Source: a bacterium (GTDB lineage: Bacteria > Patescibacteriota > Minisyncoccia > UBA6257 > GWB1-50-10). Taken from it: 64,000 nt of DNA. This document shows, in pieces, positions 1-64,000 of the stretch. Each line of letters begins with the position of its first letter. Within the stretch, counting starts at the first letter, position 1. The notes beneath the pieces are model-generated. The model did no database searches and was not told where the DNA came from. It was given only the letters and a program-made list of their open reading frames with translations. A program made the translations under genes and the position numbers. The stretch covers positions 45,538 through 109,537 of the forward strand of contig JAKAHD010000002.1 in assembly GCA_021815205.1 (NCBI GenBank), written 5' to 3'.

Positions 1-171
1 ATGGAACGAGGAGAGTATAGTATTGAAACGAAGAAAGGAATCGCGTTTGACCCAAGGATGTCGCAGACGACGCTTGCCCTCTTTCTTTCTGCGGGAAACG
101 TTCCGAAGTTTAATTTCTTAAATCAGATGCTCATGCGCCGCGCGCGTTGGCTTATCCCTCATTTTTCGTTA
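1..171 (+). CDS. 3' end of an upstream gene (5' truncated by window edge); unknown product
   Basis: Frame 1 is open from nt 1 to TAA at 169-171; the TACGAA repeat element starts right after the stop, matching the pattern at other gene ends. Confidence 0.3.
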
Positions 172-181
172 CAATAAGTTA

Positions 182-296
182 GCTACGAAATACGAATTAC
201 CTACGAATACACGAAAGAGATGACTTACAACTCACAATCGACAACTGGCAGCACGGCAATCGGATTCGTATATTCGTACTCAATTCGTAATTCGTA
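182..296. repeat. TACGAA-type intergenic imperfect palindrome (T-element copy 1)
   Basis: Left arm gctacgaaatacgaatt...tacgaatacacgaa, right arm attcgtatattcgta...aattcgtaattcgtag; ends ~10 nt before ATG at 306. Confidence 0.8.
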
Positions 297-305
297 GAGA
301 ATTTC

Positions 306-1979
306 ATGAAATTGGAGAAGAAAATATTTCTCGATAGATCCGACGATCTTAATGCGGCGGTTGATGCGATCATCAATGCTTCTGCGGCGAGAGTTATTTT
401 GAACATTCCAAAGGGTTCGGTACTCGGGGAGTCAGTGCACACGTTCCAAGTGTTGCGGAGAGAAAGCGAAACCGCGGAGAAAGAGCTTTCAATCGAGTCC
501 GTTGACGAGCATATCCTCGAGCTTGCGTCGATCGCGAAGATTCCCGCACTGAATCCAATCTTCAAAATAAAGGAACGGGCGGTAACCGATATCATTCCGC
601 GTATGACTCGAATGGAAGTTCCGAAACGGAAAGCCGCTGCAGAAAAAATAGCGGAGGATGAAGAAGAAACGGAAGAGGAACTATATTATGAAAAACGGCC
701 GGTAAAGAAAAAGAAAACGTTATGGCGAAAAAAGGAAAGAGGGGAAGAGCCCCCGGAAGAGGATAGTGAAGAAAGGAACGAAGCGTCCGAAGAGACCGAA
801 GACGCAGCACCGAAGCGGAGAGGAAGAACGGGAAAGCGTCTTGTGAAATCTTTCGTTACGTTCGTAGGGCTTGTGGCGGCGGGCGCGATCGCGGTCGTGT
901 ATATTCTGCCGCGTGTGACAATTCAGATGACCCTAAAAAAAACGCAAGCGAGCTTTGATCTTTTGGTAACCGCCGCCGCAAATACTGCGACGACGACCGT
1001 GATTTCGAACTCGGTGATGATTCCCGGGCAGATACTCTCCGCCAAGAAGAACGTAGTGATGAGTTTCAAGGCGCAGGGAACCGCGGAACAAACGGGAGGA
1101 TACGCGGAGGGCACGCTTGCGATATGGAATGCATACTCCACGGCGCCGCAAACGCTCGTTGCGACAACAAGATTTCAGTTTCCCGACGGGAAGATATTCC
1201 GCCTTGTGAATGCAGTAACCGTTCCCGGAGCAAGTATGGTAAGCGGAAAGCTGAAACCATCATCAATAGATGCGCGGGTTCGCGCCGACAAGATGGGCGA
1301 TGCCTACAACCTTTCCAAAACAAATGAGGTATGGATGATTCCGGGATTCAAAGGAACGGAGCGGTACCAGAAGTTCTACGCGACAATGAAGACCTCGATG
1401 AGTGGCGGATTTACCGGTACGAGGATAGTGCCTACAAGCGCCGACATCATGAACGCAAAACAAAAGGCGGAGGAAGCACTGCGCAATACACTCGAAGCGC
1501 AGATGACCATATCGGGTTCGAATAATTATAAACTGCTTCCGGGCGCCTCCACTTTTGAGATCACGAGCGAATCGATTTCTTCCTCGACGGCCGCGGACGG
1601 CACCTTCTCGGTATTCGCCGAAGGTACGTTACGAGAACTCGTGTTTGATGAAGGAATGCTGAAACATGCCATTATGCAATCGGCGGGTATCTCGACCGCA
1701 GGTGATATGAAGATTGATAATCTCACCTTGAACTATGGGACCTCGACTTTGGATGTCGCGAACGGAAAGGTATCGTTTACGGCACGCGGATCCATTCTTG
1801 CCGAGCCGAATATTGATTTCAACGGTTTGAAACAGCAGATCGCGGGGGATAACGAGGCGGACCTCAAGGCCGCGCTCTTCTCGCTTCCCGGACTCGAGAA
1901 GGCGAACATCTCCTTCTGGCCTTTTTGGGTCACGGCCGTGCCGCAAGACACAGGGAAGATTTATTTCGAAGTGCAGTAG
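306..1979 (+). CDS. hypothetical membrane-anchored protein (charged K/E-rich linker, single TM, large extracytoplasmic domain)
   Basis: 557-aa ORF; KKKK/EEE tract then hydrophobic segment FVTFVGLVAAGAIAVVYIL; no recognisable catalytic motif. Confidence 0.6.
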   Translation: MKLEKKIFLDRSDDLNAAVDAIINASAARVILNIPKGSVLGESVHTFQVLRRESETAEKELSIESVDEHILELASIAKIPALNPIFKIKERAVTDIIPRMTRMEVPKRKAAAEKIAEDEEETEEELYYEKRPVKKKKTLWRKKERGEEPPEEDSEERNEASEETEDAAPKRRGRTGKRLVKSFVTFVGLVAAGAIAVVYILPRVTIQMTLKKTQASFDLLVTAAANTATTTVISNSVMIPGQILSAKKNVVMSFKAQGTAEQTGGYAEGTLAIWNAYSTAPQTLVATTRFQFPDGKIFRLVNAVTVPGASMVSGKLKPSSIDARVRADKMGDAYNLSKTNEVWMIPGFKGTERYQKFYATMKTSMSGGFTGTRIVPTSADIMNAKQKAEEALRNTLEAQMTISGSNNYKLLPGASTFEITSESISSSTAADGTFSVFAEGTLRELVFDEGMLKHAIMQSAGISTAGDMKIDNLTLNYGTSTLDVANGKVSFTARGSILAEPNIDFNGLKQQIAGDNEADLKAALFSLPGLEKANISFWPFWVTAVPQDTGKIYFEVQ

Positions 1980-1991
1980 CTGACACGGATA

Positions 1992-2015
1992 GTGCTATGC
2001 CCTATAGCATGGCAC
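1992..2015. repeat. GTGCTATG...CATAGCAC palindrome family (imperfect copy)
   Basis: agtgctatgccctatagcatggcac immediately after stop of 306..1979. Confidence 0.5.
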
Positions 2016-2050
2016 CTGACTGAGATAATATAGTTGCACCCCTATTGATA

Positions 2051-2079
2051 TTGACAATTTTCCACCTCTTCGTTACCAT
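2051..2079 (+). promoter_or_regulatory. sigma70-like promoter upstream of infA
   Basis: TTGACA(2051-2056)-N17-TACCAT. Confidence 0.4.
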
Positions 2080-2091
2080 AGAACCTGCCTA

Positions 2092-2325
2092 TTGATGAAA
2101 CCATCACCGCAGCTTGTGAGAGTGGAAGGAAAGGTGATAGAGGCCCTGCCGGGTCTTCTCTTCCGCGTGATTGTGGGAAAAGAGGGGGAAGGAGGACACG
2201 AAGTCCTGGGGCATCTTGCGGGGAGGTTAAAATTGCACCGCATCCGCGTGATCCCGGGAGATCGGGTGATTCTCGAAATGGCGAACATGAACGATGCGAG
2301 GGGAAGGATCACTAGAAGGCTATAA
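2092..2325 (+). CDS. infA: translation initiation factor IF-1
   Basis: S1/OB-fold pattern (VEGKVIEALPG..FRV..G..V.GHLAG..R...IRVIPGDRV..E..), ~72 aa; TTG at 2092 or ATG at 2095. Confidence 0.85.
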   Translation: MMKPSPQLVRVEGKVIEALPGLLFRVIVGKEGEGGHEVLGHLAGRLKLHRIRVIPGDRVILEMANMNDARGRITRRL

Positions 2326-2527
2326 AAGGCGAAATCCCAAATACCAAATTTCAAATAACAAATAAATTCTGTCCCTTCGGTCATCCCTACGGGAGATGTC
2401 CCGGAGGGACAGATATCTCCCGCAGGGAGACCATTCTCGAAATCTAAAACCGGTAACATGTTTCTGATTTTGATGTTAGATTAGGTATTATTTGGAGCTT
2501 GGTGCTTGGAACTTGGAATCTTTCGAC

Positions 2528-2644
2528 ATGAAAGTACGCGCGTCGGTAAAAAAAATTTGCGAAGGCTGCAAAACCGTCCGCCGCAAAGGACGGCTTTATG
2601 TAATTTGCAAGAAAAACCCGAAGCATAAGCAGAGACAAGGCTAA
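2528..2644 (+). CDS. rpmJ: 50S ribosomal protein L36
   Basis: 38-aa [41 protein letters not shown] (absent from ORF track, <60 aa); C-x2-C...C-x4-H zinc ribbon; canonical position between infA and rpsM. Confidence 0.9.
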
Positions 2645-2791
2645 CGATAAAATCCGAAGCACGAAATCCGAAATTCGAAACAATAGTCAAAAATAAGAAA
2701 TAATAATGCTCAAAACACGTGTTTAGGATTTAGGAAATTTGGTATTGGAATTTGTTTCGTATTTCGATATTCGAATTTCGAATTTAATTGT

Positions 2792-3175
2792 ATGAGAGTA
2801 GCCGGTGTAAATATTCCCGATACTAAGAAGGTGCGGATCGCGCTTCGTTATATTTATGGCGTAGGTCCTACGAACGCGCTCGAAGTGTTGAAGATTTCTA
2901 AGATCGACCCCGAGAAGCACGCAAAGGACCTGACGCCCGAAGAGGTAAATAAAATCCAATCTTATTTTGAAAAACACATAAAGGTGGAGGGGGAACTGCG
3001 GCAGGTAGTGCGGCAGAACATCAACCGACTGAAAGACATAAAAGCCTACCGCGGCGTGAGGCATATGCGCCGCCTTCCAGTTCGGGGTCAGCGCACCAAG
3101 ACGAACTCGCGAACGGTGCGCGGAAACGTCCGGAAGACCGCAGGGAGCGGAAAGAGAAAAGTGGAACTCAAGTAA
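2792..3175 (+). CDS. rpsM: 30S ribosomal protein S13
   Basis: MRVAGVNIP..K.V..AL..IYG.G; conserved order rpmJ-rpsM-rpsK-rpsD-rpoA-rplQ. Confidence 0.95.
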   Translation: MRVAGVNIPDTKKVRIALRYIYGVGPTNALEVLKISKIDPEKHAKDLTPEEVNKIQSYFEKHIKVEGELRQVVRQNINRLKDIKAYRGVRHMRRLPVRGQRTKTNSRTVRGNVRKTAGSGKRKVELK

Positions 3176-3351
3176 CGAAATCCTAAGCACCAAATCCTAG
3201 ATTCTAAACAAATTCCAATGACAAAAACCCAAAACAACAGAACACATGTTTCGGTCATTATCATTTCGAATCTTGGTCATTGTTTAGGATTTATGTCCCT
3301 TCGGGACATCTCCCGTAGGGAGAGAAATTAGAATTTAGGATTTCGACTATT

Positions 3352-3804
3352 ATGGGGAAGAAAAAAGTAGCGGAAAAAACAAAAGAGGAGTTGATAAAGG
3401 AAAACGAATCCGTCGAGAGCGCAGTGGCAAAGCAAAAGGGCGCCGCCGGAAAATCGCGCGTGGAGCAGGGGAGGATTTACGTGCGGACGACGTATAACAA
3501 CACCATGATCACGGTAACTGATATGCAGGGAAGAGTAATCGCGTGGATGTCCGCGGGATCGCTCGGATTTTCGGGACCGAAGAAGGCGACGCCGTTCGCC
3601 GCATCAAAGGTTGCGGAGGCGATCACGCAAAAAATAGAAAAGACCGGTCCCTCGACGGTCGAGATTTATGTGAGGGGCGTGGGAAGCGGAAGAGATTCTG
3701 CGGTCCGTTCGTTCGCCGCGAAGGGCTTGAATATCATCGCGGTGAGAGACGTAACGCCGATTCCGCACAACGGGCCGCGCCCCGCGAAAGTAAGGAGGGT
3801 ATAA
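3352..3804 (+). CDS. rpsK: 30S ribosomal protein S11
   Basis: IYVRTTYNNTMITVTD..G..IAWMSAG..GFSGPKKATPFAA. Confidence 0.95.
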   Translation: MGKKKVAEKTKEELIKENESVESAVAKQKGAAGKSRVEQGRIYVRTTYNNTMITVTDMQGRVIAWMSAGSLGFSGPKKATPFAASKVAEAITQKIEKTGPSTVEIYVRGVGSGRDSAVRSFAAKGLNIIAVRDVTPIPHNGPRPAKVRRV

Positions 3805-3806
3805 CG

Positions 3807-3846
3807 CACGAATATGCACGAATCATTCACGAATATCACGAATAGG
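3807..3846 (+). repeat. four direct CACGAAT repeats phased ~10-11 bp, filling the rpsK-rpsD spacer
   Basis: cacgaatatg cacgaatcatt cacgaatat cacgaatagg; spacings 10/11/9 bp (one helical turn); ends 6 nt before rpsD ATG. Confidence 0.75.
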
Positions 3847-3851
3847 CAATT

Positions 3852-4454
3852 ATGAAATCAGTGAAAGAAAAAAAGGAACGATCACTCGGCGTGAGGCTTT
3901 TTATCAAGGCGGATCGTTGCGGTTCACCGAAGTGTGCGATGGTGCGCCATCCGTACCGCCCCGGCATGCACGGAGAAAGAGGACGCCGCACGGTCTCCGA
4001 TTACGGGCGCCAGCTTCAGGAGAAGCAGAAAATGCAGCTTCTGTACGGTTTCAACAATCGGCAGATGCGGAATCTTTTCAAAGCGCACGCTCAAGAGGAG
4101 ATTTTCCTGCGTCTTGAAATGCGGCTTGATCACGTGGTGTTCCTCCTCGGATTTGCAAAATCGCCCCGTATCGCCCGCCAACTCGTCTCCCACGGGCATG
4201 TCCATGTGAACGGGAGAAAGGTGACAATTCCTTCGTTTCATGTGAAAATAGGAGATGAGATACGTATTCGTCCGGAATCCCGCGACTCGAAAGTGTTTGA
4301 AGATATACATGCGAGATTGAAACAGCATGCGGCACCCGCATGGCTCGAACTCCTGCCCGAGAGGCTTGAAGGGAAGTGCGTTTCGAACCCTTCGCCCGAG
4401 GATCTCCGGTTGCCATTCGATATTAATTTGGTCGCCCAATTTTTTGCCCGTTAA
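3852..4454 (+). CDS. rpsD: 30S ribosomal protein S4
   Basis: C-x4-C..zinc ribbon-like N-terminus, S4 domain (RLD.VVF..GFA.SR..ARQLV.HGH..VNG..V.IPS). Confidence 0.95.
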   Translation: MKSVKEKKERSLGVRLFIKADRCGSPKCAMVRHPYRPGMHGERGRRTVSDYGRQLQEKQKMQLLYGFNNRQMRNLFKAHAQEEIFLRLEMRLDHVVFLLGFAKSPRIARQLVSHGHVHVNGRKVTIPSFHVKIGDEIRIRPESRDSKVFEDIHARLKQHAAPAWLELLPERLEGKCVSNPSPEDLRLPFDINLVAQFFAR

Positions 4455-4476
4455 ATAACGCGGGTAGCACACCAGC

Positions 4477-5235
4477 ATGAAGTACTTGCATCTTAGTGAG
4501 ACAGTGGTCGTAAAAAAGATTTCCGAGAAGGATAACATCGGAGTATTCCATATTGAAGGATTGTATACGGGATACGGCACGACCCTTGGGAACGCGCTTC
4601 GGAGAGTGCTCCTCTCTTCGCTTCCAGGAGCGGCGATTACCCAAATCAAGATACAAGGAGTGGATCACGAGTTTTCGACGCTTCCCGGCATGATGGAAGA
4701 TGTCGTCGAATATACGCTGAACCTGAAAAAGGTGAGATTTGTGTTTAACGCGGAAGAGCCGCAGACCCTTTCTTTAAAGGTAAAAGGGGAACGCGAAGTA
4801 ACGGCGGCCGATATTGAATCTTCCCCGTTCGTGCAGGTAATCAATAAAGATCTGCATCTTGCAACGCTCACGAAAAAGTCCGCCGAACTCAACATGGAAC
4901 TTACCGTCGAGAAAGGATTGGGGTACGTAGTCTCCGAGATGCATCGCGTGGAGCGTCTCTCTGTAGGAACGGTGGTCTTGGACGCAATCTTCTCTCCCGT
5001 CGTGCGCGTTGCGTTCAAGGTCGAGGACATGCGCGTGGGAGACAGGACCAACTTCAATCGTTTGGAGCTTGAGATAGAAACGGATGGCTCGATCAGCCCC
5101 TCCGAGGCGCTCCATAAAGCGGGGAAGATCATGAAAGATCATTTTGAGAAGATAGCGGAGATAGAAGTGACTCCGGCGGCGCTCGCCGAGGAAGCGGAAG
5201 AAGAGAAAGAAAAGAAAACAAAAAAGAAGAAATAA
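4477..5235 (+). CDS. rpoA: DNA-directed RNA polymerase alpha subunit, N-terminal domain only (no alpha-CTD)
   Basis: alpha-NTD motifs (GYGTTLGNALRRVLLSS.PGAAI); 252 aa ending in an EEAEEEKEKKTKKKK tail; no HhH alpha-CTD. Confidence 0.9.
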   Translation: MKYLHLSETVVVKKISEKDNIGVFHIEGLYTGYGTTLGNALRRVLLSSLPGAAITQIKIQGVDHEFSTLPGMMEDVVEYTLNLKKVRFVFNAEEPQTLSLKVKGEREVTAADIESSPFVQVINKDLHLATLTKKSAELNMELTVEKGLGYVVSEMHRVERLSVGTVVLDAIFSPVVRVAFKVEDMRVGDRTNFNRLELEIETDGSISPSEALHKAGKIMKDHFEKIAEIEVTPAALAEEAEEEKEKKTKKKK

Positions 5236-5240
5236 ATTTT

Positions 5241-5352
5241 GCTACGAAATACGAAGGTAGTACGAATATACGAAATTATAGCTTACGATTTATATCACAT
5301 AACTAACAAGGAACGCGGATTCGTATATTCGTACACAATTCGTAATTCGTAG
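5241..5352. repeat. TACGAA-type intergenic imperfect palindrome (T-element copy 2)
   Basis: gctacgaaatacgaagg..tacgaatatacgaa / attcgtatattcgta..aattcgtaattcgtag between rpoA stop and rplQ start. Confidence 0.8.
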
Positions 5353-5361
5353 AGAAATCCT

Positions 5362-5715
5362 ATGCGTCATCTCAACAAGGGGAGAAAATTTGGTTTGAAG
5401 CGGGGCCCGAGGAGGGCGTTTTTGAGGGTACTCGCGAACAACCTTATTCGCCATGAACGCATCCGTACCACGGAGGCGAGAGCGAAAGAAATAAAAATGC
5501 TTGTAGAGCGCTACATTACCTATGGAAAGAAACAGAACTTGAGCGGCATGAGATTATTGCAGCAGAAGCTTCCGAAGGTCGCCGCATACAAGGTATACCA
5601 CGAACTTGCACCGCGTTATGCGGAGCGCAAGGGAGGTTATATAAGAATTTTGAAACAGACGAAGGCTCGGACACATGACGGCGCGAAGATGGTCGTGATC
5701 GAGTTTGTGAAGTAA
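5362..5715 (+). CDS. rplQ: 50S ribosomal protein L17
   Basis: MRHLNKGRK..R...HR.A..RN...L..HERI.TT..KAKE. Confidence 0.95.
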   Translation: MRHLNKGRKFGLKRGPRRAFLRVLANNLIRHERIRTTEARAKEIKMLVERYITYGKKQNLSGMRLLQQKLPKVAAYKVYHELAPRYAERKGGYIRILKQTKARTHDGAKMVVIEFVK

Positions 5716-5835
5716 TCGCGAATAACGCGAATGAATTCAAAATAATGCGAATACGATATAACGCATACGAATATGGAAACGGGTCGAATTACAACCATTC
5801 GCGTTCTTTGCTGTAATTTGCATTATTGGTGATAA
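5716..5835. repeat. GCGAAT/ATTCGC-type intergenic imperfect palindrome (variant of T-element family)
   Basis: cgcgaataacgcgaatgaattcaaaataatgcgaatacga ... accattcgcgttctttgctgtaatttgcattattgg between rplQ and rplM. Confidence 0.6.
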
Positions 5836-5839
5836 CTCT

Positions 5840-6181
5840 ATGCAGTACGAGTTTGACGCAAAAAATAAAAAACTAGGAAGACTTGCGAGCGAGATTGCGC
5901 TCGTGCTCCAGGGCAAGAAGAGCCCTTCGTATCATCCCAAAGACGAGGGCTCCGATACGGTAGTCGTGAAAAACGCCGCGAAGCTCGTGCTCACGGGCAG
6001 GAAGGCGCAGGAAAAGGTATATTACCGCCATGCGGGCGCGCTGGGACACCTGAAAGAAACGAAGTTTGAAGATAAGTTCGCAAAAGACCCCGCCTGGGTG
6101 TTGCGGCACGCGGTGCGGCTCATGCTTCCCAAGAATCGTTTGAATATAAGAAGGTTAAAGCGGTTAAAAATAGAGGAGTAA
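5840..6181 (+). CDS. rplM: 50S ribosomal protein L13
   Basis: L13 signature (LGRLAS.IA..L.GK....Y.P..D.GD.VVV.NA). Confidence 0.95.
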   Translation: MQYEFDAKNKKLGRLASEIALVLQGKKSPSYHPKDEGSDTVVVKNAAKLVLTGRKAQEKVYYRHAGALGHLKETKFEDKFAKDPAWVLRHAVRLMLPKNRLNIRRLKRLKIEE

Positions 6182-6196
6182 TCACAAAAAACGGCA

Positions 6197-6652
6197 ATGA
6201 CAACGACAACTCCAAAAACGAAAAAAACTTCGGCGGGAAATTCCGGAAAAGAGCGGTATCTCGAGGCGGTCGGAAGAAGAAAGACGGCGGTTGCGCGCGT
6301 CCGCCTTTTTACGGGGCGTCCAAAATCAAGCAAGGAACCAGAGATGATGGTGAATGGAAAGGGATTTACCGAATACTTCGGTCTCGTAAAACAGCAGGAG
6401 ATCGTACGCGCTCCGTTTCAGGCGCTCTCGCTTAAAGAGTACAACGCGACCGCGCTCGTGAAGGGCGGGGGCGTGCATGCGCAGGCGGAGGCGATCCGTC
6501 TCGGGCTCTCGAGGACGCTCGTCGCGATGAACCCCATCTGGCGCTCGAAATTGAAATCGCTCGGATTTTTGAAACGCGATCCCCGCAAAGTGGAACGCAA
6601 AAAGTACGGTCTGCGAAAAGCAAGAAGACCTCAGCAATGGCGTAAACGTTAA
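6197..6652 (+). CDS. rpsI: 30S ribosomal protein S9
   Basis: C-terminal GGG..AQA.A.RLG..RAL...KRDPR..ERKKYG..KARR..Q..KR. Confidence 0.95.
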   Translation: MTTTTPKTKKTSAGNSGKERYLEAVGRRKTAVARVRLFTGRPKSSKEPEMMVNGKGFTEYFGLVKQQEIVRAPFQALSLKEYNATALVKGGGVHAQAEAIRLGLSRTLVAMNPIWRSKLKSLGFLKRDPRKVERKKYGLRKARRPQQWRKR

Positions 6653-6716
6653 AAAAATCCCCTATCGGGGGATTTTTCTTTACGCCATTGCTGAGAGGAG
6701 GGGGTGATGGGGGAGG
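6634..6716 (+). repeat. 83-bp direct repeat copy 1 (rpsI 3' end + terminator + G-rich hairpin)
   Basis: caatggcgtaaacgttaaaaaaatcccctatcgggggatttttctttacgccattgctgagaggagggggtgatgggggaggg; identical again at 6795-6877. Confidence 0.85.
6652..6681 (+). terminator. rho-independent terminator of rpsI
   Basis: aaatcccc-tatc-ggggattt stem-loop then T-run; duplicated at ~6813-6842. Confidence 0.75.
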
Positions 6717-6794
6717 GCGGGAAATGAGCCCTCCCCCAAGCCGGAGCTCGCGAACCGAATGGTTCGCGGGAGTCCGCCAAAGGCGGACGACGCA

Positions 6795-6877
6795 ACAATG
6801 GCGTAAACGTTAAAAAAATCCCCTATCGGGGGATTTTTCTTTACGCCATTGCTGAGAGGAGGGGGTGATGGGGGAGG
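6795..6877 (+). repeat. 83-bp direct repeat copy 2 (includes second terminator copy)
   Basis: Perfect repeat of 6634-6716, 161 bp downstream. Confidence 0.85.
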
Positions 6878-6880
6878 GGC

Positions 6881-6972
6881 GGATCGCTGTATTGAAAAAG
6901 TGTGCGCTCCAAGACCGCCTGCCTGCGCAGGCAGGCGAGGCCGGTCTTACCCACTTTTTCAATACAGCGAAT
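6881..6972. repeat. ~90-nt near-perfect hairpin/palindrome at the convergent junction
   Basis: gctgtattgaaaaagtg...cactttttcaatacagc arms (17/17), aagaccg/cggtctt, central perfect palindrome cctgcctgcgcaggcagg. Confidence 0.7.
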
Positions 6973-7028
6973 CCGCTTTTCACGTAAAAAACCCTGCCTA
7001 TAATGCGGGGTTTCTATTGGGAGAGGGT

Positions 7029-7814
7029 TTATCGAAGCGCAAAAGTCGCGTGCACAAGGTAGGTCAGAAGTTTTTCAACCGAGGAGGTGTCGTATGCGCC
7101 GTAATCCGAAACAAGCGTTGAGTTTACGGGTGTGATCTGCGTGACGCCGATACTCGATGACCGCAAGTTTCCGACCGTCGCCCCGACGCCTTCGGTGATC
7201 GCCTTTGCCCGGTCGCGGGCATCCGAAAGCGCGCTCTGGAGCATTCCTCGCCTCAAGGAGTCGAGTGTTTCGTTCTTCAAGTAATATTCCGGGCTCTGCG
7301 CGGAAAAGATGATTCCTTTTCCGACGAGGAACTGCGGTGCGTCATGCGCAAGCGTGGTGAGCCCGTCTACGTTGTCCGATTCGACGAGTATGCTTTGCGA
7401 GAGATCGTATCCTGTAAGTGTTCCCCCCAGGCCGCCGCCGTAGAACTTCGCGCTCATCACGCCGTTCGCCGTCTGATACTGAGGATCGACGGAAAGAGGA
7501 TTGACCGTGATCGAGGAAGTCGCGATGCCATTCGACGTGAAATAGGCGAGGATGGTATTCAAATCGCTCGTCATCTGCGCGGAACCGGTCTTCAAATCGC
7601 TTTCCGCAGGACCGGTGTGGCGGAGGAATGTGCCCCTCCACTTCACGACGTCGGATTTCACCGTTTTCTGGGAGACGCCCGTCACGGTGACGACCGCGTT
7701 ATTGTAGGTTTTTACGTAATACACAACCCAGCTTACGATAACCGCAGTGAGCATCAAGCTCAGGCCGAGTATTATTCCGAACGGAACGAGCGATCTCGGT
7801 TTGTTTTCATTCAT
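7029..7814 (-). CDS. SIMPL/DUF541-like periplasmic protein with N-terminal membrane anchor (hypothetical)
   Basis: Start taken at MNENKPRSLVPFGIILGLSLMLTAVIV (signal anchor); composition and length resemble SIMPL-domain proteins; terminator hairpin with T-run downstream on minus strand (~6990-7020). Confidence 0.55.
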   Translation of the reverse strand: MNENKPRSLVPFGIILGLSLMLTAVIVSWVVYYVKTYNNAVVTVTGVSQKTVKSDVVKWRGTFLRHTGPAESDLKTGSAQMTSDLNTILAYFTSNGIATSSITVNPLSVDPQYQTANGVMSAKFYGGGLGGTLTGYDLSQSILVESDNVDGLTTLAHDAPQFLVGKGIIFSAQSPEYYLKNETLDSLRRGMLQSALSDARDRAKAITEGVGATVGNLRSSSIGVTQITPVNSTLVSDYGAYDTSSVEKLLTYLVHATFALR

Positions 7815-7979
7815 TGTTGTGGAGAGAAATGAACGACCTTTTGAGACAGTATAGCAGATTCGAAATAACAAATCACAGGCGTAAATCCTCAATAATGACC
7901 AAAATCAGAAATTCCAATTATCAAAACACGCGTTTTGAATTTTGTATTTTTTAGGATTTAGAATTTTGAGTTTAGGATT

Positions 7980-9329
7980 TCACTCTCCGAGCGTCGTTTG
8001 CACGAAGCTCCCATCGCGCTTCATTGCGTAGATTGTGTTTCCTTCCGGAAACACCTTCTTAATCGCACTGCTTATAATCGAGATGTTTTGGGGCGTTCTG
8101 TTGTCGAGTTCGGCGAGTGCGGCGCCCTTCGTGCCGAGCACAAGGCCGTAGTCGGGAAAGCTCGGAAGCCAGAAAAACTCGCGGGGTGTTCCGAGCGAAT
8201 CAGGGAGCTCAATGCTCCACTCGGCGCCCTGGAGCACGTCGGTATCGCTGTGGTAATCTTTGAGGGCGAGCATGCGAAGCGAGCCGTCGGTTCCAAGGAG
8301 TGCGAGTCGTTCCTCTCCGGGCGAGAGGAAGAATGACTGCACGCCATGCGCAAGGAGATTGATGGTATGGGAGCTTCGGTCGTAGCGGGAGAGATCGCCG
8401 TTCTTCTTGAGCAGGAAGATTTCGTTGCCGCCCGGATTCGTCTCAAGTTTTGTGGTGTTCACGGCGCCGAGAGCGTACTCGTTCGTGGTCTGAAGAAGCA
8501 GGTTGAATACGAGAAGCTTCCCTTCGTCGTTCACGAGAAACACCTCGTTTTCGGATGTGGTCGCCGCGACGATGTGCGGGAAATTCGAAAGGAGATCAAT
8601 TCGCGTCCGCCGCAAGTCGAGAAGATACAAGCCGTTCGAAGTAGTAAGAAGCAACCTCCCCGCGCTAAAAGGGTGGAAGAGAATCCGGGTGATAGGCCCC
8701 GCCGCACTTTTTGCGGTGCGCCCGGAGAGAGAGGCAAAAAGCGAAGAAATATTCGTACTGCTCGCGGGGTTCTGGAGGTCGGTAAAGAAGTAGTTTTTTC
8801 CCTCGCTCGAGATGAGGTAGTTCGAGTCTTTATCGCTTACCGCGACGTTCGTTCCGCGGAGTGTCGTACCGTCGAAATGGAGCGAGCGCTTCGCGTCGCT
8901 CGTTACGGCGCCGCTTTGGGTGAGCCAGAAATCGGAGATGGGGTCTTTCGCGACCTCGGTGAAGCTGAATGTTGCGGGCCACAGTGTGATACGCGCCGCC
9001 GCGGTGACAATTCCCGATTTTACGGCGAGATCCTTCGTCCATGAATCATATCCATTTTTTGCGAGTACGAGATGATACGCGCCCGGTTTGAGGTCGGTGA
9101 TAAGTACGCCGGGAATCACGAATCCCTGCGATGCGTCTTCCAACACCCCATTCAAGGTAAGTGAAGCGTCGGTGGGATTGAACTTTAAGAAGAGCGCGCC
9201 AGTTTTCACGAATCTGAAATTGTTCGCGTCAAACACAAGGCCTTGCGCGGTGAGAAGAAGATACGCGCCCACGATTACGAAGACGAGTATAAAAAAATAG
9301 AAGAGAACTCTTCGCGCAACAGTGTTCAT
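7980..9329 (-). CDS. membrane-anchored PEGA-domain protein with C-terminal beta-propeller-like repeats (hypothetical)
   Basis: Start at MNTVARRVLFYFFILVF (RR + TM); PEGA-like segment LITDLKPGAYHLVLAKNGYDSWTKDLAVKSG; + strand ORF 8346..9044 is its shadow. Confidence 0.55.
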   Translation of the reverse strand: MNTVARRVLFYFFILVFVIVGAYLLLTAQGLVFDANNFRFVKTGALFLKFNPTDASLTLNGVLEDASQGFVIPGVLITDLKPGAYHLVLAKNGYDSWTKDLAVKSGIVTAAARITLWPATFSFTEVAKDPISDFWLTQSGAVTSDAKRSLHFDGTTLRGTNVAVSDKDSNYLISSEGKNYFFTDLQNPASSTNISSLFASLSGRTAKSAAGPITRILFHPFSAGRLLLTTSNGLYLLDLRRTRIDLLSNFPHIVAATTSENEVFLVNDEGKLLVFNLLLQTTNEYALGAVNTTKLETNPGGNEIFLLKKNGDLSRYDRSSHTINLLAHGVQSFFLSPGEERLALLGTDGSLRMLALKDYHSDTDVLQGAEWSIELPDSLGTPREFFWLPSFPDYGLVLGTKGAALAELDNRTPQNISIISSAIKKVFPEGNTIYAMKRDGSFVQTTLGE

Positions 9330-9664
9330 GCCTATAGTATGGTACGCATGAGGAGCGATATTTTCAAGGCAAGGATGCATAAGGCCACATACATATTGCA
9401 CTCGGTGAGGCCATCGCCTCACCCATGAGAATCCATTGTACATATACCGGTGTCAAAGGGATGTTGACGGTATACCGTGATGCGTTACGCTCGAAGAGGG
9501 TGAAAGAAATTTTTCTCTGCCATATCCTTAAGAAGGATGGTAAAAGTTTTATGTGTTCAAAATATGGACACAGAGAATTATCAAGAGAAGAGCTTAGATG
9601 GCTTAATGAAATTCGTCGTAAATAATCAATGGTCTAGCAAAATAAATAGCCCTCTGTAAAGATA

Positions 9665-10051
9665 TTACAAAGGGCTTTTCATTATCTCTAATATCCTCTC
9701 CCTAATTTCTTTATAGGGAGTGGATAATCTAACCGCAACAACAGGAACCTCAGGATGTTTGATTCGGTGATCCTCCACAAAATTAGGACCAGTCACCGAA
9801 AGAGGAATAAACTTATACCTCTTATCAACGAAAATAACATAAAAATCTATTCCGTTAATCACATCAGAATAACTAAAATTCCCACTGCTTACGAAATTAA
9901 CAATCTCCTTGTTATCCCTCATCTTTAAAAGAGCCTTTTCTACTTTTTGCTCTCGTATTTTCCCAATTTTCAATTTCCACCTTGGCTGGTTTTCCTTTCT
10001 CTTCAAGACGATTTCCCTCATTTGAAGAAAATTATTTGTCCTTAAAGACAT
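9665..10051 (-). CDS. hypothetical protein in AT-rich island
   Basis: 128-aa ORF (MSLRTNNFLQMREIV...) in a ~0.9-kb AT-rich segment unlike flanking DNA; no motif recognised. Confidence 0.3.
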   Translation of the reverse strand: MSLRTNNFLQMREIVLKRKENQPRWKLKIGKIREQKVEKALLKMRDNKEIVNFVSSGNFSYSDVINGIDFYVIFVDKRYKFIPLSVTGPNFVEDHRIKHPEVPVVAVRLSTPYKEIRERILEIMKSPL

Positions 10052-10103
10052 CACTACCTCCTTTAATCTATACGGGCTGATAATAAGTATAGCATGAATA
10101 AAT

Positions 10104-10171
10104 CCCGTAAGAAGCTCACACGGGGTAGTAAACCCAGCGTTCGCCACGGGGATTTCTGCTTTTCACGGGAT
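10104..10171. repeat. MITE-like element X (terminal inverted repeats cccgtRagaagc / gcttYtcacggg)
   Basis: tcccgtaagaagctcacacggggtagtaaacccagcgttcgccacggggatttctgcttttcacggga; second copy at 47103-47229 carries a nested insertion. Confidence 0.7.
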
Positions 10172-10364
10172 AAAACGAAGAAACTTGAATTCTTTCCAAA
10201 TTGAAGTTACAGTAGGGATGTTACCCCGCACATAATAAAGCGCATAAGAGAAGCCTAGGTTATATCGGGGTTACCTTGTACAATAGCCGAGTGTAGTATA
10301 AAGAGCCTTATGTGCGGGGTGCTCAATTTTATAGTTGCTCGCTCCGCTCGCAAATAAAATTGGC

Positions 10365-11375
10365 ATGTTCATCAGAAAAATAGGAATCGACCTGGGGACC
10401 ACGAACACCATCGTGTTTTTGCCCAATCGGGGGATCGTGATCAACGAGCCGACGGCGGTCGCGCTCCGCAGGCCGGGGAACAATGTGCTTGCGGTCGGTG
10501 CGGAAGCAAAGGAGATGGTGGGACGCACGCCGGACGATATCGTAACGTACCGGCCGCTGAAGGACGGAGTGATCGCGGAGTATTACATCACGCAGGCGAT
10601 GCTCAAGTATTTCATCTCGAAGAGCGTTGGTTCTTTGAACGTGTTTCGCCCCGAGGTGGTGATCTCGGTGCCTGCGGGGATTACCTCGACGGAATACCGC
10701 GCCGTGATGAACGCCGCGAAAGAAGCGGGCGCGAAGGAGGTGTATCTCGTAAAAGAACCGCTCTTAGCCGCGCTCGGCGCGGGCATTCCGATCCACTCCG
10801 CGGAAGGAAATATGATCGTGAATATCGGCGGCGGCACGACGGAGGTTGCCGTGATTTCTTTGGGAGGCATTGTGACGTGGGCGAGCGTGCGCGTCGCGGG
10901 GAACCGTTTTGATCAGTCCATCTCGGATTATGTAAAGAAAAAGTACGGCCTCGCGATAGGGGACGCGACCGCGGAGCACGTAAAAATCTCCATCGGTACC
11001 GCGCTTCCGAACCGGGCAAAGACCGAGATGAAGATTCGCGGAAGAGATCTCGCATCGGGGCTTCCCAAAGACCTCCTCGTAAACTCGAACGAGGTGGCGG
11101 AAGCGGTGAACCCTCATCTTGTGGATATCATGAGCGCCGTCCAGTCCGTTTTCAACGTGACGCCGCCCGAACTTGCGGCGGATATCATGGAGAAGGGGAT
11201 TATTCTCTCGGGCGGCAGTGCTCAACTCCGCGATTTCGAGGAGTTCTTCAAGCGTTCGCTCGGCGTTGCGGCGTATGTCGCGGAAGAGCCCATTCTCTGT
11301 GTCGCAAAAGGCACGGCGATTATCTTGAATCACCTCGACGTGTATAAGCGTACGCTCCTCAATAAAGCCCGCTAA
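10365..11375 (+). CDS. mreB: rod shape-determining protein MreB (actin homolog), paralog 1
   Basis: [15 protein letters not shown]...NEP..VA; ATP-binding motifs; start at second Met. Confidence 0.9.
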   Translation: MFIRKIGIDLGTTNTIVFLPNRGIVINEPTAVALRRPGNNVLAVGAEAKEMVGRTPDDIVTYRPLKDGVIAEYYITQAMLKYFISKSVGSLNVFRPEVVISVPAGITSTEYRAVMNAAKEAGAKEVYLVKEPLLAALGAGIPIHSAEGNMIVNIGGGTTEVAVISLGGIVTWASVRVAGNRFDQSISDYVKKKYGLAIGDATAEHVKISIGTALPNRAKTEMKIRGRDLASGLPKDLLVNSNEVAEAVNPHLVDIMSAVQSVFNVTPPELAADIMEKGIILSGGSAQLRDFEEFFKRSLGVAAYVAEEPILCVAKGTAIILNHLDVYKRTLLNKAR

Positions 11376-11393
11376 CGACGCACTTACTTCGCA

Positions 11394-12164
11394 ATGAAAT
11401 TTTTCGGAAACGAAACTATTATTACGGCATTCCTTGCGGGAATACGCGAAGGAACGCTTGCACACGCGTATCTTTTGTACGGCGAAAAGGGGATAGGGAA
11501 GACCACATGCGCGCAGTATATTGCTCGCCTGCTCGAATCGGATGGCGCGGAGCATTCTCTTGCGCCGCTTCTTGATGTCTACACGCTTCTTCCCGAAGAA
11601 GGAAAAACGATGATCGGTGTGGACGCCGCGCGCGCCGTGAAGGCGTTTCTCTCGGAGAAACCCTTGCGGTCCACGAAGCGCACGGTGATTATTCCCGACG
11701 CGGAACTTCTTACGGACGAAGCGCAGGGCGCGCTTCTCAAGATCGTGGAAGAACCCCCCGCATCCGCGCTGATCTTCTTTATAGCCCAGGATCCGCAGAC
11801 GCTCACCCCGCCGCTTCGCTCCCGCCTTCAGAAGGTATATATGAGAAAGATGCCAAAAGAGCGGATCGCGGAAATTTTAACGGAAGAGTACGGCGTCGAA
11901 AAAAAGACGGCAATACTCCGCGCGGCTCGTTCATTCGGGCGACTCGGAGAAGCGCTCCGCGCGGAAGAAAAAAAAGAAGAGACGAGTGACGACGTATATT
12001 CGTTCCTCGAGCGCACAATCGTGTCGCTCTGGGAGAAGGATAAGCGGAAGTACGCACCGCTCTTACGGACGCTCCTGCTTCGTGAATCGCTTATTACGCG
12101 CTATACTGTAAATGCGAACCTGCAGAAAAAGGCGATAGAAGAAATTGTACACGATGCATTGTAG
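11394..12164 (+). CDS. holB: DNA polymerase III delta' subunit (clamp-loader AAA+), short form
   Basis: AHAYLLYGEKGIGKTT P-loop-like; box VIIPDAELLTDEAQGALLKIVEEPP...LRSRLQ. Confidence 0.75.
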   Translation: MKFFGNETIITAFLAGIREGTLAHAYLLYGEKGIGKTTCAQYIARLLESDGAEHSLAPLLDVYTLLPEEGKTMIGVDAARAVKAFLSEKPLRSTKRTVIIPDAELLTDEAQGALLKIVEEPPASALIFFIAQDPQTLTPPLRSRLQKVYMRKMPKERIAEILTEEYGVEKKTAILRAARSFGRLGEALRAEEKKEETSDDVYSFLERTIVSLWEKDKRKYAPLLRTLLLRESLITRYTVNANLQKKAIEEIVHDAL

Positions 12165-12171
12165 TATACCG

Positions 12172-12250
12172 TCATCCTGAATCTGCCACAGGCGGATGAA
12201 GGATCTGTTCAGCAAGAAAGAGATTCTTCTCCGCCAAGGGCGGATCAGAA
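12172..12250. repeat. MITE-like element W (gtcatcctgaa...ctcagaatgac family)
   Basis: gtcatcctgaatctgccacaggcggatgaaggatct...gagattcttctccgccaagggcggatcagaa; copies at 33310-33382, 53355-53402, fragment 24256-24280. Confidence 0.6.
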
Positions 12251-12279
12251 ACACGAGGGGTTTTGATAATTGAAACACT

Positions 12280-12828
12280 ATGGAATATCTTAATTTTATA
12301 AAAGAAAAGGGAAACGCAGTCATCGAAGATCTGAAGAAAGCCATGGCGGGGATACGCACGGGACGACCCTCTCCCGCGTTGCTCGAAGAAATCAAAGTTT
12401 CCTATTACGATCAGATGGTGCCGATGAAACAGGTGGGATCGATAGGAGTACAGCCCCCGCGGGAACTCTTCGTACAGGTGTGGGATAAGACCGCGATCCC
12501 CGGAATTGTAAAAGCGATCGAGACATCTTCCTTGAATGTATCGGCGAACGTTGATGGAAACGTAATACGCGTCTTCCTTCCCGAGTTGAGCGCGGAGCGG
12601 AGAGAGGAACTTATGCGGCACGCAAAGAAGATCGGCGAGGATCATCGTATCGAGATCCGCCACATCCGCGATGAAGCAATGAAACAGGTGCAGGAGGCGT
12701 TCAATGCGGGCGATTTTGGAGAGGATCAGAAATTCAAGACGAAAGAAAGCATACAGAAAGAAGTGGATCGCCTCAACAGCTTCATTGAAGAGGTTTTGGA
12801 AAAAAAGATGCAAGAGATTTCGGAATAA
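12280..12828 (+). CDS. frr: ribosome recycling factor
   Basis: RRF pattern (IRTGR..P.LL..I.V.YYG...P..Q...I...E.R.L.V...D); 182 aa. Confidence 0.95.
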   Translation: MEYLNFIKEKGNAVIEDLKKAMAGIRTGRPSPALLEEIKVSYYDQMVPMKQVGSIGVQPPRELFVQVWDKTAIPGIVKAIETSSLNVSANVDGNVIRVFLPELSAERREELMRHAKKIGEDHRIEIRHIRDEAMKQVQEAFNAGDFGEDQKFKTKESIQKEVDRLNSFIEEVLEKKMQEISE

Positions 12829-12829
12829 C

Positions 12830-13873
12830 ATGAGCACCGTTCTCATTATTATCGGCCTCGCGCTTCTTATCTTCGTGCACGAGGCGGGACACTTCGTGAG
12901 CGCGAAGCTTATGAAGATGAAGGTGGAGGAGTTTGGATTCGGATTTCCTCCGCGGCTTTGGGGGAAGAAAATAGGGGAGACACTGTATAGTGTGAACGCA
13001 CTCCCCTTCGGAGGGTTCGTGCGCCTCTTGGGCGAAGATGAGGAAACGAAGACAAAAGGAGGGTTTATGGATCAGCCGTTCCGGAGACGGATGCCGGTAC
13101 TCCTCGCCGGGGTTCTGATGAATTTCGTGATCGGGTGGTTCCTCTTCAGCGTCGTCTTTATGGCGGGCGCGCCCCGGCACCTTGCAATCGCGGATGTTTT
13201 ACCTGACTCTCCCGCGTATACCGCGGGAATAAAGAGCGGAGATATTGTGACGGAAGCGGTAATTGGGAGCGAGACGCTCAAAGATCCGATTGATGTGGCC
13301 GTATTCGTGAATGCGGTGAGGCGTTCTGCCGCGCCAAACGTAGCGCTCACGATTCTTCGCGGAAAGGACTCTCACGTACTCACGGTAACAAAACGAGTGA
13401 ACCCGCCTGCAGGCGAAGGCGCGCTCGGGGTGAGTCTCGCGGAGATCGGCATCGCGCCCCAGCCGTTCTTCGGGAGTTTTCTCTCGGGGATCGGCGAAGC
13501 ATGGAACACGGTCGTGCTCGTCGTGCAGGGACTTGTGCAGTTTATCGGCGGGTTGTTCATGAATCCCGGGGCGACCATACAGGAGGTTGCGGGTCCCGTA
13601 GGAATTGTATTCCTTGCGAGCCAGGCGGGCGCCTTGGGGTTCGTCTACTTCCTCAATCTTTTAGCGCTCATCTCGATCAATCTCGCGGTGCTGAACCTTA
13701 TCCCGTTCCCGGCACTTGACGGAGGGCGGGCGCTCTTTCTTATCATCGAGAAGATCAAGGGGAGCCCCGTCTCCAAAAAGTTGCAGATAATCGTGAACGG
13801 CGCAGGATTTGCGGTCCTCATTGCACTCATGGTACTGGTCACGATTCAGGACATTTCAAGAGTTACCCGCTAG
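12830..13873 (+). CDS. rseP: RIP zinc metalloprotease RseP (site-2 protease, M50) with one PDZ domain
   Basis: HEAGHF (HExxH) in first TM; PDZ segment; start at MSTVLIIIG directly after frr stop. Confidence 0.85.
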   Translation: MSTVLIIIGLALLIFVHEAGHFVSAKLMKMKVEEFGFGFPPRLWGKKIGETLYSVNALPFGGFVRLLGEDEETKTKGGFMDQPFRRRMPVLLAGVLMNFVIGWFLFSVVFMAGAPRHLAIADVLPDSPAYTAGIKSGDIVTEAVIGSETLKDPIDVAVFVNAVRRSAAPNVALTILRGKDSHVLTVTKRVNPPAGEGALGVSLAEIGIAPQPFFGSFLSGIGEAWNTVVLVVQGLVQFIGGLFMNPGATIQEVAGPVGIVFLASQAGALGFVYFLNLLALISINLAVLNLIPFPALDGGRALFLIIEKIKGSPVSKKLQIIVNGAGFAVLIALMVLVTIQDISRVTR

Positions 13874-13981
13874 AAGCAGATCACGCAGATAAGACGCGGA
13901 TATACGCAGAAATGTATCCGCGTGTTTCTGCGCCGCTTCAGCGTTATCTGCTTCTACGATTCGTATGTTACAATTACCGAT

Positions 13982-14986
13982 ATGACACCAAAAGGGAAGA
14001 AACAGAAGAATGAAAAAATCAGGGTGGCGGTTCTGATGGGCGGACCTTCGACGGAGCACGAGGTGTCCTTGAAAACCGGCGCGAATATCTTGGAGCACTT
14101 CGACCCCGAACAATTCGAAGCGAAAGGAGTTGTGATCAGTAAGGAGGGGAAGTGGCCCTTTGCGGTCGAGGAGCTTCCGCAGAAATTCGACGTGGCATTT
14201 ATCGCGATGCACGGAACCTACGGTGAGGACGGCACGGTGCAGGGGATTCTGGACGAGGTCTCGATCCCGTATACGGGTTCGGGGAAACTCTCGAGTGCGC
14301 TCGGGATGAATAAGTTTCTCTCACTCCGCCTCTTCAAAGATGCGGGGCTCACGATTCCCCCAACGCTCCACTTTATCCTCCGCGACTTCCCTGAGCGGGA
14401 AGAAGAGGTGATGCAAAACATTCTTTGGTATCTCGAGAAGCCCTGGGTCGTGAAGCCGAACTACGGCGGTTCGAGCGTGGGGACCGTGATCATAAATGAT
14501 AAAGAAGCGCTCCGCGACGTACTTCGCGCCGCGGCGAACGATTATAAAGATGCGCTGGTGCAGACGTGCATTCCCGGAAGGGAAGTCACGTGCGGTGTTG
14601 TGGATTACGGCACGGAGGATTCGGCGTTCGCGCTTCCGCCTACAGAGATCGTGCCGCGGGCGAGCCGCTTTTTTGATTACAAGGCGAAGTACGAGCCCGG
14701 CGGTTCGGATGAGATTACTCCCGCCCGATTTCCCGAGTCGTTCCTTAAGGAGTTCAGGAGGATTGCGCTTCTCACGCACCGGCTTACGGGATGCAGGGGA
14801 TTCTCGCGCACCGATATGATTGTGGGAAAAGATAAGAAGATATACCTCCTCGAGATCAATACGATCCCGGGGCTCACGAAAGAAAGTCTGCTCCCGAAGG
14901 CCGCGCACGTCTACGGCATCCCGTTCCAGAAACTCCTTGAGCTCCTTGTGGAATCGGCGTTCGCTTCGCATAAGAGAAAATCATAG
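13982..14986 (+). CDS. ddl: D-alanine--D-alanine ligase
   Basis: ATP-grasp; RVAVLMGG.S.EHEVSL.T; MHGTYGEDGTVQG.L; start at MTPKGKK. Confidence 0.9.
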   Translation: MTPKGKKQKNEKIRVAVLMGGPSTEHEVSLKTGANILEHFDPEQFEAKGVVISKEGKWPFAVEELPQKFDVAFIAMHGTYGEDGTVQGILDEVSIPYTGSGKLSSALGMNKFLSLRLFKDAGLTIPPTLHFILRDFPEREEEVMQNILWYLEKPWVVKPNYGGSSVGTVIINDKEALRDVLRAAANDYKDALVQTCIPGREVTCGVVDYGTEDSAFALPPTEIVPRASRFFDYKAKYEPGGSDEITPARFPESFLKEFRRIALLTHRLTGCRGFSRTDMIVGKDKKIYLLEINTIPGLTKESLLPKAAHVYGIPFQKLLELLVESAFASHKRKS

Positions 14987-15173
14987 AAAAAAAGATTTTC
15001 ACAGATGGGAGACAGATTTCCACCGAATCACAGATGCGTCGTCACCTATTACCTGTTTTGATTTGTAGTTATCCGTGAGATCTGTTTGAGGCATAATGAA
15101 TACAATACAGAAATACTGAAGCCCCAAAATACCAAAACCGTGAGCAGTATCATCACGCGGAGACCCTATGACA

Positions 15174-15197
15174 GGTGCTATGCTATAGCATAGCACC
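15174..15197. repeat. perfect 24-bp palindrome ggtgctatgctatagcatagcacc (P family)
   Basis: Exact self-complementarity; one of 7 copies in the window. Confidence 0.9.
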
Positions 15198-15213
15198 CTA
15201 GAAAAGCATGTAT

Positions 15214-15310
15214 CCCTCGCATAACGTAAGAGAAAAAAGGAGAATATAATATGATGAAAACTTCGAAAAATGAAAGAGGTCGCTTTTATAGTGAGTTATG
15301 TGAGGGATGA
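15214..15310 (+). promoter_or_regulatory. leader element V: inverted repeat sequestering RBS plus 19-aa uORF (15251..15310) coupled by ATGA to downstream gene
   Basis: ccctcgcataac(15214-25) pairs with gttatgtgaggg(15295-306); uORF MMKTSKNERGRFYSELCEG, stop TGA 15308-10 overlaps ATG 15307-09; paralogous element before mreC. Confidence 0.6.
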
Positions 15311-15948
15311 ATCAAGAACAAAGAACTTGTCAGAATTGTAAACAAAGGTTCATGATTGAACCCGACGATTTTGTGTTCTACGAGAAGATAAAGGTGCCGC
15401 CTCCGACCTTTTGCCCCGAGTGTAGGAATGTGCGGAGGATGACGTGGCGCAATGAGCGGACGCTCTATAAGCGTGCCTGCGAAAAGACGGGAAAACAGAT
15501 CATCTCCTGCTTTGCTCCGGATTCCGGGATCCATGTATACGATCGCGATATATGGTGGTCAGACGAGTGGAATCCGCTCTCATTTGGTCGAGAATACGAT
15601 TTTTTGAGGCCGTTTTTCTCCCAGTTTCGCGAGCTGCTCGGCGCAGTCCCTATGCCGGCGGTATTCAACAGCCGATGTGTGCGGACTGAGTATGCGAATC
15701 ACGGCGGCGAGCTTAAAGATTCATACCTCGTGTTTGCCTCATGGGGAGGGGAGAATCTGCTCTACAGTAGCAAGATACAAAACGGAAAAGATTCACCCGA
15801 TCTCCTTGTTGTAAGTAATTCCGAACTCTGCTACGAGGTAATGAATTCTTCAAAACACTTCCACGGCGACACGCCCTGTCCGAACGAATTTGAGACAAGC
15901 TATGCCCCCAACCGCCCTGAGATCATCTATTGTGAAAGCTGCTACTAG
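15307..15948 (+). CDS. hypothetical Cys-rich protein with N-terminal zinc-ribbon (CxxC...CxxC)
   Basis: CQNCKQRF...CPECRNV and C-terminal CPNEF...CESCY; flanked by P palindromes. Confidence 0.5.
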   Translation: MNQEQRTCQNCKQRFMIEPDDFVFYEKIKVPPPTFCPECRNVRRMTWRNERTLYKRACEKTGKQIISCFAPDSGIHVYDRDIWWSDEWNPLSFGREYDFLRPFFSQFRELLGAVPMPAVFNSRCVRTEYANHGGELKDSYLVFASWGGENLLYSSKIQNGKDSPDLLVVSNSELCYEVMNSSKHFHGDTPCPNEFETSYAPNRPEIIYCESCY

Positions 15949-15962
15949 GCGGAGGTAGTGTG

Positions 15963-15996
15963 CCATAGGTGCTATGACATGTCATAGCACCTATGG
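15963..15996. repeat. perfect 34-bp palindrome ccataggtgctatgacatgtcatagcacctatgg (P family)
   Basis: Exact self-complementarity, 15 nt after stop of 15307..15948. Confidence 0.9.
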
Positions 15997-16032
15997 TGCG
16001 TGCCATATGCGATATTGATCGGTGGAGCCCCA

Positions 16033-16262
16033 CGGCTTTACCCCCACACCATGGGCGTAAGCTCATGGTGTGAGGGTTTACAGCCGTGGCACCGCTCCAC
16101 ACGCTTCGTCGGGCGGAACCCTCCGAAGCGTATCCTCCTTCGCTCAAGCTACGGAGGATGCCCTCGTGCACCCCCGCATCTATGTATAGGTGTGGGGGTG
16201 CATCCCTGCATTTACGGGTGGGGCTTTCTCCGCTTCGCGGAGGAGGGTAGATTCAAGTATGA
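16033..16262. repeat. composite repeat C1 (contains Y-type cccccacac...gtgtggggg palindromes plus ~150-bp conserved core shared with 57375-57560)
   Basis: acggctttacccccacaccatggg...tttacagccgtggcaccgctccacacgcttcgtcgggcggaaccctccgaagcg shared with C2; second Y-like palindrome at ~16168-16203. Confidence 0.7.
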
Positions 16263-16297
16263 TAAGGGGAGGAGTATAATAAACAAAACATGAGAAT

Positions 16298-16720
16298 ATG
16301 AAAAAGAAGAAAATGCATATCTCGCTCATTTCGCATTACCCATCGCGTAAAGAATGGGAGAGCGCTTCGTGGGAGATAATTGTGCGATCTCCAGACATCC
16401 TTAACGCGCTGACTACTCCTCGCGAACGCCACGATTTAGTGATGCGCACCGCGGTAATAGAAAGAATTCATTCCGGGAAAAGCTATCGCGAGATTGGAAA
16501 AGAATTGTGGTGTTCTCCGCAGACCATAAGCAGCATCAAAAAGGCGCTTTATGAGAAAAAGTATCGAAGTTACCGAGAGCGGGGCAAAACAGAGCGGAAG
16601 AAAAGAGTGTATTCCTCGTTCTCCCGCAGAGCCGAACGAGAACCTAAGAAAAGAAAAGCGTACCGCGATTACGGTATGCCTCAATTATCGGGTATTTCAA
16701 GAAGACACCCGCTTAATTAA
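16298..16720 (+). CDS. TrpR-like (YerC/YecD family) HTH protein
   Basis: R..V...I..G.SYREIG......S..TISSIKKAL matches the YerC/YecD TrpR-like HTH pattern. Confidence 0.55.
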   Translation: MKKKKMHISLISHYPSRKEWESASWEIIVRSPDILNALTTPRERHDLVMRTAVIERIHSGKSYREIGKELWCSPQTISSIKKALYEKKYRSYRERGKTERKKRVYSSFSRRAEREPKKRKAYRDYGMPQLSGISRRHPLN

Positions 16721-16739
16721 GTACAGAAGGAAGAACAGG

Positions 16740-16767
16740 AGGGTGCTATGACATGTCATAGCACCCT
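16740..16767. repeat. perfect 28-bp palindrome agggtgctatgacatgtcatagcaccct (P family)
   Basis: Exact self-complementarity 20 nt after the stop of the TrpR-like gene. Confidence 0.9.
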
Positions 16768-16883
16768 CTATGCGTCAGAGGATGTATTTCGTTAGATTTT
16801 ACTGAGTCTCTTTCTGCTCCGAGTGCCGTATCGCTGTTTTTCGTTTTATTACCTTCTTCTCCGGGTTGTGGTATGGTTACCTT

Positions 16884-18050
16884 ATGAAGAAAATTGCGGT
16901 TATGTATTTTCTTGCCGCGCTTATCATTGAATTTGCTGCGGTTTCATACTTTGGGGGAAGCATGGCGTTCTTTCATGTTCCGCAATCGAGTGTGAGGATG
17001 GGGGAGACCTTATCGTCCTCGAGAAACCAACCGGCGATCTCCATTGCGTCAGGAACGGATCCCGCATCGGCGGCGCCGATAAGTACTTCTCCTCAAAAAC
17101 AGAGCACCGCTTCGTCCTCGGGGAAGAAAAAGACGAACCCGACGGTACGAGAGGCGCCGCCGCCCCAGTCCGCATCTTCAGTACCGCAAGTTGATTTACA
17201 AGGAAAAAGTTTTGTGGGACTCTTGTGCCACTTTGGTGCAAACACCGCCGCGATTGCGAACGCGTACGGCAACAGTTCCGGAGAGATCCTCATGAAAGGA
17301 AGCGGGGTCATCGTAAATTCCGAAGGGTATATCTTGACCGTGCGGCATCTTGTCGATCCAAAATGGACGAACTGGGCATATGCCTCTTCAACCTCGGACA
17401 GTATGAAGATCTTAAACAACAATATCACGTTCAAGTACTGCGAGGTTGCGATGCCGACCTCGGATGCGCTGCCCGATATCGCGGTGATTCAGCGCATCAA
17501 TCCGAATATCACCGTGAACCACCCGTTCTTGTATCTTGCGACGCTTGCGTTTGTGCCGCCGCAGGGGAGTTTGAGCGATTATGAGTACGGATATCTTGAT
17601 TTTGCGGTGTTGAAAGTTACGGAGCCGATGCATAATTGCGCGCAGTTCAACGCGTGCACCCTGCCGCGTTCCTATCCCTACAGCCCGTCGCTCTCCGCGG
17701 AGGTGCCGGAAAAGGGGACGAATATCCTGAATTTCGGATATCCCGCGGAGCTCATTAATTCAAGAGCAAGCACCTTCAATGATTTTTATTTGAAGGGTAC
17801 GCTCGGGTACTTGAAGGATTATTTCGGAGGCGATGCGTACTTCAAAAACAAACCCTTCACGTTCGAGTGGACGGCGAACGATGTCCTCGAGGGACGATCG
17901 GGGTCGCCCCTCATGTGGAAGGGGTACATTGTGGGAATTCAGACCTCGACGAACATTGAGAACTCCGCGGAGGACTTTGCGCTCGGCATCCCCGCGATCC
18001 AGCGGATCCTCAAGGAGAATAATTTAGGGGACATCCTTATAACGAATTAA
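16884..18050 (+). CDS. secreted trypsin-like serine protease (S1 family)
   Basis: Signal anchor MKKIAVMYFLAALII; GSGVIVNSEGYILTVRHLV (His) and GRSGSPL (Ser) motifs. Confidence 0.7.
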   Translation: MKKIAVMYFLAALIIEFAAVSYFGGSMAFFHVPQSSVRMGETLSSSRNQPAISIASGTDPASAAPISTSPQKQSTASSSGKKKTNPTVREAPPPQSASSVPQVDLQGKSFVGLLCHFGANTAAIANAYGNSSGEILMKGSGVIVNSEGYILTVRHLVDPKWTNWAYASSTSDSMKILNNNITFKYCEVAMPTSDALPDIAVIQRINPNITVNHPFLYLATLAFVPPQGSLSDYEYGYLDFAVLKVTEPMHNCAQFNACTLPRSYPYSPSLSAEVPEKGTNILNFGYPAELINSRASTFNDFYLKGTLGYLKDYFGGDAYFKNKPFTFEWTANDVLEGRSGSPLMWKGYIVGIQTSTNIENSAEDFALGIPAIQRILKENNLGDILITN

Positions 18051-18053
18051 TGA

Positions 18054-18147
18054 CCGCTGATTCACCCCCCACACCCATGCATGGGTGTGGGGGTGAAGCT
18101 GATTTTCGCCGATACATTATCCGCGGTCATCAGATCACAATCAGCGG
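18054..18147. repeat. MITE-like element Z with nested Y palindrome (18063-18095)
   Basis: ccgctgatt...[caccccccacacccatgcatgggtgtgggggtg]gaagctgattttcgccgata...aatcagcgg; Z copy without insert at 46987-47036. Confidence 0.65.
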
Positions 18148-18203
18148 AGATCAGTTATGAAGAGCGTTGAAAGGCGGCAAAACCTCTGCTACAATTCCTC
18201 CGT

Positions 18204-19457
18204 ATGCGCGAGTCACAGTTATTCTTCAAGACCCAAAAGGACTTCCCCAAGGACGAGGTCGCGATAAACGCCCAGCTTCTCTTGCGGGCTAATTTTATCG
18301 AAAAACTCATGGCGGGCGTGTATTCGTACCTGCCACTGGGGTATCGCGTGCGCGAGAAGATTATTCGCATCATCGAGGAAGAAATGAACGCGTTGGGCGC
18401 GGCGGAGATCCTCATGCCCGCGCTCCATCCCCGCTCGGTGTGGGATGCGACGAAGCGGTGGGAGACGATGGGAAAGATCATGTACCAATTTAAAGATCAC
18501 TCGGGGCGCGAGGTGGGCTTGGGACCCACACATGAAGAAGTGATGGCAGTGATCGGAAAAACCGTGATTGATTCGTACGCCGATCTGCCGCGCGCCGTCT
18601 ACCAGATCCAGACGAAGTATCGTGACGAACCGCGCGCGAAGTCCGGCGTTTTGCGGGGAAGGGAGTTCACCATGAAAGATCTTTACAGTTTTCATACGGA
18701 CGAAGCGTCGCTCGCGGAGTTCTATGAAGAAGCGAAGAAAGCGTACACGAAAGTGTTTACCCGCGCGGGACTCAAGGCGTATGCGACGGAAGCTTCAGGG
18801 GGGGACTTTACGAAAGAGTATTCTCACGAGTTCATGGTGGAAACGAATGCGGGGGAAGACGAGATGATGCTCTGCCGGCTCTGCGGGTTCGCGCAGAATA
18901 CGGAGATCTCAAAGCTGAAGTCGGGGACACAATGCCCGAAATGCCAGAGCGGCGTCTTGGACAAGGTAACGAGCGTCGAAGTCGGAAATATCTTCAAACT
19001 CGGGACGAAGTTTTCGGAGCCCGTCGGATTCACCTACAAGAATCAGGAGGGGAGATCGATGCCCGTCGTGATGGGTTCGTACGGAATCGGTATCGAGCGG
19101 CTCTTGGGCACGATCGTCGAGGTGCATCATGACGACAAAGGGATTGTATGGCCAGAGGCCGTCGCCCCCTTTAAGGCGCATCTCCTCCGCATCGGGGAGG
19201 CGACCCCGGAGCTTCAACGACTCTCGGAAGAAACGTATCACGCGCTCCAAAAAAGCGGTGTCGAGGTGCTCTTTGACGATAGGGAGAGAGCGAGTTCCGG
19301 AGAGAAATTTTTCGACGCCGATCTCATAGGAATTCCGTGGCGCATCGTGGTGAGCGAGAAGACGCTCGTCCGGGAGAAGGTCGAACTCAAGCGCCGGAAT
19401 GAGCAAGAGGTAAAAGTAATTACACTGAACGCATGCATAAAATCACTTACTCTATAG
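18204..19457 (+). CDS. proS: prolyl-tRNA synthetase (class II, no INS editing domain; Zn-ribbon insertion)
   Basis: Class II motifs; 417 aa; CRLCGF...CPKCQSG. Confidence 0.9.
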   Translation: MRESQLFFKTQKDFPKDEVAINAQLLLRANFIEKLMAGVYSYLPLGYRVREKIIRIIEEEMNALGAAEILMPALHPRSVWDATKRWETMGKIMYQFKDHSGREVGLGPTHEEVMAVIGKTVIDSYADLPRAVYQIQTKYRDEPRAKSGVLRGREFTMKDLYSFHTDEASLAEFYEEAKKAYTKVFTRAGLKAYATEASGGDFTKEYSHEFMVETNAGEDEMMLCRLCGFAQNTEISKLKSGTQCPKCQSGVLDKVTSVEVGNIFKLGTKFSEPVGFTYKNQEGRSMPVVMGSYGIGIERLLGTIVEVHHDDKGIVWPEAVAPFKAHLLRIGEATPELQRLSEETYHALQKSGVEVLFDDRERASSGEKFFDADLIGIPWRIVVSEKTLVREKVELKRRNEQEVKVITLNACIKSLTL

Positions 19458-19462
19458 GAGGT

Positions 19463-20488
19463 ATGACTGTCAAGAAAGTCATCGGAATTGATCTCGGGAC
19501 CGACACCACGCAGGTGTACCTGAAGGGCACGGGCATTATTGTGAACGAGCCCTCGATTGTGGCGTTCAATAACCGTACGAACCGAATTGTCGCGGTGGGG
19601 AGCGATGCCAAGCGGATGCTCTCGCGCACGCCGAGCCACGTGACCGCCTTACACCCCATGGTGAACGGCGTGATCGGCGATTTCGACATGGCAAAGGAGA
19701 TGATGCAGCGCTTTCTAAAAATGAAACATATTCCGTGGTCGTGGTTCACGGAAACCGTGGTAAGCGTGCCGACGAATCTTACGGAAGTGGAGCGGAAGTC
19801 GGTCGAGGATCTCCTGCGGGAAGTAGGAGTGAACAAGGTGCATTTGATCGAGCAGCCGATCGCGGCGGCCTTGGGAAGCGGGCTCGATATCAATCAACCC
19901 ACCGCCTACCTCATTGTCGATATCGGGGCGGGAACGACCGACATGGCGATTATTTCCATGAACGGGGTTGTGGCGTCGCGCCGTTTGAAAATCGCAGGGG
20001 ATTATTTGAACCAGGAGATCATCAAAGGCATGAAAGAAGAGCTTAAACTTCATATCGGCGAGCCCACCGCGGAGGAGATAAAGATTGGAGTGGGGGAGGC
20101 GATACCGCAGAGCGAGCGGCTCGACCTTGTGGTCCGCGGCCGCGACGCGGGAAGCGGCCTGCCGCGCGAAGCGGTTATTAAGGATACACAGGTACGGTAC
20201 TGGCTCACGAGGCCCTTGAAGCTCATTATCGAATCCTTGAAGGAACTCATCGATATCACTCCTCCCGAGCTCGTAGGGGATGTGTATAAGAACGGAATCT
20301 ATCTTTGCGGCGGAGGAAGCCTCTTGCGCGGCGTTGAGCAGTTGTTCGAAAAGGAGATCGGCGTCGAGGTGCACCTCGTGGACGAGCCGCTCTTGTGCGT
20401 TGCGCGGGGAACCGGCCTCGTTGCCGAACACATTGATGCGTTTGCGGCGATCGTGGACACGTTCTCAAGCGCGAAGGTCGCATTATAA
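19463..20488 (+). CDS. mreB: MreB-like actin homolog, paralog 2
   Basis: MTVKKVIGIDLGTDTT..NEPS.VA; directly upstream of mreC-mreD-PBP2. Confidence 0.85.
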   Translation: MTVKKVIGIDLGTDTTQVYLKGTGIIVNEPSIVAFNNRTNRIVAVGSDAKRMLSRTPSHVTALHPMVNGVIGDFDMAKEMMQRFLKMKHIPWSWFTETVVSVPTNLTEVERKSVEDLLREVGVNKVHLIEQPIAAALGSGLDINQPTAYLIVDIGAGTTDMAIISMNGVVASRRLKIAGDYLNQEIIKGMKEELKLHIGEPTAEEIKIGVGEAIPQSERLDLVVRGRDAGSGLPREAVIKDTQVRYWLTRPLKLIIESLKELIDITPPELVGDVYKNGIYLCGGGSLLRGVEQLFEKEIGVEVHLVDEPLLCVARGTGLVAEHIDAFAAIVDTFSSAKVAL

Positions 20489-20490
20489 AC

Positions 20491-20590
20491 CCCTCACATA
20501 ACAGAGAAGTTAAGAGGGAGATAGTTGAGCAGTATGAAAACCCAAGGTTTTAGTACAAGTCGATTGAGTCACGAGTTATGTGAGAGATGA
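20491..20590 (+). promoter_or_regulatory. leader element V copy 2: IR plus 18-aa uORF (20534..20590) ATGA-coupled to mreC
   Basis: ccctcacataac(20491-502) / gttatgtgagag(20575-586); uORF MKTQGFSTSRLSHELCER, stop TGA 20588-90 overlaps mreC ATG 20587-89. Confidence 0.6.
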
Positions 20591-21309
20591 GACCGTTTAG
20601 GAATCTCGTTGCGGGAGCGGTTGCGCTTATACTGCTTCTTATCATTCTTGTATGGCAGGATCCGATCGTGCATTTTTTTGAGAATGTACGCGTATTTTTT
20701 GCAGGTTCGGCGGACCCCTCATTCAATTATGGTTCATTTGAGTCGCTCAAGATCGAGAATGCCGCGCTCCGCACCCAGTGTGCCGCGGCCTCATCTTCCC
20801 CGCGCGCTCCGTGGTTTTCGACGAGTTCCGCGGACCGCGCGCGGTATAACCTCCGTGAAGTACAAATCTACTCCCGCTACCCGTTCAATAATGAGGCGTC
20901 GGTTTCGATTAATGCGGGCTCGGAGGATGGAATACGAGCGGGAATGCCGGTCTTAGCCGCGCCGGGGGTGTTGTTCGGGAAGGTGAAAACGGTGGAGCGG
21001 ACGCGGAGCGAAGTCGAAACGATCTTTGATCCCTCCTGGCGCAGTACGGTACTTGTGGGAGACGCCCGCACGAAGGCGGTCTTTGTCGGCGCGTCCTTCC
21101 CGTATCTTGATCTTATCCCGAAAAACGCTTCGACTACGGCGGGAGATGTCATTCTTAATGCGGATCCCGATTTTCCATTGAATCTCCTCATCGGAAACGT
21201 CGCCTCCCTTCAAGAGGGTGCGAATGCGCTCTGGCTCCAGGCAAAAGTGGATCCTTCGTTCCGATTCGATGCGCTTCGCCGGGTATTTGTCGTTCTCAAC
21301 TATCCGTAG
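20587..21309 (+). CDS. mreC: rod shape-determining protein MreC
   Basis: N-terminal TM, coiled coil, C-terminal beta domain (GMPVLAAPGVLFGKV..V....S.V); synteny mreB-mreC-mreD-mrdA. Confidence 0.8.
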   Translation: MRPFRNLVAGAVALILLLIILVWQDPIVHFFENVRVFFAGSADPSFNYGSFESLKIENAALRTQCAAASSSPRAPWFSTSSADRARYNLREVQIYSRYPFNNEASVSINAGSEDGIRAGMPVLAAPGVLFGKVKTVERTRSEVETIFDPSWRSTVLVGDARTKAVFVGASFPYLDLIPKNASTTAGDVILNADPDFPLNLLIGNVASLQEGANALWLQAKVDPSFRFDALRRVFVVLNYP

Positions 21310-21317
21310 TACGTTCC

Positions 21318-21800
21318 ATGGCACACAAAGTCGCCATCGCATGGGCGCTACTCACAATACTTCTCTTCAGCGAAGCGGCGCGGCTCTTCGAGATCGGGGG
21401 TATCGCTCCGAATCTTGTTATTGTCTTTTTTGCCGTGCTTTTTACGGGGACGCGGTTCGGGGGATCGTTACGCGCCGCTCCTTTTTTCGCGCTCCTCTTC
21501 TTTCTTATGGCGGCGGGCGCGCTCCTCTTTCCTTTCTGGTTTTTGGAGTTCCTCATACTCTCTTCCGTAATCGGCGTGCTCTACGGCGCGCGCAAGAAGC
21601 TCGTCGGGACGCCTTTTTTTGATCTGCTGCTTTTCTGTATCGGAGGCACGGCGCTCTTCTATGCCCTACTCGCGGTCGCAGGCACGAGTCCATTTTTTGC
21701 GGGACGCGTAACGGAAGAAGCGCTCGTGACGACCGCGTATGGAGTCGTATCCTGGCTTGTGGTACGGTATGGAGTGTATGCACGGAGACCTCAACCTTGA
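21318..21800 (+). CDS. mreD: rod shape-determining protein MreD (polytopic membrane protein)
   Basis: 160 aa, ~5 TM helices; position between mreC and PBP2. Confidence 0.55.
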   Translation: MAHKVAIAWALLTILLFSEAARLFEIGGIAPNLVIVFFAVLFTGTRFGGSLRAAPFFALLFFLMAAGALLFPFWFLEFLILSSVIGVLYGARKKLVGTPFFDLLLFCIGGTALFYALLAVAGTSPFFAGRVTEEALVTTAYGVVSWLVVRYGVYARRPQP

Positions 21801-23628
21801 AGACATACTGACCGACCGCGCCGTCGAAGAAGACCTCCTCGAAGTGCCGCTCACCGACAAGGTATTTAGGCGCTTTTCCTGGATCTCGGGGATCGTGATA
21901 TTTCTTGTGCTCGCACAGATCGTGAACGTGGGAGTATTCCAGCACGGGTTCTATGTGAAGCGCGCGATCGCGAATATGAGCGATATAAAAACGGAGGTTG
22001 CGCCGCGCGGAATTATCTATGATCGTTTCGGAAATCCGCTTATCAAAAACGATCCCGCATTCGATGCGTTTCTTGTTCCGAGCGAACTGCCGAAAGACGC
22101 CGATTCGAGGAGCGCCATTATTGCGAGAGTAAGTAAGCTGCTCGGCCTACAGGAGGCGGAGGTGCGGATGAAGATCGAGAAACGGGACTGGAGTTTGCGC
22201 TCGGACCTGCTCTTGAAACACGCCATTTCGCACGATGAGATCGTTGCGCTTTCTTCCGCAGCGCTCCAGGGGATTCAGATCACCCCCTCGTTTGAGCGAG
22301 TGCCCATTATACCCTTTACGTTCGCGCATCTTTTGGGATATACAGGACTCGTGAACGAGAGCGACCTAAGGGGAAATCAGAATCTCGCCATTGACGATCA
22401 AGTAGGAAGAGCCGGACTTGAGCGCGTGTACGACACCTACCTCCGCGGAGCGGATGGGAAAACCATGATCGTAACAAATGCGCGGGGCGAGCGGCAGAAC
22501 GAACGGGTGATTGCGCAGCCGACGATAGGCGATTCCCTCGCCACCTATATTGATAAGGATATGCAGCGTTATTTTTACGACGAGCTGCAGACTAAGATTC
22601 GCGCGCTCGGAAGAAACGTTGGGGTGGGAATCGCAATGAATCCCCAGAACGGAGAAGTGCTCGCACTCTTCAGCATTCCTTCATACGATTCAAATCACGT
22701 CGCGGCGTCCCTGAACGCGCCCTTTAATCCGATGTTTAACCGCGCGGTGAGCGGGCTCTACAGCCCGGGTTCGACCGTAAAGCCGCTTGTCGCGACTGGA
22801 GCTCTGGCGGAGGGGATACTGGACCCGAACCATGAGATCTACTCCCCGGGGTATCTCGATATCCCAAATCCGTACGACCCCTCGCATCCATCCCGATTTC
22901 TGGATTGGCAGCCTCAGGGATGGGTGAATCTCTTCTCCGCACTTGCGCGTTCGAGCGATGTCTACTTCTACGAAGTGGGCGGGGGATTTGGCGATCAGCG
23001 GGGCTTGGGCATTACGCGCCTTAGAAGCTGGTGGGAGAAGTTTGGATTGAACGTAACAACAGGGATTGATCTGCCGAACGAGAATGCGGGCTTTCTCCCC
23101 GACCCGCAATGGAAAGAGCGGGTGAAGGGTGAACCGTGGCGCCTCGGCGATACCTTCAATGTTTCGATCGGGCAGGGCGATCTCGTGATTACGCCGATCG
23201 AGCTTCTTAATTATGTGAACGCGATTGCGAATGGAGGGAAATTCGTTACGCCTCGTGTTATGAAAGATATAAAAGACGCGCAAGGGAACATCGTTCTTAA
23301 GAGCGCCCCCTCGGTGCGTGCTGACATAAGTTCCGAGATAGGAAAAGTTCTTCCTCTTGTGCGGCAAGGTATGCGCGACACGGTAATGAAACCCTACGGC
23401 ACCGCGTATCTTCTGCATGATCTTCCCATCGAGGTTGCGGCGAAGACCGGTTCCGCGCAAGTCGAAAATAACGCGAAGACGAACGCATTTTTCGTTGGGT
23501 ACGCGCCGTACCAAGATCCGCAGATTGCGATCGTGATCCTTGTCGAGAATGCGAGAGAAGGGAGCTTGAACGTAGTGCCGGTAGCGCGGGATTTCTTTCT
23601 GTGGTACTATAAGAACAGAATGAAATAG
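21739..23628 (+). CDS. mrdA: penicillin-binding protein 2 (class B PBP)
   Basis: SxxK (STVKP), SxN, KTG(S) motifs; N-terminal TM; start may be 21769 (MECMHG). Confidence 0.85.
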   Translation: MESYPGLWYGMECMHGDLNLEDILTDRAVEEDLLEVPLTDKVFRRFSWISGIVIFLVLAQIVNVGVFQHGFYVKRAIANMSDIKTEVAPRGIIYDRFGNPLIKNDPAFDAFLVPSELPKDADSRSAIIARVSKLLGLQEAEVRMKIEKRDWSLRSDLLLKHAISHDEIVALSSAALQGIQITPSFERVPIIPFTFAHLLGYTGLVNESDLRGNQNLAIDDQVGRAGLERVYDTYLRGADGKTMIVTNARGERQNERVIAQPTIGDSLATYIDKDMQRYFYDELQTKIRALGRNVGVGIAMNPQNGEVLALFSIPSYDSNHVAASLNAPFNPMFNRAVSGLYSPGSTVKPLVATGALAEGILDPNHEIYSPGYLDIPNPYDPSHPSRFLDWQPQGWVNLFSALARSSDVYFYEVGGGFGDQRGLGITRLRSWWEKFGLNVTTGIDLPNENAGFLPDPQWKERVKGEPWRLGDTFNVSIGQGDLVITPIELLNYVNAIANGGKFVTPRVMKDIKDAQGNIVLKSAPSVRADISSEIGKVLPLVRQGMRDTVMKPYGTAYLLHDLPIEVAAKTGSAQVENNAKTNAFFVGYAPYQDPQIAIVILVENAREGSLNVVPVARDFFLWYYKNRMK

Positions 23629-23632
23629 CGTA

Positions 23633-23745
23633 GCTACGAAATACGAATTTTCTACGAATATACGAATCTCCACGTCGTTCTGATTTACCTCCGGCGGAGA
23701 AGACCCTTCGTGTTCGTATATTCATAATCAATTCGTAATTCGTAG
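23633..23745. repeat. TACGAA-type intergenic imperfect palindrome (T-element copy 3)
   Basis: gctacgaaatacgaattttctacgaatatacgaa / ttcgtatattcataatcaattcgtaattcgtag between PBP2 and greA. Confidence 0.8.
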
Positions 23746-23753
23746 AGAATCAC

Positions 23754-24212
23754 ATGCAAAATTATTTAACAAAGGAACGACATGAGGAGCTTGTCGCGGA
23801 GTTAGATGATTTAAAGACGAAAGGGCGGCAGTCGGTTTCTGAGCGGCTGCGGCACGCGAAGGATCTGGGTGATCTCTCGGAGAACGCGGAGTATCAGGCG
23901 GCGCGCGAAGAGCAGTCGCTTTTGGAGCAGAAGATAGTCCAGCTCGAGTCGCTTTTGAAGTACTCGTCGATTATCGAGCACCAGCCGAAGGGAGGTACGG
24001 CGGTGCGGCTCGGATCGAAAGTGAAAGTGAAGAAGAATGGGTCGTCCGTCGAGTACACGCTCGTGGGCTCGAACGAGGCGGACCCCTTTCAGAATCTTAT
24101 CTCGAACGAGTCGCCCTTGGGGCGCGAGCTCCTTGGAAAGAATGTGGGGGATACGATACAGGTGCAGACGCCGAAAGGAACGGCAGAATATATAATCGAA
24201 GAAATTCACTGA
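23754..24212 (+). CDS. greA: transcription elongation factor GreA
   Basis: LT..G...L..EL..L....R..V...I..A...GDLSENAEY..A...Q. Confidence 0.9.
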   Translation: MQNYLTKERHEELVAELDDLKTKGRQSVSERLRHAKDLGDLSENAEYQAAREEQSLLEQKIVQLESLLKYSSIIEHQPKGGTAVRLGSKVKVKKNGSSVEYTLVGSNEADPFQNLISNESPLGRELLGKNVGDTIQVQTPKGTAEYIIEEIH

Positions 24213-24214
24213 GG

Positions 24215-24320
24215 GCTACGAAATACGAATTTTGTATGAATATACGAAAATACGAGATCCTTCACTTCGTTCAGGATGACGGCTGTATTCGTATATTCGT
24301 AAGTGATTCGTATTTCGTAG
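24215..24320. repeat. TACGAA-type intergenic imperfect palindrome (T-element copy 4; W-element fragment in centre)
   Basis: gctacgaaatacgaattttgtatgaatatacgaaaatacga...attcgtatattcgtaagtgattcgtatttcgtag; centre gatccttcacttcgttcaggatgac. Confidence 0.8.
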
Positions 24321-24340
24321 CATAATCTTAATAGAGTTCA

Positions 24341-25783
24341 ATGTTAGAGGACATCATGCAAGAACGGCGGGAAAAACTTTCCCGCTATACAAAAGAAGCG
24401 GATCCGTATCCGGCCCGCGTGAAGAGAACCGTAACGGCGCATGAGGCGCTTCTTCGGTTCGGCGCATTCCTAAAGGCAAACAAAACGATATGGCTTACGG
24501 GGAGAGTGATGAGTATGCGCGACCAGGGAGGGATCGTGTTTTTGCATATTGAGGATAAAAGCGGAACGATTCAAATCATCTTGAGAAAAGAAGAAACGAA
24601 AGGGTTCCGGGTGCTTCAGAAGACGCTCGACAAGGGCGACTTCCTTGAGGTTGCGGGGAAGGCGATGAAGACGAAGCGAGGGGAGAAGAGCGTGCTCGCA
24701 TCGCGGGCGCGGATTATCGCGAAGAGTCTCCGGCCCATTCCCGATTCGTGGTTCGGGCTCGAGGATGCGGAGACGCGCCTTCGGAAACGTTACCTCGATG
24801 CGATCGTGCACCCCGAAACCAGAGAACTCATGGAAAAGAAAGCGGTGTTTTGGGAGACCGTTCGGGAATTTCTGAAGCACGCATCGTTTCTGGAGGTCGA
24901 GACGCCCGTCCTGGAGCCGATTCCGGGAGGCGCCGAGGCGGAACCCTTCATCACGCACCATAACGCTTTGGACAGGAACTTCTATCTCCGCATCTCGCTT
25001 GAACTCTCATTGAAAAAGATGCTTGTCGCCGGACTTGAGCGGGTATTTGAGATTGGAAGGATTTTTAGGAACGAGGGGATCGATCGCGAGCATCTACAGG
25101 ACTACACGCAGATGGAGTGCTACATGGCGTATGCGGACTATCACGACATGATGCGGCTTACCGAAAAAATGTTCAAAGCAATCGTGAAACGAACCTGCGG
25201 GACATTCACCACCTCTCAAGGAGGAAAGAAGGTAAACTGGGGAACAAAATGGAAGAGCGTTGACTATTATGCGGCGTTCAAAAGATATAACGGCATCGAT
25301 TTGAAATCCGCGCCGGTCGAATCTCTGCGCGCTCGCGCGCGCGAGCTCGGCATCCCGCTCGATGCGTCCGTCGGGAAGGGAAAACTTATCGATCTTATAT
25401 ACAAAAAAACGGTGCGCCCGAAACTCGTGAATCCTTGTTTTCTCGTGAATCCTCCGGTTGCGATCGAGCCGCTCGCAAAACGCGTGCCGGAAGACCGGGA
25501 TCGCGTGGAGCGATTCCAGATTGTCGCCCTCGGTACGGAGCTCGGAAAAGGATTCTCGGAGTTGAACGATCCGATCGATCAGCGGGCGCGATTCGAGGAG
25601 CAAATGGCGCTTCGAGACGCGGGCGACAAGGAAGCGCAGATGCTCGACGAAGATTTTATAGAAGCATTGGAATACGGCATGCCTCCCGCCGCCGGGTTTG
25701 GCATGTCGGAGCGCTTTTTTGCGGTTTTGATGGACAAGCCCGTACGGGAGACGGTATTTTTTCCTTTGATGAGAGAACGGTGA
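24341..25783 (+). CDS. lysS: lysyl-tRNA synthetase (class II)
   Basis: OB anticodon-binding domain then class II core (FLEVETP, RISLEL..K, FEIGRIFRNEG, ELG.GFSE). Confidence 0.9.
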   Translation: MLEDIMQERREKLSRYTKEADPYPARVKRTVTAHEALLRFGAFLKANKTIWLTGRVMSMRDQGGIVFLHIEDKSGTIQIILRKEETKGFRVLQKTLDKGDFLEVAGKAMKTKRGEKSVLASRARIIAKSLRPIPDSWFGLEDAETRLRKRYLDAIVHPETRELMEKKAVFWETVREFLKHASFLEVETPVLEPIPGGAEAEPFITHHNALDRNFYLRISLELSLKKMLVAGLERVFEIGRIFRNEGIDREHLQDYTQMECYMAYADYHDMMRLTEKMFKAIVKRTCGTFTTSQGGKKVNWGTKWKSVDYYAAFKRYNGIDLKSAPVESLRARARELGIPLDASVGKGKLIDLIYKKTVRPKLVNPCFLVNPPVAIEPLAKRVPEDRDRVERFQIVALGTELGKGFSELNDPIDQRARFEEQMALRDAGDKEAQMLDEDFIEALEYGMPPAAGFGMSERFFAVLMDKPVRETVFFPLMRER

Positions 25784-25786
25784 TAT

Positions 25787-25901
25787 GCTACGCAATACGA
25801 ATTTTGTAGGAATATACGAAAACGAAGAATATGCAAGCAGCGTGTTACTGAGCGGTATGTGTTGTACATTCGTATATTCGTAATTAATTCGTATTTCGTA
25901 G
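25787..25901. repeat. TACGAA-type intergenic imperfect palindrome (T-element copy 5)
   Basis: gctacgcaatacgaattttgtaggaatatacgaaaacgaa ... attcgtatattcgtaattaattcgtatttcgtag between lysS and serS. Confidence 0.8.
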
Positions 25902-25920
25902 CGAATTTTTATAGAAAATT

Positions 25921-27174
25921 ATGCTTAATGTGAATCTTATACGGGAAAATCCCGAAGCGGTGAAACAGGGGATTATGAAGAAAAATGTCGACGGGAAGCT
26001 TGTCGACAAGTTTTTGAAGCTCGATGAAACGTGGCGCGCAAAAACGAAAGCCCTGGATGAACTGAAGGCGGAACAGAATGCCGTGACAAAGGAGCTTTCA
26101 CACGGCCCGAAAGAGGACTTGATCAGCAAAGCGCAACTCTTAAAGCAGCGTATCGCGGACATAGAGGCAGAGTGCGATGCCGCGGGAGCGAAACGAAAGG
26201 AACTCTTGGGCCGGATCCCGAACGTGCCATTCGAGGATGTGCCGGTTGGGAAAGACGAAACCGAGAATAAGGTGGTCCGCGAAGTCGGAAAGAAACCGAA
26301 GTTTGATTTCGAACCGAAAGAATATCTTCCGCTTGCCGAAAAGCTTGGTATCGTGAATCTCAAAAAGGCATCAGAGGTTTCGGGAAGCCGATTCGGATAT
26401 CTTGTAGGGGACGCGGCGCTCCTCGAGTTTGCGCTCGTACAGCTCGCATTCGATACGGCGCGCGAAGAGGGATTTGTTCCCGTCGTACCGCCCGTGATGA
26501 TCAAGCCCGATGTGTATGCCGGCATGGGGCGTCTTGCCGCCGACCAGAAGGAGGAGCGCTACTATCTGCCGAAGGATGAGCTGTATCTCGTAGGAAGCGC
26601 CGAACACACGGTAGGGCCGCTTCATATGCATGAAGTGTTTGAAGCGGAAGATCTGCCCCGCCGTTATATCGCGTTTTCAACGTGTTTCAGAAGGGAAGCG
26701 GGATCATATGGAAAAGACACGAAGGGGATTTTGAGGGTGCATCAATTCGACAAGGTGGAGTTATTCTCCTTCTCGCACCCAGAAAAATCGGAAGAGGAGC
26801 ATCGGTTCCTCCTTTCGCTCCAGGAGCGATTATTTCAGAAACTTGAGATTCCCTATCGCGTGGTCGCGATCTGTACGGGTGACATGGGATGGACGGATGC
26901 GCGGCAATTCGATATTGAAGCGTGGCTTCCCGGAGAAAAGGCGTATCGCGAGATCACCTCGTGTTCCAACACCACTGACTTCCAGGCGCGCGGCATCAAC
27001 GCGAAATACAAAACGAAGGACGGGAAAAAGGAATTCGTCCATATGCTGAACGCGACTGGGTTCGCGATCGGAAGAACTTTGATCGCGATCATCGAAAACA
27101 ACCAGACGAAAGAAGGGACGATCCGTGTCCCGAAGGCGCTCCAAAGATACCTCGGGAAGGAAGAGATACAGTAA
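25921..27174 (+). CDS. serS: seryl-tRNA synthetase
   Basis: N-terminal coiled coil, class II core (FRREAGS.GKDT.G..R.HQF.KVE). Confidence 0.9.
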   Translation: MLNVNLIRENPEAVKQGIMKKNVDGKLVDKFLKLDETWRAKTKALDELKAEQNAVTKELSHGPKEDLISKAQLLKQRIADIEAECDAAGAKRKELLGRIPNVPFEDVPVGKDETENKVVREVGKKPKFDFEPKEYLPLAEKLGIVNLKKASEVSGSRFGYLVGDAALLEFALVQLAFDTAREEGFVPVVPPVMIKPDVYAGMGRLAADQKEERYYLPKDELYLVGSAEHTVGPLHMHEVFEAEDLPRRYIAFSTCFRREAGSYGKDTKGILRVHQFDKVELFSFSHPEKSEEEHRFLLSLQERLFQKLEIPYRVVAICTGDMGWTDARQFDIEAWLPGEKAYREITSCSNTTDFQARGINAKYKTKDGKKEFVHMLNATGFAIGRTLIAIIENNQTKEGTIRVPKALQRYLGKEEIQ

Positions 27175-27244
27175 ATGAGGCAGTAGGTAGCAGAATTTTA
27201 AAACCCTGTATACCATAGTGAGATAGTAATAAAATAGAACCCAC

Positions 27245-27278
27245 ACCAAGTTATTTCGCCATGGCGAAATAACTTGGT
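27245..27278. promoter_or_regulatory. perfect 34-bp palindrome accaagttatttcgccatggcgaaataacttggt (operator-like) at start of PaaX-like gene
   Basis: Exact self-complementarity; 42-bp version at 28042-28083. Confidence 0.7.
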
Positions 27279-27900
27279 AGAAAATGGAACGCGCGCCAAA
27301 ATAAGGCACATGACTCAAGGACAGAAAAGAAAAATGCAATTACGGCGCGGATCCCGTGCGCATCATATTATGAAATGTGTTGCATTGGGAGGCGGTGTGC
27401 TGGTTCTATCGCTTGTTGCTCCTATGGGCGGCGCACTCCTTGTGCGAAATTTGATCCGCGTGTATTTCAGGAGGAGATCTTTTGAGAAAAAACGGTTCCT
27501 GAACGACCTCAAGAGTCTTCGGGAACGCAGTTTGGTGGAGTATCATGAGTCACGGGACGGAACGGTGAGGATTACGTTCACAAAAGCGGGAAAAGAAAAG
27601 ATGCTTGAATATCGGGTGGACGAGATGAAGCTTAAAAGGCCAGAAAAGTGGGATAAAAAATGGCGTCTCGTAATGTTTGATATTCCAAGCGATCACAAAG
27701 AAGCGAGAGATGCATTAAGAAGAAAGTTGAAGAGATTGGAATTTTATCCTATGCAGAAAAGCGTGTATCTTACCCCGTATCCATGCGAAGATGAAATAGA
27801 ATTTTTAGCCGCGCTCTTTGATGTGAGGCGATATATACTCGTGCTTTACGCAAGCGGTTTTGAGAGCGAGGAGAAATTAAAACGGCATTTTGATTTGTGA
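27274..27900 (+). CDS. PaaX-like regulator: N-terminal hydrophobic segment, wHTH, Cas2/VapD-like domain (start uncertain, possibly 27310 or 27370)
   Basis: SLVEYHESRDGTVRITFTKAGKEKM (winged helix) then WRLVMFDIPSDHKEARDALRRKLKRLEFYPMQKSVYL (Cas2-like strand-helix-strand as in PaaX central domain). Confidence 0.5.
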   Translation: MVENGTRAKIRHMTQGQKRKMQLRRGSRAHHIMKCVALGGGVLVLSLVAPMGGALLVRNLIRVYFRRRSFEKKRFLNDLKSLRERSLVEYHESRDGTVRITFTKAGKEKMLEYRVDEMKLKRPEKWDKKWRLVMFDIPSDHKEARDALRRKLKRLEFYPMQKSVYLTPYPCEDEIEFLAALFDVRRYILVLYASGFESEEKLKRHFDL

Positions 27901-28041
27901 AGTTTTTGTAGCGCTCTATGACCCTCGTAGTCGCGTGATTGTTATGGCGGAGTAGGCCGAATGCGGCACTCACCTCACACACTTTGTCGAGTGGAGTTTC
28001 TTGAGGCGCGTCGCCGTAGCGGCCCGCCCTAAAGGTTTTGC

Positions 28042-28083
28042 GCCACACCAAGTTATTTCGCCATGGCGAAATAACTTGGTGTG
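28042..28083. promoter_or_regulatory. perfect 42-bp palindrome ccacaccaagttatttcgccatggcgaaataacttggtgtgg (second operator-like copy)
   Basis: Exact self-complementarity; ~40 nt upstream of PKD-domain gene. Confidence 0.7.
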
Positions 28084-28121
28084 GGCATGGAGGTAGTACA
28101 AATGTGTATAATAAAAGAGTA

Positions 28122-28769
28122 ATGAGAATTTTTAGGAAGGCATTGCTTTGGATTATCGTGCTCGTAGCCGTGGGATACGGCGCATGGTATGCCTACTCCA
28201 AGTGGTGGGGGATTGATAATGCGAAACGGGTGGGGGGCTTTATGGATACTACGGCGAAAAATATCGGCAATGCCGCCGTCACGAAGGCGGGTGAAATAGG
28301 GACCGAGGTGGCATCGAATACGGTGAAAAGCGCACGCTCCTTCGTAGGGAGCACGATCGGCAACCTGCTCTCGGGGCTCGGAAGCTCGATTGAGAATGCG
28401 GGGATAGGTCTCGGAGGAACTCCTTCGTCTCCGGCGGGATCAACTACGAACGGAAATCAAACCTACGCACAGCCGGCTCTTCCAAGCGGTTCCGCGCCCG
28501 CGCCGACCTCGAGCGCGTTCTCTGTGCCGCCGCCTCCCGCGACGGTTATGACGAAAGTGGGCGTGCCATTGAGTTTCTCGATCAACAGCGGAACAACATA
28601 CCGCGTTGAATGGGGAGATGGAAAAGTCGCCGAAGGGACGACTGCGGCGCACGAAGTTACGGTCATCAGCCATATGTGGAGTGCACAAGGCGACTATACG
28701 GTGCATATGACGATCGGAGACAACGGGTCAAAAACCATTTCGTCGTTTCCGGTACGAGCGTACCAATAG
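28122..28769 (+). CDS. membrane-anchored protein with C-terminal PKD/Ig-like domain (hypothetical)
   Basis: Start at MRIFRKALLWIIVLVAVGYGAW; Gly/Ser-rich linker; YRVEWGDG...H.V...W...GDYTVHMTIGDNG resembles PKD. Confidence 0.5.
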   Translation: MRIFRKALLWIIVLVAVGYGAWYAYSKWWGIDNAKRVGGFMDTTAKNIGNAAVTKAGEIGTEVASNTVKSARSFVGSTIGNLLSGLGSSIENAGIGLGGTPSSPAGSTTNGNQTYAQPALPSGSAPAPTSSAFSVPPPPATVMTKVGVPLSFSINSGTTYRVEWGDGKVAEGTTAAHEVTVISHMWSAQGDYTVHMTIGDNGSKTISSFPVRAYQ

Positions 28770-28772
28770 AAG

Positions 28773-29588
28773 ATGTTCCGGTATAAGAAGAAAAAATTCA
28801 ATCCCGAACTCTATCCCTCTCATCACAAAAAGAAACGGAACGCAATCTGGTTCTGGATAGCGAGCGGAGCGATCATCATTCTCCTTCTCACGGGTGCGGG
28901 ATATGCGGCGCTGAACCTTGTCTGGCTCCGCGTAGCCGATTTTAAAGTGGAGGGAAACGTACAGGTGCCGCCCGACGCGATTATTTCCGAGACGGCGAAG
29001 GAGATGCTTACGAACACATGGCGGGGATGGATAGGTCCCGGAAATATCCTGTTCTGGGTGTTCGGAAAAACCCCGGAGCGCCTCGACCGCTTTCCCGAGG
29101 TGAAGGAAGTGCGCGTCACCTCGAATCTTTTTACGCGCAGCGTGAATATCACGGCGGAGGAACGAACGCCATTCGCGATTCTATGCGAGGCGTCTTCAAC
29201 GAGGTGTTTCGTTATGGATCACGAAGGGATTCTTTTCGCCTCGGCGCCCCAGACGGAGGGGACGCTCATTCTGAAGATTCAGGATGCCACAAATCGGACC
29301 CTGCTCCTCGGAATGCCGTTTCTTCCGGATGCTTTGTGGATACATCACGTCTTTTCGGTGCTCGAGGCATTGAAGCGGAACGATTTTGTGCCGCGTGCGA
29401 CCTCAATTGAAAGTCTTTCGCTCCGCACGTGGTCCGTGAAGGTGACCCAGGGACCAACATTCGTCTTCAGCTTGAACTTCGTGCCAGACAATCTCGACTC
29501 CATCTTGAGCAACCTCTCCGGAAAGTTGGATTTTTCGAGCGTCTCGACGGTGAACTTTGAAGTGCCGAACAGGATATACTACCAATAA
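28773..29588 (+). CDS. ftsQ: cell division protein FtsQ/DivIB
   Basis: Short cytoplasmic tail, one TM, POTRA-like FKVEGNVQVPPDAI, FtsQ-type beta domain. Confidence 0.7.
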   Translation: MFRYKKKKFNPELYPSHHKKKRNAIWFWIASGAIIILLLTGAGYAALNLVWLRVADFKVEGNVQVPPDAIISETAKEMLTNTWRGWIGPGNILFWVFGKTPERLDRFPEVKEVRVTSNLFTRSVNITAEERTPFAILCEASSTRCFVMDHEGILFASAPQTEGTLILKIQDATNRTLLLGMPFLPDALWIHHVFSVLEALKRNDFVPRATSIESLSLRTWSVKVTQGPTFVFSLNFVPDNLDSILSNLSGKLDFSSVSTVNFEVPNRIYYQ

Positions 29589-29692
29589 GGACAAATTTTA
29601 AATTCTAAATTTCAATTGAATGAACGAATTTTAAAATGTAATAAGTTGAAATTGATTTAAAATTTAGAACTTAAAATTTAAAATTATCGCAT
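29589..29692. terminator. AT-rich ~100-bp inverted repeat between convergent ftsQ and PMT genes (likely bidirectional terminator)
   Basis: aaattttaaattctaaatttcaattgaatgaac ... gttgaaattgatttaaaatttagaacttaaaatttaaaatt. Confidence 0.5.
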
Positions 29693-31570
29693 GTGGTACA
29701 CGAATATTGACGTTCCTACCCTGTAATCCGGCTGTGGTACCTCTCCCATACCCGGTTTCGGAGGGCGGAGCGCGGTAAGCCATTCGTATGAATTCTCGGA
29801 CTTCCTCGTGAAGCCGTTCGAAACGGGCGCGATCGAGCTCTCAAGCGTGTTAATGGAGACGGCGAGCCACTCGATTCCTTGTATGCTCGGATCGCCATCC
29901 TTCGAAGCCCATGGGATCGCGACATTTTTACCGAGATAGTATTCCGGACTGCCGCCGCCGAAGTAATCCACGGCGATTTTTTGTATATGGCGTTCCTGAA
30001 CGAACGATGCGAGACGTTTCAGGTCTTGCCCCCAGTCGTAGTTCGAATCGTCAACGTAGCGATAGCCGTTTTGGGTTCCGCCCGTGATCTCATTAGTGTA
30101 AGAGAGGAGATAAGGATACGCGGCGACCGTTTCGCCGATGAACCAGATGGCGCACAATCCCGCGGTCGAGGCTCGTACGAGCCGCCCTTTTTCTTTCGCA
30201 AGTATCCAGTGCCGCACCCCGAGCGCGGCGAGAATGTAAATGAAGGGAAGGGTGGGGAGAAGATGCCGTACGCCGATATTCAAATTCGAATGCATGCTGT
30301 ACGTCCAGTAGAACGCGATAATAAAGAGCATCGCAAACTCGGCGAAGTGGATGCCGAGATATTCGCCGAGGCGCCGCATGCGCGACATAAGGAACGGCGA
30401 CTTTTTGAATACGGATGCGAGTCCGGTAGAGAGCGCAAGAAGTATGAGGAGGAGAGAAGGGATCGGCTCCTTGAGAAGGAAGACGACGGGGAAGTAGTAC
30501 CACCACCCCGTATTCGTGACCGTGCCGAGGAAGTATGCCGTGTTTCCTCCGCTTGAGCGCTGGAGCACCATCATAATTCCAAGGAAGTAGTGTGCGATCG
30601 GCCTCGTGATCGGGTTCGAAGCGAGCGCGATTTCAAACGAGGCGAGCGGTGAGGATTTGAAGAAATCCCCGAGAAGGTATTGTGTGTCGTGAATCTGCTT
30701 CTCGATCGGATAATGAAGCGTGAGGACGGCGTACGCCGCAACAATCACGGCGAGCGCGATTGCGAACATAAAGGCGAGCTTGCCCGCGTAGCGGAGCGCG
30801 CCGCGCGTAAAGAAGCGGAACGGCCGTACCTCGTCCCCGGAGTCCTTTTTTCTGATAGTTTCTCCGAGAAGAAAAAACCCCGCAAGCATCACGAAAAGCG
30901 GAATAAGAAGTACGGTTGAGAATTTGGTGAGTTCGGCGATACCGAGCGCAATCCCCGCGTAGAGCAGGTTCTTTTTCGATTGATGGGTGAGATAGCGCAC
31001 GAAATAAAAGCTCGCAAGAAGAAAGCCGAATGCGGCGGCAAGGTCCGTCGTCACGTAATGCCCGTGAGCAAGTACGGTAGGTGAGAGGCCAAAAAGAAAT
31101 GCGGGAAGGAGCCCCCACTCGGAGCCCATCACGTCTTTCGCCCACACGTATATGAGCACGACAGTGAGAAGCGTAAGAAGTATCGGAAATATCCGCGCGA
31201 GCGAGATCATCTGATCGGCGTTGTTTCCCGAGTCATAAAGAAAGATCGTGCCGATATCCCACTGCGCGTTCGTCTCGTGCGTCCAATGGGCGCTTGTCGC
31301 GGGGAAGGAAATCGGGAGTGAAAGAAGAGGAAGCGCGGCAAGCGCCTTCAGAAGCGGGGGATGCTCGGGATTCAGGCGATAATCCAAGAATTTCGCGTAC
31401 GTATATCCCGCGGGAATGTGCGCGAGCTCGTCCATGATCGCGGATTCCTGTCCCGCGAGGTTCCACATGAGGGAGCCCGAAACGACGAGTATGAGACACA
31501 ACGCGATCGGCGCAAAAAGCGCCCTGGATTTTATCTGCATGATGGAGGTTTTTATGGTATCATTATACAA
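29684..31570 (-). CDS. GT-C family glycosyltransferase, PMT/ArnT-like (GT39/GT83)
   Basis: ~12 TM; first-loop IMDELAHIPAGYTY (DE..H motif); 628 aa. Confidence 0.75.
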   Translation of the reverse strand: MYNDTIKTSIMQIKSRALFAPIALCLILVVSGSLMWNLAGQESAIMDELAHIPAGYTYAKFLDYRLNPEHPPLLKALAALPLLSLPISFPATSAHWTHETNAQWDIGTIFLYDSGNNADQMISLARIFPILLTLLTVVLIYVWAKDVMGSEWGLLPAFLFGLSPTVLAHGHYVTTDLAAAFGFLLASFYFVRYLTHQSKKNLLYAGIALGIAELTKFSTVLLIPLFVMLAGFFLLGETIRKKDSGDEVRPFRFFTRGALRYAGKLAFMFAIALAVIVAAYAVLTLHYPIEKQIHDTQYLLGDFFKSSPLASFEIALASNPITRPIAHYFLGIMMVLQRSSGGNTAYFLGTVTNTGWWYYFPVVFLLKEPIPSLLLILLALSTGLASVFKKSPFLMSRMRRLGEYLGIHFAEFAMLFIIAFYWTYSMHSNLNIGVRHLLPTLPFIYILAALGVRHWILAKEKGRLVRASTAGLCAIWFIGETVAAYPYLLSYTNEITGGTQNGYRYVDDSNYDWGQDLKRLASFVQERHIQKIAVDYFGGGSPEYYLGKNVAIPWASKDGDPSIQGIEWLAVSINTLESSIAPVSNGFTRKSENSYEWLTALRPPKPGMGEVPQPDYRVGTSIFVYHMR

Positions 31571-31683
31571 CAGAATTAAGGTTTATCGGACACCAGCATA
31601 TATCGGCTTTATCAGCACACATCAGCGTCAAAAATCCCCTCGGCTTAATTATGATATCAACTCGAAATAACAACGTGGAAAAT

Positions 31684-32475
31684 ATGAAAAGGAGCATACA
31701 CAGTAAGCTTGGTTTTTCACTCGTCGAACTTATGATCTATATCGCGATCTTTATGGTGAGTGCGGTTTTTTTGGTCGCGATCCTTACGACGTTTACGAGA
31801 ATCCAATCGCGGCAGACCTCCGAAGGGGAGGTGAATCGGCAGATAGGGTTCGTGGGAGACACGATACAGCGGCTCGTGCAAAACGCGAGTCTTGTCGATA
31901 TGACGGCAGGCGTCGCGACGTCCACGTTAAAACTCCGCACGGCGTCTTCGACGAATGATCCAACACTCGTCTACGCGAGCGGTACGGCAGTGTACTTGAA
32001 GCAGGGATCGAGCGCTCCGATTGCGCTCACAAACTCGGAGGTCACGGTCGGGAGTTTTCTCGTCACGCCGTACGTGAACCCGGGGGGCGTTACGATTGTC
32101 CAATTAAACCTCACAATGAGTTATCAGGCGACGAATCCCACGGGCCAGCTCACGCGGTCGCTTGCAACCTCGATCGCAAGGGTATCGGCGGCGCAGTTTG
32201 ATTCATCGGTGTATCCGAACGCGGACGGCACGCTTGATCTCGGCACTGCGACGAATGAATGGAGGAACGCGTACTTCAGCGGCACCGTGACGACCAAGGG
32301 GCTTACCACCTTGGGGACGGGAGTTGCCGGCGCGACGACCTTGAAGGCGCAGGGGAATATAGGATTTTCCACCTCGAGTTACGGGATTATCTTCGTGACT
32401 CCCGGAGGTTCGTGTCTTCTGATGGGTCTCTCGAATTCGGGAAATGTCACCACAAGTTCCGTTGCCTGCCCGTAG
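31684..32475 (+). CDS. type IV pilin/pseudopilin (prepilin N-terminal methylation motif)
   Basis: KLGFSLVELMIYIAIF (G|FSLVE cleavage/methylation motif) then hydrophobic helix; start at MKRSIHS. Confidence 0.8.
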   Translation: MKRSIHSKLGFSLVELMIYIAIFMVSAVFLVAILTTFTRIQSRQTSEGEVNRQIGFVGDTIQRLVQNASLVDMTAGVATSTLKLRTASSTNDPTLVYASGTAVYLKQGSSAPIALTNSEVTVGSFLVTPYVNPGGVTIVQLNLTMSYQATNPTGQLTRSLATSIARVSAAQFDSSVYPNADGTLDLGTATNEWRNAYFSGTVTTKGLTTLGTGVAGATTLKAQGNIGFSTSSYGIIFVTPGGSCLLMGLSNSGNVTTSSVACP

Positions 32476-32546
32476 CCATAGAAGCAGATTACCTGCCTGA
32501 CCAAAAACTTGGTCGTTCGGGCGGGCGCCACGAAGGGCGGTAGAGA

Positions 32547-32581
32547 TTAGCGCTTGACAATATCGAGTGCTAATTTATACT
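32547..32581 (+). promoter_or_regulatory. CIRCE operator (TTAGCGCTT-N9-GAGTGCTAA) overlapping sigma70 promoter (TTGACA 32554-59, TATACT 32576-81) of the hrcA-grpE-dnaK-dnaJ operon
   Basis: CIRCE consensus TTAGCACTC-N9-GAGTGCTAA: right arm perfect, left arm 2 mismatches; -35 lies in the spacer. Confidence 0.8.
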
Positions 32582-32589
32582 TATACCTA

Positions 32590-33288
32590 ATGACAGAACG
32601 TACGGAAGCGATATTGGAAGCGGCGCTTCGTGATTTCATCAGCACCGGAAGGCCGGTTACCTCGGAATCGCTCTACGAATCGCATGATTTCGGCATCAAG
32701 CCCGCGATGATACGCTGGGAATTAAACGAATTGAGCAAAGAAGGGTATTTTTATCAGCGCCATCCTTCGGGCGGCAGGATACCCTCCGACAAGGCATACC
32801 GTTTTTTTACGGAACGCACACTCCGCAAAGAAGAGGCGCGGAACGTCCGGGGTTTCGAGAGCGCACTCCACGATTTTGTGAAAGGAGCGCGCAGAGCGTT
32901 TATCGAAGGTCTCGCGGAGCAGTTTGGAAACTTGAGCGTAGGATACGAACCGGAGTACGATGAGGTTTACGAAAGCGGACTCCACGCGCTGTTACGCCGC
33001 CTTCAGGATGACGCCATCGCCCCCGATGAGCTCTTGGAGATCGTGAGCGATTTCGAATCCCTTCCGCTTCGTGTCCACGAGCTGCGTTCCTGGTGGGAAG
33101 AGGAAGGAATGTGGCCCCGGGTATTCGTCGGGAAGAATCCGTTTACGAAAAGCACGAACGTCGCGGTCGTCGCCTCATGCCTCAAGCGCGGCGAAGAACA
33201 GTTTCTCCTGCTTTCGATAGGCCCGAAACGGATGGATTACGCGAAACCGATCAGGGCGTTCAAGTTTTTTGAAAGGTCATTGGAATAA
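32590..33288 (+). CDS. hrcA: heat-inducible transcription repressor HrcA (short form)
   Basis: N-terminal wHTH (LTERTEAIL.A...F..TG.PV.S..L......S.A.IR.E...L...G...HPSGGR.PS..AYR.F); upstream of grpE-dnaK; CIRCE in own promoter. Confidence 0.8.
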   Translation: MTERTEAILEAALRDFISTGRPVTSESLYESHDFGIKPAMIRWELNELSKEGYFYQRHPSGGRIPSDKAYRFFTERTLRKEEARNVRGFESALHDFVKGARRAFIEGLAEQFGNLSVGYEPEYDEVYESGLHALLRRLQDDAIAPDELLEIVSDFESLPLRVHELRSWWEEEGMWPRVFVGKNPFTKSTNVAVVASCLKRGEEQFLLLSIGPKRMDYAKPIRAFKFFERSLE

Positions 33289-33309
33289 AGATATATGAAG
33301 GGATAATTT

Positions 33310-33382
33310 GTCATCCTGAACGCAGTGAAGGATCTTTTGTTGTAGAGATTCTTCGTCCGCTAGCGGGTGAACTCAGAATGAC
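33310..33382. repeat. MITE-like element W (full copy with TIR gtcatcctgaa/ctcagaatgac)
   Basis: tgtcatcctgaacgcagtgaaggatc...gagattcttcgtccgctagcgggtgaactcagaatgac. Confidence 0.65.
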
Positions 33383-33415
33383 GTCGGTCGACATCTGAAT
33401 AAAAAGGCAATTACT

Positions 33416-33976
33416 ATGGAGGAAAATAATAAAGACGAATTTACGGAGAAGTGGAATAGCGTATATGGTTCGCTTCCTCCGGAATGTCAAGAGAAGTTGG
33501 AACCAATAACTGAACTTTTCAAGGATACCTTGAAGAAAGTTGAAAAAGACCGGGACGAATACCTCGGCGGATGGAAGCGGGCAAAGGCCGATCTCATAAA
33601 CTATAAAAAAGAAGAAGCGGAGCGCATGCAGTACCTCGCGAGAAAAAGCAACGAAACGCTCCTCGGCGATCTTATCATGATTCTCGATAGTTTCGAGCTT
33701 GGACTTTCCGCGATGGACGAGCACGACGCTTCAAAGAAAGGCATGGCACTCATACGGAATCAGTTATACGACACGATGAAAAAGTACGGCGTCGAAATCG
33801 TGAAAATCCGCGAGGGAGATCCGTACGACCCGGAATTCGCGGAGGCGGTGGGGACGATCGAATCGGGGCAGAGTCCGGGTACAATCGCGGAAGAGGTAAC
33901 GAAAGGGTATACTCTCTACGGAAAGACATTGCGTCCGGCGAGGGTCATCATAACAAAAGAGAAGAGCGAAAAATAA
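33416..33976 (+). CDS. grpE: nucleotide exchange factor GrpE
   Basis: Coiled-coil N-term; LLGDLIMILDSFE; C-terminal beta domain. Confidence 0.9.
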   Translation: MEENNKDEFTEKWNSVYGSLPPECQEKLEPITELFKDTLKKVEKDRDEYLGGWKRAKADLINYKKEEAERMQYLARKSNETLLGDLIMILDSFELGLSAMDEHDASKKGMALIRNQLYDTMKKYGVEIVKIREGDPYDPEFAEAVGTIESGQSPGTIAEEVTKGYTLYGKTLRPARVIITKEKSEK

Positions 33977-34132
33977 AGTCGAAATAATAATAAAAATAAC
34001 AAATCACAAATTCCAGATAACAAATAAGTTCCAATATTCAAACTCTCATCGGTGTTTTCGTGAATCGTTTGGATATTTAATTATTGCAATTTATTTGAGA
34101 TTTGGTGCTTGGTATTTGGAAATTAAACAACT

Positions 34133-36001
34133 ATGCCAAAAATTTTGGGAATCGATCTGGGAACGACGAACTCGGCAATGGCCGTGATCGAAGGCGGCGA
34201 GCCGAGGGTTTTGGAAAACAGTGAAGGCGCCCGCACGACGCCCTCGATGATCGCGGTCAGTAAGTCGGGGGAACGGCTCGCGGGAATGCTTGCGAAGCGC
34301 CAGGGAGTCGTGAATCCGAAACACACGATCTATTCGATGAAACGGCTCATTGGGCGGAAATTCACCGATCCCGAGGTACAGAAAGACAAGGCGTGGCTTA
34401 CCTACGATATCCGCGAGTCCTCCAAAGGAGGCGTCGAGATCCATATGGGCGACAAGTGGTACACACCCGAGGAGATCTCGGCGATGGTGCTTCAAAAACT
34501 CAAGGCGGATGCGGAAGCGAAGCTCGGGGAGACAATTGAAGAAGCGGTCATTACCGTACCTGCGTACTTTGACGATTCGGAACGCCAGGCGACGAAGAAC
34601 GCGGGAGAAGTTGCGGGGTTTAAAGTGCGAAGAATATTGAACGAGCCGACTGCGGCGGCTTTGGCATACGGCTTAAATAAACAGAAGAACGAAAAGATAG
34701 TGGTTTATGATTTCGGCGGCGGCACGTTCGACATCTCTATTCTCGAGGTGGGCGATGATACCGTGGAGGTGAAGGCGACGGGGGGTGATACGCATCTCGG
34801 AGGCGATGATTTCGACAAACGTATCATCGAGCATCTTGTCGGCGAGTATAAGAAACAGGAAGGAGTTGATCTTTCGAAAGACACACTTGCGCTCCAACGC
34901 TTGAAGGAGGCCGCCGAGCGCGCGAAGCACGAGCTCTCGACCGTTACGGAAACTGAGATTAACCTCCCCTACATTACCTCGGACGCATCGGGGCCGAAGC
35001 ATTTCCTTATGAAGCTTACTCGCGCAAAACTCGAAAATCTCGTCGCGGATTTCATCGAGCGCTCAATCACGCTTGTGAAGGACGCGGTTACGGCGCCGGC
35101 GCCGAAGGGTGCGGGGCTTGCACTCTCGGACATCAATGAGGTGGTCTTGGTGGGAGGGCAGACGAGAATGCCCGCGATTCAGGAGGCAGTGAAGAAGCTT
35201 TTCGGGAAGGAACCCCATAAGGGCATTAATCCCGACGAAGTGGTTGCGATAGGCGCCGCGGTACAGGCGGGGATCTTGCAGGGAGACGTGAAAGACATCT
35301 TGCTCCTCGACGTGACCCCGCTTACCCTAAGCATCGAAACTTTGGGAGGGGTCGCGACCCCCATGATTCAAAAGAACACGACGGTACCGACCTCGAAAAC
35401 GCAAACCTTCTCCACCGCCGCGGACAATCAGACCTCGGTCGAGGTGCATATCGGGCAAGGCGAGCGGCCGATGATGGCGGACAATAAAACGCTTGCGCGG
35501 TTCATTCTGGACGGGATTCCGCCCGCGCCCCGCGGCGTGCCGCAGATCGAAGTAACCTTCGATATTGATGCAAACGGAATTCTCACGGTTTCGGCGAAAG
35601 ACAAGGCGTCCGGAAAAGCGCAATCGGTCCGCGTCGAAGCGACGACGACGCTCTCGAAGGACGAGGTGGAGCGCCTCAAGAAAGAAGCCGCGGAGCATGC
35701 GGCGGAGGATGAAAGGAAAAAGGAGCTCATCGATGTAAAGAACCAGGCGGAGACGCTTATCTACACCGCAGAGAAGAGCCTTCGCGATTTAGGGGATAAG
35801 GTGACCCCGGAGATGAAGGACGAGATTAATCAGAAGATCGCGCGAGTACACGAAGTGAAGCAAGGAGAAGATAAGGCCGCAATCGATGCGGCGACCAAGG
35901 AACTCTCCGCATCCCTTCAAAAGATAGGCGAATCTCTCTATAATAAAAAAGATGAACCCCAATCCGGAGATAGTGAGCCGCACCAGGGAGCCGGAGAATG
36001 A
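34133..36001 (+). CDS. dnaK: chaperone DnaK (Hsp70)
   Basis: [18 protein letters not shown], full NBD+SBD; 622 aa. Confidence 0.97.
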
Positions 36002-36059
36002 CAGAAGCCCGTGGAAGATCGCGCTCCTCGGGCTTTTCGGCGTTGCATCAAGCGCGGCC

Positions 36060-36998
36060 ATGGTCTCGGAGTTTCTGAATTTTTCAACCACGCTTCGCAC
36101 GTCCTACTTCTGGATCTCGATTATTGCGGCGCTTCTCTTCTTCTCGTTCGCCCTGCTTCAGGCATTCTTCGTAAAAGGATCGTGGAAACTTTTTCTTATC
36201 ACGTTCCTCGAGTTTGCGGTTCCGCTCCTCATCTTCCGTTCTCGTTTTGATGCGCAGACGTTGCCATATCTTGCCGCCGCGTGCATTCTGGGAATCGCGT
36301 ACATCGGGTTCGCGCTCGAGTATGGGAAGAGACTTTTGGCGAACAGCGTCGAGCCGAGATTTTTCTCAATCGCGAAGCGCATACTTCCTAGACTCGTGAC
36401 GGGCACTCTTCTCTTCTTGAGCATTCTCCTGTATCTCAATTATTTCGTATGGGGGAATTTTACGGACGCGCTCGGAAAAACGTTCGTGACCGGCGCACTT
36501 TCTTCTTCGGCGCCTGTCATAAAGCTTTGGGTTCCGAACGTGTCGTTCGATGCCTCGGTGCGCGATTTCATCGCGTCGCTCGCGAAGGACAGGTTGCAGC
36601 GGACGAGCATTACCGTAGTCGATTCCGGAGGAAGGAGCCAAACCTTCTTATGGAATAACCTCCCTCAAAAACAGCAGGGAGAGTATCTGCAACAAGCGAT
36701 CACCCAGACGAGCCTTGCATTCACGAAGCAGTTCGGAGAGATGAATCAGAATGAGTCCATGCACGAGTTCATATACGGACTGCTCAAGGGGTATGTCGAA
36801 AGAGCGCGCGGGGCGACGGGGAGTCTTCTGCCGATCGCGGCAATCATGCTCTTTTTCTTTGTGATAAAAGGCGTTGCGGCGTTGCTCTCATGGCTCATCG
36901 TGTGTGTTGCGTTTATTATTTTCAAACTGTCGGTGGTCACGGGATTTGCGGAGGAAGCGGTTGAAACGAGGAACAGAACGTTTCTCATTCTTCCTTAG
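36060..36998 (+). CDS. polytopic membrane protein of unknown function inserted between dnaK and dnaJ (alternative start 35952 overlapping dnaK)
   Basis: ~8 hydrophobic helices; no motif recognised; co-directional and tightly packed in the heat-shock operon. Confidence 0.5.
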   Translation: MVSEFLNFSTTLRTSYFWISIIAALLFFSFALLQAFFVKGSWKLFLITFLEFAVPLLIFRSRFDAQTLPYLAAACILGIAYIGFALEYGKRLLANSVEPRFFSIAKRILPRLVTGTLLFLSILLYLNYFVWGNFTDALGKTFVTGALSSSAPVIKLWVPNVSFDASVRDFIASLAKDRLQRTSITVVDSGGRSQTFLWNNLPQKQQGEYLQQAITQTSLAFTKQFGEMNQNESMHEFIYGLLKGYVERARGATGSLLPIAAIMLFFFVIKGVAALLSWLIVCVAFIIFKLSVVTGFAEEAVETRNRTFLILP

Positions 36999-37021
36999 CT
37001 GCTCCTCACGCGGCATGACCT

Positions 37022-38128
37022 ATGCATCAGAAAGATTACTACAAGATGCTCGGCGTTTCGAAAAGCGCGTCCGAGGATGAAATAAAGAAAGCATATCGGA
37101 AGTTGGCGCATCAGTATCATCCCGACAAGGCGGGCGGCGACGAGAAGAAGTTTAAGGAGATCAATGAGGCCTACCAGGTACTCGGGAACAAGGAGAAGCG
37201 CGCCCAGTACGACCAGTTCGGGAAGGTATTCGAAGGCGGAGATATGCCGGGCGGCGGAGCGAATCCGTTCGAAGGTTTTGATTTCGGCGGCGGTGGATTC
37301 TCATGGAATGCGGGTATGGGCGGCGACATGAACGATATCTTCGAGAGTATCTTTGAGCAGTTCGGGGGGGGAGGGCGGCGGCAATCCGCCTCTTCTCACG
37401 GATCCGATGTGGAAATTATACAGCACCTCACGCTCGAGGAGGCGTTTCGTGGTGTTACGCGTGACCTTGAGTTCAAGACGAATGTGGCATGCGCCGTGTG
37501 CGGCGGCATCGGGTATCAAAAAGAACAGGGGCAAAAGGATTGCGCGAAGTGCGGCGGACGAGGAGAGCTACGAGTGGAGCGGAGAACGTTTTTCGGGAGG
37601 TTTTCGCAGGTACAGCAGTGCCCCGATTGCTTCGGTGTGGGAAAAACTCCCAATGCGCCGTGCGCTTCGTGCAAAGGAACGGGCCGCGTCTTTGGCACGA
37701 GAACCGTGCGTGTTACGATCGCGCCGGGGATCGATGATGGCCAGGTGATCAAGGTGCATGGCGGAGGGGAAACGGGCGAGCGCGGGGGAGGAAATGGCGA
37801 TCTGTACATCGTGGTGAAAATCAAGCCGCACGCACATTTTACGCGGGTGAAAAGCGATCTCTATCTTGTGAAAAAGATTACGCTTGCAGAAATGCTTCTT
37901 GAACGCCCCGTGAAGCTCAAAGATATAGGCGGCGAGGAGTTCTCGATAACAATTCCCGCTGGATTTTCCTTGAAGGAGAAGATGAGAGTGCCGCACCGCG
38001 GCATGCCGAAGTTCGGGTCCGCGGCGAGGGGCGACCTCTATCTTCTATTCGATCTTGAGGTGCCGAAACATCTTTCCGCGAAAGCGAAAAAGCTTCTCGG
38101 CGAGCTCAACGACGAGTTAGGGAGTTAG
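37022..38128 (+). CDS. dnaJ: chaperone DnaJ
   Basis: J domain HPD (YHPDK), G/F region, four CxxCxGxG zinc-finger repeats, C-terminal domains. Confidence 0.95.
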   Translation: MHQKDYYKMLGVSKSASEDEIKKAYRKLAHQYHPDKAGGDEKKFKEINEAYQVLGNKEKRAQYDQFGKVFEGGDMPGGGANPFEGFDFGGGGFSWNAGMGGDMNDIFESIFEQFGGGGRRQSASSHGSDVEIIQHLTLEEAFRGVTRDLEFKTNVACAVCGGIGYQKEQGQKDCAKCGGRGELRVERRTFFGRFSQVQQCPDCFGVGKTPNAPCASCKGTGRVFGTRTVRVTIAPGIDDGQVIKVHGGGETGERGGGNGDLYIVVKIKPHAHFTRVKSDLYLVKKITLAEMLLERPVKLKDIGGEEFSITIPAGFSLKEKMRVPHRGMPKFGSAARGDLYLLFDLEVPKHLSAKAKKLLGELNDELGS

Positions 38129-38135
38129 TGAAACT

Positions 38136-39392
38136 ATGAAGCAAAAGAAACAAAGCGGACTTTTTGATATCTCGGGCGAAGGACCGAAGAAAGAGATACC
38201 GGCTGGAGCGTCGCAACCGGCGGATGAGGAGAAGCTATTTCGCGTCGGCGAATTCTTGGATTTTCTGAACGGACTCTGGAAAGGAAAAGAGTATGCCGTG
38301 CAGGGTGAGATCTCCGAGTTCAAAATGCATCCCTCGGGAGCATATTTCGCCCTGAAGGACGCGGAGGGTGAAGGTGTGCTGTATTGTTATATGAATCCCT
38401 ACGCCTACCGCACGCTTGGCTTCGCACTCGAAGACGGATTCGTGGTCCGCGCGTACGGCGTGCCGAACATCTATAAGCCGAAAGGAAGAATGAGTTTCGT
38501 GGTGCGCACGATGACGCTTGCGGGGGAAGGGTCCTTGAAAAAAGCATATGAAGCATTGAAGAAAAAACTCGAAAACGAGGGGCTCTTCGCGCGGAAACGC
38601 CCGATTCCGGAGTTCATCACGCGTATCGGCATTATTACCTCGAAAACGGGGGCCGTGATCGACGATTTCAGGAAGAACCTGAAACCGTTAGGGCTCCATC
38701 TCTCGCTTTTCGATACGCGGGTCGAAGGCCCCTCGGCGCCCGCAAATATTATCCGCGGGCTTCGCTGGTTTAATGAACATCATCTCGAGTGCGACGTGAT
38801 CGTAGTGATCCGGGGCGGCGGAAGCCTCGAGGATCTCCAGCCGTTCAACAACGAGCTTGTCGCGCGCGCCGTGTTCAGCTCGGAGATTCCGGTCATTGCG
38901 GGAATAGGACACGACCGCGACGTGCCGATTGTAAGCCTTGTCGCGGACGCGCAGACCTCGACGCCGTCGTTCGCGGCGGCGGCGATAAACGAGTCGTGGG
39001 ACAGAGTAGTGCTCGGCGTACCGCGGCTCGAACGGGAACTTGCACTCGCGTTTGAAGGCGCCCTCGCGAAACTCCGATTACGCCTCTCACGATACGGCGA
39101 GCGATTTCTGACGCGCCTCGCGCGGCTTACTGTACGGTACCGAACACTCGAGGTATCGCTTGTACGGATGTTTGCGCTTCGCCTCTCCGCGATTAATTCC
39201 CAGCTTATGCATGCCGCGCAGTATCTTTCCGCAGTCGACCCCGAAAGAAATTTGAAGCTCGGGTATGGTATCGTATTCGATGCGCACGGAAGAGTGATGA
39301 AAGATGCGCGGAATGCGAAGGAGGGGGAGATGATCGCCGCGCGCCTCTACCGAGGATCATTGATGGCAAGAATCGAGAAAAAAACCGAGTGA
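38136..39392 (+). CDS. xseA: exodeoxyribonuclease VII large subunit
   Basis: OB-fold N-term (V.GEISEFK.H.SGAYFALKD), catalytic domain (VIRGGGS.EDL..FN). Confidence 0.9.
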   Translation: MKQKKQSGLFDISGEGPKKEIPAGASQPADEEKLFRVGEFLDFLNGLWKGKEYAVQGEISEFKMHPSGAYFALKDAEGEGVLYCYMNPYAYRTLGFALEDGFVVRAYGVPNIYKPKGRMSFVVRTMTLAGEGSLKKAYEALKKKLENEGLFARKRPIPEFITRIGIITSKTGAVIDDFRKNLKPLGLHLSLFDTRVEGPSAPANIIRGLRWFNEHHLECDVIVVIRGGGSLEDLQPFNNELVARAVFSSEIPVIAGIGHDRDVPIVSLVADAQTSTPSFAAAAINESWDRVVLGVPRLERELALAFEGALAKLRLRLSRYGERFLTRLARLTVRYRTLEVSLVRMFALRLSAINSQLMHAAQYLSAVDPERNLKLGYGIVFDAHGRVMKDARNAKEGEMIAARLYRGSLMARIEKKTE

Positions 39393-39634
39393 CGTGGTAC
39401 AATAAATGCGCTATGGAGAAACAAAAGAAGGACAAAAAGGAAATTGGAACAAAGCTCGGGAAACTTGAAGCGATCGTTGCATGGTTTGAAGCCCAAGAAG
39501 AAGTTGATGTGGAGGAGGGTTTGAAGAGAGTGAGGGAAGGCGCGGCGCTCGTTAAGGATTTGAAGGAGAGAATGAAGGGGATAGAAAATGAATTTGAAGA
39601 GATAAAGAAGGATCTCTCGGACAATGCGGCATAG
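39389..39634 (+). CDS. xseB: exodeoxyribonuclease VII small subunit
   Basis: 81-aa helical protein overlapping xseA stop (ATGA); LEAIVAWFEAQE..VEEGLKRVREGAALVK. Confidence 0.8.
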   Translation: MTWYNKCAMEKQKKDKKEIGTKLGKLEAIVAWFEAQEEVDVEEGLKRVREGAALVKDLKERMKGIENEFEEIKKDLSDNAA

Positions 39635-42113
39635 TCAGGACGCGGCACAGTTTCAGGGACTTTCCTCGGAAGAGGCCGCGCGGCGCCTTGCTCGGTTCGG
39701 GGAGAATGTGATCGTACGAAGGAAAAGATTCAGGCCCCTTGTCGCGTTTTTCAAAAAACTCGGAAGTCCGCTTCTCCTGCTCTTAATCGGCGCCGCCGCC
39801 GTCTCTTTCTTTGTCGGCGAACGCACCAATGCCATCATCATTCTGGTGATGGTGTTTGTTTCCGGGGTCCTCGATTTTGTGAACAGCTACAAGTCGGAGA
39901 AAGCGGTTGCGAAGCTTCTCGAAACAATTACGACGACGGCAACGGTATTGCGGGACGGAGTAAGGCGTGAGATTGACTTGCGGGAGATCGTGCCGGGGGA
40001 TATTGTGTTTCTCTCCGCGGGCGACGTGATTCCAGCGGATAGCGAGCTCCTCGAGGCGCGCGATTGCTTCGTACATCAGGCAGCTTTAACAGGCGAGTCG
40101 TTTCCCGCGGCAAAGTATGCCGTTTCGGAACACGGAGTGAACGGAACGGTTCCGACCGAGAAACAAAATCTTGTCTTCATGGGTACGAGCGTTGTGACCG
40201 GCTACGCGGTGGCCCGCGTGATACAGACGGGACCTTCGACCGAGTTCGGAAAAATCGCCGCGCGCATGACGGCCGAATCCCTTCCAACCGATTTCGAACA
40301 GGGAATAAAAAGGTTCAGCGTGTTTATTATGCGCCTCACGTGTGTAATGGTTGCGTTCGTATTCGTCGCGAACGCGCTCCTCGGGCACGGTATCTTCGAT
40401 TCGTTCGTGTTTGCAATCGCGATCGCAATCGGCCTTACTCCAGAGCTTCTGCCGATCGTTATGTCAGTTTCGTTGAGCAGAGGATCGCTCGAGATGGCGA
40501 AGAAGCACGTGGTGGTGAAGAACCTCTCCTCGATCGAGAGTTTCGGAAGTATGAACGTGCTCTGCACCGACAAGACGGGAACCTTGACCGAGGACAGGAT
40601 CACGCTCGTGAAATACACGGACTGTTTTGGCAGAACGGCCGACGACGTATTCCTTTCGGCGTACATAAGCAGCGCCTTCCATACGGGCGTGAAGAGCCCG
40701 CTCGATAAGGCGATCAGGGAGCACAAGCAGATTGAACTCGGGGTATATGAGAAGATTGACGAAGTGCCGTTCGATTTCGATCGAAAACGGGATTCGATTA
40801 TATTCAAACATGAGGGTACGTGCACGCTCATCACGAAGGGGGCGCCCGAAGATATTTTCTCAATCGTTACGAAATATGCGGCAGGCGGCGCGGTAAAAAA
40901 ATGGGATGACGCCGCGAGACGAACGGCGGCGGCCCAGTTCGACGGGTTCAGCAAGGAAGGATTCCGAGTGCTTGCCGTATCCCTGAAGGAGATCGGAGAG
41001 AAGAAAGAGTACGTGAAAGAAGACGAGAGGGAGATGACATTTCTCGGTTTTATGGCGTTCTATGATCCCCCAAAAGCGACCGCATCTTCCGCGATCAAGG
41101 ACTTGAAAGAGCTTGGTATCACCGTGAAGATTCTTACGGGAGACAGCGAACTCCTCACCGAGAAGATCTGCCGCGATATCGGGCTTCCGATCGAGGGAAC
41201 GCTTACGGGGGCGGAAATAGCCGCGCTCGACGACGAGGCGCTTCTCGCGCGCTCGAAGAAGACGACCATTTTCGCGAGAATCACCCCCGAAGAGAAAGAG
41301 CGGATCATTGTAACGCTCAAGAAAGCGGGATATGCCGTAGGGTACTTAGGCGACGGCATTAACGATGCGCCGGCCCTCACGGCCGCCGATGTGGGGCTCT
41401 CGGTCAATAATGCCGTGGATGTTGCGAAGGAGACCGCCGACATCATTCTTCTCGAAAAAAGCCTGCGCGTCTTGCACGACGGCGTGAGAGAGGGAAGAAA
41501 AACGTTCGCAAATACCATGAAGTACATCATGATGGGATTGAGTTCGAACTTCGGGAACATGTTTTCAATGATGGGCGCCTCGCTCGTGCTCCCGTTTCTT
41601 CCGATGCTGCCGCCGCAGATACTTTTAAATAACTTCCTCTACGATACTTCCCAGCTTACGCTTGCGACCGACTCGGTGGATCAAAAACTTCTCGAAAAGC
41701 CGCCCAAGTGGGATATTGCGTTCGTTAAAAAATTCATGGTGATTTTCGGCCCCGTGAGCTCAATCTTCGATTTTCTGACGTTCGGGCTCCTGCTGCTCGT
41801 GTTCCGTCTGCCGGAGGCGCAGTTTCAAACCGGGTGGTTTATCGAATCGCTCGCGACACAGGTGTTCGTGATCTATGTAATCCGCACGCGGTTTATCCCC
41901 TTCCTTGAAAGCAGGCCGAGTAAACCGCTCTTCTGGAATACATTCTTGATTGTGGTTCTCGGGTGGCTCATTCCCTTTCTTGGTTTCGGACTTTTCTTTT
42001 CGTTTGCACCGCTCTCGCTTCCGGTACTCCTCGGTATCGCGGGAATCGTGCTTGCATATCTCATCGTCACGGAATTGGTGAAGCGCCTCTTTTTTGCTAG
42101 AATGCTTACATGA
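39624..42113 (+). CDS. cation-transporting P-type ATPase (MgtA/Ca2+-ATPase-like, P2/P3 type)
   Basis: DKTGTLTE phosphorylation motif, TGES, GDGINDAPAL, 10 TM; 829 aa. Confidence 0.9.
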   Translation: MRHSQDAAQFQGLSSEEAARRLARFGENVIVRRKRFRPLVAFFKKLGSPLLLLLIGAAAVSFFVGERTNAIIILVMVFVSGVLDFVNSYKSEKAVAKLLETITTTATVLRDGVRREIDLREIVPGDIVFLSAGDVIPADSELLEARDCFVHQAALTGESFPAAKYAVSEHGVNGTVPTEKQNLVFMGTSVVTGYAVARVIQTGPSTEFGKIAARMTAESLPTDFEQGIKRFSVFIMRLTCVMVAFVFVANALLGHGIFDSFVFAIAIAIGLTPELLPIVMSVSLSRGSLEMAKKHVVVKNLSSIESFGSMNVLCTDKTGTLTEDRITLVKYTDCFGRTADDVFLSAYISSAFHTGVKSPLDKAIREHKQIELGVYEKIDEVPFDFDRKRDSIIFKHEGTCTLITKGAPEDIFSIVTKYAAGGAVKKWDDAARRTAAAQFDGFSKEGFRVLAVSLKEIGEKKEYVKEDEREMTFLGFMAFYDPPKATASSAIKDLKELGITVKILTGDSELLTEKICRDIGLPIEGTLTGAEIAALDDEALLARSKKTTIFARITPEEKERIIVTLKKAGYAVGYLGDGINDAPALTAADVGLSVNNAVDVAKETADIILLEKSLRVLHDGVREGRKTFANTMKYIMMGLSSNFGNMFSMMGASLVLPFLPMLPPQILLNNFLYDTSQLTLATDSVDQKLLEKPPKWDIAFVKKFMVIFGPVSSIFDFLTFGLLLLVFRLPEAQFQTGWFIESLATQVFVIYVIRTRFIPFLESRPSKPLFWNTFLIVVLGWLIPFLGFGLFFSFAPLSLPVLLGIAGIVLAYLIVTELVKRLFFARMLT

Positions 42114-42439
42114 CCTTTGGTGAGTACCAGGAATTTTGCAAAAAGACGGCCGTCTATCCTGAACGCGGGAAGAACCTTGTCTATCCAACGCTCGGTCTCG
42201 TAGGAGAAGCCGGGGAAGTGGCGGAAAAGGTGAAGAAGCTCATCCGCGACAGAGGGAACGTGCTTGATGAGACGACGAAGAAGGAGATTGCAAAAGAGGT
42301 GGGTGACGTGATCTGGTATGTCTGTATGTGTGCGGTAGAGCTGGGTTTTTCGTTCGAAGAAGTGGTTCAGATGAATCTCGAAAAGCTCCGCTCACGCCTT
42401 GCACGAGAGAAGCTCCACGGCGACGGGGACAATCGTTAG
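42110..42439 (+). CDS. MazG-like nucleoside triphosphate pyrophosphohydrolase
   Basis: EAGEVAE....E.GDV.WY all-alpha NTP-PPase signature; 109 aa. Confidence 0.8.
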   Translation: MTFGEYQEFCKKTAVYPERGKNLVYPTLGLVGEAGEVAEKVKKLIRDRGNVLDETTKKEIAKEVGDVIWYVCMCAVELGFSFEEVVQMNLEKLRSRLAREKLHGDGDNR

Positions 42440-42447
42440 CGTTTTTC

Positions 42448-42798
42448 ATGAATATCTCGTTTAACCAGTTTAAAGAATTGGATTTAAGGATCGCGAAGAT
42501 TCTTGAGGCGTCGCGGGTCGAAGGATCGGAGAAGCTCGTGAAACTTCTCATTGATATGGGCGGTGAAAAGCGTGAGCTCGTTGCGGGAATAGGCAAGGCA
42601 TACGATCCGGACGTGCTCGTGGGGAGGGAGATTGCGGTTGTTGCGAATCTTGAGTCGAAAATCTTCACCCTTCGACTCAGCTCAGGGCAAGTGGCGCTCG
42701 AAAGCCAGGGGATGCTTCTTGCGGCACACGGTGCGCAGGGTGAACCCGTACTCCTTGTGCCCGAGAGAGAAGTGCCGCCGGGAAGCACAATCACGTAG
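42448..42798 (+). CDS. tRNA-binding protein (CsaA/Trbp111-like OB fold)
   Basis: F.ELDLR...I.EA......KL.KL.ID.G...R.LV.GI...Y.P..LVG...AVV.NL; start at MNISFNQF. Confidence 0.75.
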   Translation: MNISFNQFKELDLRIAKILEASRVEGSEKLVKLLIDMGGEKRELVAGIGKAYDPDVLVGREIAVVANLESKIFTLRLSSGQVALESQGMLLAAHGAQGEPVLLVPEREVPPGSTIT

Positions 42799-42929
42799 CA
42801 AAATTTTTAATTTGAAATTTACAATTTTCAATCAAATTCTAATTTTATAATGCGTTAATGTTTAAATATTATAACATTATTGCATTTAAAATTGATTAAA
42901 AATTAAGAACTAAAAATTAAAAATTCTTA
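42799..42929. repeat. AT-rich ~130-bp inverted repeat (same family as 29589-29692)
   Basis: aatttttaatttgaaatttacaattttcaatcaaattctaatttt ... aaaattgattaaaaattaagaactaaaaattaaaaatt. Confidence 0.5.
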
Positions 42930-42935
42930 TTGCTT

Positions 42936-43787
42936 ATGTCTCGTCCCAAAATCGGTGCGCACGTATCAGCCGCGGGCGGGCTCTGGACGGCATTCGACCG
43001 GGCCAAAGAAATCGGCGCCGAGTGCATGCAAATATTCGGTTCGACGCCGCGTTCATGGAGCGTGAAACTCCCGACCGCACAGGAAGCGGATGCGTTCAAA
43101 AAAGCGGGGAAGCGTGCTGGCATCGGCCCCGTGTATCTCCATGCGCCGTACCTTGTGAATCTCGGGAGCGGAGAGGCGCGTATCCACGGCGCCTCGGAAT
43201 CGGCGCTTGCAGGGCACTGTAAAATCGCTGAGATGCTCGGCGCGGAAGGCACCATTTTTCATATCGGTTCCGCGAAGGGAACGACAAAAACGAAAGCAAT
43301 CGCGGCGATCGCCGCTTCGCTTACGGCGATTTTGAAAAAGGTTCCCGGGAGAAGTTTTATCGTGCTTGAGAATGCGGCGGGCGGGGGAGACAAGATCGGG
43401 GCGACGCCCGAGGAGATTGCCGTGATTCTCCGGAAGGTAAAAAGCAATCGGCTCAAAGTGTGTTTTGATACGGCGCACGCCTTCGAGGCGGGGATCATAA
43501 GAGATTACGAACCGAACACAATAAAGGAACTGTTTGACGCGTGGGACGATGCGCTCGGTATCAATCGGATCGTCGCGTTGCATGTGAATGATTCGAAGAC
43601 CGAATATAACTCGCATAACGACCGGCATGGAAATATCGGCGAAGGGTATATCGGGCTCAAGGGATTCAAGGCGCTCGCGAAGGAGAAGCGGCTTTGGGAC
43701 AAGGCGTGGCTCCTTGAGGTGCCCGGGACGGATCATAAGGGGCCGGACAAGGCGAATGTGGATCGCCTGAAATCATGCTTTGGTTAA
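42936..43787 (+). CDS. nfo: endonuclease IV (AP endonuclease family 2)
   Basis: Xylose-isomerase-like TIM barrel motifs (GAHVS..GG, LHAPYLVNL, LENAAGGG, FDTAHAF, HVNDSK...HNDRH). Confidence 0.9.
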   Translation: MSRPKIGAHVSAAGGLWTAFDRAKEIGAECMQIFGSTPRSWSVKLPTAQEADAFKKAGKRAGIGPVYLHAPYLVNLGSGEARIHGASESALAGHCKIAEMLGAEGTIFHIGSAKGTTKTKAIAAIAASLTAILKKVPGRSFIVLENAAGGGDKIGATPEEIAVILRKVKSNRLKVCFDTAHAFEAGIIRDYEPNTIKELFDAWDDALGINRIVALHVNDSKTEYNSHNDRHGNIGEGYIGLKGFKALAKEKRLWDKAWLLEVPGTDHKGPDKANVDRLKSCFG

Positions 43788-43926
43788 TGTCTGCGGCCTC
43801 CCTCTTTTCACTCGGGCGCTCCGGGGCGCTAGCCCAAGTCTTACCCTCGCTCAGAGAGGGACGCCGCAGACGCTACAAGGACTTCGCATATTTTGGCGAT
43901 TTGTGGGAGAATAAGGGGAGAGGAAT

Positions 43927-44145
43927 ATGCGTATATTAGTAACGGTAAAACCGAGGGCGCGCAAAAAAGAAGTGGTGAAAATTGATAGAACTCATTACGA
44001 GGTGTGGGTTACCGTGCCGCCCGAAGGGGGAAAAGCGAACGCGGCGGTACGCGATGTGCTCGCGGAATTTTTGGAGGTGCCGAAATCACGTCTCGTGCTT
44101 TCGTCCGGCGAAACGTCGAGAGAAAAAACATTTGAGATACTGTGA
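43927..44145 (+). CDS. DUF167/YggU-family small protein
   Basis: 72 aa; V.VKP.A.K..V.......V....PPE.GKAN.A....LA..L.V.KS...L..G..SR.K. Confidence 0.6.
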   Translation: MRILVTVKPRARKKEVVKIDRTHYEVWVTVPPEGGKANAAVRDVLAEFLEVPKSRLVLSSGETSREKTFEIL

Positions 44146-44441
44146 GCTTCAGGGAAAAAGTACTCCGCGCGGTGAAGCGGATTCCGAAGGGAAGCACCGC
44201 GAGTTACAAGGAAGTAGCGGAGGCGGCAGGGTGCCCTGGCGCCTACCGCGCCGTGGGGACAATTATGAAACATAACACCGATCCGAGCGTGCCGTGCCAC
44301 AGAGTAATCCGGTCCGATGGGTCGCTTGGCGGGTACAACGGGATACGGGGAAAGAAAGAAGCGTTACTCCGAGAAGAAAGGCGCCCCCGTGCGAGGTTGA
44401 ACCTCGCACGGGTAGAAATCTCTCCTCGAGGAGGAGTTTGA
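44142..44441 (+). CDS. ogt: methylated-DNA-[protein]-cysteine S-methyltransferase, DNA-binding/active-site domain only (Ogt-like, 99 aa); GTG start
   Basis: PCHRV active-site motif, HTH (TASYKEVAEAAG...AVG). Confidence 0.75.
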   Translation: MSFREKVLRAVKRIPKGSTASYKEVAEAAGCPGAYRAVGTIMKHNTDPSVPCHRVIRSDGSLGGYNGIRGKKEALLREERRPRARLNLARVEISPRGGV

Positions 44442-44589
44442 TAAAATAAGGAGATGGGATTGAAGATCAGGGATTTTTCCGCATCGGTTATCAGAAAAAT
44501 TTTCGGGCTTCTCGAATTTTTCCTTTTCTTAAGAGTAGTGCTTGAGTTTTTAAATGCGAATCCCGCCGCGGTCGTGGCGGATTATTTTT

Positions 44590-44635
44590 ACCCCCACACT
44601 GAGCGTAAGCCCATAGTGTGGGGGTTTATCGGATC
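44590..44635. repeat. Y-type palindromic repeat (acccccacac-N-gtgtgggggt)
   Basis: tttacccccacactgagcgtaagcccatagtgtgggggtttat; same tttaccccc.../...gggggtttac ends as copies at 16040 and 57385. Confidence 0.65.
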
Positions 44636-44899
44636 ACCGGTTTTTTCACATCCCCGTTCAATTCCATTTTTCCTTCTGCCCAATTATGGGGGCATGTGAT
44701 CGACATTGTGACGATATCCGCCATTATCGCGTACTGGATCGCATTCGAGATTATTATGAAATTCCTGACGTCAAAGAAAATCTACTACTCATAAGGCTGG
44801 AACGGAAGAAGATCTCAAGAAAATACGGGAGAAACAAATCCGAGTAGAGGTGGAATCTATATTTACGACACCTCCTCTTTATGGCATTATGTAGTATAT

Positions 44900-44983
44900 G
44901 CTCAGGTGTCGGAACTGGTAGACGATCACGACTCAAAATCGTGTGGCCGTAAGGCCGTGAGGGTTCAAGTCCCTCCCTGAGCA
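44900..44983 (+). tRNA. tRNA-Leu (anticodon CAA)
   Basis: Acceptor gctcagg/cctgagc, anticodon stem cacga/tcgtg with loop cuCAAaa, long variable arm ggccgtaaggcc, T-arm gaggg-ttcaagt-ccctc, discriminator A. Confidence 0.85.
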
Positions 44984-44985
44984 CA

Positions 44986-45555
44986 ATGGGAGTACGAACA
45001 TCATTTCATCGAGCGTCTAGTGCGGATACTTTAGAAAATAAAGAAAATCTTTCTTATGTCATTGGTGTAGCCATTGGTGATGGTAATCTCTCAAATCCAA
45101 ACGGAAGGACAGTGCGCTTAAGGGTAACTTGCGCCACTCAATACCCGAATCTTATCAGGCAAATAAAGAAATCTATAGAGAAAGTATTCCCGCATAATAA
45201 AGTATCCCTCGTGAAAAGAAAGGAGACATATTTGGATGTCAGCTGTTATTCCAATAAATGGGAGAGTATTCTTGGATGGAGAGCGTCTGGCGGTTCGAAA
45301 TACAAACAAAGCGTTTCTGTTCCCCAATGGATAAAAGAAAATAAAAGATATTCCATGAAATGCCTGCAAGGACTGTTAGTGACCGATGGCTCCTTATATC
45401 TTGATAGAGGGTATAGAATGATTAATTTTACGACTGTGATTCCACGGCTTGCGCAAGACGTGAGAGAAATGATTGTTAATTTATGGTTCAGCTCAAGAAT
45501 CTACAGATTAAAAACAAAAGGAAAAGATAAGTATGTTATTAAGAATAGCAACTAA
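44986..45555 (+). CDS. LAGLIDADG homing endonuclease (two-motif, free-standing)
   Basis: LSYVIGVAIGDGNL and LQGLLVTDGSLY motifs; AT-rich ORF starting 3 nt after tRNA-Leu. Confidence 0.8.
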   Translation: MGVRTSFHRASSADTLENKENLSYVIGVAIGDGNLSNPNGRTVRLRVTCATQYPNLIRQIKKSIEKVFPHNKVSLVKRKETYLDVSCYSNKWESILGWRASGGSKYKQSVSVPQWIKENKRYSMKCLQGLLVTDGSLYLDRGYRMINFTTVIPRLAQDVREMIVNLWFSSRIYRLKTKGKDKYVIKNSN

Positions 45556-45607
45556 TGTGGATAATTTCATAAAAACGGTCGGTTTCAAAAAGGATTAAGT
45601 TTGGCTT

Positions 45608-46549
45608 ATGGCTCGCGTCATAGCAGTATGCAATCAAAAAGGGGGCGTCGGGAAAACCACAACCGCAATGAATCTTGCGGCATATCTCGCAATATATGGG
45701 AGACGGGTGCTCCTTATTGATTTCGACCCGCAGTTCAATGCGACGTCCGGATTGGGCGTGACCTACGCGCCGGACGAGACGATCTACCACGCACTCCTCG
45801 GGGGACAGGCGCACGAGCGGGTGATCAAGCGCACCTATCTCGCAAATCTCGAGCTTACGCCCGCGTCTCCGGATCTCGCGGGGGCCTTGGTGGAGCTTGT
45901 GAATCTTCCCGAGAGGGAATGGTATCTGCATCGCTTTGTGAAAAAGGTGGGGGATTGGTATGATTTTGTGCTCATAGATCTCGGGCCAAGTTTAAACCTT
46001 CTCACCGTGAACGGGCTTCTCGCCGCGGATGAAGTCTTAATCCCTGTGCAGTGCGAATACTACAGTTTGGAAGGATTGTCCCAGCTCTTGGAGAGCATCG
46101 AGCTCATCAAGAATAATCTGGGGCACGAGATTCGTTCGGTGAGCGCCCTTATCACCATGTACGACAAACGGGAAAAACTTTCGCGCGAGATTGCGCGCGA
46201 AGTGCGCCGCCGTTTTCCGTACAAGGTGTATGAGGCGGAGATACCGCGATCGGTGAGTCTCGCCGAAGCGCCGAGTTACAAAAAACCGATCATGCTCTAC
46301 GCGCCGCAGAGCCCCGGCGCGATCGCGTACGAGGCGCTTGCGCAGGAGATTCTCGGGATGGTCGAGGAACGCGTGATGGGTACGCATCCTCCCATGCGCC
46401 CGGTCGAGAAAAAACTCGCCTCGATGCAAAAAGAAGCGTCTCGGATAGTGGAATCCGCGATGCAAGAAGAAGCCGCGCGCGCCGATTTCGAAGCACCCCC
46501 CTTTGAACTTCCCCTGGACGCCCCGTATCCCTTTGACATCTTGCGATAA
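45608..46549 (+). CDS. parA: chromosome partitioning ATPase ParA/Soj
   Basis: Deviant Walker A KGGVGKTTTA; ParA family; C-terminal extension. Confidence 0.9.
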   Translation: MARVIAVCNQKGGVGKTTTAMNLAAYLAIYGRRVLLIDFDPQFNATSGLGVTYAPDETIYHALLGGQAHERVIKRTYLANLELTPASPDLAGALVELVNLPEREWYLHRFVKKVGDWYDFVLIDLGPSLNLLTVNGLLAADEVLIPVQCEYYSLEGLSQLLESIELIKNNLGHEIRSVSALITMYDKREKLSREIAREVRRRFPYKVYEAEIPRSVSLAEAPSYKKPIMLYAPQSPGAIAYEALAQEILGMVEERVMGTHPPMRPVEKKLASMQKEASRIVESAMQEEAARADFEAPPFELPLDAPYPFDILR

Positions 46550-46986
46550 CTCCTTCTCGCTTATTTTTCCCGGATTGTATCGAAGTTCAACCTCGCTATT
46601 TTTAGGATAGTGAAGTTGAACTTCGATAGGGTTTCCGGGTTCCGTATGTTTCATCAAACCTCGTGTTGACACGCGAGAGCGGAATGCTATCATTCTCTAC
46701 GGTTCGTGCCAATGTGAGGAGGTCTTGTCGTGTTCGAATTCGCACACGGCCGTTGCGGAGGAGGGTGCGACAGGCATTCGATCATTTGTATTGAGCTAAC
46801 GTATACGTTTCACTAAGACAGAGGATCATACTACGATCTCCGAAACGGTGTACCAAGTACTTCATATTTCGAGTTGCTCTTTGTTTATTTTTTATTGACA
46901 TTGTCCTCGAGATTTCTTTTGAAGGAACGGAATATCGTCGAAGGAGGCCTTGGTGTGCCTCTGTTTTAGTTTGTTCTCTTAGATTA

Positions 46987-47036
46987 CCGCTGATTGCGAG
47001 CTGATTTTCGCGGATATGGCATCTGCGGCAATCAGC
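46987..47036. repeat. MITE-like element Z (copy without nested insert)
   Basis: ccgctgattgcgagctgattttcgcggatatggcatctgcggcaatcagc. Confidence 0.55.
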
Positions 47037-47102
47037 TTCACCCCGTTAGAAGTTGCGCAGAAATAATGATGCGTCTTCTTCTATGATGCGATTATCATAA
47101 AT

Positions 47103-47229
47103 CCCGTGAGAAGCTCACATGGGGTAGTAAACCCCGCGTTCGCCACGGGACGAGGCATTCACCCCCACACTAAATGAGTGTGGGGGTTCATCCCTGTGGC
47201 ACGCCCGGGGTTTTCTGCTTCTCACGGGA
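47103..47229. repeat. MITE-like element X with nested Y palindrome (47161-47187)
   Basis: tcccgtgagaagctcacatggggtagtaaaccccgcgttcgccacggg[acgaggcattcacccccacactaaatgagtgtgggggttcatccctgtggcacgcccgg]ggttttctgcttctcacggga vs uninterrupted copy at 10104-10171. Confidence 0.75.
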
Positions 47230-47363
47230 TAAAGAACTGGGAGTGATCCCAATGTGAGACTTCTAACGGGGTAAAATCAGCGAAATTTTGAACAACAAAA
47301 AGAATACGGGGCAACAACAATTATGAATACCAACAATCCTCCGCTATAATATATAATAATTAT

Positions 47364-48302
47364 ATGCCAGGACAGGGATTATCTTCTCTCATTCCGCAAA
47401 AAGGAAACGAGGAGCATACGCGCGGAGAAGAGAAGGCGCACCCCGAAGTATTGCCGCTCGTGAACGCGCACGAGCACGTGGCGCCGCCGCGCGAGAAGCG
47501 CGATCATCACGCGCACGAATCGGTGTTCCAAATAGAAACGGAGAAAATAAAACCGAATCCGTATCAGCCGCGGCACGAATTTGAGGAAGAAGGAATCGAG
47601 GAGCTCATGCAGTCGATCAGGGAGTTTGGCGTCATACAGCCGCTTATCGTTTCAAGTATCACCGAAGAAACGGAATCGGGAACGCGCGTCTCATACCAGC
47701 TCATTGCCGGGGAGCGGCGCCTTCGCGCCGCGAAGAAACTCGGGCTCGCCCAAGTGCCTGCAATCATAAGAGCGGTCAATGAGGGCCGTTCGAAGCTCGA
47801 GATGGCGCTTATTGAGAACATTCAACGAGAAGACTTGAACCCGCTCGAAGCGGCGAACGCCTACGTGCGGCTCGCGGATGAGTTCCAGCTTACCCAGCGG
47901 GAGATCGCCCGTAAGGTGGGGAAAAGCAGGGAGACGGTGGCGAATGCCATGCGGCTTCTGGGGCTTCCGGCGCATATCCAAAGCGCGCTCCGCGAAAAAA
48001 AGATCAGCGAGTCGCAGGCGCGGACCCTGCTCGGCATAAATGATCGCGAGGCGCAGGAAAATGCGTTTCGGGATGCCCTCGAGAAAAAAACAAGTGTCCA
48101 TTCGCTTCGGATGAAGCGCCCTGCGGCCGAGTCCCCATCGGATTCGGAAACGGCATACTGGAAGAAGCGATTTGAGGAAACGCTCGGCATGCCCGTCGCG
48201 ATCGCGAAAAAGAACGGGAAAGGGAAGATCACGCTTTCTTTCTATTCCGAGGAAGAGTGGAACGCGCTCGTTGGCAAGCTTCTCGGCGAGATGAAAGAAT
48301 GA
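47364..48302 (+). CDS. parB: chromosome partitioning protein ParB/Spo0J
   Basis: ParB box (GERRLRAAK), HTH, N-terminal IKPNPYQPR. Confidence 0.9.
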   Translation: MPGQGLSSLIPQKGNEEHTRGEEKAHPEVLPLVNAHEHVAPPREKRDHHAHESVFQIETEKIKPNPYQPRHEFEEEGIEELMQSIREFGVIQPLIVSSITEETESGTRVSYQLIAGERRLRAAKKLGLAQVPAIIRAVNEGRSKLEMALIENIQREDLNPLEAANAYVRLADEFQLTQREIARKVGKSRETVANAMRLLGLPAHIQSALREKKISESQARTLLGINDREAQENAFRDALEKKTSVHSLRMKRPAAESPSDSETAYWKKRFEETLGMPVAIAKKNGKGKITLSFYSEEEWNALVGKLLGEMKE

Positions 48303-48319
48303 GGGTTCTGGAACCTGTT

Positions 48320-50017
48320 TCACCTAATGGACTTGTAGCTTACCTCCCGCGTGCCGGGGATTTTTTTCAGGTTCACGAGAAGTTTCCCGAGTTTTCGTTC
48401 CGGAAACGCAGAAGCGCGAAGCGTGACGGCCGAGAACTTCATGCGGTGGTCCGTCTGGCTTGTGAGGAAGGAGATGTTTACCTTTGCGTTTCCGAATACT
48501 GCCGTAACGTCCTTCAAGTAGCCGGGCCTGTCCACGTTTATGATCCTGAACTCGATGAGCGCTGGCTCCTTTTTTGCGTGCAGGCCGATATGTTTTGCGT
48601 GGAGCGCGATTCTGATATGTTTCTTTGCCGCCGCGGTCTTCGCGAGGCGGAGCCAGCTTTCTGAAGGTTTCTTGCCCCGTTGCGTGATAATTTCTACCAT
48701 ATCTCCCGAGTGGAGCACGTAGTCGAAGGGCACGATGACGTGGTTCACCTTTGCTCCCACGCACTCGTTGCCGATGTCGGTATGGATGCGGTAGGCGAAG
48801 TCGATCGGGGTTGCGCCGAAGGGAAGATCAACAATGTCGTTCCGCGGCGTGAGCACGAAGATCCGGTCTTTGAAAAAATCAAACTTCAACCCCTCAAGGA
48901 ATTCTTTCTCGTTCACGAAGTGCTTCTGCCAGTTTTGGAGCTGCGTGATCCACGTGAGCTCTTTTTTGTTTTTTACCCCCTTCCATTCGTTGCGTTTGTC
49001 TTTCGAACTTTTCACCTGCTCGTACGCCCAGTGGGCGGCGATACCCATCTCGTTTGCTTCGTGCATCTCCTCGGTTTTGATCTGCACCTCGAGGATCCGG
49101 CTGTCGGCACAGAAGACGGTCGTGTGCAAGCTCCGATAGCCGTTCGGTTTGGGACGCGCGATATAATCTTTAAAACGGTTCGGCACGGGTTGCCAGAGTT
49201 GATGTACAACACCGAGTGCGGCATAACACTCGGCGACGGTCCTTGTGATGATACGGAGCGCAACGAGATCGTAGATTCTCGAGAGATCCATATCGTAGCG
49301 AAGCAGTTTCTTGTAGAGGCTATAGTAGCGCTTCGCCCTCGAATCGATGCGTATCGGATGAATGCCGTTCCGCGCGAGTTCTTTCGTGATCAAGGGCACC
49401 ACTTTTTTCGCATACGCTTCGCGCGTTGCATAGTCGTTCTTGGTTTCTTGAAGGAGCCATCGGTACTCTTCGGGATGTACGTAAGGAAACGCGAGGTCCT
49501 CGAGTTCGCCGCTCAAGCGTTGCATGCCGAGGCGGTAAGCAAGCGGCGCGTAGATCTCGGTTGTTTCCCAGGCAAAACGTTCCTGCCGATCGGGAGGAAG
49601 AAACTTGAGCGTCTTCATGTTGTGGAAGCGATCCGCAAGCTTGATAAGGAGAACGCGCAGATCCTTACCGAACGAGAGGATGAATCTCCGGAGATTTTCA
49701 ATGTCCGGATTTTCGGGATACTGAAGGGTCTTGAGTTTTGTAAGCCCGTCAACGAGAAAGGCGATCTCCTCGCCGAACGCTTTCTTGATATCGCGGATCG
49801 TGACATCGGAATCTTCGACGACGTCGTGCAAAAACGCCGCCGCGACCGCGGCATCTCCCAGATGCCATTCGTACGAGCTTCGTGCGACCTCAATGCTGTG
49901 GACGATGTAGGGGTCGCCGTTCATGCGCTTCGCGTCTTTATGGATCTCCGCCGCGAATGCGTAGGCCTTATGCGCCACACTGTCACTTGGAATCTTCTCA
50001 AGCCACTCGATCGCCAT
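48320..50017 (-). CDS. bifunctional (p)ppGpp synthetase/hydrolase RelA/SpoT family (short)
   Basis: HD domain (HDVVED), synthetase domain, TGS domain; + strand ORF 48680..50521 is its shadow (except groES at its 3' end). Confidence 0.9.
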   Translation of the reverse strand: MAIEWLEKIPSDSVAHKAYAFAAEIHKDAKRMNGDPYIVHSIEVARSSYEWHLGDAAVAAAFLHDVVEDSDVTIRDIKKAFGEEIAFLVDGLTKLKTLQYPENPDIENLRRFILSFGKDLRVLLIKLADRFHNMKTLKFLPPDRQERFAWETTEIYAPLAYRLGMQRLSGELEDLAFPYVHPEEYRWLLQETKNDYATREAYAKKVVPLITKELARNGIHPIRIDSRAKRYYSLYKKLLRYDMDLSRIYDLVALRIITRTVAECYAALGVVHQLWQPVPNRFKDYIARPKPNGYRSLHTTVFCADSRILEVQIKTEEMHEANEMGIAAHWAYEQVKSSKDKRNEWKGVKNKKELTWITQLQNWQKHFVNEKEFLEGLKFDFFKDRIFVLTPRNDIVDLPFGATPIDFAYRIHTDIGNECVGAKVNHVIVPFDYVLHSGDMVEIITQRGKKPSESWLRLAKTAAAKKHIRIALHAKHIGLHAKKEPALIEFRIINVDRPGYLKDVTAVFGNAKVNISFLTSQTDHRMKFSAVTLRASAFPERKLGKLLVNLKKIPGTREVSYKSIR

Positions 50018-50045
50018 GCCTTTATTGTAGAATCGTTTTTCTGCC

Positions 50046-50108
50046 TTGACAAAACGACCCTCATGCCTACAATAATGAACGTTAGCAGTGAGAAGTCGAC
50101 ACTGCTAG
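50046..50108 (+). promoter_or_regulatory. groESL sigma70 promoter (TTGACA-N16-TACAAT) followed by CIRCE (TTAGCAGTG-N9-CACTGCTAG, 50082-50108)
   Basis: -35 at 50046-51, -10 at 50068-73; CIRCE inverted repeat 9+9 with 9-nt spacer. Confidence 0.8.
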
Positions 50109-50112
50109 TCAG

Positions 50113-50222
50113 CACGCATGAATATACACTACTATCCACGAATATCACGAATACGGAACGAAAACGTTTGCGTAATCGAGTATTATTCGTGGCATTCGTG
50201 TGCAATTCGTGCGCATTCGTGC
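50113..50222. repeat. CACGAAT/ATTCGTG-type imperfect palindrome in groES leader (variant of T-element family)
   Basis: cacgcatgaatat..ccacgaatatcacgaatacggaacgaaaacg ... attcgtggcattcgtgtgcaattcgtgcgcattcgtgcg, ending 3 nt before groES ATG. Confidence 0.7.
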
Positions 50223-50224
50223 GT

Positions 50225-50521
50225 ATGAAATTAAAACCATTATCGAATCATGTGCTCATCGAACGTATCGAAGAGGAGCGCATGGTCACGAAGTCGGGAA
50301 TCGTACTTCCCGATACGGTCGAAAAAAAGGAACAAACAAAAGGAACGGTCGTTGCAGTAGGTCCGGGGAAGGCGCAGAACGGCACGAGGATCGCACCCGA
50401 AGTAAAACCGGGTGACAAGGTACTCTTTAATAAGCCGTGGGGGGAAGATAAGAAGATTGAAGAGGACGGAAAGGTCTACTTTCTCGCGGACGAGGACGAT
50501 GTGCTGGCGATCATTGAGTAA
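50225..50521 (+). CDS. groES: co-chaperonin GroES
   Basis: MKLKPLSNHVLIERIEEE..T.SGIVLPDT..EK...G.VVAVG.G; 98 aa. Confidence 0.9.
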   Translation: MKLKPLSNHVLIERIEEERMVTKSGIVLPDTVEKKEQTKGTVVAVGPGKAQNGTRIAPEVKPGDKVLFNKPWGEDKKIEEDGKVYFLADEDDVLAIIE

Positions 50522-50635
50522 ATAATTATATCAGCATACATCTGCCTTATCAGTATAAATCAGCGTCGGCCCCTCATCTGTAAGAGAACGCTGATCAATG
50601 CTGATAGAGCCGATAGATGCTGATAACGAATGAAT

Positions 50636-52270
50636 ATGGCGAAACAAATAAAATTCAACGAAGAGGCGCGCATTGCCTTAAAAAAAGGAATCGATACCCT
50701 TGCCGCCGCCGTAAAGATGACGCTTGGCCCCCGCGGCCGCGCGGTCGTGATCGAGAAGGGGTACGGCGCGCCGCAGGTAACGTTCGACGGCGTGACGGTC
50801 GCGAAAGAAATCGAGCTCGAAGGGAAGTATGAAAACCTCGGCGCCGAGTTCATTAAACAGGCGGCTGATAAGACGAACGACAACGTAGGAGACGGCACGA
50901 CCACCTCGGTTGTCTTGACCCACGCGCTTATCGAAGAAGGTGAGAAAGTGATCCGCGAGAAAGGGTTCAATGTCATTCAACTTGCCGAAGAGCTCAAGAA
51001 AGAAAGCGAGTCGGTCATCAAGGCGCTCGAAGCCCAGAAAGAAGAAATCAACGACAGCAAGAAGATCGAAGAAGTGGCGACGCTCTCCGCAAAGGACGCC
51101 TCGATCGGAAAACTCATCGCGGAAGTGATGACAAAAGTGGGAAGAGAAGGCGTCGTCACTGTCGAAGATTCGAACACGATAGGGAACTCGTACGAGATGG
51201 TTGAGGGCATGCAGTTCGATCGCGGCTACGTGTCGCAGTATATGGTGACGAATCAGGAAAAAATGGAATCCGAGCTCGAAGACCCGTATGTGCTCGTCAC
51301 CGACCGAAAGATCTCCTCAATTAATGAACTTCTGCCGCTCTTGGAGAAAGTTTTGCAGAGCGGAAAGAAAGAGCTCTTTATCATCGCGGATGATGTGGAC
51401 GGCGAGGCGCTCGCGACGATTATCGTGAACAAAATCCGCGGTATCGTGAATATCGTGGCGGTTAAGGCTCCCGGATTCGGCGACAGGAAAAAAGAAATGC
51501 TGCAGGATATCGCGATCGTGACCGGCGCCGATTATATCTCGGAAGATCTCGGCAAGAAGCTCGAGAACACGGATATTGATCAGCTCGGACACGCGCATCG
51601 CGTAATTGCCTCGAAGGATGCGACGACGATCGTGAGCGGCAAAGGAGATAAGAAGGCGATCGAGGATCGCGTGGCGCAGATCAAGGCGCAGATCAAGAAA
51701 ACCGAATCGGAATTCGACAAGGAGAAACTGCAGGAACGCCTCGGGAAACTCGCGGGAGGCGTCGCGGTGATTAAAGTCGGTGCGCCCACGGAATCCGCGC
51801 AGAAAGAACTGAAACAGCGCGTGGATGACGCGGTCGCGGCGACCCGCGCCGCGATGGAGGAGGGAATCGTGCCCGGCGGCGGCATTGCGCTTTTCAATGT
51901 GTACCGCGAGAAGTCACAGGAAACGGGAAGAGGAGAACTTGAAAAAAATACGCTCGGGATCGTGTGTGCGGCCTTGAAAGCCCCGCTCTCCGCGATTGTG
52001 GAGAATAGCGGCGAGTCACCGAAGGTCGTGATCGAAGAGCTGCTTTCCAAAAAGAAAGGAAAGAATGACGCATGGATCGGTTTCAACGCCGCAACAAACA
52101 AGATCGGCGACTTGAAGGAGGTCGGCATCATTGATCCTCTGAAAGTGACGAAGACGGCGTGGCGGAACGCGATCTCTGTTGCGGCGAATTACTTGACGAT
52201 CGGCGCCGCGGTAACCGAGATTCCCGAAAAGAAGGACAAGGCGCCCGGCGGCATGGATATGGGGTACTAG
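50636..52270 (+). CDS. groEL: chaperonin GroEL
   Basis: MAKQIKFNEEAR...; full Cpn60; C-terminal GGMDMGY. Confidence 0.97.
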   Translation: MAKQIKFNEEARIALKKGIDTLAAAVKMTLGPRGRAVVIEKGYGAPQVTFDGVTVAKEIELEGKYENLGAEFIKQAADKTNDNVGDGTTTSVVLTHALIEEGEKVIREKGFNVIQLAEELKKESESVIKALEAQKEEINDSKKIEEVATLSAKDASIGKLIAEVMTKVGREGVVTVEDSNTIGNSYEMVEGMQFDRGYVSQYMVTNQEKMESELEDPYVLVTDRKISSINELLPLLEKVLQSGKKELFIIADDVDGEALATIIVNKIRGIVNIVAVKAPGFGDRKKEMLQDIAIVTGADYISEDLGKKLENTDIDQLGHAHRVIASKDATTIVSGKGDKKAIEDRVAQIKAQIKKTESEFDKEKLQERLGKLAGGVAVIKVGAPTESAQKELKQRVDDAVAATRAAMEEGIVPGGGIALFNVYREKSQETGRGELEKNTLGIVCAALKAPLSAIVENSGESPKVVIEELLSKKKGKNDAWIGFNAATNKIGDLKEVGIIDPLKVTKTAWRNAISVAANYLTIGAAVTEIPEKKDKAPGGMDMGY

Positions 52271-52324
52271 TAAAATGAAGCTCCGCGGGCTTACGCCCGG
52301 GGTATTCTCGCGCAGGCGGATAAA

Positions 52325-52370
52325 GGGGTGTCCAACCTCCTTAGGAGGTTGGACACCCTTAGGATTTTCA
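52325..52370 (+). terminator. rho-independent terminator after groEL
   Basis: gggtgtccaacctcc-ttag-gaggttggacaccc hairpin followed by T-rich tract. Confidence 0.7.
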
Positions 52371-52404
52371 GATCAGAATGGGGGATTTTTGCTATACTGA
52401 ACTC

Positions 52405-53334
52405 ATGAAACAATACCTCGATTTGCTCCGCGACGTGGTGGAGCATGGGACAAGGAAGGGTGATCGAACCGGCACGGGAACCGTCTCGATCTTCGGGCGG
52501 CAGATACGTTTCAATCTCGAAGACGGATTTCCCGCGGTGACGACGAAGAAGCTCTATATGAAAGCCGTGATCCATGAACTCTTATGGCTTTTGATGGGCG
52601 AGACGAACATCCAGTACCTTGTGAAGCACGACGTGAAGATCTGGAACGAGTGGGCGTTCGAGGTGTATCTCGCGAAAAATAATCTCCGCGAACAATATCC
52701 GCGCTACTCCGATGCGTGGCAGGAAGAGATGAAAAATTTTATCGAGAGGGTAAAGACGGATGACGTGTTTGCAAAAGCATGGGGCGAACTGGGGCCGATC
52801 TACGGAAAGCAGTGGCGGAGGTGGCAGGGACCGAACGGAGAAGAGGTGGATCAGATTGCAAACATAGTGGATCTAATTGAACACGATCCGACCTCGCGGA
52901 GAATTATCGTAAGCGGGTGGAACGTGGGAGAGATTCAGGAACTCGTGCGAAACCATCATTCGGCGCCACCGCCGTGCCACACGCTTTTTCAATTTATTGT
53001 GGTGGATGGAAAACTTTCGTGCCAGCTCTATCAGCGGAGCGCCGACCTTTTTCTTGGAGTACCCTTCAATATCGCGTCGTACGCGCTTCTCACGATGATG
53101 CTCGCGCAGGTGACGGGCCTGAAGCCGGGAGAGTTCATTCATACGTTCGGCGACGCGCATATTTATCTGAATCATCTGGATCAGGTGAGAGAGCAACTCT
53201 CGCGCACGCCGCGGCCCCTGCCTCGCATGAAGATTAATCCGAGCGTGAAGTCCATCTTCGATTTTAAGTATGAGGACTTTGAACTCGAGGGCTATGACCC
53301 GTACCCCGCCATCAAGGCGCCGATTTCAGTCTAA
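52405..53334 (+). CDS. thyA: thymidylate synthase (ThyA) with ~45-aa insertion
   Basis: DRTGTGT, active-site [27 protein letters not shown]. Confidence 0.9.
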
Positions 53335-53354
53335 AACTTATGCCAAGATATTTT

Positions 53355-53402
53355 GTCATCCTGAGTTTTTCTGTCATCACTGAACGCAGTGAAGGATCTT
53401 CT
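53355..53402. repeat. W-element partial copy
   Basis: tgtcatcctgagtttttctgtcatcactgaacgcagtgaaggatcttc. Confidence 0.5.
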
Positions 53403-53416
53403 TTGATTAAATAGTA

Positions 53417-53914
53417 ATGATTATCTCTCTTATTGCAGCACTATCGAACGACGGAGTGATCGGGAACCGTGGGAAGATTCCGTGGCATCTTCCCGCGGAT
53501 TTGAAGCATTTCAAGGAGATCACGTTGGGGCACCCCGTGATCATGGGGCGAAAAACTTATGAATCAATAGGGAAACCGCTTCCCGGGAGAACGAACATTA
53601 TTGTAACGCGGCACAAGGAGTATGCTGCGCCGGAGTGCGTCGTGGCATCCACACTCGAAGAAGCGTTCGATGCCGCGCGCGTCTCGGGTGCGGGAGAAGC
53701 GTTTGTGATAGGAGGCGCGGAGATTTATAAAGAAGCGATGCCGCGCGCGGAGAAACTGTACCTCACGAACGTGGAAGGAGATTTCGAGGGAGACGCATTT
53801 TTTCCCGAAGTGAGTTCGCTTGAATGGAAGGAGATTTCGAGGGAGAAGGGAGTCGTGGACGAGAAGAACGGGTATCCGCATACATTTCTTGTATTTGAAA
53901 GAAAACGGAATTGA
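53417..53914 (+). CDS. folA: dihydrofolate reductase
   Basis: IAA...DGVIG....IPWHLP.DLK.FK..T.G..VIMGRKT.ESIG.PLP.R.NIVVTR. Confidence 0.9.
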   Translation: MIISLIAALSNDGVIGNRGKIPWHLPADLKHFKEITLGHPVIMGRKTYESIGKPLPGRTNIIVTRHKEYAAPECVVASTLEEAFDAARVSGAGEAFVIGGAEIYKEAMPRAEKLYLTNVEGDFEGDAFFPEVSSLEWKEISREKGVVDEKNGYPHTFLVFERKRN

Positions 53915-53938
53915 CATTTTTTCGGTTCCCGTGATAAT
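53911..53938 (+). promoter_or_regulatory. near-consensus sigma70 promoter (TTGACA-N16-GATAAT)
   Basis: ttgacattttttcggttcccgtgataat immediately after folA stop. Confidence 0.6.
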
Positions 53939-53944
53939 CTGGAG

Positions 53945-54125
53945 TCCGATAGACCTTTCACATACACGGCGGAGTCTTATGGTTGAGGTCCTGGCCGCAT
54001 GATGTCGGAGTTATCGCCCGACAACACGCAACTGATGATAGGCTAATGTCATCGGTGCCGGGACGAGGGTTCGAGTCCTTTGCTCCGCACGAAGTTTCTC
54101 TCCTCGCAGAAAAGGAGGTCGGCAT
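53945..54125 (+). ncRNA. candidate structured RNA or long leader of lemA-htpX (tRNA-like T-arm; ends in hairpin + U-tract)
   Basis: ~180 nt between strong promoter and lemA; gaggg-ttcgagt-ccttt T-arm-like motif pairing gcggagt/gctccgc (too long for a tRNA); hairpin tctcctc-gcagaaaa-ggagg followed by tttttatattt. Confidence 0.3.
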
Positions 54126-54184
54126 TTTTATATTTCCCGCCGCACCTCCTTTCTTTTTTCTCTCGTCGTGCTATACTGTCTCAC

Positions 54185-54739
54185 ATGACCCCAGAAACAA
54201 TAATTCTTATTATCGCCGCGGTGATTATAGTGTGGGCGATTTCTTCGTTTAACGGTCTTGTTTCAAGGAAAAACAGGGTTGCCGAGGCGTGGTCGGATAT
54301 CGAGGTCCAGCTCAAACGCCGGTACGATCTGATCCCGAATCTCGTCGAGACCGTGAAAGGATATGCCGCGCACGAGAAATCCGTGCTTGAGAATGTGACC
54401 AATGCCCGTACTGCCGCAATGTCTACCGAAGATCCCAAGGCGAAACTCCAGGCGGAAAACCAACTCTCCCAAACCTTGAAGACGCTCTTCGCGGTCGCGG
54501 AGAATTATCCCCAGCTCAAGGCGAACGAAAACTTTTCGAAACTGCAGGACGAACTCACCGATACGGAAGACAAGATTCAAGCCGCGCGCAGGTTTTATAA
54601 CGGCAATGTCCGCGACTACAACACGGCGATCGAGGTGTTTCCGAAGAACGTGATTGCCGGCATGTTCGGCTTCACGCACAAAGAACTCTTTGACGTGGAC
54701 AACGACGTCGAGAAACAACCAATCCAAGTCAAGTTCTAA
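54185..54739 (+). CDS. lemA: LemA family protein
   Basis: N-terminal TM; W.D.E.QLKRR.DLIPNLV..VKGYA.HE; typical lemA-htpX pairing. Confidence 0.85.
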   Translation: MTPETIILIIAAVIIVWAISSFNGLVSRKNRVAEAWSDIEVQLKRRYDLIPNLVETVKGYAAHEKSVLENVTNARTAAMSTEDPKAKLQAENQLSQTLKTLFAVAENYPQLKANENFSKLQDELTDTEDKIQAARRFYNGNVRDYNTAIEVFPKNVIAGMFGFTHKELFDVDNDVEKQPIQVKF

Positions 54740-54741
54740 CG

Positions 54742-54852
54742 CACGAATGGGCACAAATCGCCCACGAATATCACAAATTCGTATGAGTGGTATTCGTGTT
54801 CGTCGACCGGCGGGATTTGTGTCGCATTTGTGGTTTATTAGTGTATATTCGT
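54742..54852. repeat. CACGAAT/ATTCGTG-type imperfect palindrome in htpX leader
   Basis: gcacgaatgggcacaaatcgcccacgaatatcacaaattcgtatgagtggtattcgtgttcg ... tatattcgtgcg ending at htpX start. Confidence 0.65.
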
Positions 54853-54856
54853 GCGT

Positions 54857-55765
54857 ATGACCTTATACACCCAAGCATCCTCAAATGTCCGAAAAACGTG
54901 GGCGCTTCTCATGGGTTTTTTCGTGCTCATTATCGCGATCGGCTGGACTTTTAGTTATGCGTATCAGTCGCCGGGCATTCTTGTTTTTGCCGTTATGGTG
55001 AGTGTGATAATGAGTGTCACGAGCTACTGGTTTTCGGATAAGATCGTGCTTGCGAGTGCGGGTGCGAAACCAATCGAGAAAAAGGACAATCCGGAATTAT
55101 ATCGCCTCGTCGAAAATCTTACTATCGCCTCTGGGCTCCCAATGCCGAAGCTTTACGTGATCCCGAATCCCGCGCCGAACGCGTTCGCGACGGGGCGCGA
55201 CAAGGAACACGCGGTCGTAGCCGTAACGCAGGGACTTTTAGATGTCATGAACAAGCAGGAGCTTGAGGGAGTCCTCGCGCATGAGCTTTCGCACATCGGC
55301 AACAAGGATATGCTCGTCTCGACGGTCGTCGTGGTCCTTGTGGGTGTAATTTCGCTCCTCGCCGACTGGTTCTTACGGATGAGTTTCTTCGGTGGAAGGA
55401 GAGATGACAGGGACTCGGGCGGCAATATTATGTTTTTTCTTGGCATCGCAGGCGCGATTCTCGCGCCGATTGCGGCGACCTTGATCCAGCTCGCGATCTC
55501 AAGAAAGCGGGAGTTTTTGGCGGACGCCTCGGGCGCCCTCCTCACGCGGTATCCCGAAGGGCTCGCGAGCGCACTCCAAAAACTGGAGGCGAACCCGTAC
55601 AGCATGAAAGCATCGTCCGCAACCGCGCATCTCTATTTTGCAAACCCGTTCAAGGCGGATAGGGGAGAGAAAGATTCGAAGAAGATACCCTGGGTTACGA
55701 AACTTTTCATGACGCATCCCCCGATTGAGGAGCGCATTAAAGTATTGCGTCAGATGTCGGTCTGA
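54857..55765 (+). CDS. htpX: zinc metalloprotease HtpX (M48)
   Basis: HELSHIGNKDM (HExxH), 4 TM, C-terminal FMTHPP.EERI. Confidence 0.85.
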   Translation: MTLYTQASSNVRKTWALLMGFFVLIIAIGWTFSYAYQSPGILVFAVMVSVIMSVTSYWFSDKIVLASAGAKPIEKKDNPELYRLVENLTIASGLPMPKLYVIPNPAPNAFATGRDKEHAVVAVTQGLLDVMNKQELEGVLAHELSHIGNKDMLVSTVVVVLVGVISLLADWFLRMSFFGGRRDDRDSGGNIMFFLGIAGAILAPIAATLIQLAISRKREFLADASGALLTRYPEGLASALQKLEANPYSMKASSATAHLYFANPFKADRGEKDSKKIPWVTKLFMTHPPIEERIKVLRQMSV

Positions 55766-55881
55766 TTCATCAGGATCCATCTCAAAAGTACTCAGAATTA
55801 TGCTCTGGGACTCCTCGAATGCGCCAAGGAAGTTCAACTTCTTTAGAGAGTCGAACTTCGAAGACACTCCGCGTTGAAACA

Positions 55882-55915
55882 CCGAGGGTGCTATGACATG
55901 TCATAGCACCCTCGG
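55882..55915. repeat. perfect 34-bp palindrome ccgagggtgctatgacatgtcatagcaccctcgg (P family)
   Basis: Exact self-complementarity. Confidence 0.9.
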
Positions 55916-55955
55916 TGCGGTGGAAAAAAGGGGATGATTGTGTAATAATAAAGGC

Positions 55956-56927
55956 ATGAAGAAGAATGATGGTTTTATACCGCTGTGGGCGCTCCTCGTC
56001 GCGCTCGGCGTGATCGTAGTCGCGGGAGGAGTGTGGTATCTCAACTCATCGTCGGGGACAAAAGTATTTGACCCGAGTCCCAATGATCCGATTTGGCGGG
56101 TGTACACCGACACCGCGAACGGATTTGAAGTAAAGTATCCAACGGGAGTTACGCTCCAAGAGCAGAACGGCGACGTCTCCCTCTCTTTTCCGGGAGATAA
56201 GGCGCGCATTTATCTTAAGGTAACCAACACACTCTCCGCACCGCTTTTCGGGACGTTCGGCGGCTGGTATCAATATAACAAAGCCGCGGGGTCACCAAAT
56301 CTCGTGTCCACCGGCACAATCGGTAACTTCGCAGTAGATTATTTTATGCAAGATGCCGGCATGGGGTCGTGGGACAGAGCGATAAATGCGTATCAGACGA
56401 AGAACGGCACCTATTATGAATTATCCTTGTATTATCCGCGGGAATTCAGCGTGCCGGCCGGCGCTGATCACCAAGCCGCTATTGCGGAGGCAAGCGCTGA
56501 TTTGCACGATCTGAACAACGCATATGTGAAGACATTTACGAAAATTCTTAATACATTCCGGTTTACCCTGCCGCAGGGAGTGGAGAAGAAAACATGGAAC
56601 GGAATGACTTTCGACTATCCGGCCGGGTGGACGGTGAGGGAAGATACGTACGCGACACCCGCGCAGACAGCGGAAGGCACCCCACCTTCAGTGGTTGGTC
56701 TCAGTATCGAAAAAGTAACGGGAGCAGAACAATATTTTATTGAGATCGGCGGGCGTCAAGCCGACTGCCGCGGAAACAGCGGTTATGCGAAGTGCGTGAC
56801 TATTCAAACGCCGGATAAACAGCTTTGGCCCGTGCACACAATAAACAGAGACTCCGACACTTTGAGCGTTTTCGATTCAATCGTTCAGAGCATCGTGCAG
56901 CACGGCGGCGCGATCTACCGCTACTAA
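55956..56927 (+). CDS. hypothetical membrane-anchored/secreted protein
   Basis: Start at MKKNDGFIPLWALLVALGVIVVAGG (signal anchor); no motif recognised. Confidence 0.5.
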   Translation: MKKNDGFIPLWALLVALGVIVVAGGVWYLNSSSGTKVFDPSPNDPIWRVYTDTANGFEVKYPTGVTLQEQNGDVSLSFPGDKARIYLKVTNTLSAPLFGTFGGWYQYNKAAGSPNLVSTGTIGNFAVDYFMQDAGMGSWDRAINAYQTKNGTYYELSLYYPREFSVPAGADHQAAIAEASADLHDLNNAYVKTFTKILNTFRFTLPQGVEKKTWNGMTFDYPAGWTVREDTYATPAQTAEGTPPSVVGLSIEKVTGAEQYFIEIGGRQADCRGNSGYAKCVTIQTPDKQLWPVHTINRDSDTLSVFDSIVQSIVQHGGAIYRY

Positions 56928-56970
56928 AGTAGGAAAGTAGGAATCGAAAATCTGTTTTGGGGATAATATA

Positions 56971-56997
56971 AAAACCTCGCATAAGACGAGGTTTTTC
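56971..56997. terminator. bidirectional rho-independent terminator
   Basis: aaaacctcg-cataaga-cgaggtttttc; A-run upstream, T-run downstream; convergent genes on both sides. Confidence 0.8.
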
Positions 56998-57018
56998 TGT
57001 GATTAATGTTCAGATTTT

Positions 57019-57365
57019 TCAGATGCTCAAGGCGATCTGAATTAATCCCTTCGACACCTTTTTTCGGTCTTCCGGGCCAAGTGACTCTCCCGTGGGAATC
57101 ACATCGCTCACCATAAGGATGGTAAGAGCTCGTATTCCATACAGTGCCGCGCGGGTGTAGAGCTCTGCGCTTTCCATTTCAACAGCAAGGACCCCGTATT
57201 TCGTCCAAAGCTTCCACTCGTCCGGATATTCATCGTCGTAGAAGAAATCCGTTGCGAGGATGTTGCCGACTCGGATGGGAATAGTACCCCTTTCTCTGTA
57301 TCCGAGGGAAGAGGAAGAAGGGAGATAATATCGGAAATGGGAGACGTCGAAAAACTTACGGAGCT
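57019..57365 (-). pseudogene. deoD: truncated purine nucleoside phosphorylase DeoD-type (C-terminal ~110 aa only), disrupted by repeat C2
   Basis: RVGNILATDFFYDDEYPDEWKLWTKYGVLAVEMESAELYTRAALYGIRALTILMVSDV matches DeoD/PNP-UDP C-terminus; N-terminal ~130 aa replaced by repeat-derived sequence. Confidence 0.6.
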
Positions 57366-57374
57366 TGTGGAGCC

Positions 57375-57560
57375 CTACGGCTTTACCCCCACACCATGGG
57401 CTCATGATGTGGGGGGTTTACACCCGTGGCACCGCTCCACACGCTTCGTCAGGCGAAACCCTCCGAAGCGATCCTTCTTCGCCAAAGGCTACGAAGGATA
57501 CCCTCCTTTGCATTCATCCATGGGCTTACACCCGTGGTTTTCTGCGAAGGAGGGTAAAAA
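57375..57560. repeat. composite repeat C2 (Y palindrome 57385-57417 plus conserved core shared with C1)
   Basis: acggctttacccccacaccatggg...tttacacccgtggcaccgctccacacgcttcgtcaggcgaaaccctccgaagcg aligns with 16033-16130. Confidence 0.7.
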
Positions 57561-57635
57561 AGTTTCGTGATGACCTGAACTGAAAGCGGTTCCATAATTT
57601 TTGACCGGAGATTTTGAAAATATGATTTCTGCCCC

Positions 57636-57661
57636 AGGTGCTATGCTATAGCATAGCACCT
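57636..57661. repeat. perfect 26-bp palindrome aggtgctatgctatagcatagcacct (P family)
   Basis: Exact self-complementarity. Confidence 0.9.
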
Positions 57662-57708
57662 AATGTATTTCAATACCTGTAGACATTGTTATCCTCTCTC
57701 CTGCGAAA

Positions 57709-58224
57709 GTGCGGGAGAAGATCGGGAAAGAAATAAGAAGGGGGACAAAGGGTTACCCATGTTACTTTCTCGTTGATAACACAAAGCTCATTCCGCATCT
57801 GAGTTTGTGGCATGTACGGATGAGGGAGAAGGATATCAAAGTGCTTTCTGAGGAATTGAAGAAGCTGCTAAGAAAGCAAAATTCGATTGTCATACGCGCT
57901 CCGAGGTTTGAGGTCTCGAAGCGGAGCAACATAGTCAGTTTCGCGGTTCAGGGCTCTCAATCACTTTCCTCGCTTCAATTGCTCGGGTTGTGGAAAGGGG
58001 AGACGCTCAAAGAAGCAAGGAAGTACGGCCGACCGTTCCGGTTTGATCCGTACTTCACAATGGGGGTAATGAGGCGGCGCGAAGACACACTCACGGTGGA
58101 AAAGAATATGCAAGGAGTGAGATTCCAATTCGCCGCGAACGAGATTTACATTTGCGAGGTAAATCGCTGGTGGCAAGTGACGAGGATGATAAAAAAGATA
58201 ACGTTTGGAAAAAGTTATAAGTAG
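57709..58224 (+). CDS. hypothetical protein (single H-x-S/T-x motif; possible degenerate 2H phosphoesterase-like) flanked by P palindromes
   Basis: 171 aa; PHLSLWHV resembles one HxTx motif of the 2H family, second motif not found. Confidence 0.35.
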   Translation: MREKIGKEIRRGTKGYPCYFLVDNTKLIPHLSLWHVRMREKDIKVLSEELKKLLRKQNSIVIRAPRFEVSKRSNIVSFAVQGSQSLSSLQLLGLWKGETLKEARKYGRPFRFDPYFTMGVMRRREDTLTVEKNMQGVRFQFAANEIYICEVNRWWQVTRMIKKITFGKSYK

Positions 58225-58245
58225 GTAGTATCGAGTAATTGGTGA

Positions 58246-58271
58246 GGGTGTTATGACGCGTCATAACACCC
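58246..58271. repeat. perfect 26-bp palindrome gggtgttatgacgcgtcataacaccc (P family variant)
   Basis: Exact self-complementarity. Confidence 0.85.
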
Positions 58272-58490
58272 CAAATTTCTTGCGTGGTACCCCAGTGGTA
58301 AATAGGATGGATAAAAAATATAAGAACCCGGGATTGCTCCTGAGTTCTTTTCGTATCACCTCATAAATAAGCCGCGTATTTGATTTTACATCTTGCGGGA
58401 TGTAGAGTAACGAAACTGGAAGAGTCGCATTGCGCCTCATCGGCGCATCCGCCGCTGAGACGAAAGCAGTAAATAAGATGTACTACAAAA

Positions 58491-58580
58491 GGAGGGGTCG
58501 CATAGCGGTCTAGTGCGCAGTCCTGGAAAGACTGTATACCCGAAAGGGTATCGAGGGTTCAAATCCCTCCCCCTCCGCCA
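58491..58580 (+). tRNA. tRNA-Ser (anticodon GGA), CCA encoded
   Basis: Acceptor ggagggg/cccctcc, anticodon stem cagtc/gactg loop cuGGAaa, long variable arm tataccc-gaaa-gggtat, T-arm gaggg-ttcaaat-ccctc, discriminator G. Confidence 0.85.
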
Positions 58581-58619
58581 ATACACAAACAGGATATCTT
58601 TATGGTATCCTGTTTGTGT
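58581..58619 (+). terminator. hairpin terminator after tRNA-Ser
   Basis: atacacaaacaggatatc-ttta-tggtatcctgtttgtgtat perfect 17-bp stem. Confidence 0.6.
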
Positions 58620-58741
58620 ATCTTGACGTGCGGATTTGAACGGAACTTTCGCGCCTGCAGGGCAGGATTCAGCGAAAGTCCGTGGCTTCGGAGGAGCAAT
58701 TTCATTTGAGCGAAGCGAATATGTAAATTGCGGAGGAGAAG

Positions 58742-58802
58742 AAATCCCTCCCCCTCCGCCAATACACAAACAGGATATCTTTATGGTATCCTGTTTGTGT
58801 AT
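58742..58802 (+). repeat. 61-bp exact direct repeat of tRNA-Ser 3' end + terminator (copy 1 at 58561-58621); att-site-like
   Basis: aaatccctccccctccgccaatacacaaacaggatatctttatggtatcctgtttgtgtat occurs twice 181 bp apart. Confidence 0.85.
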
Positions 58803-59000
58803 TGGCGGTGTCTTCTGGTTAAAATCCGAACCTACTTTGATGAACATCCGGACGAGGAATGAACCGCCCCGCCGCCGCTCGCTTCGCTCGCTGTTCCGCT
58901 TGAGCGTATTTTTGGCTTGGTTGGCGTCTTTTTCATGTTGTACACAACGCGCATGTTTTGACGTTCTCTCGTTTTGGTATAATGATCACTGTACGGGATC

Positions 59001-62000
59001 ATGAACTATACCAATAGGTATTTTGTACTTTCCCTCCTTGGCGCGGTGGCGTTTCTCTTTATTGTCGCATCTCCCGCACACGCGGCGGTTGTGGGCACAT
59101 CAACCGCAATCACCTCGAACGCCCTGAATACCTTGAGCGCGAATACCCGGGCGGCGGTCTTGAATTTGGATCTTAGCGCGAACGGAACGCCGCAGGAGGC
59201 GTTCAACAGTGTTACCGTTACCGTCGCGACCTCGAGCGTCGCCACATCCACTCCGTTTTCCACATCGAGTTTATCCTTTTTGGGCGTTGCGAAGGACGTG
59301 AACGCGAACGGCATCTTTGACGGAACTGACACAGTGCTCGCGACCTCGAGCGTTGCGGGGATTAACGCCACGACCACGGTGAATATCGCTGCGGCAACCT
59401 CAACGCCCGCGAACGGAAATTTCTTTGTGTTTCTTCAGACGAGCGCCACGTCAACCTTCACTGATAACGGCGCTCCGGAAAACGGCGCGGCGGTAGCGCA
59501 AAAATTTGTGGTGCGCATCAGCACTTCGACCGGCGTCGTCGCCTCGTCAACAAACGCGAGTTTGACGGGCGCGACCTCAACCGCGGTATTTACCGCCGAC
59601 ATCCATTCGCAGGCGCCCGTTCCGGGAGCGATCACTCCCCACTTTGATTCTTCGAACAGCACCTACAGTATTTCGAGCAGTGGGGGAGCTGGGGAGCTTG
59701 GTGTGGTGTATGTGTACGCTACTTCGACCGTGGGCGCGACGCCCATCGCCACGAGTTCCGTGAATCAAAGCGGCGTCTTCAGTGCGTCTCTAGGCGCCAC
59801 CTACCGCCCTTCTATCTGGATGGACGCGACCGATGTCGCGGGAAATGCCACGAGCTCCAAGGCGCAATTCAATCTCTCGGCGTACAAGCCCACCGTTACT
59901 TCGCTTGGCGTTTTTACGGATAGAATCATCATGCAGGTAACGAAACCCTTGCGCGGCGACCAGGCGAGCATCTGTTCCAACTATCTCGTGAACGGCGCGG
60001 CGCCGAACTGTTCGAACTCGCCCGGCGCGCCTTATATCGAATTCAGCGGCAATCAGGTTGTTCTAAAGAACCTCTCCTTGTCCGGCACGGCAAGTTTCAG
60101 TGTGAACGGTCTGATACAAGATACGAACGCCGACCAATTCCCGCTTTCATTTTCAACCTCAAGCGTCGCGGTGCAAACCGTATCGGTGCCGACGGTGAGC
60201 GGCGTAACCCCTTCCTCCGGCCAGGCGGGAAATACGGTGACGATTGCCGGAACAAATTTCGGTACCGCGACCGGAACCGTGTACTTCAGCGGCGGCTTTG
60301 ACCCCACGACCGGCCCCAAACAGCCCGTCGAAGCATCCACGACTGCGTGGAGCAACACCTCGATCACCGCGACCGTGCCAACGGGGGCGCAAGGCGGGCC
60401 GGTACAAGTTATTACGTCCGGCGGAATGATGTCGGACGTGAACCAAAACACCTTCTTTGATATTCTCGGAAATGCGTATTTCAAACTTGCGCTCGCGACT
60501 TCGAGCGCTCCTATTGCGACGTCTACCAACATGCGAATCTTTGTAGGCGATAAAAACGGCGAGCATGTGTATTACGCGGGCGACGCCTCGAGTACCAGCT
60601 TTAACGCAACCACCTATGTCTATACTATTCCGAACATTTCAGGAAACGGTTTTGTCTGGGCCTACGACGCGTCGGGAACAAATCTCCCTGCACCGGGAAC
60701 GCAACTGCAATCCGGGACCTCTTCTTCGACTCCACAAACACTCGTGCTCGCGAGTTCCACGCCCTACAGCGTATCAGGCACAATCACACTCGGCACCTCA
60801 TGCATCGCCGCGTATAAAAATCAAAATGTGGCGGTGATGGCAATCCCGCAGGGCGCGAGTGCGGCAATGGGTCCGGGGGGCGTTCAGCCCGCCTTCTTCA
60901 CGACGGACACCGCGTGTCAAACCTCCTATGCGCTCGCTCTCCCCGGGGCCGGCACCTACGACGTGGAGGCGCACCTTCCTCCGTCAACGTCCGCGGGGGG
61001 TCTTCTCGACCCTGCGGGGCAGACGGCGGTGATTACCGGCGGCACGCCAACTGCAACAGCGAACTTTACCTTTACGACCGCGGCTCATTCGATTTATGGC
61101 CGGGTCGTGGGGGGTGATGGCGCTGCGCTTACTGCGGACAAGTACAACAACTTGTGGGTTTTTGCCTATCAGCCGATCGCGGGCGGCCAAGGAGGCGCGG
61201 CGCGCCCCGATACGAGCGGCTATTTCCGGCTCTATGCCGCAGCCGGTGCGTATAAATTGAGTGTGGGCGGACCTGCAATGCCCTCGGGCATTGAACAAGA
61301 CGTACTCGTTACCACAAGCACTTCGTTTGCCGCGGACGCCTCGACGCCGGTCGTCACGATAAAACTTGCGCCGCCTACAAGCTACATTGAAGGGTACGTG
61401 AAAGACGGTGCGAACAACGCTATCGCAAGTGCCGACGTCTTTTCCTATTGCGCAAATGGCCCGGGCGGCGGGCGCGGCACCACCGATTCGCAGGGGTACT
61501 ACAAGATGTTCGTGCCGCCATGCTCGAACTATCATGTGAGCGGATTCTCGCCGCAGTACGGCCAGTTCACCGAGCAGACGGGGATTGCGATCGCGAACGC
61601 CGCGAGCACCGCAACCGTGAACTTTACGCTTTCAAGTTCGGATTTCGTCACGGTGAGCGGTACGGTAAGCAAAAATAGCACGCCGGTCGCGAGTGCAAAC
61701 GTCTGGATTACACAGGGTACCTTTGGAGGAAGTGTTGCCGGCGGCCAGACGGACGCAAACGGCGCATTTTCACTCAAGGTCCGTACAGGCCTTTCGAATC
61801 TGTATGTGCACGCGGCCGTGAACGGACAGGGAGAGCTTGCAAGCGCGGCGCTCGCGAACGGCGGGACGGTTTCAAGCAACCAGACCGGAATCTCCCTCTC
61901 GTCAAGCGTTGCCACACTCACCATTCAATTGAAACCCGGAAATACATTCAGCCAGGTATTCTTAGGCGCCCACAGTGCATCGGGTGGCGGTTATACAAAT

Positions 62001-64000
62001 ACCGCGACGGCGACCTCTACCGATCACGATACCTATCAAATCAGCGTACCCTATGCTCCGGGCGGCACCCTCTACACTATTGACGGCGGGATACCGAACT
62101 TTGGCCCCATTCCAGCAACCTCCACGACGGTTACGGGCAACGCAACGATTATTATTGACCTGAGCTCCATCAACTATTACACCGTTTCGGGGAGTGTCAC
62201 GGGAGATTTTAATGGCGCGTTCGTCTGGGCGGGAGGCGTAAATGGCGGAGGCGGCACGCAGGTGAGCTCCTCAACCGGCGCCTTTTCAATGACGCTCCGG
62301 CAGGGGACGTATGATATCGGTGTGAACAAACCCGGGTATAGCGGATCGCTCCTTGCAAGCCAAAACATTTCCACAACCACGACTGGGTTGAGCTTATCCC
62401 TTACCCAAAGTACAAGCACCTTAAGCGGTACCGTATCCTATAACGGTACGGCGGTGGATGGCGTGCGGGTGTGGGCGGATAACGCGTCAGGCGGCTGGGC
62501 CGGAGGGCAGACAGACGCGAACGGCGCATTCAGCTTGAGCGTTTCCCCTGGTTCGTGGAGAATTCACGCACTTGCGGACGGATATGAGTTGTTGTCTCCG
62601 CTTCTTGTCACGGCTCCCGCGAGCGGACTTTCCTTGAACTTGAGCGCCGTGAATTTCACCCCGGCACAGCAGTTGCAATCCATAAGTCCGAGCGCCGGCG
62701 GCATAGTGCAAACCTCAAGCACGCTTGTGCAAATTCCACAAGGCGCGTTGGGGAGCGGTTCCACCAATGTGCAGCTTTCGGTTGCGGATACCATGAGCAC
62801 GCCGAGCAAGAAAGGCGCAAAAGTCATCGGTAACGGCAAGAATATCAGCGCTTCCTACGCGTCGGGCGCGAGCCAGGGGCAGGCGATTACGACACTTTCG
62901 GGGAACATCACTCTACAGTTCGTGCTGACGAAGGCGGAACTCATCGCGGACGGCATCACCAACTTGACCGCGGCGCAGAAAATGCAGATAGGGTATGACG
63001 ATACGACCTCGAACTCGTGGACCTACATTCCCACAACCGTGACGGCAAGTTCGACGGACGGCACATGGAACACGCTCGAGTCCATCACGCTTTCCGGCAC
63101 GACAAGCCACCTTTCGACGTATGCGCCGGTTTCGCCGACCTCGGGGAGTGCACCCAACACGCCGACCGGTGTCTCTGCTTCGGCTGGCAACGGGCAGGTA
63201 ACACTCTCCTGGGATGCGGTAAGCGGCGCGACAAAGTATGATGTCTATAAACAGAGCGGATCTGAGTATGTGTATCTCGCGCAGACGACATCCCTCTCCT
63301 CTACCGAGACGGGCCTTACAAACGGCACCACCTATTATTACAAAGTTTCTGCATTAGACGACAGCGATAATGAGTCAGCGGCGAGCGCCGCCGTATCCGC
63401 AACTCCGAGCGCGCCGAGCAGTGGCGGCGGCGGAGGAGGAGGAGCCGCTCCCGCGCCCTACTTCACGGTTCAAAATGGCGCATCTTCCGTCTCGAACCCG
63501 GATGTGATGCTCGAGATGTTTGTGCCTTCCGACATCCATACGATGTCCTTTGCAACCTCCTCAAGCGGTTTATCGGCTTCTTCAAGCGTGCCGTATGCCT
63601 CGCAGTACGCATGGAATCTTTGCGGCATTGCGGGAACACCGTGCGCTCCCGGCGTATATACCGTATATGGAAGGTTCTTTACCACGACGGGCGGCCCCGT
63701 CTATGACGCAACGCGATCCGTAACGCTTGTTGCAAGCGCGACAAGCTCTCCCGCCGCGCTTCCTTCGGTCTCTACGCCTGCATCTGCGGGAACCGTTCCC
63801 GCTTCATTCGCGAGCGCATCTGAATTGCAGGCGGTGTTTACCTACCCCTTAATGCGGGGGGTTCGCGGGAACGCAGTAACCCGTCTCCAGGAACTTTTAT
63901 CAGAAGACCGCACGTTATATCCCGAAGGCAGCATCACCGGTTACTTTGGCCCGCTGACCGAACGCGCGGTACAACGATTTCAAAAGAAATACGGAATTGT
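59001..64000 (+). CDS. giant secreted/cell-surface protein, partial (3' end beyond window; >1666 aa)
   Basis: ATG 59001, signal peptide MNYTNRYFVLSLLGAVAFLFIVASPAHAA; frame 0 open to window end (no closed ORFs listed in this frame); IPT/TIG-like (~60186-60480), CarboxypepD_reg-like repeats (~61080-61560), FN3 (~63150-63410), PG_binding_1-like (~63830-63990); Thr/Ser/Ala/Gly-rich. Confidence 0.8.
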   Translation, partial: MNYTNRYFVLSLLGAVAFLFIVASPAHAAVVGTSTAITSNALNTLSANTRAAVLNLDLSANGTPQEAFNSVTVTVATSSVATSTPFSTSSLSFLGVAKDVNANGIFDGTDTVLATSSVAGINATTTVNIAAATSTPANGNFFVFLQTSATSTFTDNGAPENGAAVAQKFVVRISTSTGVVASSTNASLTGATSTAVFTADIHSQAPVPGAITPHFDSSNSTYSISSSGGAGELGVVYVYATSTVGATPIATSSVNQSGVFSASLGATYRPSIWMDATDVAGNATSSKAQFNLSAYKPTVTSLGVFTDRIIMQVTKPLRGDQASICSNYLVNGAAPNCSNSPGAPYIEFSGNQVVLKNLSLSGTASFSVNGLIQDTNADQFPLSFSTSSVAVQTVSVPTVSGVTPSSGQAGNTVTIAGTNFGTATGTVYFSGGFDPTTGPKQPVEASTTAWSNTSITATVPTGAQGGPVQVITSGGMMSDVNQNTFFDILGNAYFKLALATSSAPIATSTNMRIFVGDKNGEHVYYAGDASSTSFNATTYVYTIPNISGNGFVWAYDASGTNLPAPGTQLQSGTSSSTPQTLVLASSTPYSVSGTITLGTSCIAAYKNQNVAVMAIPQGASAAMGPGGVQPAFFTTDTACQTSYALALPGAGTYDVEAHLPPSTSAGGLLDPAGQTAVITGGTPTATANFTFTTAAHSIYGRVVGGDGAALTADKYNNLWVFAYQPIAGGQGGAARPDTSGYFRLYAAAGAYKLSVGGPAMPSGIEQDVLVTTSTSFAADASTPVVTIKLAPPTSYIEGYVKDGANNAIASADVFSYCANGPGGGRGTTDSQGYYKMFVPPCSNYHVSGFSPQYGQFTEQTGIAIANAASTATVNFTLSSSDFVTVSGTVSKNSTPVASANVWITQGTFGGSVAGGQTDANGAFSLKVRTGLSNLYVHAAVNGQGELASAALANGGTVSSNQTGISLSSSVATLTIQLKPGNTFSQVFLGAHSASGGGYTNTATATSTDHDTYQISVPYAPGGTLYTIDGGIPNFGPIPATSTTVTGNATIIIDLSSINYYTVSGSVTGDFNGAFVWAGGVNGGGGTQVSSSTGAFSMTLRQGTYDIGVNKPGYSGSLLASQNISTTTTGLSLSLTQSTSTLSGTVSYNGTAVDGVRVWADNASGGWAGGQTDANGAFSLSVSPGSWRIHALADGYELLSPLLVTAPASGLSLNLSAVNFTPAQQLQSISPSAGGIVQTSSTLVQIPQGALGSGSTNVQLSVADTMSTPSKKGAKVIGNGKNISASYASGASQGQAITTLSGNITLQFVLTKAELIADGITNLTAAQKMQIGYDDTTSNSWTYIPTTVTASSTDGTWNTLESITLSGTTSHLSTYAPVSPTSGSAPNTPTGVSASAGNGQVTLSWDAVSGATKYDVYKQSGSEYVYLAQTTSLSSTETGLTNGTTYYYKVSALDDSDNESAASAAVSATPSAPSSGGGGGGGAAPAPYFTVQNGASSVSNPDVMLEMFVPSDIHTMSFATSSSGLSASSSVPYASQYAWNLCGIAGTPCAPGVYTVYGRFFTTTGGPVYDATRSVTLVASATSSPAALPSVSTPASAGTVPASFASASELQAVFTYPLMRGVRGNAVTRLQELLSEDRTLYPEGSITGYFGPLTERAVQRFQKKYGI

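Follow-up and report, generated by a model that had tools for sequence, protein, structure and literature searches.

A widespread family of small foldback repeats with conserved hexamer arms, probably mobile, between the genes of a compact patescibacterial genome

The window, that is, the whole stretch of 64,000 nucleotides of patescibacterial DNA analysed in this work, carries a family of non-coding intergenic repeats. A sequence-only reading of this DNA had claimed five imperfect palindromes of about 110 bases, and all five were found at the places it gave. The gene context it had assigned to them (hypothetical gene to hypothetical gene, rpoA to rplQ, and PBP2 to greA to lysS to serS) agrees with Pfam. 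The unit arrays of the five copies, in window coordinates, are as follows; the palindromes are 1-2 nt longer if the flanking C/G or GC/GC is counted.

184..296, + strand: copy 1, between a truncated upstream ORF (stop codon 174-176) and a hypothetical gene of 557 aa (start 306); left arm 184-215 (outer pair 184-197, spacer 198-201, inner pair 202-215), centre 216-264, right arm 265-296
5243..5351, + strand: copy 2, rpoA/rplQ; left arm 5243-5274, centre 5275-5319, right arm 5320-5351
23635..23744, + strand: copy 3, PBP2/greA; left arm 23635-23666, centre 23667-23712, right arm 23713-23744
24217..24319, + strand: copy 4, greA/lysS; left arm 24217-24248, centre 24249-24287, right arm 24288-24319
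25789..25900, + strand: copy 5, lysS/serS; left arm 25789-25820, centre 25821-25868, right arm 25869-25900

Each element is 103-113 nt long and consists of two arms of 32 nt, with four TACGAA units each, around a centre of 39-49 nt. The units are spaced 7/11/8 within an arm and mirrored in the opposite one: an outer pair, TACGAA-n-TACGAAT, is followed by a 4-nt spacer, usually non-complementary between the arms, and by an inner pair, TACGAATATACGAA, and the right arm is the mirror image of this arrangement. The shared left and right arms noticed from the sequence alone are indeed a property of all five copies, with pairwise identities of 88% (left) and 90% (right), whereas the centres are 54% identical, compared with 52 +/- 4% for shuffled centres, so that no homology is detectable between them. 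The segment TACGAAWWTACGAA, with at most one mismatch, matches 11 times in the window, against 0.19 expected, and none of 100 shuffles reached 11; all these matches fall within the five elements. The predicted fold of each copy is a single long interrupted hairpin of -36 to -50 kcal/mol with z-scores of -4.5 to -8.3 (-36.3 kcal/mol and z -6.3 for copy 1, z -6.4 for copy 2, -49.7 kcal/mol and z -8.3 for copy 4), in which arm pairs with arm and there is no pairing within an arm, which contains only direct TACGAA repeats. The arms have a GC content of 30% and the centres 46%, compared with 52% for the window. The composition looks foreign and old, and the centres, not the arms, are shifted towards the GC content of the genome. 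Short-read assemblies of the source organism (Logan contigs) begin inside the left arm, being broken because of the element arms.

Four variants with CACGAAT or GCGAAT units had been proposed in addition. All four exist, but the copy before rpsD is a solo array only and the one before rplM is a looser palindrome:

3807..3843, + strand: half-element between rpsK and rpsD, a solo array without an inverted partner, made up of four CACGAAT units spaced 10/11/9
about 5716..5835, + strand: looser GCGAAT/TACGAAT palindrome between rplQ and rplM
about 50113..50224, + strand: CACGAAT foldback element between the divergent genes relA/spoT and groES, with a partly degenerate left arm
about 54740..54834, + strand: CACGAAT/CACAAAT foldback element between a LemA-family gene and htpX (peptidase M48), -43.1 kcal/mol

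On the groES side, the right arm is ATTCGTG repeated four times (50186-50224), and the groES start lies 1 nt beyond it. The count of nine elements in 64 kb, although each listed one exists, proved too low: most of the longer intergenic gaps of the window contain a palindromic repeat of some kind, several of them built from other hexamer units (GCAGAW, ATCAGC, ACAGAT) on the same four-plus-four plan. Among the collected loci, arrays of these three units occur in this genome only or, under a strict array search, in none. The presence of several unrelated four-plus-four hexamer families argues against a separate dedicated reader for each of them and favours a structural or mutational cause, whereas the constancy of the TACGAAT arm across phyla, described below, points in the opposite direction.

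A search for the pattern GAATAYACGAA-N35-55-TTCGTATATTC, with each species represented by a single genome, gave at least 112 loci, against about 3 expected by chance (a rough estimate of our own). The full architecture is present in 67 elements, the five of the window included, and these contain the outer pairs although the pattern does not. According to the labels of the sequence records, elements of the same architecture occur, among the loci listed, in Patescibacteria, Bacteroidota and Omnitrophota. The patescibacterial carriers among the loci listed are Uhr-, Falkow-, Moran-, Komeili-, Lipton-, Brenner-, Terry-, Doudna-, Portnoy-, Wildermuth- and Saccharibacteria. The Bacteroidota are represented by at least about 18 genomes, some with contigs of 360-550 kb, and the Omnitrophota, a phylum known here from sequence-record labels alone, by at least 4 MAGs. 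One MAG labelled 'Bdellovibrionales' is probably mislabelled, judging by the genes that flank its element, which are 75% identical to those of Moranbacteria, and a Pedobacter match (L023), which lacks the outer pairs, may be unrelated to the family. The copies fall into lineage-specific subfamilies, with a common AACAGCC spacer or GGGGAACGAAT ends in Bacteroidia and with GTTACGAAT at the beginning of the Uhrbacteria copies, which argues against cross-contamination of bins. The gene beside a Flavobacteriaceae copy, a member of the YfhO family, has named homologues exclusively in Bacteroidia, Bacteroidetes or Sphingobacteriaceae, and the neighbourhood of a YfhO relative encodes a Por_Secre_tail protein. 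The nearest named relatives of GreA and L17 of the window belong to Jorgensenbacteria, Paceibacterota and Minisyncoccia.

Arms that are almost identical in three phyla around a freely differing centre are unusual for bacterial mini-repeats. In the searchable literature, the arm sequence retrieved unrelated eukaryotic probe sequences only, and no description of the family was found. None of the 4,227 Rfam models reached its gathering threshold on the elements (only two tRNAs of the window pass), and the best score under permissive settings, that of a plant miRNA model, was 25 bits against a threshold of 195. There was no match in 72,556 plasmids, and the viral contigs of IMG/VR yielded only 2.

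Among the loci listed, the elements are intergenic in 93 of the 100 placeable cases, with 69 in co-directional, 16 in divergent and 8 in convergent gaps; the other 7 lie within ORFs called by a crude gene caller. This placement is about what random intergenic positions would give in such genomes. When the 837 proteins encoded in the 112 listed loci were clustered, no family was present in more than 5 loci, and the recurrent neighbours were housekeeping genes (ssb, ftsA/ftsZ, rplB, frr) at the frequencies expected for small genomes. In copies 2-5 of the window (copy 1, at 184-296, was left out, its upstream gene running off the window edge), the stem starts 2-6 nt past the upstream stop codon and ends 8-19 nt before the next start codon; in 41 co-directional cases, the median distances are 4 nt from stop to stem (28 of the 41 within 6 nt) and 9 nt from stem to start. 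A right end of the form ...CGTAGAGAA-N4-6-ATG recurs in many genomes, and GTAGAGAA is recurrent 4-9 nt before ATG.

An intrinsic terminator was rejected: the terminator scan flags none of the elements, the stem has 30% GC, and it is followed by AGAGAA... rather than by a T run, and there is no U-tract. Each arm might alternatively be an outward promoter combined with a 5'-UTR cassette, with TATATT as the -10 box and GTAGAGAA as the ribosome-binding region, so that the element would act as a terminator or insulator for the upstream gene and start transcription anew for its neighbour. TATATT does match the -10 consensus at 5 of 6 positions, A2 and T6 included, and the solo arms of two relatives (L195 and L200, see below) start exactly at this hexamer and run to the start codon. 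However, there is no conserved -35 box or TG extension, a sigma-70 promoter scan flags only 1 of 10 arms, with a total within the shuffle expectation, the arms of the CACGAAT family lack a -10-like hexamer, and the left arm would transcribe antisense into the upstream gene. We therefore regard promoter activity as an improbable explanation.

The sequence-only reading had named absence from close relatives with identical gene order as an observation that would count against function, and such relatives without elements do exist. In relatives with 80% identical GreA, the genes follow in the same order (hisS, mreB, mreC, PBP2, greA, lysS, serS, grpE-dnaK), with greA and lysS abutting or 16 nt apart and lysS and serS 11-31 nt apart. 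For PBP2 and greA, the overlap is 19 nt in L195-L197, and 3 nt separate the two genes in L198 and L199; no element is present in L195, L197 and also L200, where they overlap. The locus L113, with 84% identical LysS, has the orthologous element at greA-lysS, including its idiosyncratic spacers, and L200, with 88% identical GreA, has only the right arm left at this junction. At lysS-serS, L195 has a solo right arm, TATATTTCATCCGTAATTCGTAGAGAAATCA-ATG, L113 a short remnant and L198 nothing. The rpsK/rpsD junction of relatives reads TAAC|TATG, with no spacer, and in the window these very bases are separated by 45 nt of CACGAAT units. Between rplQ and rplM, there are 2 nt in L201, 29 nt in L206 and an unrelated spacer of 203 nt in L204. 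Among Bacteroidota, the genes around the L060 copy are only 3 nt apart in L212. The rpoA-rplQ junction carries some hairpin element in all four lineages compared, drawn from three repeat families: the TACGAAT element in the window, a AATCCTAA-family element in two relatives and a CACGAAT/CACAAAT element in the third.

Apart from such polymorphism, there are bursts of recent amplification. A marine Patescibacteria MAG contains at least 9 copies in both orientations, with sharp ends and centres that are about 80-85% identical (by eye), and two of these copies hold a nested hairpin insert of 22 nt; an Uhrbacteria MAG contains a subfamily with conserved long centres of about 110 nt. Synteny-matched absence, bursts and solo arms are therefore the marks of a mobile, non-autonomous repeat rather than of an ancestral regulatory site. 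No direct repeat that could be a target-site duplication flanks the 67 elements, and AT...AT flanks seen in one genome are indistinguishable from an extension of the palindrome. Arm pairs at long range were looked for over about 1.4 Mb of loci, and none has a gene between its members; neither a transposase nor an autonomous element turned up in these loci, in plasmids or in viral contigs.

The same data bear on the possibility that nothing has moved, and that the palindromes have grown locally by replication slippage of heptamers and template switching between arms, the likeness between loci being convergent. Among the long simple repeats of bacteria, those with heptamer units are the most common (cited in PMC4679880), the centre lengths cluster near 38, 45 and 52 nt, i.e., in steps of 7, and different lineages have their own unit families on one plan. 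Nevertheless, convergence would have to arrive at one and the same 32-nt arm, sub-spaced 7/11/8, in three phyla and at many loci per genome, as well as the bursts with conserved centres in both orientations and the nested insertions. We give this reading hardly any weight in general, and for the TACGAAT family it is very unlikely.

Comparison of orthologous elements allows the conservation of the arms to be gauged against neutral sites. Between the greA-lysS copies of the window and L113, the arms differ at 5 of 68 positions, compared with 45% of 182 fourfold sites in lysS, and the centres are not alignable. Between L058 and L103, the arms are about 90% identical and fourfold sites diverge by 54-64%; here, the centre is 66% identical in a global alignment, which is little more than the shuffled baseline of about 52%. 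In the comparison of L069 with L098, about 10% of positions differ over the entire element, compared with 37-49% of fourfold sites. Thus, orthologous arms are kept about six times better than synonymous sites and are either constrained or self-correcting. Relative to the consensus, one-sided changes (50) far outnumber compensatory ones (7), so that it is mainly the sequence that is conserved, not pairing alone; the 7 compensatory changes nevertheless compare with about 0.6 expected if the arms were independent (a rough estimate). Quasi-palindrome template switching is an established mutational process. The constancy of the arms might possibly result from pairing that is kept in order to stay harmless, from correction of one arm by the other during replication, or from a protein that reads the hexamers.

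These observations also bear on the view that the elements are RNA hairpins selected by the host in its operons, as sites for RNase III or other processing, as mRNA stabilisers, as attenuators, or as structures that sequester the ribosome-binding region until the upstream gene is translated. The predicted hairpins are very stable, the stem base lies 0-6 nt past the stop codon in the 28 of 41 cases noted above, with the 3' strand at the expected ribosome-binding site and the recurrent right end close to ATG, and the rpoA-rplQ junction has a hairpin element in each of the four lineages compared. In addition, the two differences between the window and L113 that fall in paired regions both preserve a G.U pair on the sense strand. 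This signature of a sense-strand RNA is, however, missing from the larger sample, in which G.U (10) is not in excess over A.C (11). Outer-arm pairing is at 90-92% in co-directional, divergent and convergent contexts alike, the same junctions are free of elements in close relatives, Rfam provides no match, and a stem sequence that is nearly identical across phyla is unlike the product of a constraint on structure only. We consider host-selected RNA hairpins quite unlikely as the explanation of the family.

Somewhat greater, although still limited, credence is due to the proposal that the hexamer arrays are sites of a putative sequence-specific nucleic-acid-binding protein, for DNA or RNA, which would be shared among the phyla or carried between them horizontally. 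The sites would form a dispersed regulatory or structural network, mobility being only the way in which they spread. This would fit the predominance of one-sided changes, conservation of the arms in place, far above neutral sites and in any gene context, and the retention of solo arms. It would also fit the design of the arrays in both the TACGAAT and the CACGAAT families, with units of 6-7 nt, four per arm, at flexible spacings of 7-11 nt. Furthermore, in 563 kb of Parcubacteria DNA chosen without regard to the element, no other 5-mers are clustered as often as ACGAA/CGAAT, and there is a precedent in the TAACTGA heptamers, for which such a role has been proposed but never shown (PMC4679880). 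On the other hand, no gene recurs alongside the elements in the 112 listed loci, and no candidate protein emerged; the unrelated hexamers GCAGAW, ATCAGC and ACAGAT would call for several readers in a genome of roughly 1 Mb; the units of solo arms have no consistent orientation to the downstream start; and the distribution is patchy over phyla, with close relatives that lack the sites. If the arrays are recognised by one conserved putative nucleic-acid-binding or DNA-processing protein, common to or exchanged among Patescibacteria, Bacteroidota and Omnitrophota, which we think possible but unlikely, the family could be one of two things. It might be a new class of bacterial foldback transposon whose mobilisation uses several subterminal hexamers and leaves no target-site duplication, or a network of dispersed sites, post-transcriptional or chromosome-organising in function, that was seeded horizontally across phyla.

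Taken together, these findings suggest that the five copies are probably members of a widespread family of foldback insertion elements that are small, non-coding and non-autonomous, similar to MITEs or REPINs, and have constrained arms. Each end is an array of four (T/C/G)ACGAAT hexamer units, and the segment between the arrays would be interchangeable cargo or filler. The genomes are very compact, and it is only in gaps of a few bases between neighbouring genes that copies would insert or persist. In such gaps, they would be transcribed together with the operon, and the RNA is predicted to form an interrupted hairpin of roughly 30 bp from which the insert of 110 nt is looped out, so that the stop codon and the next ribosome-binding region would be kept close to each other. 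A ribosome terminating near the stop codon must, given the size of its footprint, open the base of the stem. The opened stem base would free the strand at the expected ribosome-binding region of the next gene, and folding of this kind could make an insertion of 110 nt tolerable in operons in which the genes formerly overlapped or abutted. With time, internal deletion reduces elements to single arms. Membership in the family, its spread across phyla, the insertion polymorphism, this decay, the conservation of the arms and the geometry of the hairpins are thus observed, and the mode of transposition, transcription through the element and any effect on translation are inferred.

Several observations should be set beside the interpretation of the family as mobile foldback elements. 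Target-site duplication, autonomous element and transposase are all missing from the material examined, which goes against mobility. Arms held six times better than synonymous sites go against simple selfish decay, and this retention points to a host-level or sequence-specific constraint. The excess of one-sided over compensatory changes and the lack of a G.U excess on the sense strand likewise count against this interpretation. Equal pairing in all gene contexts gives no specific support to a constraint from translational coupling, and the solo arms, which persist beside start codons with no partner, indicate that folding is dispensable. The interpretation given by the sequence-only reading is partly supported. 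Of the four options that it had offered, namely, RNA processing sites, attenuators, protein-binding arrays and selfish elements, the last is favoured here, and an ancestral regulatory site is not. The spread across phyla, the decay to single arms and the strong in-situ conservation of the arms were beyond the reach of that reading, and the conservation keeps a functional or protein-binding interpretation alive.

The genomes of CPR bacteria are among the most compact known, and here dozens of palindromes of 100 nt lie between essential genes that overlap in relatives. If the arms are read by a protein, that protein would be either a mobility enzyme or a global regulator, in both cases a new one, from organisms whose gene regulation is hardly known; if they are not, the family would provide a clean natural case of a palindrome maintaining itself against mutation pressure. 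In practical terms, the elements could serve to mark strains of uncultured lineages.

Finally, we compared the family with known systems. The elements had been called ERIC-like, and the analogy holds, inasmuch as both are small imperfect palindromes in co-directional gaps, but membership does not: a blastn search (word size 11) with copy 4 produced no match at E <= 0.01 in 5,426 complete E. coli genomes, and the arms are tandem-hexamer arrays. The E. coli genomes searched carry both ERIC and REP/BIME. ERIC, or IRU, is a non-coding imperfect palindrome of about 100-130 nt that occurs in operon gaps and is conserved across genera, with a conserved core; its origin and the agent of its mobility are obscure, and any activity that it has is presumed to be that of an RNA hairpin. 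The present elements share with it the imperfect palindrome (by the criterion of about 70-127 nt) in intergenic gaps and the strong predicted hairpin. ERIC, however, has a conserved core and occurs in one family of Gammaproteobacteria, whereas the elements described here have a variable centre, arms of tandem hexamers and a distribution over several phyla.

Classical MITEs, such as Correia/NEMIS of Neisseria, RUP and Nezha, are small and non-coding, have terminal inverted repeats, are present in many copies inserted near genes, are co-transcribed with them and sometimes contribute expression signals; they are further marked by target-site duplications, by interiors that are conserved and by a parent insertion sequence that can be recognised. 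The elements resemble them in the terminal inverted repeats, the small size, the lack of coding capacity and the multiple copies, but target-site duplication, conserved interior and parent insertion sequence were not found in them. Among eukaryotes, the foldback element FB of Drosophila and the hAT elements Ac/Ds (with AAACGG repeats) and Hermes (GTGGC) have ends built of short repeats. These are kilobase-scale elements with a variable middle and known transposases, which act as multimers and recognise several short motifs. Here, the likeness appears to be one of architecture only, with inverted ends built of repeats around a variable middle.

Some other systems were considered and set aside. 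Integron attC sites, which follow mobile cassette genes beside an integrase, do not fit: the ends CTACGAA.../...TTCGTAG lack the GTTRRRY core, and the neighbours are housekeeping genes whose synteny is conserved (rpoA, rplQ, greA, lysS, serS). TIGR-Tas arrays, tandem units with box C/D-like motifs and dual spacers beside a Tas gene, do not fit either, as the copies are dispersed singly, one per gap, with no box C/D units and no recurrent Tas-like neighbour. The consensus sequences of CIRCE, of the LexA, ArgR and Fur operators and of parC-type iterons are not known to resemble the hexamers, and a regulon is unfitting because the elements are dispersed between housekeeping genes.

In architecture, the closest counterpart is the REPIN, with its inverted doublet, hairpin, freer spacer, singlet remnants and lack of target duplication (PMC3116915). 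REPINs are doublets of REP sequences that are moved by RAYT transposases, and they are intergenic and present in multiple copies (PMC3116915, PMC3337134, PMC3733652). A REP is itself a short imperfect palindrome of 20-40 nt with a GTAG or CGTC tag at its 5' end, species-specific and co-evolving with its RAYT (PMC3116915, PMC3337134, PMC3733652), whereas an arm of the present elements is an array of direct repeats without self-pairing and is the same across phyla. No gene for a RAYT, a Y1 HUH transposase, was seen among those ORFs that were scanned in the 64 kb plus 10 kb of source genome. Many copies do end in CTAC...GTAG, but with GTAG at the outer 3' end of the arm rather than at the 5' end as in REP, and the Bacteroidota and Uhrbacteria subfamilies end otherwise (GGGGAACG..., GTTACG...).

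In distribution, the closest counterparts are the TAACTGA heptamers, likewise patchy over distant phyla and close to start codons. They occur in intergenic sets of 2-6 repeats in Beggiatoaceae, Cyanobacteria and Bacteroidetes (MacGregor 2015, PMC4679880), often a few nucleotides before start codons, including those of ribosomal-protein genes, and horizontal spread 'with no evident mechanism' as well as an undiscovered binding protein have been proposed for them (PMC4679880). These repeats are direct only, with one inverted case among 170 sets (PMC4679880), whereas the elements described here are built from another unit, in mirrored pairs of arrays around a spacer, and show insertion polymorphism and bursts. 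We therefore file the family apart from ERIC, REP/REPIN, classical MITEs, attC and TIGR, among the small palindromic mobile repeats.

The window contains a second dispersed family, with six intergenic copies of a perfect or near-perfect palindrome of 24-30 nt, GGTGCTATG(AC/CT)ATGTCATAGCACC, and a seventh copy is located in L210, a locus from the same source genome:

15167-15199, 15961-15993, 16735-16767: copies 1-3, intergenic
55880-55912, 57630-57662, 58240-58272: copies 4-6, intergenic
L210, roughly 5170-5200: seventh copy, ~5 kb upstream of the window

AT-rich palindromic elements of the window consist of AATCC/TAAA-type units and have a conserved centre (...CATGTTTCGGTCATTAT...). The copy between rpsM and rpsK has an orthologue in the relative L204 and, in relatives, this family fills the rpoA-rplQ and infA-rpsM gaps. 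In the window, the infA-rpsM gap spans 466 nt and is rich in repeats. The longest open reading frames at 2073-3193, on the minus strand, are spurious; the gene calls of the source contig place infA and rpsM on the plus strand.

about 2095-2325, plus strand: infA (source-contig gene call)
2792-3175, plus strand: rpsM (source-contig gene call)
3194-3351: AATCC/TAAA-type palindrome, rpsM-rpsK gap
2332-2369, 7893-7979, 29589-29683, 33977-34132, 42795-42929: further AATCC/TAAA-type palindromes

The RpoA protein encoded nearby (4477-5235) is only 252 aa long (251-253 aa in relatives) and consists of the N-terminal and insert domains followed by a lysine/glutamate-rich tail, with no Pfam match to the alpha C-terminal domain. 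Further along, a 91-nt segment is present twice (6632-6722 and 6793-6883; 97% identity, 161 nt apart); both copies lie within a 376-nt convergent gap, whose predicted structure is extreme (-202 kcal/mol).

Other hairpins have four units per arm, spaced by 9-12 nt, with different hexamers (GCAGAW, ACAGAT, ATCAGC), and arrays of these hexamers were found in none of the other fetched genomes. There are also nested insertions, in which a GC-rich hairpin of one of two forms, CACCCCCCACACCC...GGGTGTGGGGGTG or CCCCTCACATAA...TTATGTGAGGGG, is embedded in a palindrome of GCTGAT or GCAGA units.

13871-13956, 14987-15110, 31571-31650, 50522-50629; L210 272-405, 8621-8735: four-unit-arm hairpins
18051-18203, 46982-47160; L210 272-405: nested insertions

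Saccharibacteria, Brennerbacteria and other CPR genomes (loci L018, L028, L038, L042, L043, L050, L053, L081, L100, L102, L109) carry a nested palindrome that is related to, but distinct from, the TACGAAT foldback elements, (G)GAGTAATCGC-GAATATACGAAT-...AAATATACGAAT|TCGTATATT...-ATTCGTATATTC-GCGATTACTC, in which the 12-mer inner-pair motif occurs four times without the outer pairs. This palindrome is likewise dispersed between housekeeping genes. In the TACGAAT burst family of marine Patescibacteria (loci L006, L068, L082, L086, L104), an extra partial terminus (ATCTACGAAATTAC) lies 3-6 nt upstream of many copies and may represent either a footprint or a target that the elements favour. In L069 and L098, the orthologous elements that precede ftsA are bordered directly on their left side by a perfect DnaA-box-like 9-mer (TTATCCACA; about 5719-5727 and about 5558-5566, respectively), which is conserved between these two genomes.

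Follow-up and report, generated by a model that had tools for sequence, protein, structure and literature searches.

Operators of the TrpR/HisR family are palindromes of ~20 bp with a 6-nt centre, and they are often autoregulatory (PMC9413887). Known proteins of this family are shorter than 100 aa. Short extragenic palindromes are also found in REP/BIME elements, where they are dispersed, combined into composites and placed on both sides of a small gene that encodes a HUH/Y1 (RAYT) transposase. At a larger scale, hot-spot islets between core operons have fixed core genes on both sides and a cargo that varies. Two further points of comparison are the HtrA/DegP-like secreted trypsin-like proteases and tandem gene families that evolve by birth and death.

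Our analysis concerns a locus that recalls each of these systems. It lies in a 64,000-nt stretch of patescibacterial DNA (hereafter, the window), where three ORFs, all on the + strand, are situated between ddl and proS. They encode a Cys-rich protein, a TrpR-like helix-turn-helix (HTH) protein and a protease. As in hot-spot islets, the core genes on both sides are fixed, the cargo varies and the right boundary coincides with a conserved promoter. Unlike such islets, the site is free of tRNA, integrase and phage genes. Its cargo is small (0-4.4 kb), and part of it is made up not of foreign DNA but of paralogs belonging to the same genome family. The palindromes of the locus, which we call P, resemble REP/BIME elements in being dispersed, in combining into composites and in flanking a small gene on both sides. 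However, the flanked gene encodes an HTH protein without a Y1_Tnp/HUH match, the palindromes are perfect including the centre, and no GTAG-type head was recognised. Membership in a REP/RAYT system was rejected, with no transposase detected among the window ORFs scanned. The HTH protein itself shares with TrpR/HisR/YerC regulators a match to PF01371 above threshold and a conserved recognition helix. Similar to hisR autoregulation (PMC9413887), a two-half-site palindrome around a 6-nt centre is located upstream of every TrpR-like paralog here. In contrast to the known family, the protein is 140 aa long with a conserved basic YRSYRERGKTERKKK tail at its C-terminus, is multi-copy in the genome and has no trp or his genes nearby. 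P (GTGYTATG-N6-CATARCAC) also differs in sequence from the TrpR/HisR operator consensus, extends into long perfect stems and occurs 3' of the gene as well.

Results

The ddl (D-Ala-D-Ala ligase) gene (13922-14986, + strand; Pfam Dala_Dala_lig_N/C) is the final gene of a conserved mreB-holB-frr-rseP-ddl block and forms the left anchor of the locus, with gene order kept in L002-L010 and L040. The right anchor, proS (18204-19457, + strand), was identified by Pfam (tRNA-synt_2b and HGTP_anticodon) and synteny and opens a conserved proS-mreB-mreC-mreD-pbp2 block. A promoter-like site, TTGAAA-17-TACAAT (18167-18195, + strand), lies 8 nt upstream of the proS ATG. Its motif AAAACCTCTGGTACAAT is kept at equal distance from the ATG in L002, L009 and L084 and marks the right edge of the variable region. 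We compared the junction by synteny in 14 relatives, all of them MAG contigs. Gene order around the gap is conserved and its content is not. proS directly follows ddl in L003 (48 bp) and L005 (115 bp), and gaps of 447-1184 bp with unrelated or no ORFs were found in L004, L006, L007, L010 and L040. L002 and L009 carry a full-length Cys-rich gene (573 and 586 aa, respectively) and neither of the other two genes. The 4.4-kb gap of L001 holds a diversity-generating retroelement (DGR), with a pilin-like FGE-sulfatase target, bAvd and reverse transcriptase, plus a HigB-like toxin. The ddl-proS junction is a gene-turnover hot spot between two conserved cell-wall/cell-shape operons, and the preliminary description was right to regard the segment as accessory.

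Insertion boundaries in this comparison were inferred from gene content only; the intergenic regions of the relatives are too diverged to align, and the exact repeats of the islet were not found in the equivalent intergenic regions. Neither target-site duplications nor an empty-site/filled-site pair at nucleotide resolution was seen at the islet. Its base composition is native, with GC z-scores of -0.9, -1.8 and -0.2 for the three genes. The TrpR-protease stretch was reproduced at 100% by an independent assembly (Logan contig L083) and is therefore not a MAG artefact. Judging from the sequence, each gene appears to be a separate transcription unit with its own -10-type promoter.

Alignment with the full-length proteins of L002, L009 and L081 indicates that the Cys-rich ORF (15307-15948, + strand, 213 aa) is the remnant of a ~590-aa family protein and not an intact novel protein. 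The N-terminal ~185 aa, with both CxxC pairs intact, are joined in frame to the final ~28 aa. The in-frame internal deletion of ~1.1 kb leaves ~370 residues missing, and its joint falls between ...ELCYEVMNSSK and HFHGDTPCPNEF... Further, the C-terminus of the relatives, CESCYQAEVV-stop, reads CESCY-stop-AEVV in the window, where a premature TAG occupies the position of the Gln codon, 4 codons short of the usual family end. Behind the TAG, at 15949-15960, the codons AEVV persist as vestiges, and the natural TGA is now TGC. In the AF2 model, residues 115-213 have pLDDT <50. The N-terminal domain retains the family motifs (CxxC...CPxC, FYxK..VP.PT.CP.CR..RR...RNER and WWSD.W) with all invariant columns present; the full architecture, comprising a central Cys-rich repeat region, a second Zn-ribbon module and the ...CExCYQxEVV end, is not. 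The domain shares 80% identity with L081 and 41-52% with other copies. Codon comparison of the N-terminal domain with the 80% homolog gave 71 synonymous and 37 non-synonymous differences. Since this is a synonymous excess, the remnant may still be functional rather than a pseudogene. Upstream of the ORF, a vestigial promoter/leader of Cys-rich-gene type (14993-15087, + strand) shares 74% identity over 99 nt with L081 2265-2363. The L081 counterpart terminates with GCTATAAT, and the ATG of a Cys-rich gene comes 7 nt further on; the vestigial copy is now ~210 nt from its ORF. The protein had been described as belonging to no recognisable family. This holds for curated libraries, with nothing above threshold in Pfam or NCBIfam; PADLOC, PHROG and PDB gave no match either, and no fold match was significant. 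It does not hold beyond them, as the ORF represents a truncated form of a protein family that is very large, uncharacterised and CPR-specific. At 50% identity this family comprises 4,727 clusters, and its proteins are typically 540-600 aa long.

P palindromes (GGTGCTATG-N6-CATAGCACC) occur in 6 copies in the window, compared to 0 in 100 shuffles, and they fold strongly. This agrees with the original observation of three ORFs split by repeats. Three copies of the pattern are in the islet, at 15174, 15968 and 16742; those at 55887, 57637 and 58247 are beside unrelated genes. The first islet copy (15174-15197) is a perfect 24-nt palindrome of variant A (centre CTATAG; hairpin -17.4 kcal/mol, z = -3.9) located 110 nt upstream of the Cys-rich ORF. 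The second is a perfect 34-nt, long-stem palindrome of variant B (15963-15996; centre ACATGT; -32.4 kcal/mol, z = -5.8). Its start is 2 nt past what was once the Cys-rich stop codon, and we read it as the upstream flank of a TrpR cassette. The third, also of variant B (16739-16768; 30 nt, perfect; -24.9 kcal/mol, z = -6.4), begins 19 nt past the TrpR stop and would be the downstream flank. A CIRCE/HrcA operator (TTAGCACTC-N9-GAGTGCTAA) was considered as the identity of P and rejected, since the half-sites of P are everted and its centre is 6 nt long. The sole CIRCE-like site in the window is at hrcA (32547-32573).

The TrpR/YerC-like gene (16298-16720, + strand) is preceded by a TATAAT box at 16275-16280. 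Residues 33-86 of its product match PF01371 with 28.6 bits (cutoff 27), and neither the YerC/YecD nor the TrpR model of NCBIfam reaches its cutoff. The recognition helix is conserved (alignment A6), and at least 155 homologs were found in CPR. This gene is an extra paralog. Its product is 61% identical to P0137 of the same genome, which is located in a conserved TrpR-glycerate kinase (MOFRL)-PPDK-CysRich cluster that is also kept in the genome of L009. In all seven TrpR-like loci with flanking sequence the gene is flanked by a P-type palindrome, with the same variant on both sides in six. P lies ~40 nt upstream of the -10 box or past the stop codon, and every other TrpR-like gene examined has a long-stem copy 80-112 nt upstream. 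In all three variants (CTATAG, ACATGT and ACGCGT) the palindromes remain perfect across the centre, and in L097 a symmetric T>G / A>C change is present in both copies. Recognition helices and centres pair as follows: TISSIKK with ACATGT, TISGIKK with CTATAG, and TIGSIKR/TISAIKK with ACGCGT. This match may simply reflect the descent of whole cassettes. From these patterns we infer that P is a candidate operator of the TrpR-like regulator, or a cassette boundary.

Additional repeats occupy the remaining spacers. A composite multi-hairpin repeat, C1 (16022-16260), sits between the second P and the TrpR promoter and contains a Z-type hairpin at 16171-16198. No Rfam family matched it at threshold, and a second copy (57367-57560) is 88% identical over 123 nt. 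The 348-nt Cys/TrpR spacer as a whole folds with z = -10.4. At the protease-proS spacer, a composite Z+Y hairpin element (18045-18156; -52.5 kcal/mol and z = -5.7 when folded as 18040-18165) includes the perfect palindrome CCCCCACACCCATGCATGGGTGTGGGGG at 18066-18093 and was not found in the protease-proS spacer of L084. Hairpin arms of the CCCCCACACC type gave 14 matches where 1.9 were expected.

The third gene (16884-18050, + strand; 388 aa from ATG) encodes a trypsin-like (S1, Trypsin_2) serine protease that matches PF13365 with 29.5 bits (cutoff 27.6). Its sequence includes a hydrophobic N-terminal segment and a Ser/Pro/Ala-rich linker. All three triad motifs are conserved (His, TVRHLVDP; Asp, LDFAVLK; Ser, GRSGSP), and D239, G340, S341 and P342 are invariant in alignment A7. 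The catalytic triad is intact, and the protein is predicted to be membrane-anchored or secreted. In these motifs, its Trypsin_2 domain and its N-terminal anchor or signal it is like HtrA/DegP proteases. Unlike them, it has no PDZ domain and no PDB sequence relative at E<=0.01, and only 10 homologs were found in 5.8 billion sequences. Assignment to HtrA/DegP/DegS was rejected, the NCBIfam HtrA/DegS models giving weak partial matches of ~13-23 bits against cutoffs of 350-800. A weak partial match to the Lamassu effector LmuA (E=3.4e-9) comes from the generic trypsin domain; there is no SMC-like neighbour (LmuB), an export anchor is present, and this assignment was rejected as well. The exact protein (P0121) is present on 7 contigs. 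In L084, where ProS is 89% identical, a 66% homolog (P0122) is separated by 44 bp from the proS downstream of it, and the contig breaks 94 nt upstream of this protease. A proS-adjacent protease is found only here and in L084, the closest relative.

Discussion

These observations probably describe a lineage-specific variable islet at an inter-operon hot spot of a Patescibacteria (Paceibacteria/Minisyncoccia-like) clade, one that was assembled piecemeal and is partly decaying, with P palindromes that most likely are operators of the regulator. We infer an order of events in which a ~590-aa member of a fast-evolving, CPR-only family was cut down by the ~1.1-kb deletion and a late nonsense codon, so that just the N-terminal Zn-ribbon domain and the C-terminal tail remain. 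The TrpR-like gene is an extra copy of a self-contained cassette (long-stem P, ~40 nt, TATAAT, HTH gene, P) that recurs at other loci and genomes and here abuts the former Cys-rich stop codon. The composite hairpin repeat would have been inserted later into the leader of this cassette. The rare exported protease was presumably inherited at the junction in common with the closest relative. P palindromes are conserved elements of the cassette with a specific sequence. We predict that they are most likely dimer-binding operators that serve autoregulation and the control of neighbours such as Cys-rich family members, and that they may additionally act as hairpin insulators.

The main competing explanation is that P, C1 and Z/Y are selfish or structural hairpins similar to REP/BIME, which work as terminators, mRNA stabilisers or insulators, pile up in dispensable intergenic DNA and promote deletions and rearrangements, with their association with TrpR-like genes due to co-inheritance and not to binding. 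The hairpins are strong (z = -3.9 to -10.4). Many P copies are situated 5-45 nt past a stop codon. Their outer arms differ in sequence yet stay perfectly paired (24-42 nt), and these features suit a structural hairpin at least as well as a plain operator. The second C1 copy adjoins a truncated fragment of a PNP_UDP_1 gene, Z hairpins are points where independent assemblies break (the ends of L083), and P copies also occur beside the unrelated genes mentioned above. However, the hairpins are not followed by a U-tract, and scanning of the window ORFs revealed no RAYT/HUH or other transposase. All three centre variants have self-complementary 4-nt loop positions, for which the chance is ~1/4096 if the hairpin alone is selected. 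Ordinary terminators keep structure and not sequence, whereas the P core is kept across cassettes although the TrpR-like proteins are only 61-67% identical. Finally, P flanks 7/7 TrpR-like loci and is absent from 49 ProS-centred loci (837 kb). We consider this competing explanation rather unlikely.

The preliminary description had proposed that a functional regulator-plus-protease module, with the Cys-rich protein as its third, novel component, was acquired in a single repeat-mediated event. The three genes are indeed adjacent, on the same strand and split by repeats, and the protease gene comes next after the TrpR-like gene, with a P palindrome in between. Yet each gene has a different distribution: a Cys-rich gene stands alone at the junction in L002 and L009, and the protease is beside proS in L084. 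None of the five other TrpR-like contexts (P0132, P0133, P0135, P0136 and P0137) includes a protease, and the three other protease homologs examined (P0123, P0126 and P0127) have unrelated surroundings that lack a TrpR-like gene. With a deletion remnant as one component and native composition throughout, the single-acquisition proposal is largely refuted and very improbable, while repeat-mediated acquisition as such is plausible. Even more remote is an integron-like or other site-specific array in which P palindromes are attC-like recombination sites and each gene a mobile cassette. The layout of gene, palindrome, gene, palindrome and the presence of the P-TrpR-P unit in at least five different genomic contexts would be in keeping with such an array. 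On the other hand, the window ORFs scanned gave no integrase, recombinase or transposase domain, and every gene comes with its own promoter-like site. P is short and perfectly palindromic, whereas attC sites are imperfect and 60-140 nt long. Neither relatives nor multi-copy P loci were found in the viral contigs searched. Integron membership was rejected.

Within the reading of a piecemeal islet with operators, a broader hypothesis can be offered tentatively. P palindromes could be the cognate DNA sites of an expanded, CPR-specific TrpR/YerC-like branch whose paralogs travel as P-promoter-gene-P cassettes with a helix-matched variant, and which would control Cys-rich family members and the glycerate kinase-PPDK operon via dispersed P sites. 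Alternatively, the cassette could be a mobile unit of a new kind, bounded by palindromes and with an HTH protein at its core in the place of a RAYT transposase. A point against the main reading is that only 1 of 80 Cys-centred metagenome loci has a TrpR-like gene close to its Cys-rich genes. The islet is an ordinary accessory one, and its palindrome-flanked regulator is the part worth follow-up. This multi-copy transcription-factor family is one of few in regulator-poor CPR genomes and comes with a conserved, testable candidate operator; it could give a first regulon for uncultured Patescibacteria. The locus is also a concrete case of small CPR genomes gaining and losing genes at a fixed junction beside essential cell-wall genes.

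The Cys-rich family, a second lead for follow-up, resembles birth-and-death tandem gene families in its same-strand arrays, low identity of positional homologs and frequent disrupted copies. Unlike those families, it is cytoplasmic-looking (no signal peptide seen), CxxC-rich and CPR-restricted. It has ~4,700 clusters and arrays of up to 7 copies, and its birth-and-death dynamics are the signature of a conflict or surface-interaction system. Copies at the ddl-proS junction of three genomes share a mutual identity of only 41-46% and have closer relatives elsewhere (81% and 66%). Several other family copies are disrupted. In metagenomes, 47 of 80 loci carry 2-7 copies, and successive same-strand copies are within 150 nt of each other in 67 of 90 cases, with a median gap of 7 nt.

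The ddl-proS segment as an accessory islet

Our analysis confirmed that three genes, all on the + strand, lie between ddl (13922-14986) and proS (18204-19457), the left and right anchors of the islet. These are a Cys-rich ORF (15307-15948, 213 aa), a TrpR-like gene (16298-16720, 140 aa; PF01371 Trp_repressor, 28.6 bits against a cutoff of 27) and a protease gene (16884-18050, 388 aa counted from the ATG; PF13365 Trypsin_2, 29.5 bits against 27.6). ORF calls, shuffling and folding also bore out the preliminary description in that the repeats of the spacers are real. P, a perfect palindrome of the form GGTGCTATG-N6-CATAGCACC, occurs in the islet at 15174, 15968 and 16742 and at three more places in the window (six matches, against none in shuffled sequence). 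C1, a 240-nt composite of hairpins, occupies 16022-16260 and has a second copy at 57367-57560, and a CCCCCACACC...GGTGTGGGGG hairpin lies within a larger inverted repeat (18045-18156). The islet spacer repeats fold far more strongly than shuffled sequence (z -3.9 to -10.4); an Rfam search of the islet gave no family at threshold. An assembly artefact was ruled out because the TrpR-protease stretch has an exact copy in a 100% identical contig of an independent assembly (L083).

Synteny was assessed in ProS-centred loci of species-representative genomes, mapped using the window proteins; the relatives found carry the labels Patescibacteria, Paceibacterota or Minisyncoccia. The order mreB-holB-frr-rseP-ddl, then proS-mreB-mreC-mreD-pbp2, is conserved, and the content of the ddl-proS gap is variable. 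The gap is empty in L003 (48 bp; ProS 70% identical) and L005 (115 bp; 69%), and in L004 and L010 (71% and 69%) it spans about 450 bp without an ORF. L006, L007 and L040 (69-75%) have gaps of 730-1184 bp with unrelated ORFs of 149-214 aa that lack a Pfam match. In L002 and L009 (83% and 87%) a lone full-length member of the Cys-rich family (573 and 586 aa) fills the gap. In L011 and L012 (65-66%) ddl is missing, and rseP is followed by proS 64 bp away. The 4.4-kb gap of L001 (83%) holds a diversity-generating retroelement (DGR) and a HigB-like toxin. This DGR (JAJYXD010000073.1, L001:1495-5942) comprises bAvd, a frameshifted reverse transcriptase, a HigB-like toxin pair, a template-like repeat with many AAC codons and a target of 495 aa that combines a pilin N-methylation motif (N_methyl) with an FGE-sulfatase/CLec domain. 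The closest relative, L084 (ProS 89%, MreB 93% identical), carries a 66% identical protease homolog 44 bp upstream of proS, on a contig that begins only 94 nt before the protease gene. In all close relatives the proS promoter motif AAAACCTCTGGTACAAT is conserved 8 nt from the ATG, and the cargo stops just before it.

Since the trio is not conserved across the lineage, the region is accessory, as had been proposed. We conclude that the segment is truly an accessory islet, put together piece by piece at a conserved hot spot, and that it is ordinary in kind. Its parts appear to be a family member in decay, a regulator cassette that was duplicated and a rare protease with predicted export. Its main interest lies in the cassette formed by the TrpR-like gene and its two flanking P copies, and in the large unannotated Cys-rich family.

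Other origins were also considered. Foreign composition was rejected, as islet GC and GC3 deviate from the window mean by no more than about 2 sd. A phage or plasmid origin was rejected as well: viral contigs held no TrpR-like relatives, and P occurred there as single chance-level sites. Comparison with PHROGs and PADLOC returned nothing meaningful, and integron, RAYT, Lamassu and CIRCE readings were rejected on their membership criteria.

A decaying member of a large Cys-rich family

The Cys-rich protein had been described as having no recognisable family. This stands for the databases, as the ORF has no above-threshold match in Pfam or NCBIfam, but it does belong to a family of the Candidate Phyla Radiation (CPR; Patescibacteria). 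At least 310 homologs were found, with all source names given being CPR lineages, and a profile search yielded 4,727 clusters at 50% identity with a typical length of 540-600 aa. The family architecture is internally duplicated; there was no Pfam, PDB or fold match to the family, and no description of it was found in the literature.

In alignments with its full-length counterparts in L002, L009 and L081, the window ORF is matched over residues 1-185 and then only over the last ~28-35, with the joint at ...ELCYEVMNSSK/HFHGDTPCPNEFETSYAPNRPEIIYCESCY. Where relatives end in CESCYQAEVV-stop, the window has CESCY-TAG-AEVV; the former TGA stop is now TGC, with a P palindrome directly after it. In AF2 models of Cys-rich proteins only the N-terminal domain is confident, and window residues 115-213 have pLDDT <50. 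The two-block match, the interrupted end and the low model confidence together indicate that the ORF is a deletion remnant. Codon differences in the N-domain from the 80% identical homolog (71 synonymous, 37 non-synonymous) mean either that the truncation is recent or that the domain is still functional. The closest homolog (L081, 80% identical) has an in-frame TAG at codon 167 (L081:930-932), where the window has Leu. Since it is called as two genes, it is either another decaying copy or a sequencing error. Recoding of TAG, which would account for the in-frame TAGs in the window tail and in L081, was rejected because ddl itself stops at a TAG, in the position where it also stops in relatives. 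A 19-codon upstream ORF (15251-15310; MMKTSKNERGRFYSELCEG) overlaps the Cys-rich start codon through ATGA; because it starts right at a TATAAT box, it may escape transcription from that promoter.

Cys-rich copies number 2-7 per locus in 47 of 80 metagenome loci. Successive same-strand pairs lie within 150 nt of each other in 67 of 90 cases (median gap 7 nt), and several copies are split or fragmentary (arrays among L099-L178, e.g. L126, L159, L106, L142). The copies at the ddl-proS junction of three genomes share only 41-46% identity, and for each a much closer relative exists in another context (81% to L081, 66% to L098). Such a pattern fits fast birth-and-death turnover better than plain vertical inheritance.

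Separate histories of the regulator and the protease

The TrpR-like family comprises at least 155 clusters, with source names given nearly all from CPR lineages. A paralog in the same genome (P0137, 61% identical) sits in a cluster of adk, TrpR-like, glycerate kinase (MOFRL), PPDK and Cys-rich genes that is conserved in the genome of L009 (L095/L096); the islet gene is thus an extra paralog. Its best non-self matches (62-67% identical) are each in yet another context: PPDK-TrpR in L097, TIM-TrpR-CysRich in L093 and thioredoxin-like-TrpR-CysRich in L098. A general linkage between TrpR-like and Cys-rich genes was rejected, a TrpR-like gene being present in only one of 80 Cys-centred metagenome loci; the linkage is limited to the closest TrpR subfamily.

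The protease is hydrophobic at its N-terminus, contains a linker rich in Ser, Pro and Ala, and keeps the His, Asp and Ser motifs conserved among its homologs; it has no PDZ domain and no sequence relative in the PDB. Only 10 homologs were found in 5.8 billion sequences. Besides L084, the contexts examined (P0123, P0126, P0127) were unrelated neighbourhoods with no TrpR-like gene nearby. The idea of a co-acquired regulatory/protease module is therefore unsupported: the three genes have three different histories, and all have native base composition.

P palindromes and the TrpR-like protein

P-type palindromes were present on both sides of all seven TrpR-like loci with flanking sequence. Named by centre (A, CTATAG; B, ACATGT; C, ACGCGT), the upstream and downstream copies are B and B in the islet (P0131), B' and B' in L097 (P0133; GCTGTGACATGTCACAGC, a symmetric change in both copies), B-like and B in L120, A and then C followed by A in L091 (P0137), A' and A in L098 (P0132), C and C in L093 (P0135), and C' and C' in L095/96 (P0136). 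The upstream copy is always long-stemmed; the outer parts of its 17-21-nt arms vary in sequence from locus to locus but remain perfectly complementary. Its distance to the start codon is 80-112 nt, and after about 40 nt an A-rich tract and TATAAT come next; the downstream copy lies 5-45 nt past the stop codon. In the islet, the insertion of C1 between P and the promoter is the sole reason why the upstream copy (15963-15996) lies as far as 307 nt from the start codon; on its left, this copy meets the former Cys-rich stop codon. Other copies precede Cys-rich genes (window 15174, L091 9977, L098 946, L114 6320), the MOFRL-PPDK operon (L091 5572, L095 5450) and the window genes at 55938 and 57709. 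The ProS-centred loci (837 kb, including the close relatives L001, L002, L009 and L084) held no P copy, and no description of such palindromes was found in the literature.

We tentatively propose, at somewhat less than even odds, that P could be the cognate site of the TrpR-like protein. The P core has been kept while the proteins diverged to 61-67% identity, and the palindrome is perfect through its centre in all three variants; both favour sequence-specific recognition at the DNA level. The layout also resembles that of TrpR/HisR operators, palindromes of ~20 bp around a 6-nt centre that often serve autoregulation (PMC9413887). Further, variants of the recognition helix track those of the centre: TISSIKK occurs with ACATGT in three of three loci, TISGIKK with CTATAG in two of two, and TIGSIKR and TISAIKK with ACGCGT. 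This correlation could, however, be simple co-descent of the cassettes. A REP-like or terminator hairpin is, by our estimate, somewhat less likely than a cognate site; it is favoured by outer stems that differ in sequence, yet pair perfectly, and by the many copies right after stop codons. The cognate-site and hairpin readings are not mutually exclusive.

Repeats and the assembly of the islet

Acquisition was previously attributed to the repeats, and several features are suggestive of this. The TrpR cassette adjoins the exact end of the Cys-rich ORF, C1 splits the TrpR leader, and the Z+Y composite hairpin element between protease and proS is an insertion relative to L084. In the ddl-Cys spacer (14987-15306), a 95-nt stretch (14993-15087) is 74% identical to the L081 Cys-rich promoter/leader and lies ~210 nt from the Cys-rich ORF, displaced by a P-containing segment. 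Likewise suggestive, the second C1 copy overlaps the 5′ end of a truncated PNP_UDP_1 gene (region 57019-57560), a phosphorylase fragment of 128 aa on the - strand covering profile positions 137-206 of 233. Since the ddl-proS junction offered no empty/filled site pair at nucleotide resolution, the islet no target-site duplications and the window ORFs scanned no integrase or transposase, we can only infer that repeats caused the acquisition.

Other features of the window

The three P palindromes outside the islet (55880-55917, 57636-57661 and 58246-58271) border a 2'-5' RNA ligase-like gene (57709-58224) and a 329-aa ORF (55938-56927) that lacks a Pfam match and is hydrophobic at its N-terminus; this part of the window may be a second small variable region. 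Nearby (58491-58802), a direct repeat of 61 nt, with identical copies at 58561-58621 and 58742-58802, starts within the 3′ end of tRNA-Ser(gga) (58491-58580). It is reminiscent of an att-like duplication, except that the spacing of the copies is only 181 nt. A LAGLIDADG-type ORF (44986-45555; region 44900-45555) starts one base past tRNA-Leu(caa), has a GC of 0.377 (z = -4.2 against window genes) and may be a homing endonuclease or a foreign insert. A lone low-GC (0.445) gene at 27274-27900 encodes a PaaX_M/Cas2-like domain, with no CRISPR array noticed, and a CIRCE-like operator with two mismatches (32547-32573) lies at the hrcA start. Downstream of rpsI (6632-6883) there are two copies, 97% identical and 161 nt apart, of a 91-nt segment that includes a terminator-like hairpin (AAAAATCCCCTATCGGGGGATTTTT).

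In proS (18190-18206), the protease gene (16872-16886) and the L081 Cys-rich genes (2350-2385), a box resembling a -10 element precedes the ATG by only 6-8 nt, which hints that the lineage commonly makes leaderless mRNAs. Finally, paired ~50-nt repeats of TTCGTA/TACGAA units have five intergenic copies (163-301, 5222-5356, 23614-23749, 24196-24324 and 25768-25905), just upstream of the ORFs at 306, 5362 (L17), 23754 (GreA), 24341 (Asp/Asn-tRNA synthetase) and 25921 (serS), and may be a regulatory or promoter element that these genes have in common.

Follow-up and report, generated by a model that had tools for sequence, protein, structure and literature searches.

Two loci in the window (the whole 64-kb stretch of DNA analysed here), one in front of a gene for a Cys-rich protein and the other at the mreB/mreC junction, are likely old and now probably immobile copies of a MITE-like, non-autonomous mobile element of ~95 nt that carries a coupled mini-ORF; that the family to which we assign them is mobile is close to certain. 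The element inserts mostly at ATGAA start codons with duplication of 4 nt, and its terminal A and the TG of the duplicate form a new ATG so that the host protein is unchanged. Under the model we favour, ribosomes that finish the mini-ORF would re-initiate at the host ATG, melting the repeat hairpin that would otherwise bury it.

Two element copies in the window

Both sites have a 12–13-nt inverted repeat, an ORF of 18–19 codons in the loop and an ATGA stop/start overlap with the downstream gene (Table 1), and in this respect an earlier, sequence-only reading of the DNA, which had described the same architecture at 15214-15310 and 20491-20590, was accurate; it was likewise accurate at both sites in that the last four codons of the small upstream ORF (uORF) are the right arm and that its TGA overlaps the main ATG. 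The 12-nt arms that it had proposed do pair, CCCTCGCATAAC (15214-15225) with GTTATGTGAGGG (15295-15306) at site 1 and CCCTCACATAAC (20491-20502) with GTTATGTGAGAG (20575-20586) at site 2, each followed by ATGA, but they are one base too short: the repeat is 13 nt long, beginning with a T and ending with an A that is also the A of the main ATG. Taken over both sites, the consensus is (T/C)CCCTC(G/A)CATAAC for the left arm and GTTATGTGAG(G/A)GA for the right. The arms of copy 1 have one mismatch, which is a G.U pair on + strand RNA, and copy 2 has two decayed positions, with two mismatches between its arms. An 18-nt string of the right arm, GAGTTATGTGAGRGATGA, occurs exactly twice in the window versus 0.03 occurrences expected. 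The TGA of mini-ORF 1 (15308-15310) corresponds to bases 1–3 of the proximal target-site copy and overlaps the host ATG at 15307, which itself consists of the last A of element copy 1 and the TG of the target copy TGAA. Neither window copy is flanked by a perfect duplication (TGTA/TGAA for copy 1, TAAA/TGAG for copy 2), and it is the repeats, the interior and an empty site, described below, that argue for their membership of the family. A promoter/terminator scan around site 1 gave counts no higher than in shuffled sequence, the covariance models of Rfam 15 gave no match at gathering score over the whole window, and a search of both leaders against Rfam at a permissive threshold (E<=1) gave only chance-level snoRNA matches (E about 0.5).

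Table 1. Coordinates of the window features and of the nuclease-coding element in clean1859.
Feature	Coordinates	Strand	Details
Distal target-site copy of copy 1, with remnant of the pre-insertion start codon	15208..15212	+	Reads ATGTA, expected ATGAA
Element copy 1 (group A, non-autonomous)	15213..15307	+	95 nt; same family as 20 copies in other genomes
Left repeat of copy 1	15213-15225	+	TCCCTCGCATAAC
Shine-Dalgarno of mini-ORF 1	15237..15242	+	AAGGAG; 8 nt upstream of ATG 15251
Mini-ORF 1	15251..15310	+	19 codons, MMKTSKNERGRFYSELCEG; last four codons are the right repeat
Right repeat of copy 1	15295-15307	+	GTTATGTGAGGGA
Host gene 1	15307..15948	+	213-aa Cys-rich protein; no Pfam match
mreB, upstream of copy 2	19433..20488	+	Pre-insertion TGA stop overlapped the mreC ATG (ATGA)
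Distal target-site copy of copy 2	20486..20489	+	TAAA, decayed from TGAA; TAA is now the mreB stop
Element copy 2 (group A)	20490..20587	+	98 nt
Left repeat of copy 2	20490-20502	+	CCCCTCACATAAC; first T to C
Shine-Dalgarno of mini-ORF 2	20514..20520	+	GAGGGAG; 6 nt before in-frame TTG 20525, 15 nt before ATG 20534
Mini-ORF 2	20534..20590	+	18 codons, MKTQGFSTSRLSHELCER; 21 codons if from TTG 20525; TGA overlaps the mreC ATG
Right repeat of copy 2	20575-20587	+	GTTATGTGAGAGA; one G to A
Host gene 2, mreC	20587..21309	+	Pfam-confirmed; ATG rebuilt at junction
Proximal target-site copy of copy 2	20588-20591	+	TGAG, decayed from TGAA (Lys2 to Arg in mreC)
Full-length element (L031, clean1859)	926-1209		284 nt; same repeats as the family; encodes only P0146

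The closest available relative of the window genome (GCA_009712145.1, locus L026; MreC 72% identical) has an empty mreB/mreC site, TTATGAAA, at which the two genes overlap by ATGA (in wider context gcaTTATGAAatcg; gcaTTATGAAatcgttcag; ...gtcgcaTTATGAAatcgttcagaaatctc). Aligned to this locus, 98 nt of the window prove to be inserted exactly at the ATGA junction, the left target copy having changed from TGAA to TAAA with mreB still stopped and the right copy to TGAG. Four assemblies of the species, that of the window included, have an identical copy 2, and the gene order around it, mreB-mreC-mreD-PBP2, is conserved. The same junction is occupied by a 125-nt element both in L027 (clean1859), where the repeats are those of the window family and the duplication is perfect (TGAA/TGAA), and in L028, where the repeats are different, TCCCGCACCTT...AAGGTGCGGGA; these two genomes, which carry different elements at one junction, are more distant than L026. 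For site 1, the orthologous Cys-rich loci L001 and L002 have no element, and the gene in L001, 80% identical, starts ...cccccATGAAC; as the upstream synteny differs, these loci do not provide a clean empty site.

A family of elements with inverted repeats and 4-bp duplications

We scanned 185,579 species genomes with the pattern CCTCRCATAAC-N55-85-GTTATGYGAG and obtained 20 stretches, five of them single-strand chance matches in unrelated phyla. The other 15 came from four uncultured bacteria, often several per contig, all of them Patescibacteria/CPR (the MAGs ARS1290, under NZBZ01, FK3.bin18, under JAJYXD01, and clean1859, under GCA_027310235.1, and a Sungiibacteriota MAG), and all 15 matched on both strands, i.e., their arms are perfect inverted repeats. 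A relaxed search of the same loci identified 20 copies beyond the two in the window, with at least 11 in the ARS1290 loci and at least seven in FK3.bin18; because the copies share descent, these and the following copy counts overstate independence. The sequence-only reading had regarded an absence of further copies as evidence against a shared device; many copies were found instead, and we therefore view the sequence as a mobile element and not a regulon. Copies are 94–104 nt long and have no transposase gene, and their ends, TCCCTCACATAAC...GTTATGTGAGGGA, are 13-nt terminal inverted repeats (T-CCCTCACATAAC ... GTTATGTGAGGG-A) with zero or one arm mismatch in nearly all copies. Identical 4-nt direct flanks were present in 16 of the 20 non-window copies, being TGAA or its complement TTCA in 12 and otherwise ATCA, TTTA, TTGA or CTCA, and three additional duplicated sites lie beyond these 20 copies (L027, L033 and L038/39). 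The insertion target is T(G)AN, overwhelmingly TGAA after the A of an ATGAA start codon, with 4 nt duplicated. Four copies of group A, the subtype to which both window copies belong, have inverted flanks (left TTCA, right TGAA), for which a simple 4-bp duplication does not account. Within ~200 kb of loci there was no unpaired repeat and no longer element with these ends, and a scan of viral contigs gave 0 matches to the element.

Bacterial MITEs such as the Neisseria Correia elements and the pneumococcal RUP are non-coding, ~100 nt long and multi-copy, with terminal inverted repeats, target-site duplication and polymorphic presence/absence, and they adjoin genes and alter expression signals (Delihas 2011, PMC3184786). 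The present family resembles them in its small size, terminal inverted repeats, 4-bp duplication, many copies and empty site, and differs from them in that it sits exactly on start codons, rebuilds the ATG and keeps an ORF that ends at that ATG. Other repeats contribute directly to translation: Neisseria REP2 and the Borrelia IR repeats supply a ribosome-binding site and ATG, and the Rickettsia palindromic elements and other in-frame repeats survive in or near essential genes by means of an open frame (Delihas 2011, PMC3184786). REP2, however, has neither terminal inverted repeats nor a duplication and gives the start directly, whereas in our family the Shine-Dalgarno serves the mini-ORF and the host ATG is reached by a stop/start overlap; the Rickettsia elements are translated within the host protein, whereas here the frame ends just before or over the host ATG. 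Two sites of recombination with partly similar sequences were considered and rejected. An integron attC site (RYYYAAC ... GTTRRRY, with an imperfect stem, in a cassette array) is off at one position in each of GCATAAC and GTTATGT, and is also ruled out by the perfect stem, the 70-nt loop, the 4-bp duplications and the flanking housekeeping genes in conserved order. The likeness to Xer/dif half-sites (CGCATAA / TTATGT) does not hold up against the duplications, the genes around the elements and a spacing of 70 nt.

Start codons rebuilt by insertion

An ATG is present at the element junction in 25 of 28 distinct copies and opens a real ORF in 24 of those 25, and among the non-window copies 17/20 lie exactly on the ATG of an intact gene. 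The full-length host products, identified by Pfam, include ribosomal proteins L2, L24, S8 and L29, a PBP transpeptidase, a UDP-glucose dehydrogenase and a LOG-family protein, among others, and their Pfam domains start where expected relative to the N terminus; the ribosomal-protein operon of FK3.bin18 contains two copies, one at the L14/L24 and one at the S14/S8 boundary. The distal duplicate is preceded by an A in 14 of the 16 copies with perfect duplications (ATGAA, ATGAT or ATGAG), and to judge from this pattern it is the old ATG left on the far side of the element. As the element ends in A, the junction A/TGAA (the slash marks the element boundary) rebuilds the start codon, and the ATGA at the window sites is likewise a product of insertion, since the last base of the element and the duplicated target form it. 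Insertion therefore leaves the host gene intact but without its former ribosome-binding site. Purifying selection in very compact genomes, as opposed to targeting, could account for part of the enrichment at start codons. The family shows a route by which a mobile element can enter extremely compact genomes, at essential start codons and even within a ribosomal-protein operon, with the damage of insertion self-repaired by the rebuilt ATG, built-in stops and a coupled mini-ORF.

The mini-ORF and translation of the host gene

The right repeat, read as GTT ATG TGA GGG ATG A, provides stops in two of three frames, 0–5 nt from the rebuilt ATG: the stop in the host gene's own frame lies 3 nt before the ATG, that in the second frame overlaps it (GGA TGA, giving ...LCEG*), and the third frame is stop-free. 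Nearly every copy has an ORF that ends at a repeat-encoded stop and that starts either at the old ATG or at an internal ATG with a Shine-Dalgarno (SD). In nine copies the coupled ORF runs from the old ATG and is open across the whole element (32–41 codons), in ten it starts at an internal ATG (18–24 codons), and in three, all before intact genes, a usable coupled ORF is absent (L010, L004 in + orientation, and L022:1654), so that coupling cannot be a general requirement. The stop-free frame contains the old ATG in only 1 of 25 copies (13, 11 and 1 across the three frames; binomial P = 5e-4, which is nominal as the copies are not independent). Group A, which is the internal-start subtype and is common to the window, clean1859 and FK3.bin18 (7 copies, 3 genomes), has a purine-rich SD, an (A/G)TGAAA(A/T)C start and 18–19 codons ending ...ELCEG*, with a spacing of 13–15 nt between SD and ATG in several copies. 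Its mini-ORF is open in 7/7 copies, with 0, 13 and 17 stops in frames 0, +1 and +2, respectively, and indels within it are multiples of 3; the group A uORF is thus clearly under constraint. The orientation of the interior relative to the downstream gene is constant in 9/9 scored copies of a second subtype, group B, and in every copy with a GIY-YIG ORF (see below).

These patterns might be taken as signs of a functional small protein (MKT...SR.. ELCEG) to which the repeats are incidental, and the frame open in all seven copies, with a partial pattern M-K-[TS]...S-R-[LP]..[DNH]-E-L-C-E-G, would fit such a protein. We regard this as very improbable: the repeat dictates the last four to five residues, the middle is variable, and in other subtypes the peptide differs or a different frame is used, which means that openness and end point are conserved and not the sequence.

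The sequence-only reading had placed the Shine-Dalgarno of the main gene in the right arm. At the window sites the sole SD-like motif near the host ATG is indeed a GAGG there, within the repeat stem, and being only 1 nt from the ATG it is too close to serve the host gene; the usable SDs at these sites lie in the loop and serve the uORF. The design and conservation of the mini-ORF, together with an SD-like motif that is too near the host ATG and sits in the stem, suggest that translation of the host genes probably proceeds by termination-reinitiation once the mini-ORF has been read, and such coupling may explain how insertions into essential genes are tolerated. PMC6728339, PMC10666635 and PMC12548453 describe termination-reinitiation at ATGA or TGAnnnATG, where an upstream stop overlaps or nears a downstream start. 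In known coupling the upstream ORF is a neighbouring gene, whereas here it would be supplied by a mobile element, apparently compensating for its own insertion. If coupling operates as proposed, these elements of about 95 nt are natural, portable cassettes for translational coupling.

Folding of both leaders as + strand RNA gave stable structures closed by the repeat stem, as the sequence-only reading had anticipated (site 1, -28.1 kcal/mol, z -4.7; site 2, -26.6 kcal/mol, z -3.5). The covariance that it had suggested looking for did not appear: RNAalifold on seven copies recovered the repeat stem alone, with 0 compensatory pairs and no conserved internal RNA structure. As a stem without compensatory change is accounted for by repeats at the DNA level, the RNA-structure evidence is neutral. 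The same reading had proposed a translational riboregulatory device conserved on two unrelated genes, i.e., a host-evolved cis-regulatory leader of hairpin plus uORF, selected gene by gene and tying, for example, mreC and the Cys-rich gene to translation status. Such a device would be compatible with the stability of the closing stem, with the conserved and ATGA-coupled uORF, and with the fixation of the site 2 copy, whose uORF is kept in all four assemblies despite decayed repeats. It is nonetheless unlikely, and as an origin of the two leaders largely refuted, since the same element stands before >20 unrelated genes elsewhere with target-site duplications, the site of the nearest relative is empty, the stem shows neither covariation nor an Rfam match, and the ATGA is made from the element end and the target. 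The identity of the two leaders is instead explained by transposition, to which the terminal inverted repeats, the 4-bp duplications elsewhere and the empty mreB/mreC site all point; a single copy could have been co-opted for regulation after insertion.

A GIY-YIG nuclease between the same ends

A 241-nt copy in FK3.bin18 (L021:3081-3321) contains a GIY-YIG remnant (PF01541, 34.3 bits, E=3e-8), whose reading frame is one that the right repeat closes. The same ORF has lost more of its interior in the 125-nt element at the clean1859 mreB/mreC junction (MNPSHN-MHYV...SQHASGLCRMRKWMQHGLMHVM*). A word-indexed protein search with the reconstructed nuclease returned a single match, the 88-aa protein P0146, which is encoded by the full-length element of clean1859 (Table 1). 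The sequence of this locus reads ...TAAGGAGGtaaaagagATTTA/TCCCTCACATAAC ATG CAT TAT GTT TAT ... ACG CAT GTT ATG TGA GGGA/TGAAactg: the P0146 ATG adjoins the left repeat and is in the same frame as the old ATG position, the ORF ends with the TGA contained in the right repeat, and the final A of the element is the first base of the next gene (549 aa). P0146 matches PF01541 and is a stand-alone GIY-YIG protein of the Slx1/UPF0213 type (PDB 1zg2, E=1.2e-5; SLX1, E=5.5e-3), with the catalytic residues Y, Y, R, H and E aligned to those of 1zg2 and SLX1. Using tblastn, we identified no nuclease gene in the window, and the window copies are for this reason considered non-autonomous; in the ARS1290 and FK3.bin18 loci it returned the two known remnants only, and ~60 kb sampled from ARS1290 contained no nuclease gene. 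The interiors of the ~95-nt copies have no similarity to the nuclease ORF, so that by sequence comparison the demonstrable derivatives of the nuclease element are the 125- and 241-nt copies only.

A metagenome scan with P0146 produced 177 relatives, from which 80 loci with 65 distinct ORFs of ~80–90 aa were kept and repeat boundaries were set by local alignment. Of these GIY-YIG mini-genes 24/65 have inverted repeats on both sides at a distance of no more than about 35 nt. The repeats fall into several families that differ in sequence but share (T)CC...GG(A) ends, and the resulting elements measure 281–325 nt. Many of the elements end 0–6 nt from an ATG (GGGA/TGAA, GAGGA/TGAA, GGGA/TGAC, GGAGGA/TAAATG and GGAGGGTAAATATG); at L033 and L038/39 the TGAA duplications are perfect and the old ATG is still in place.

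We give about an even chance to the GIY-YIG nuclease being the enzyme that mobilises the family. It might cut A^TGAA with a restriction-like stagger, both in the target and at either end of the element, and leave the joining to host ligation. Such a scheme would account for a duplication of 4 bp, a fixed orientation and a clean empty site; we know of no GIY-YIG nuclease that catalyses integration. Terminal inverted repeats with a fixed-length duplication are the hallmark of DDE transposition, and the family shows both. It could accordingly consist of ordinary MITEs of a conventional DDE insertion sequence located elsewhere in the genomes, with the GIY-YIG gene as a passenger or an independent selfish gene between the same ends, and two further observations lean this way: the nuclease gene was not found in the ARS1290 loci, which are the richest in copies, and the ~95-nt interiors are unrelated to the nuclease ORF. 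We still hold a DDE origin to be rather doubtful. To our knowledge, known MITEs derive from DDE insertion sequences, whereas the sole coding relative of this family, with the same ends (L031:926-1209), carries a GIY-YIG nuclease, an enzyme that belongs to no known transposase class. The coding elements found between these and several other (T)CC...GG(A) repeats all encode only a nuclease of ~85 aa, leaving at 281–325 nt no room for a transposase; the ~200 kb of loci lacks any unpaired repeat or longer element; and the nuclease ORF is integrated with the ends, starting directly at the left repeat and stopping inside the right.

GIY-YIG genes that behave selfishly are familiar from phage T4, in which the seg genes are free-standing homing endonuclease genes located between conserved genes. 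Seg proteins have an added DNA-binding domain and one cognate homing site, and are not associated with inverted repeats or duplications. P0146 resembles them in its GIY-YIG catalytic domain and differs in being 88 aa long and nuclease domain only, with repeats of 13–19 nt and a duplication of 4 bp; unlike single-site homing, there are many unrelated target genes that share only (A)TGAA. By sequence P0146 belongs to the UPF0213/Slx1-like family (PDB 1zg2), from which it differs in its repeat-bounded, start-codon-associated arrangement. Dunin-Horkawicz et al. 2006 (PMC1564403) described the stand-alone prokaryotic Slx1-like proteins as a "minimal" GIY-YIG domain, cited a previous prediction that they act in double-strand-break repair, and posed the question of whether further GIY-YIG groups are "molecular parasites"; our results provide a testable answer to that question and tie a large stand-alone GIY-YIG family of unknown function to inverted-repeat-bounded mobile units.

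We tentatively propose, and judge somewhat less probable than otherwise, that these units constitute an undescribed class of prokaryotic mobile element: a bare Slx1-type GIY-YIG gene of ~285 bp bounded by inverted repeats, which would move by an A^TGAA cut and host ligation, parasitise start codons by using the host ribosome-binding site and ATG, return the ribosome through the stop in its right repeat, and spawn ~95-nt derivatives, including the window copies, with their own SD and mini-ORF. A full-text literature search, the coverage of which is incomplete and which is not proof of novelty, returned no description of GIY-YIG mini-genes bounded by inverted repeats, of MITEs derived from them, or of start-codon insertion with coupling. 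If the nuclease alone suffices for mobility, the elements would be among the smallest autonomous elements known and would use a new transposition chemistry. Under the proposed reading, many bacterial stand-alone UPF0213/Slx1-like genes would be at least partly selfish elements and not repair genes.

At E<=1e-3, 2,915 clusters out of 1.84 billion representatives fall into the nuclease family. Among its long members with an N-terminal GIY-YIG domain, five of ten sampled read on into a type IV pilin, with the pilin N-terminal methylation motif at residue ~90–115, and such a GIY-YIG-pilin fusion would be the outcome expected of an in-frame start-codon insertion. For annotation, the elements yield spurious N-terminal fusions of this kind and mis-called starts. 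In addition, some of the metagenomic GIY-YIG elements directly precede tRNA genes.

Possible relatives of the start-codon element

A second inverted-repeat element in the window resembles the start-codon element family (the ~95-nt MITE-like elements abutting host ATGs) in two respects, as both have the terminal signature TCCC...GGGA and both have a duplication of the form T-N-A-N; the TAAA direct repeats are perfect at both copies of this second element. The longer copy is nested, being enclosed by an outer inverted-repeat pair at 47040-47272 (ACCCCGTTAGAAG...). The hairpin preceding the first mreB gene also has a core like that of the start-codon element family (CACATAA / TTATGTG), and in it the mini-ORF (the 18-19-codon ORF within group A elements, the subtype found in the window), the ATGA overlap and the duplication are all absent; the hairpin possibly represents a degenerate copy from a family sister to the start-codon elements.

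Among group A copies from other genomes or metagenomes, four have the direct duplication replaced by inverted flanks, TTCA...TGAA, and in three of these, one in L003 and two in L020, the distance from the TAA stop of the upstream gene to the element is just 6-9 nt. This arrangement would fit a duplication-free insertion into palindromic ttcATGaa. The GIY-YIG mini-genes, stand-alone nuclease ORFs that are coding relatives of this family, lie directly upstream of tRNA genes at six metagenome loci (L044, L078, L083, L086, L087 and L090), a position that may be a second favoured niche of the mini-gene family; inverted repeats were not recognisable around these tRNA-adjacent mini-genes.

The Cys-rich gene and other repeats

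The Cys-rich protein (encoded at 15307-15948) belongs to a large CPR-wide family, with 310 hits. The majority of its members are 'partial' sequences at the ends of contigs, and lengths of 300-370 aa are common, against 213 aa for the window protein. The pattern points to a family whose multiple copies interrupt assembly, and the window gene is possibly a truncated copy. This gene and its start-codon element are bracketed by two of the six copies of a perfect palindrome.

The long AT-rich hairpin repeat has arms of 33-39 nt and loops of 39-48 nt, one of its sites being the PBP2/greA intergenic region, and in the ACGAAT-type inverted repeat at 54738-54857 the last base of the right arm is the A of the ATG opening a 302-codon ORF. 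Two GC-rich stretches, neither of which had a match in Rfam, have in common a 92-nt repeat (83% identical); they could represent an unknown structured RNA or repeat elements nested within one another. Lastly, an exact duplication, the first copy of which starts within the 3' end of tRNA-Ser(GGA), resembles the pair of attachment sites flanking an integrated element that is very small or has mostly been deleted.

Repeats and associated features (window positions, except L-numbered loci)
Feature	Position	Detail
TCCCGT(A/G)AGAAGC ... GCTT(T/C)TCACGGGA	10103-10170	68 nt; 4-bp direct repeat TAAA both sides
Same	47102-47229	128 nt; 4-bp direct repeat TAAA both sides
Hairpin CCCCGCACATAAT ... CTTATGTGCGGGG	10223-10320	98 nt; 45 nt upstream of first mreB gene (ATG 10365)
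Group A, TTCA|element|TGAA	L003:2036-2129, L004:53-146, L020:1304-1400, L020:2387-2483	4 copies
AT-rich hairpin repeat GCTACGAAATACGAA...TTCGTATTTCGTAGC	163-301, 5222-5358, 23614-23749, 24196-24324, 25768-25905	5 copies, intergenic
AT-rich ACGAAT-type inverted repeat (ATTCGTGCGTA|TGAC)	54738-54857	
Perfect palindrome GGGTGCTATGACATGTCATAGCACCC	15171-15199, 15965-15993, 16739-16767, 55884-55912, 57634-57662, 58244-58272	6 copies incl. variants
GC-rich stretches	16000-16290, 57380-57560	ORF-free, highly self-complementary
Their common repeat	16074-16165, 57414-57505	
tRNA-Ser(GGA)	58491-58580	
Exact duplication	58561-58621, 58742-58802	61 nt
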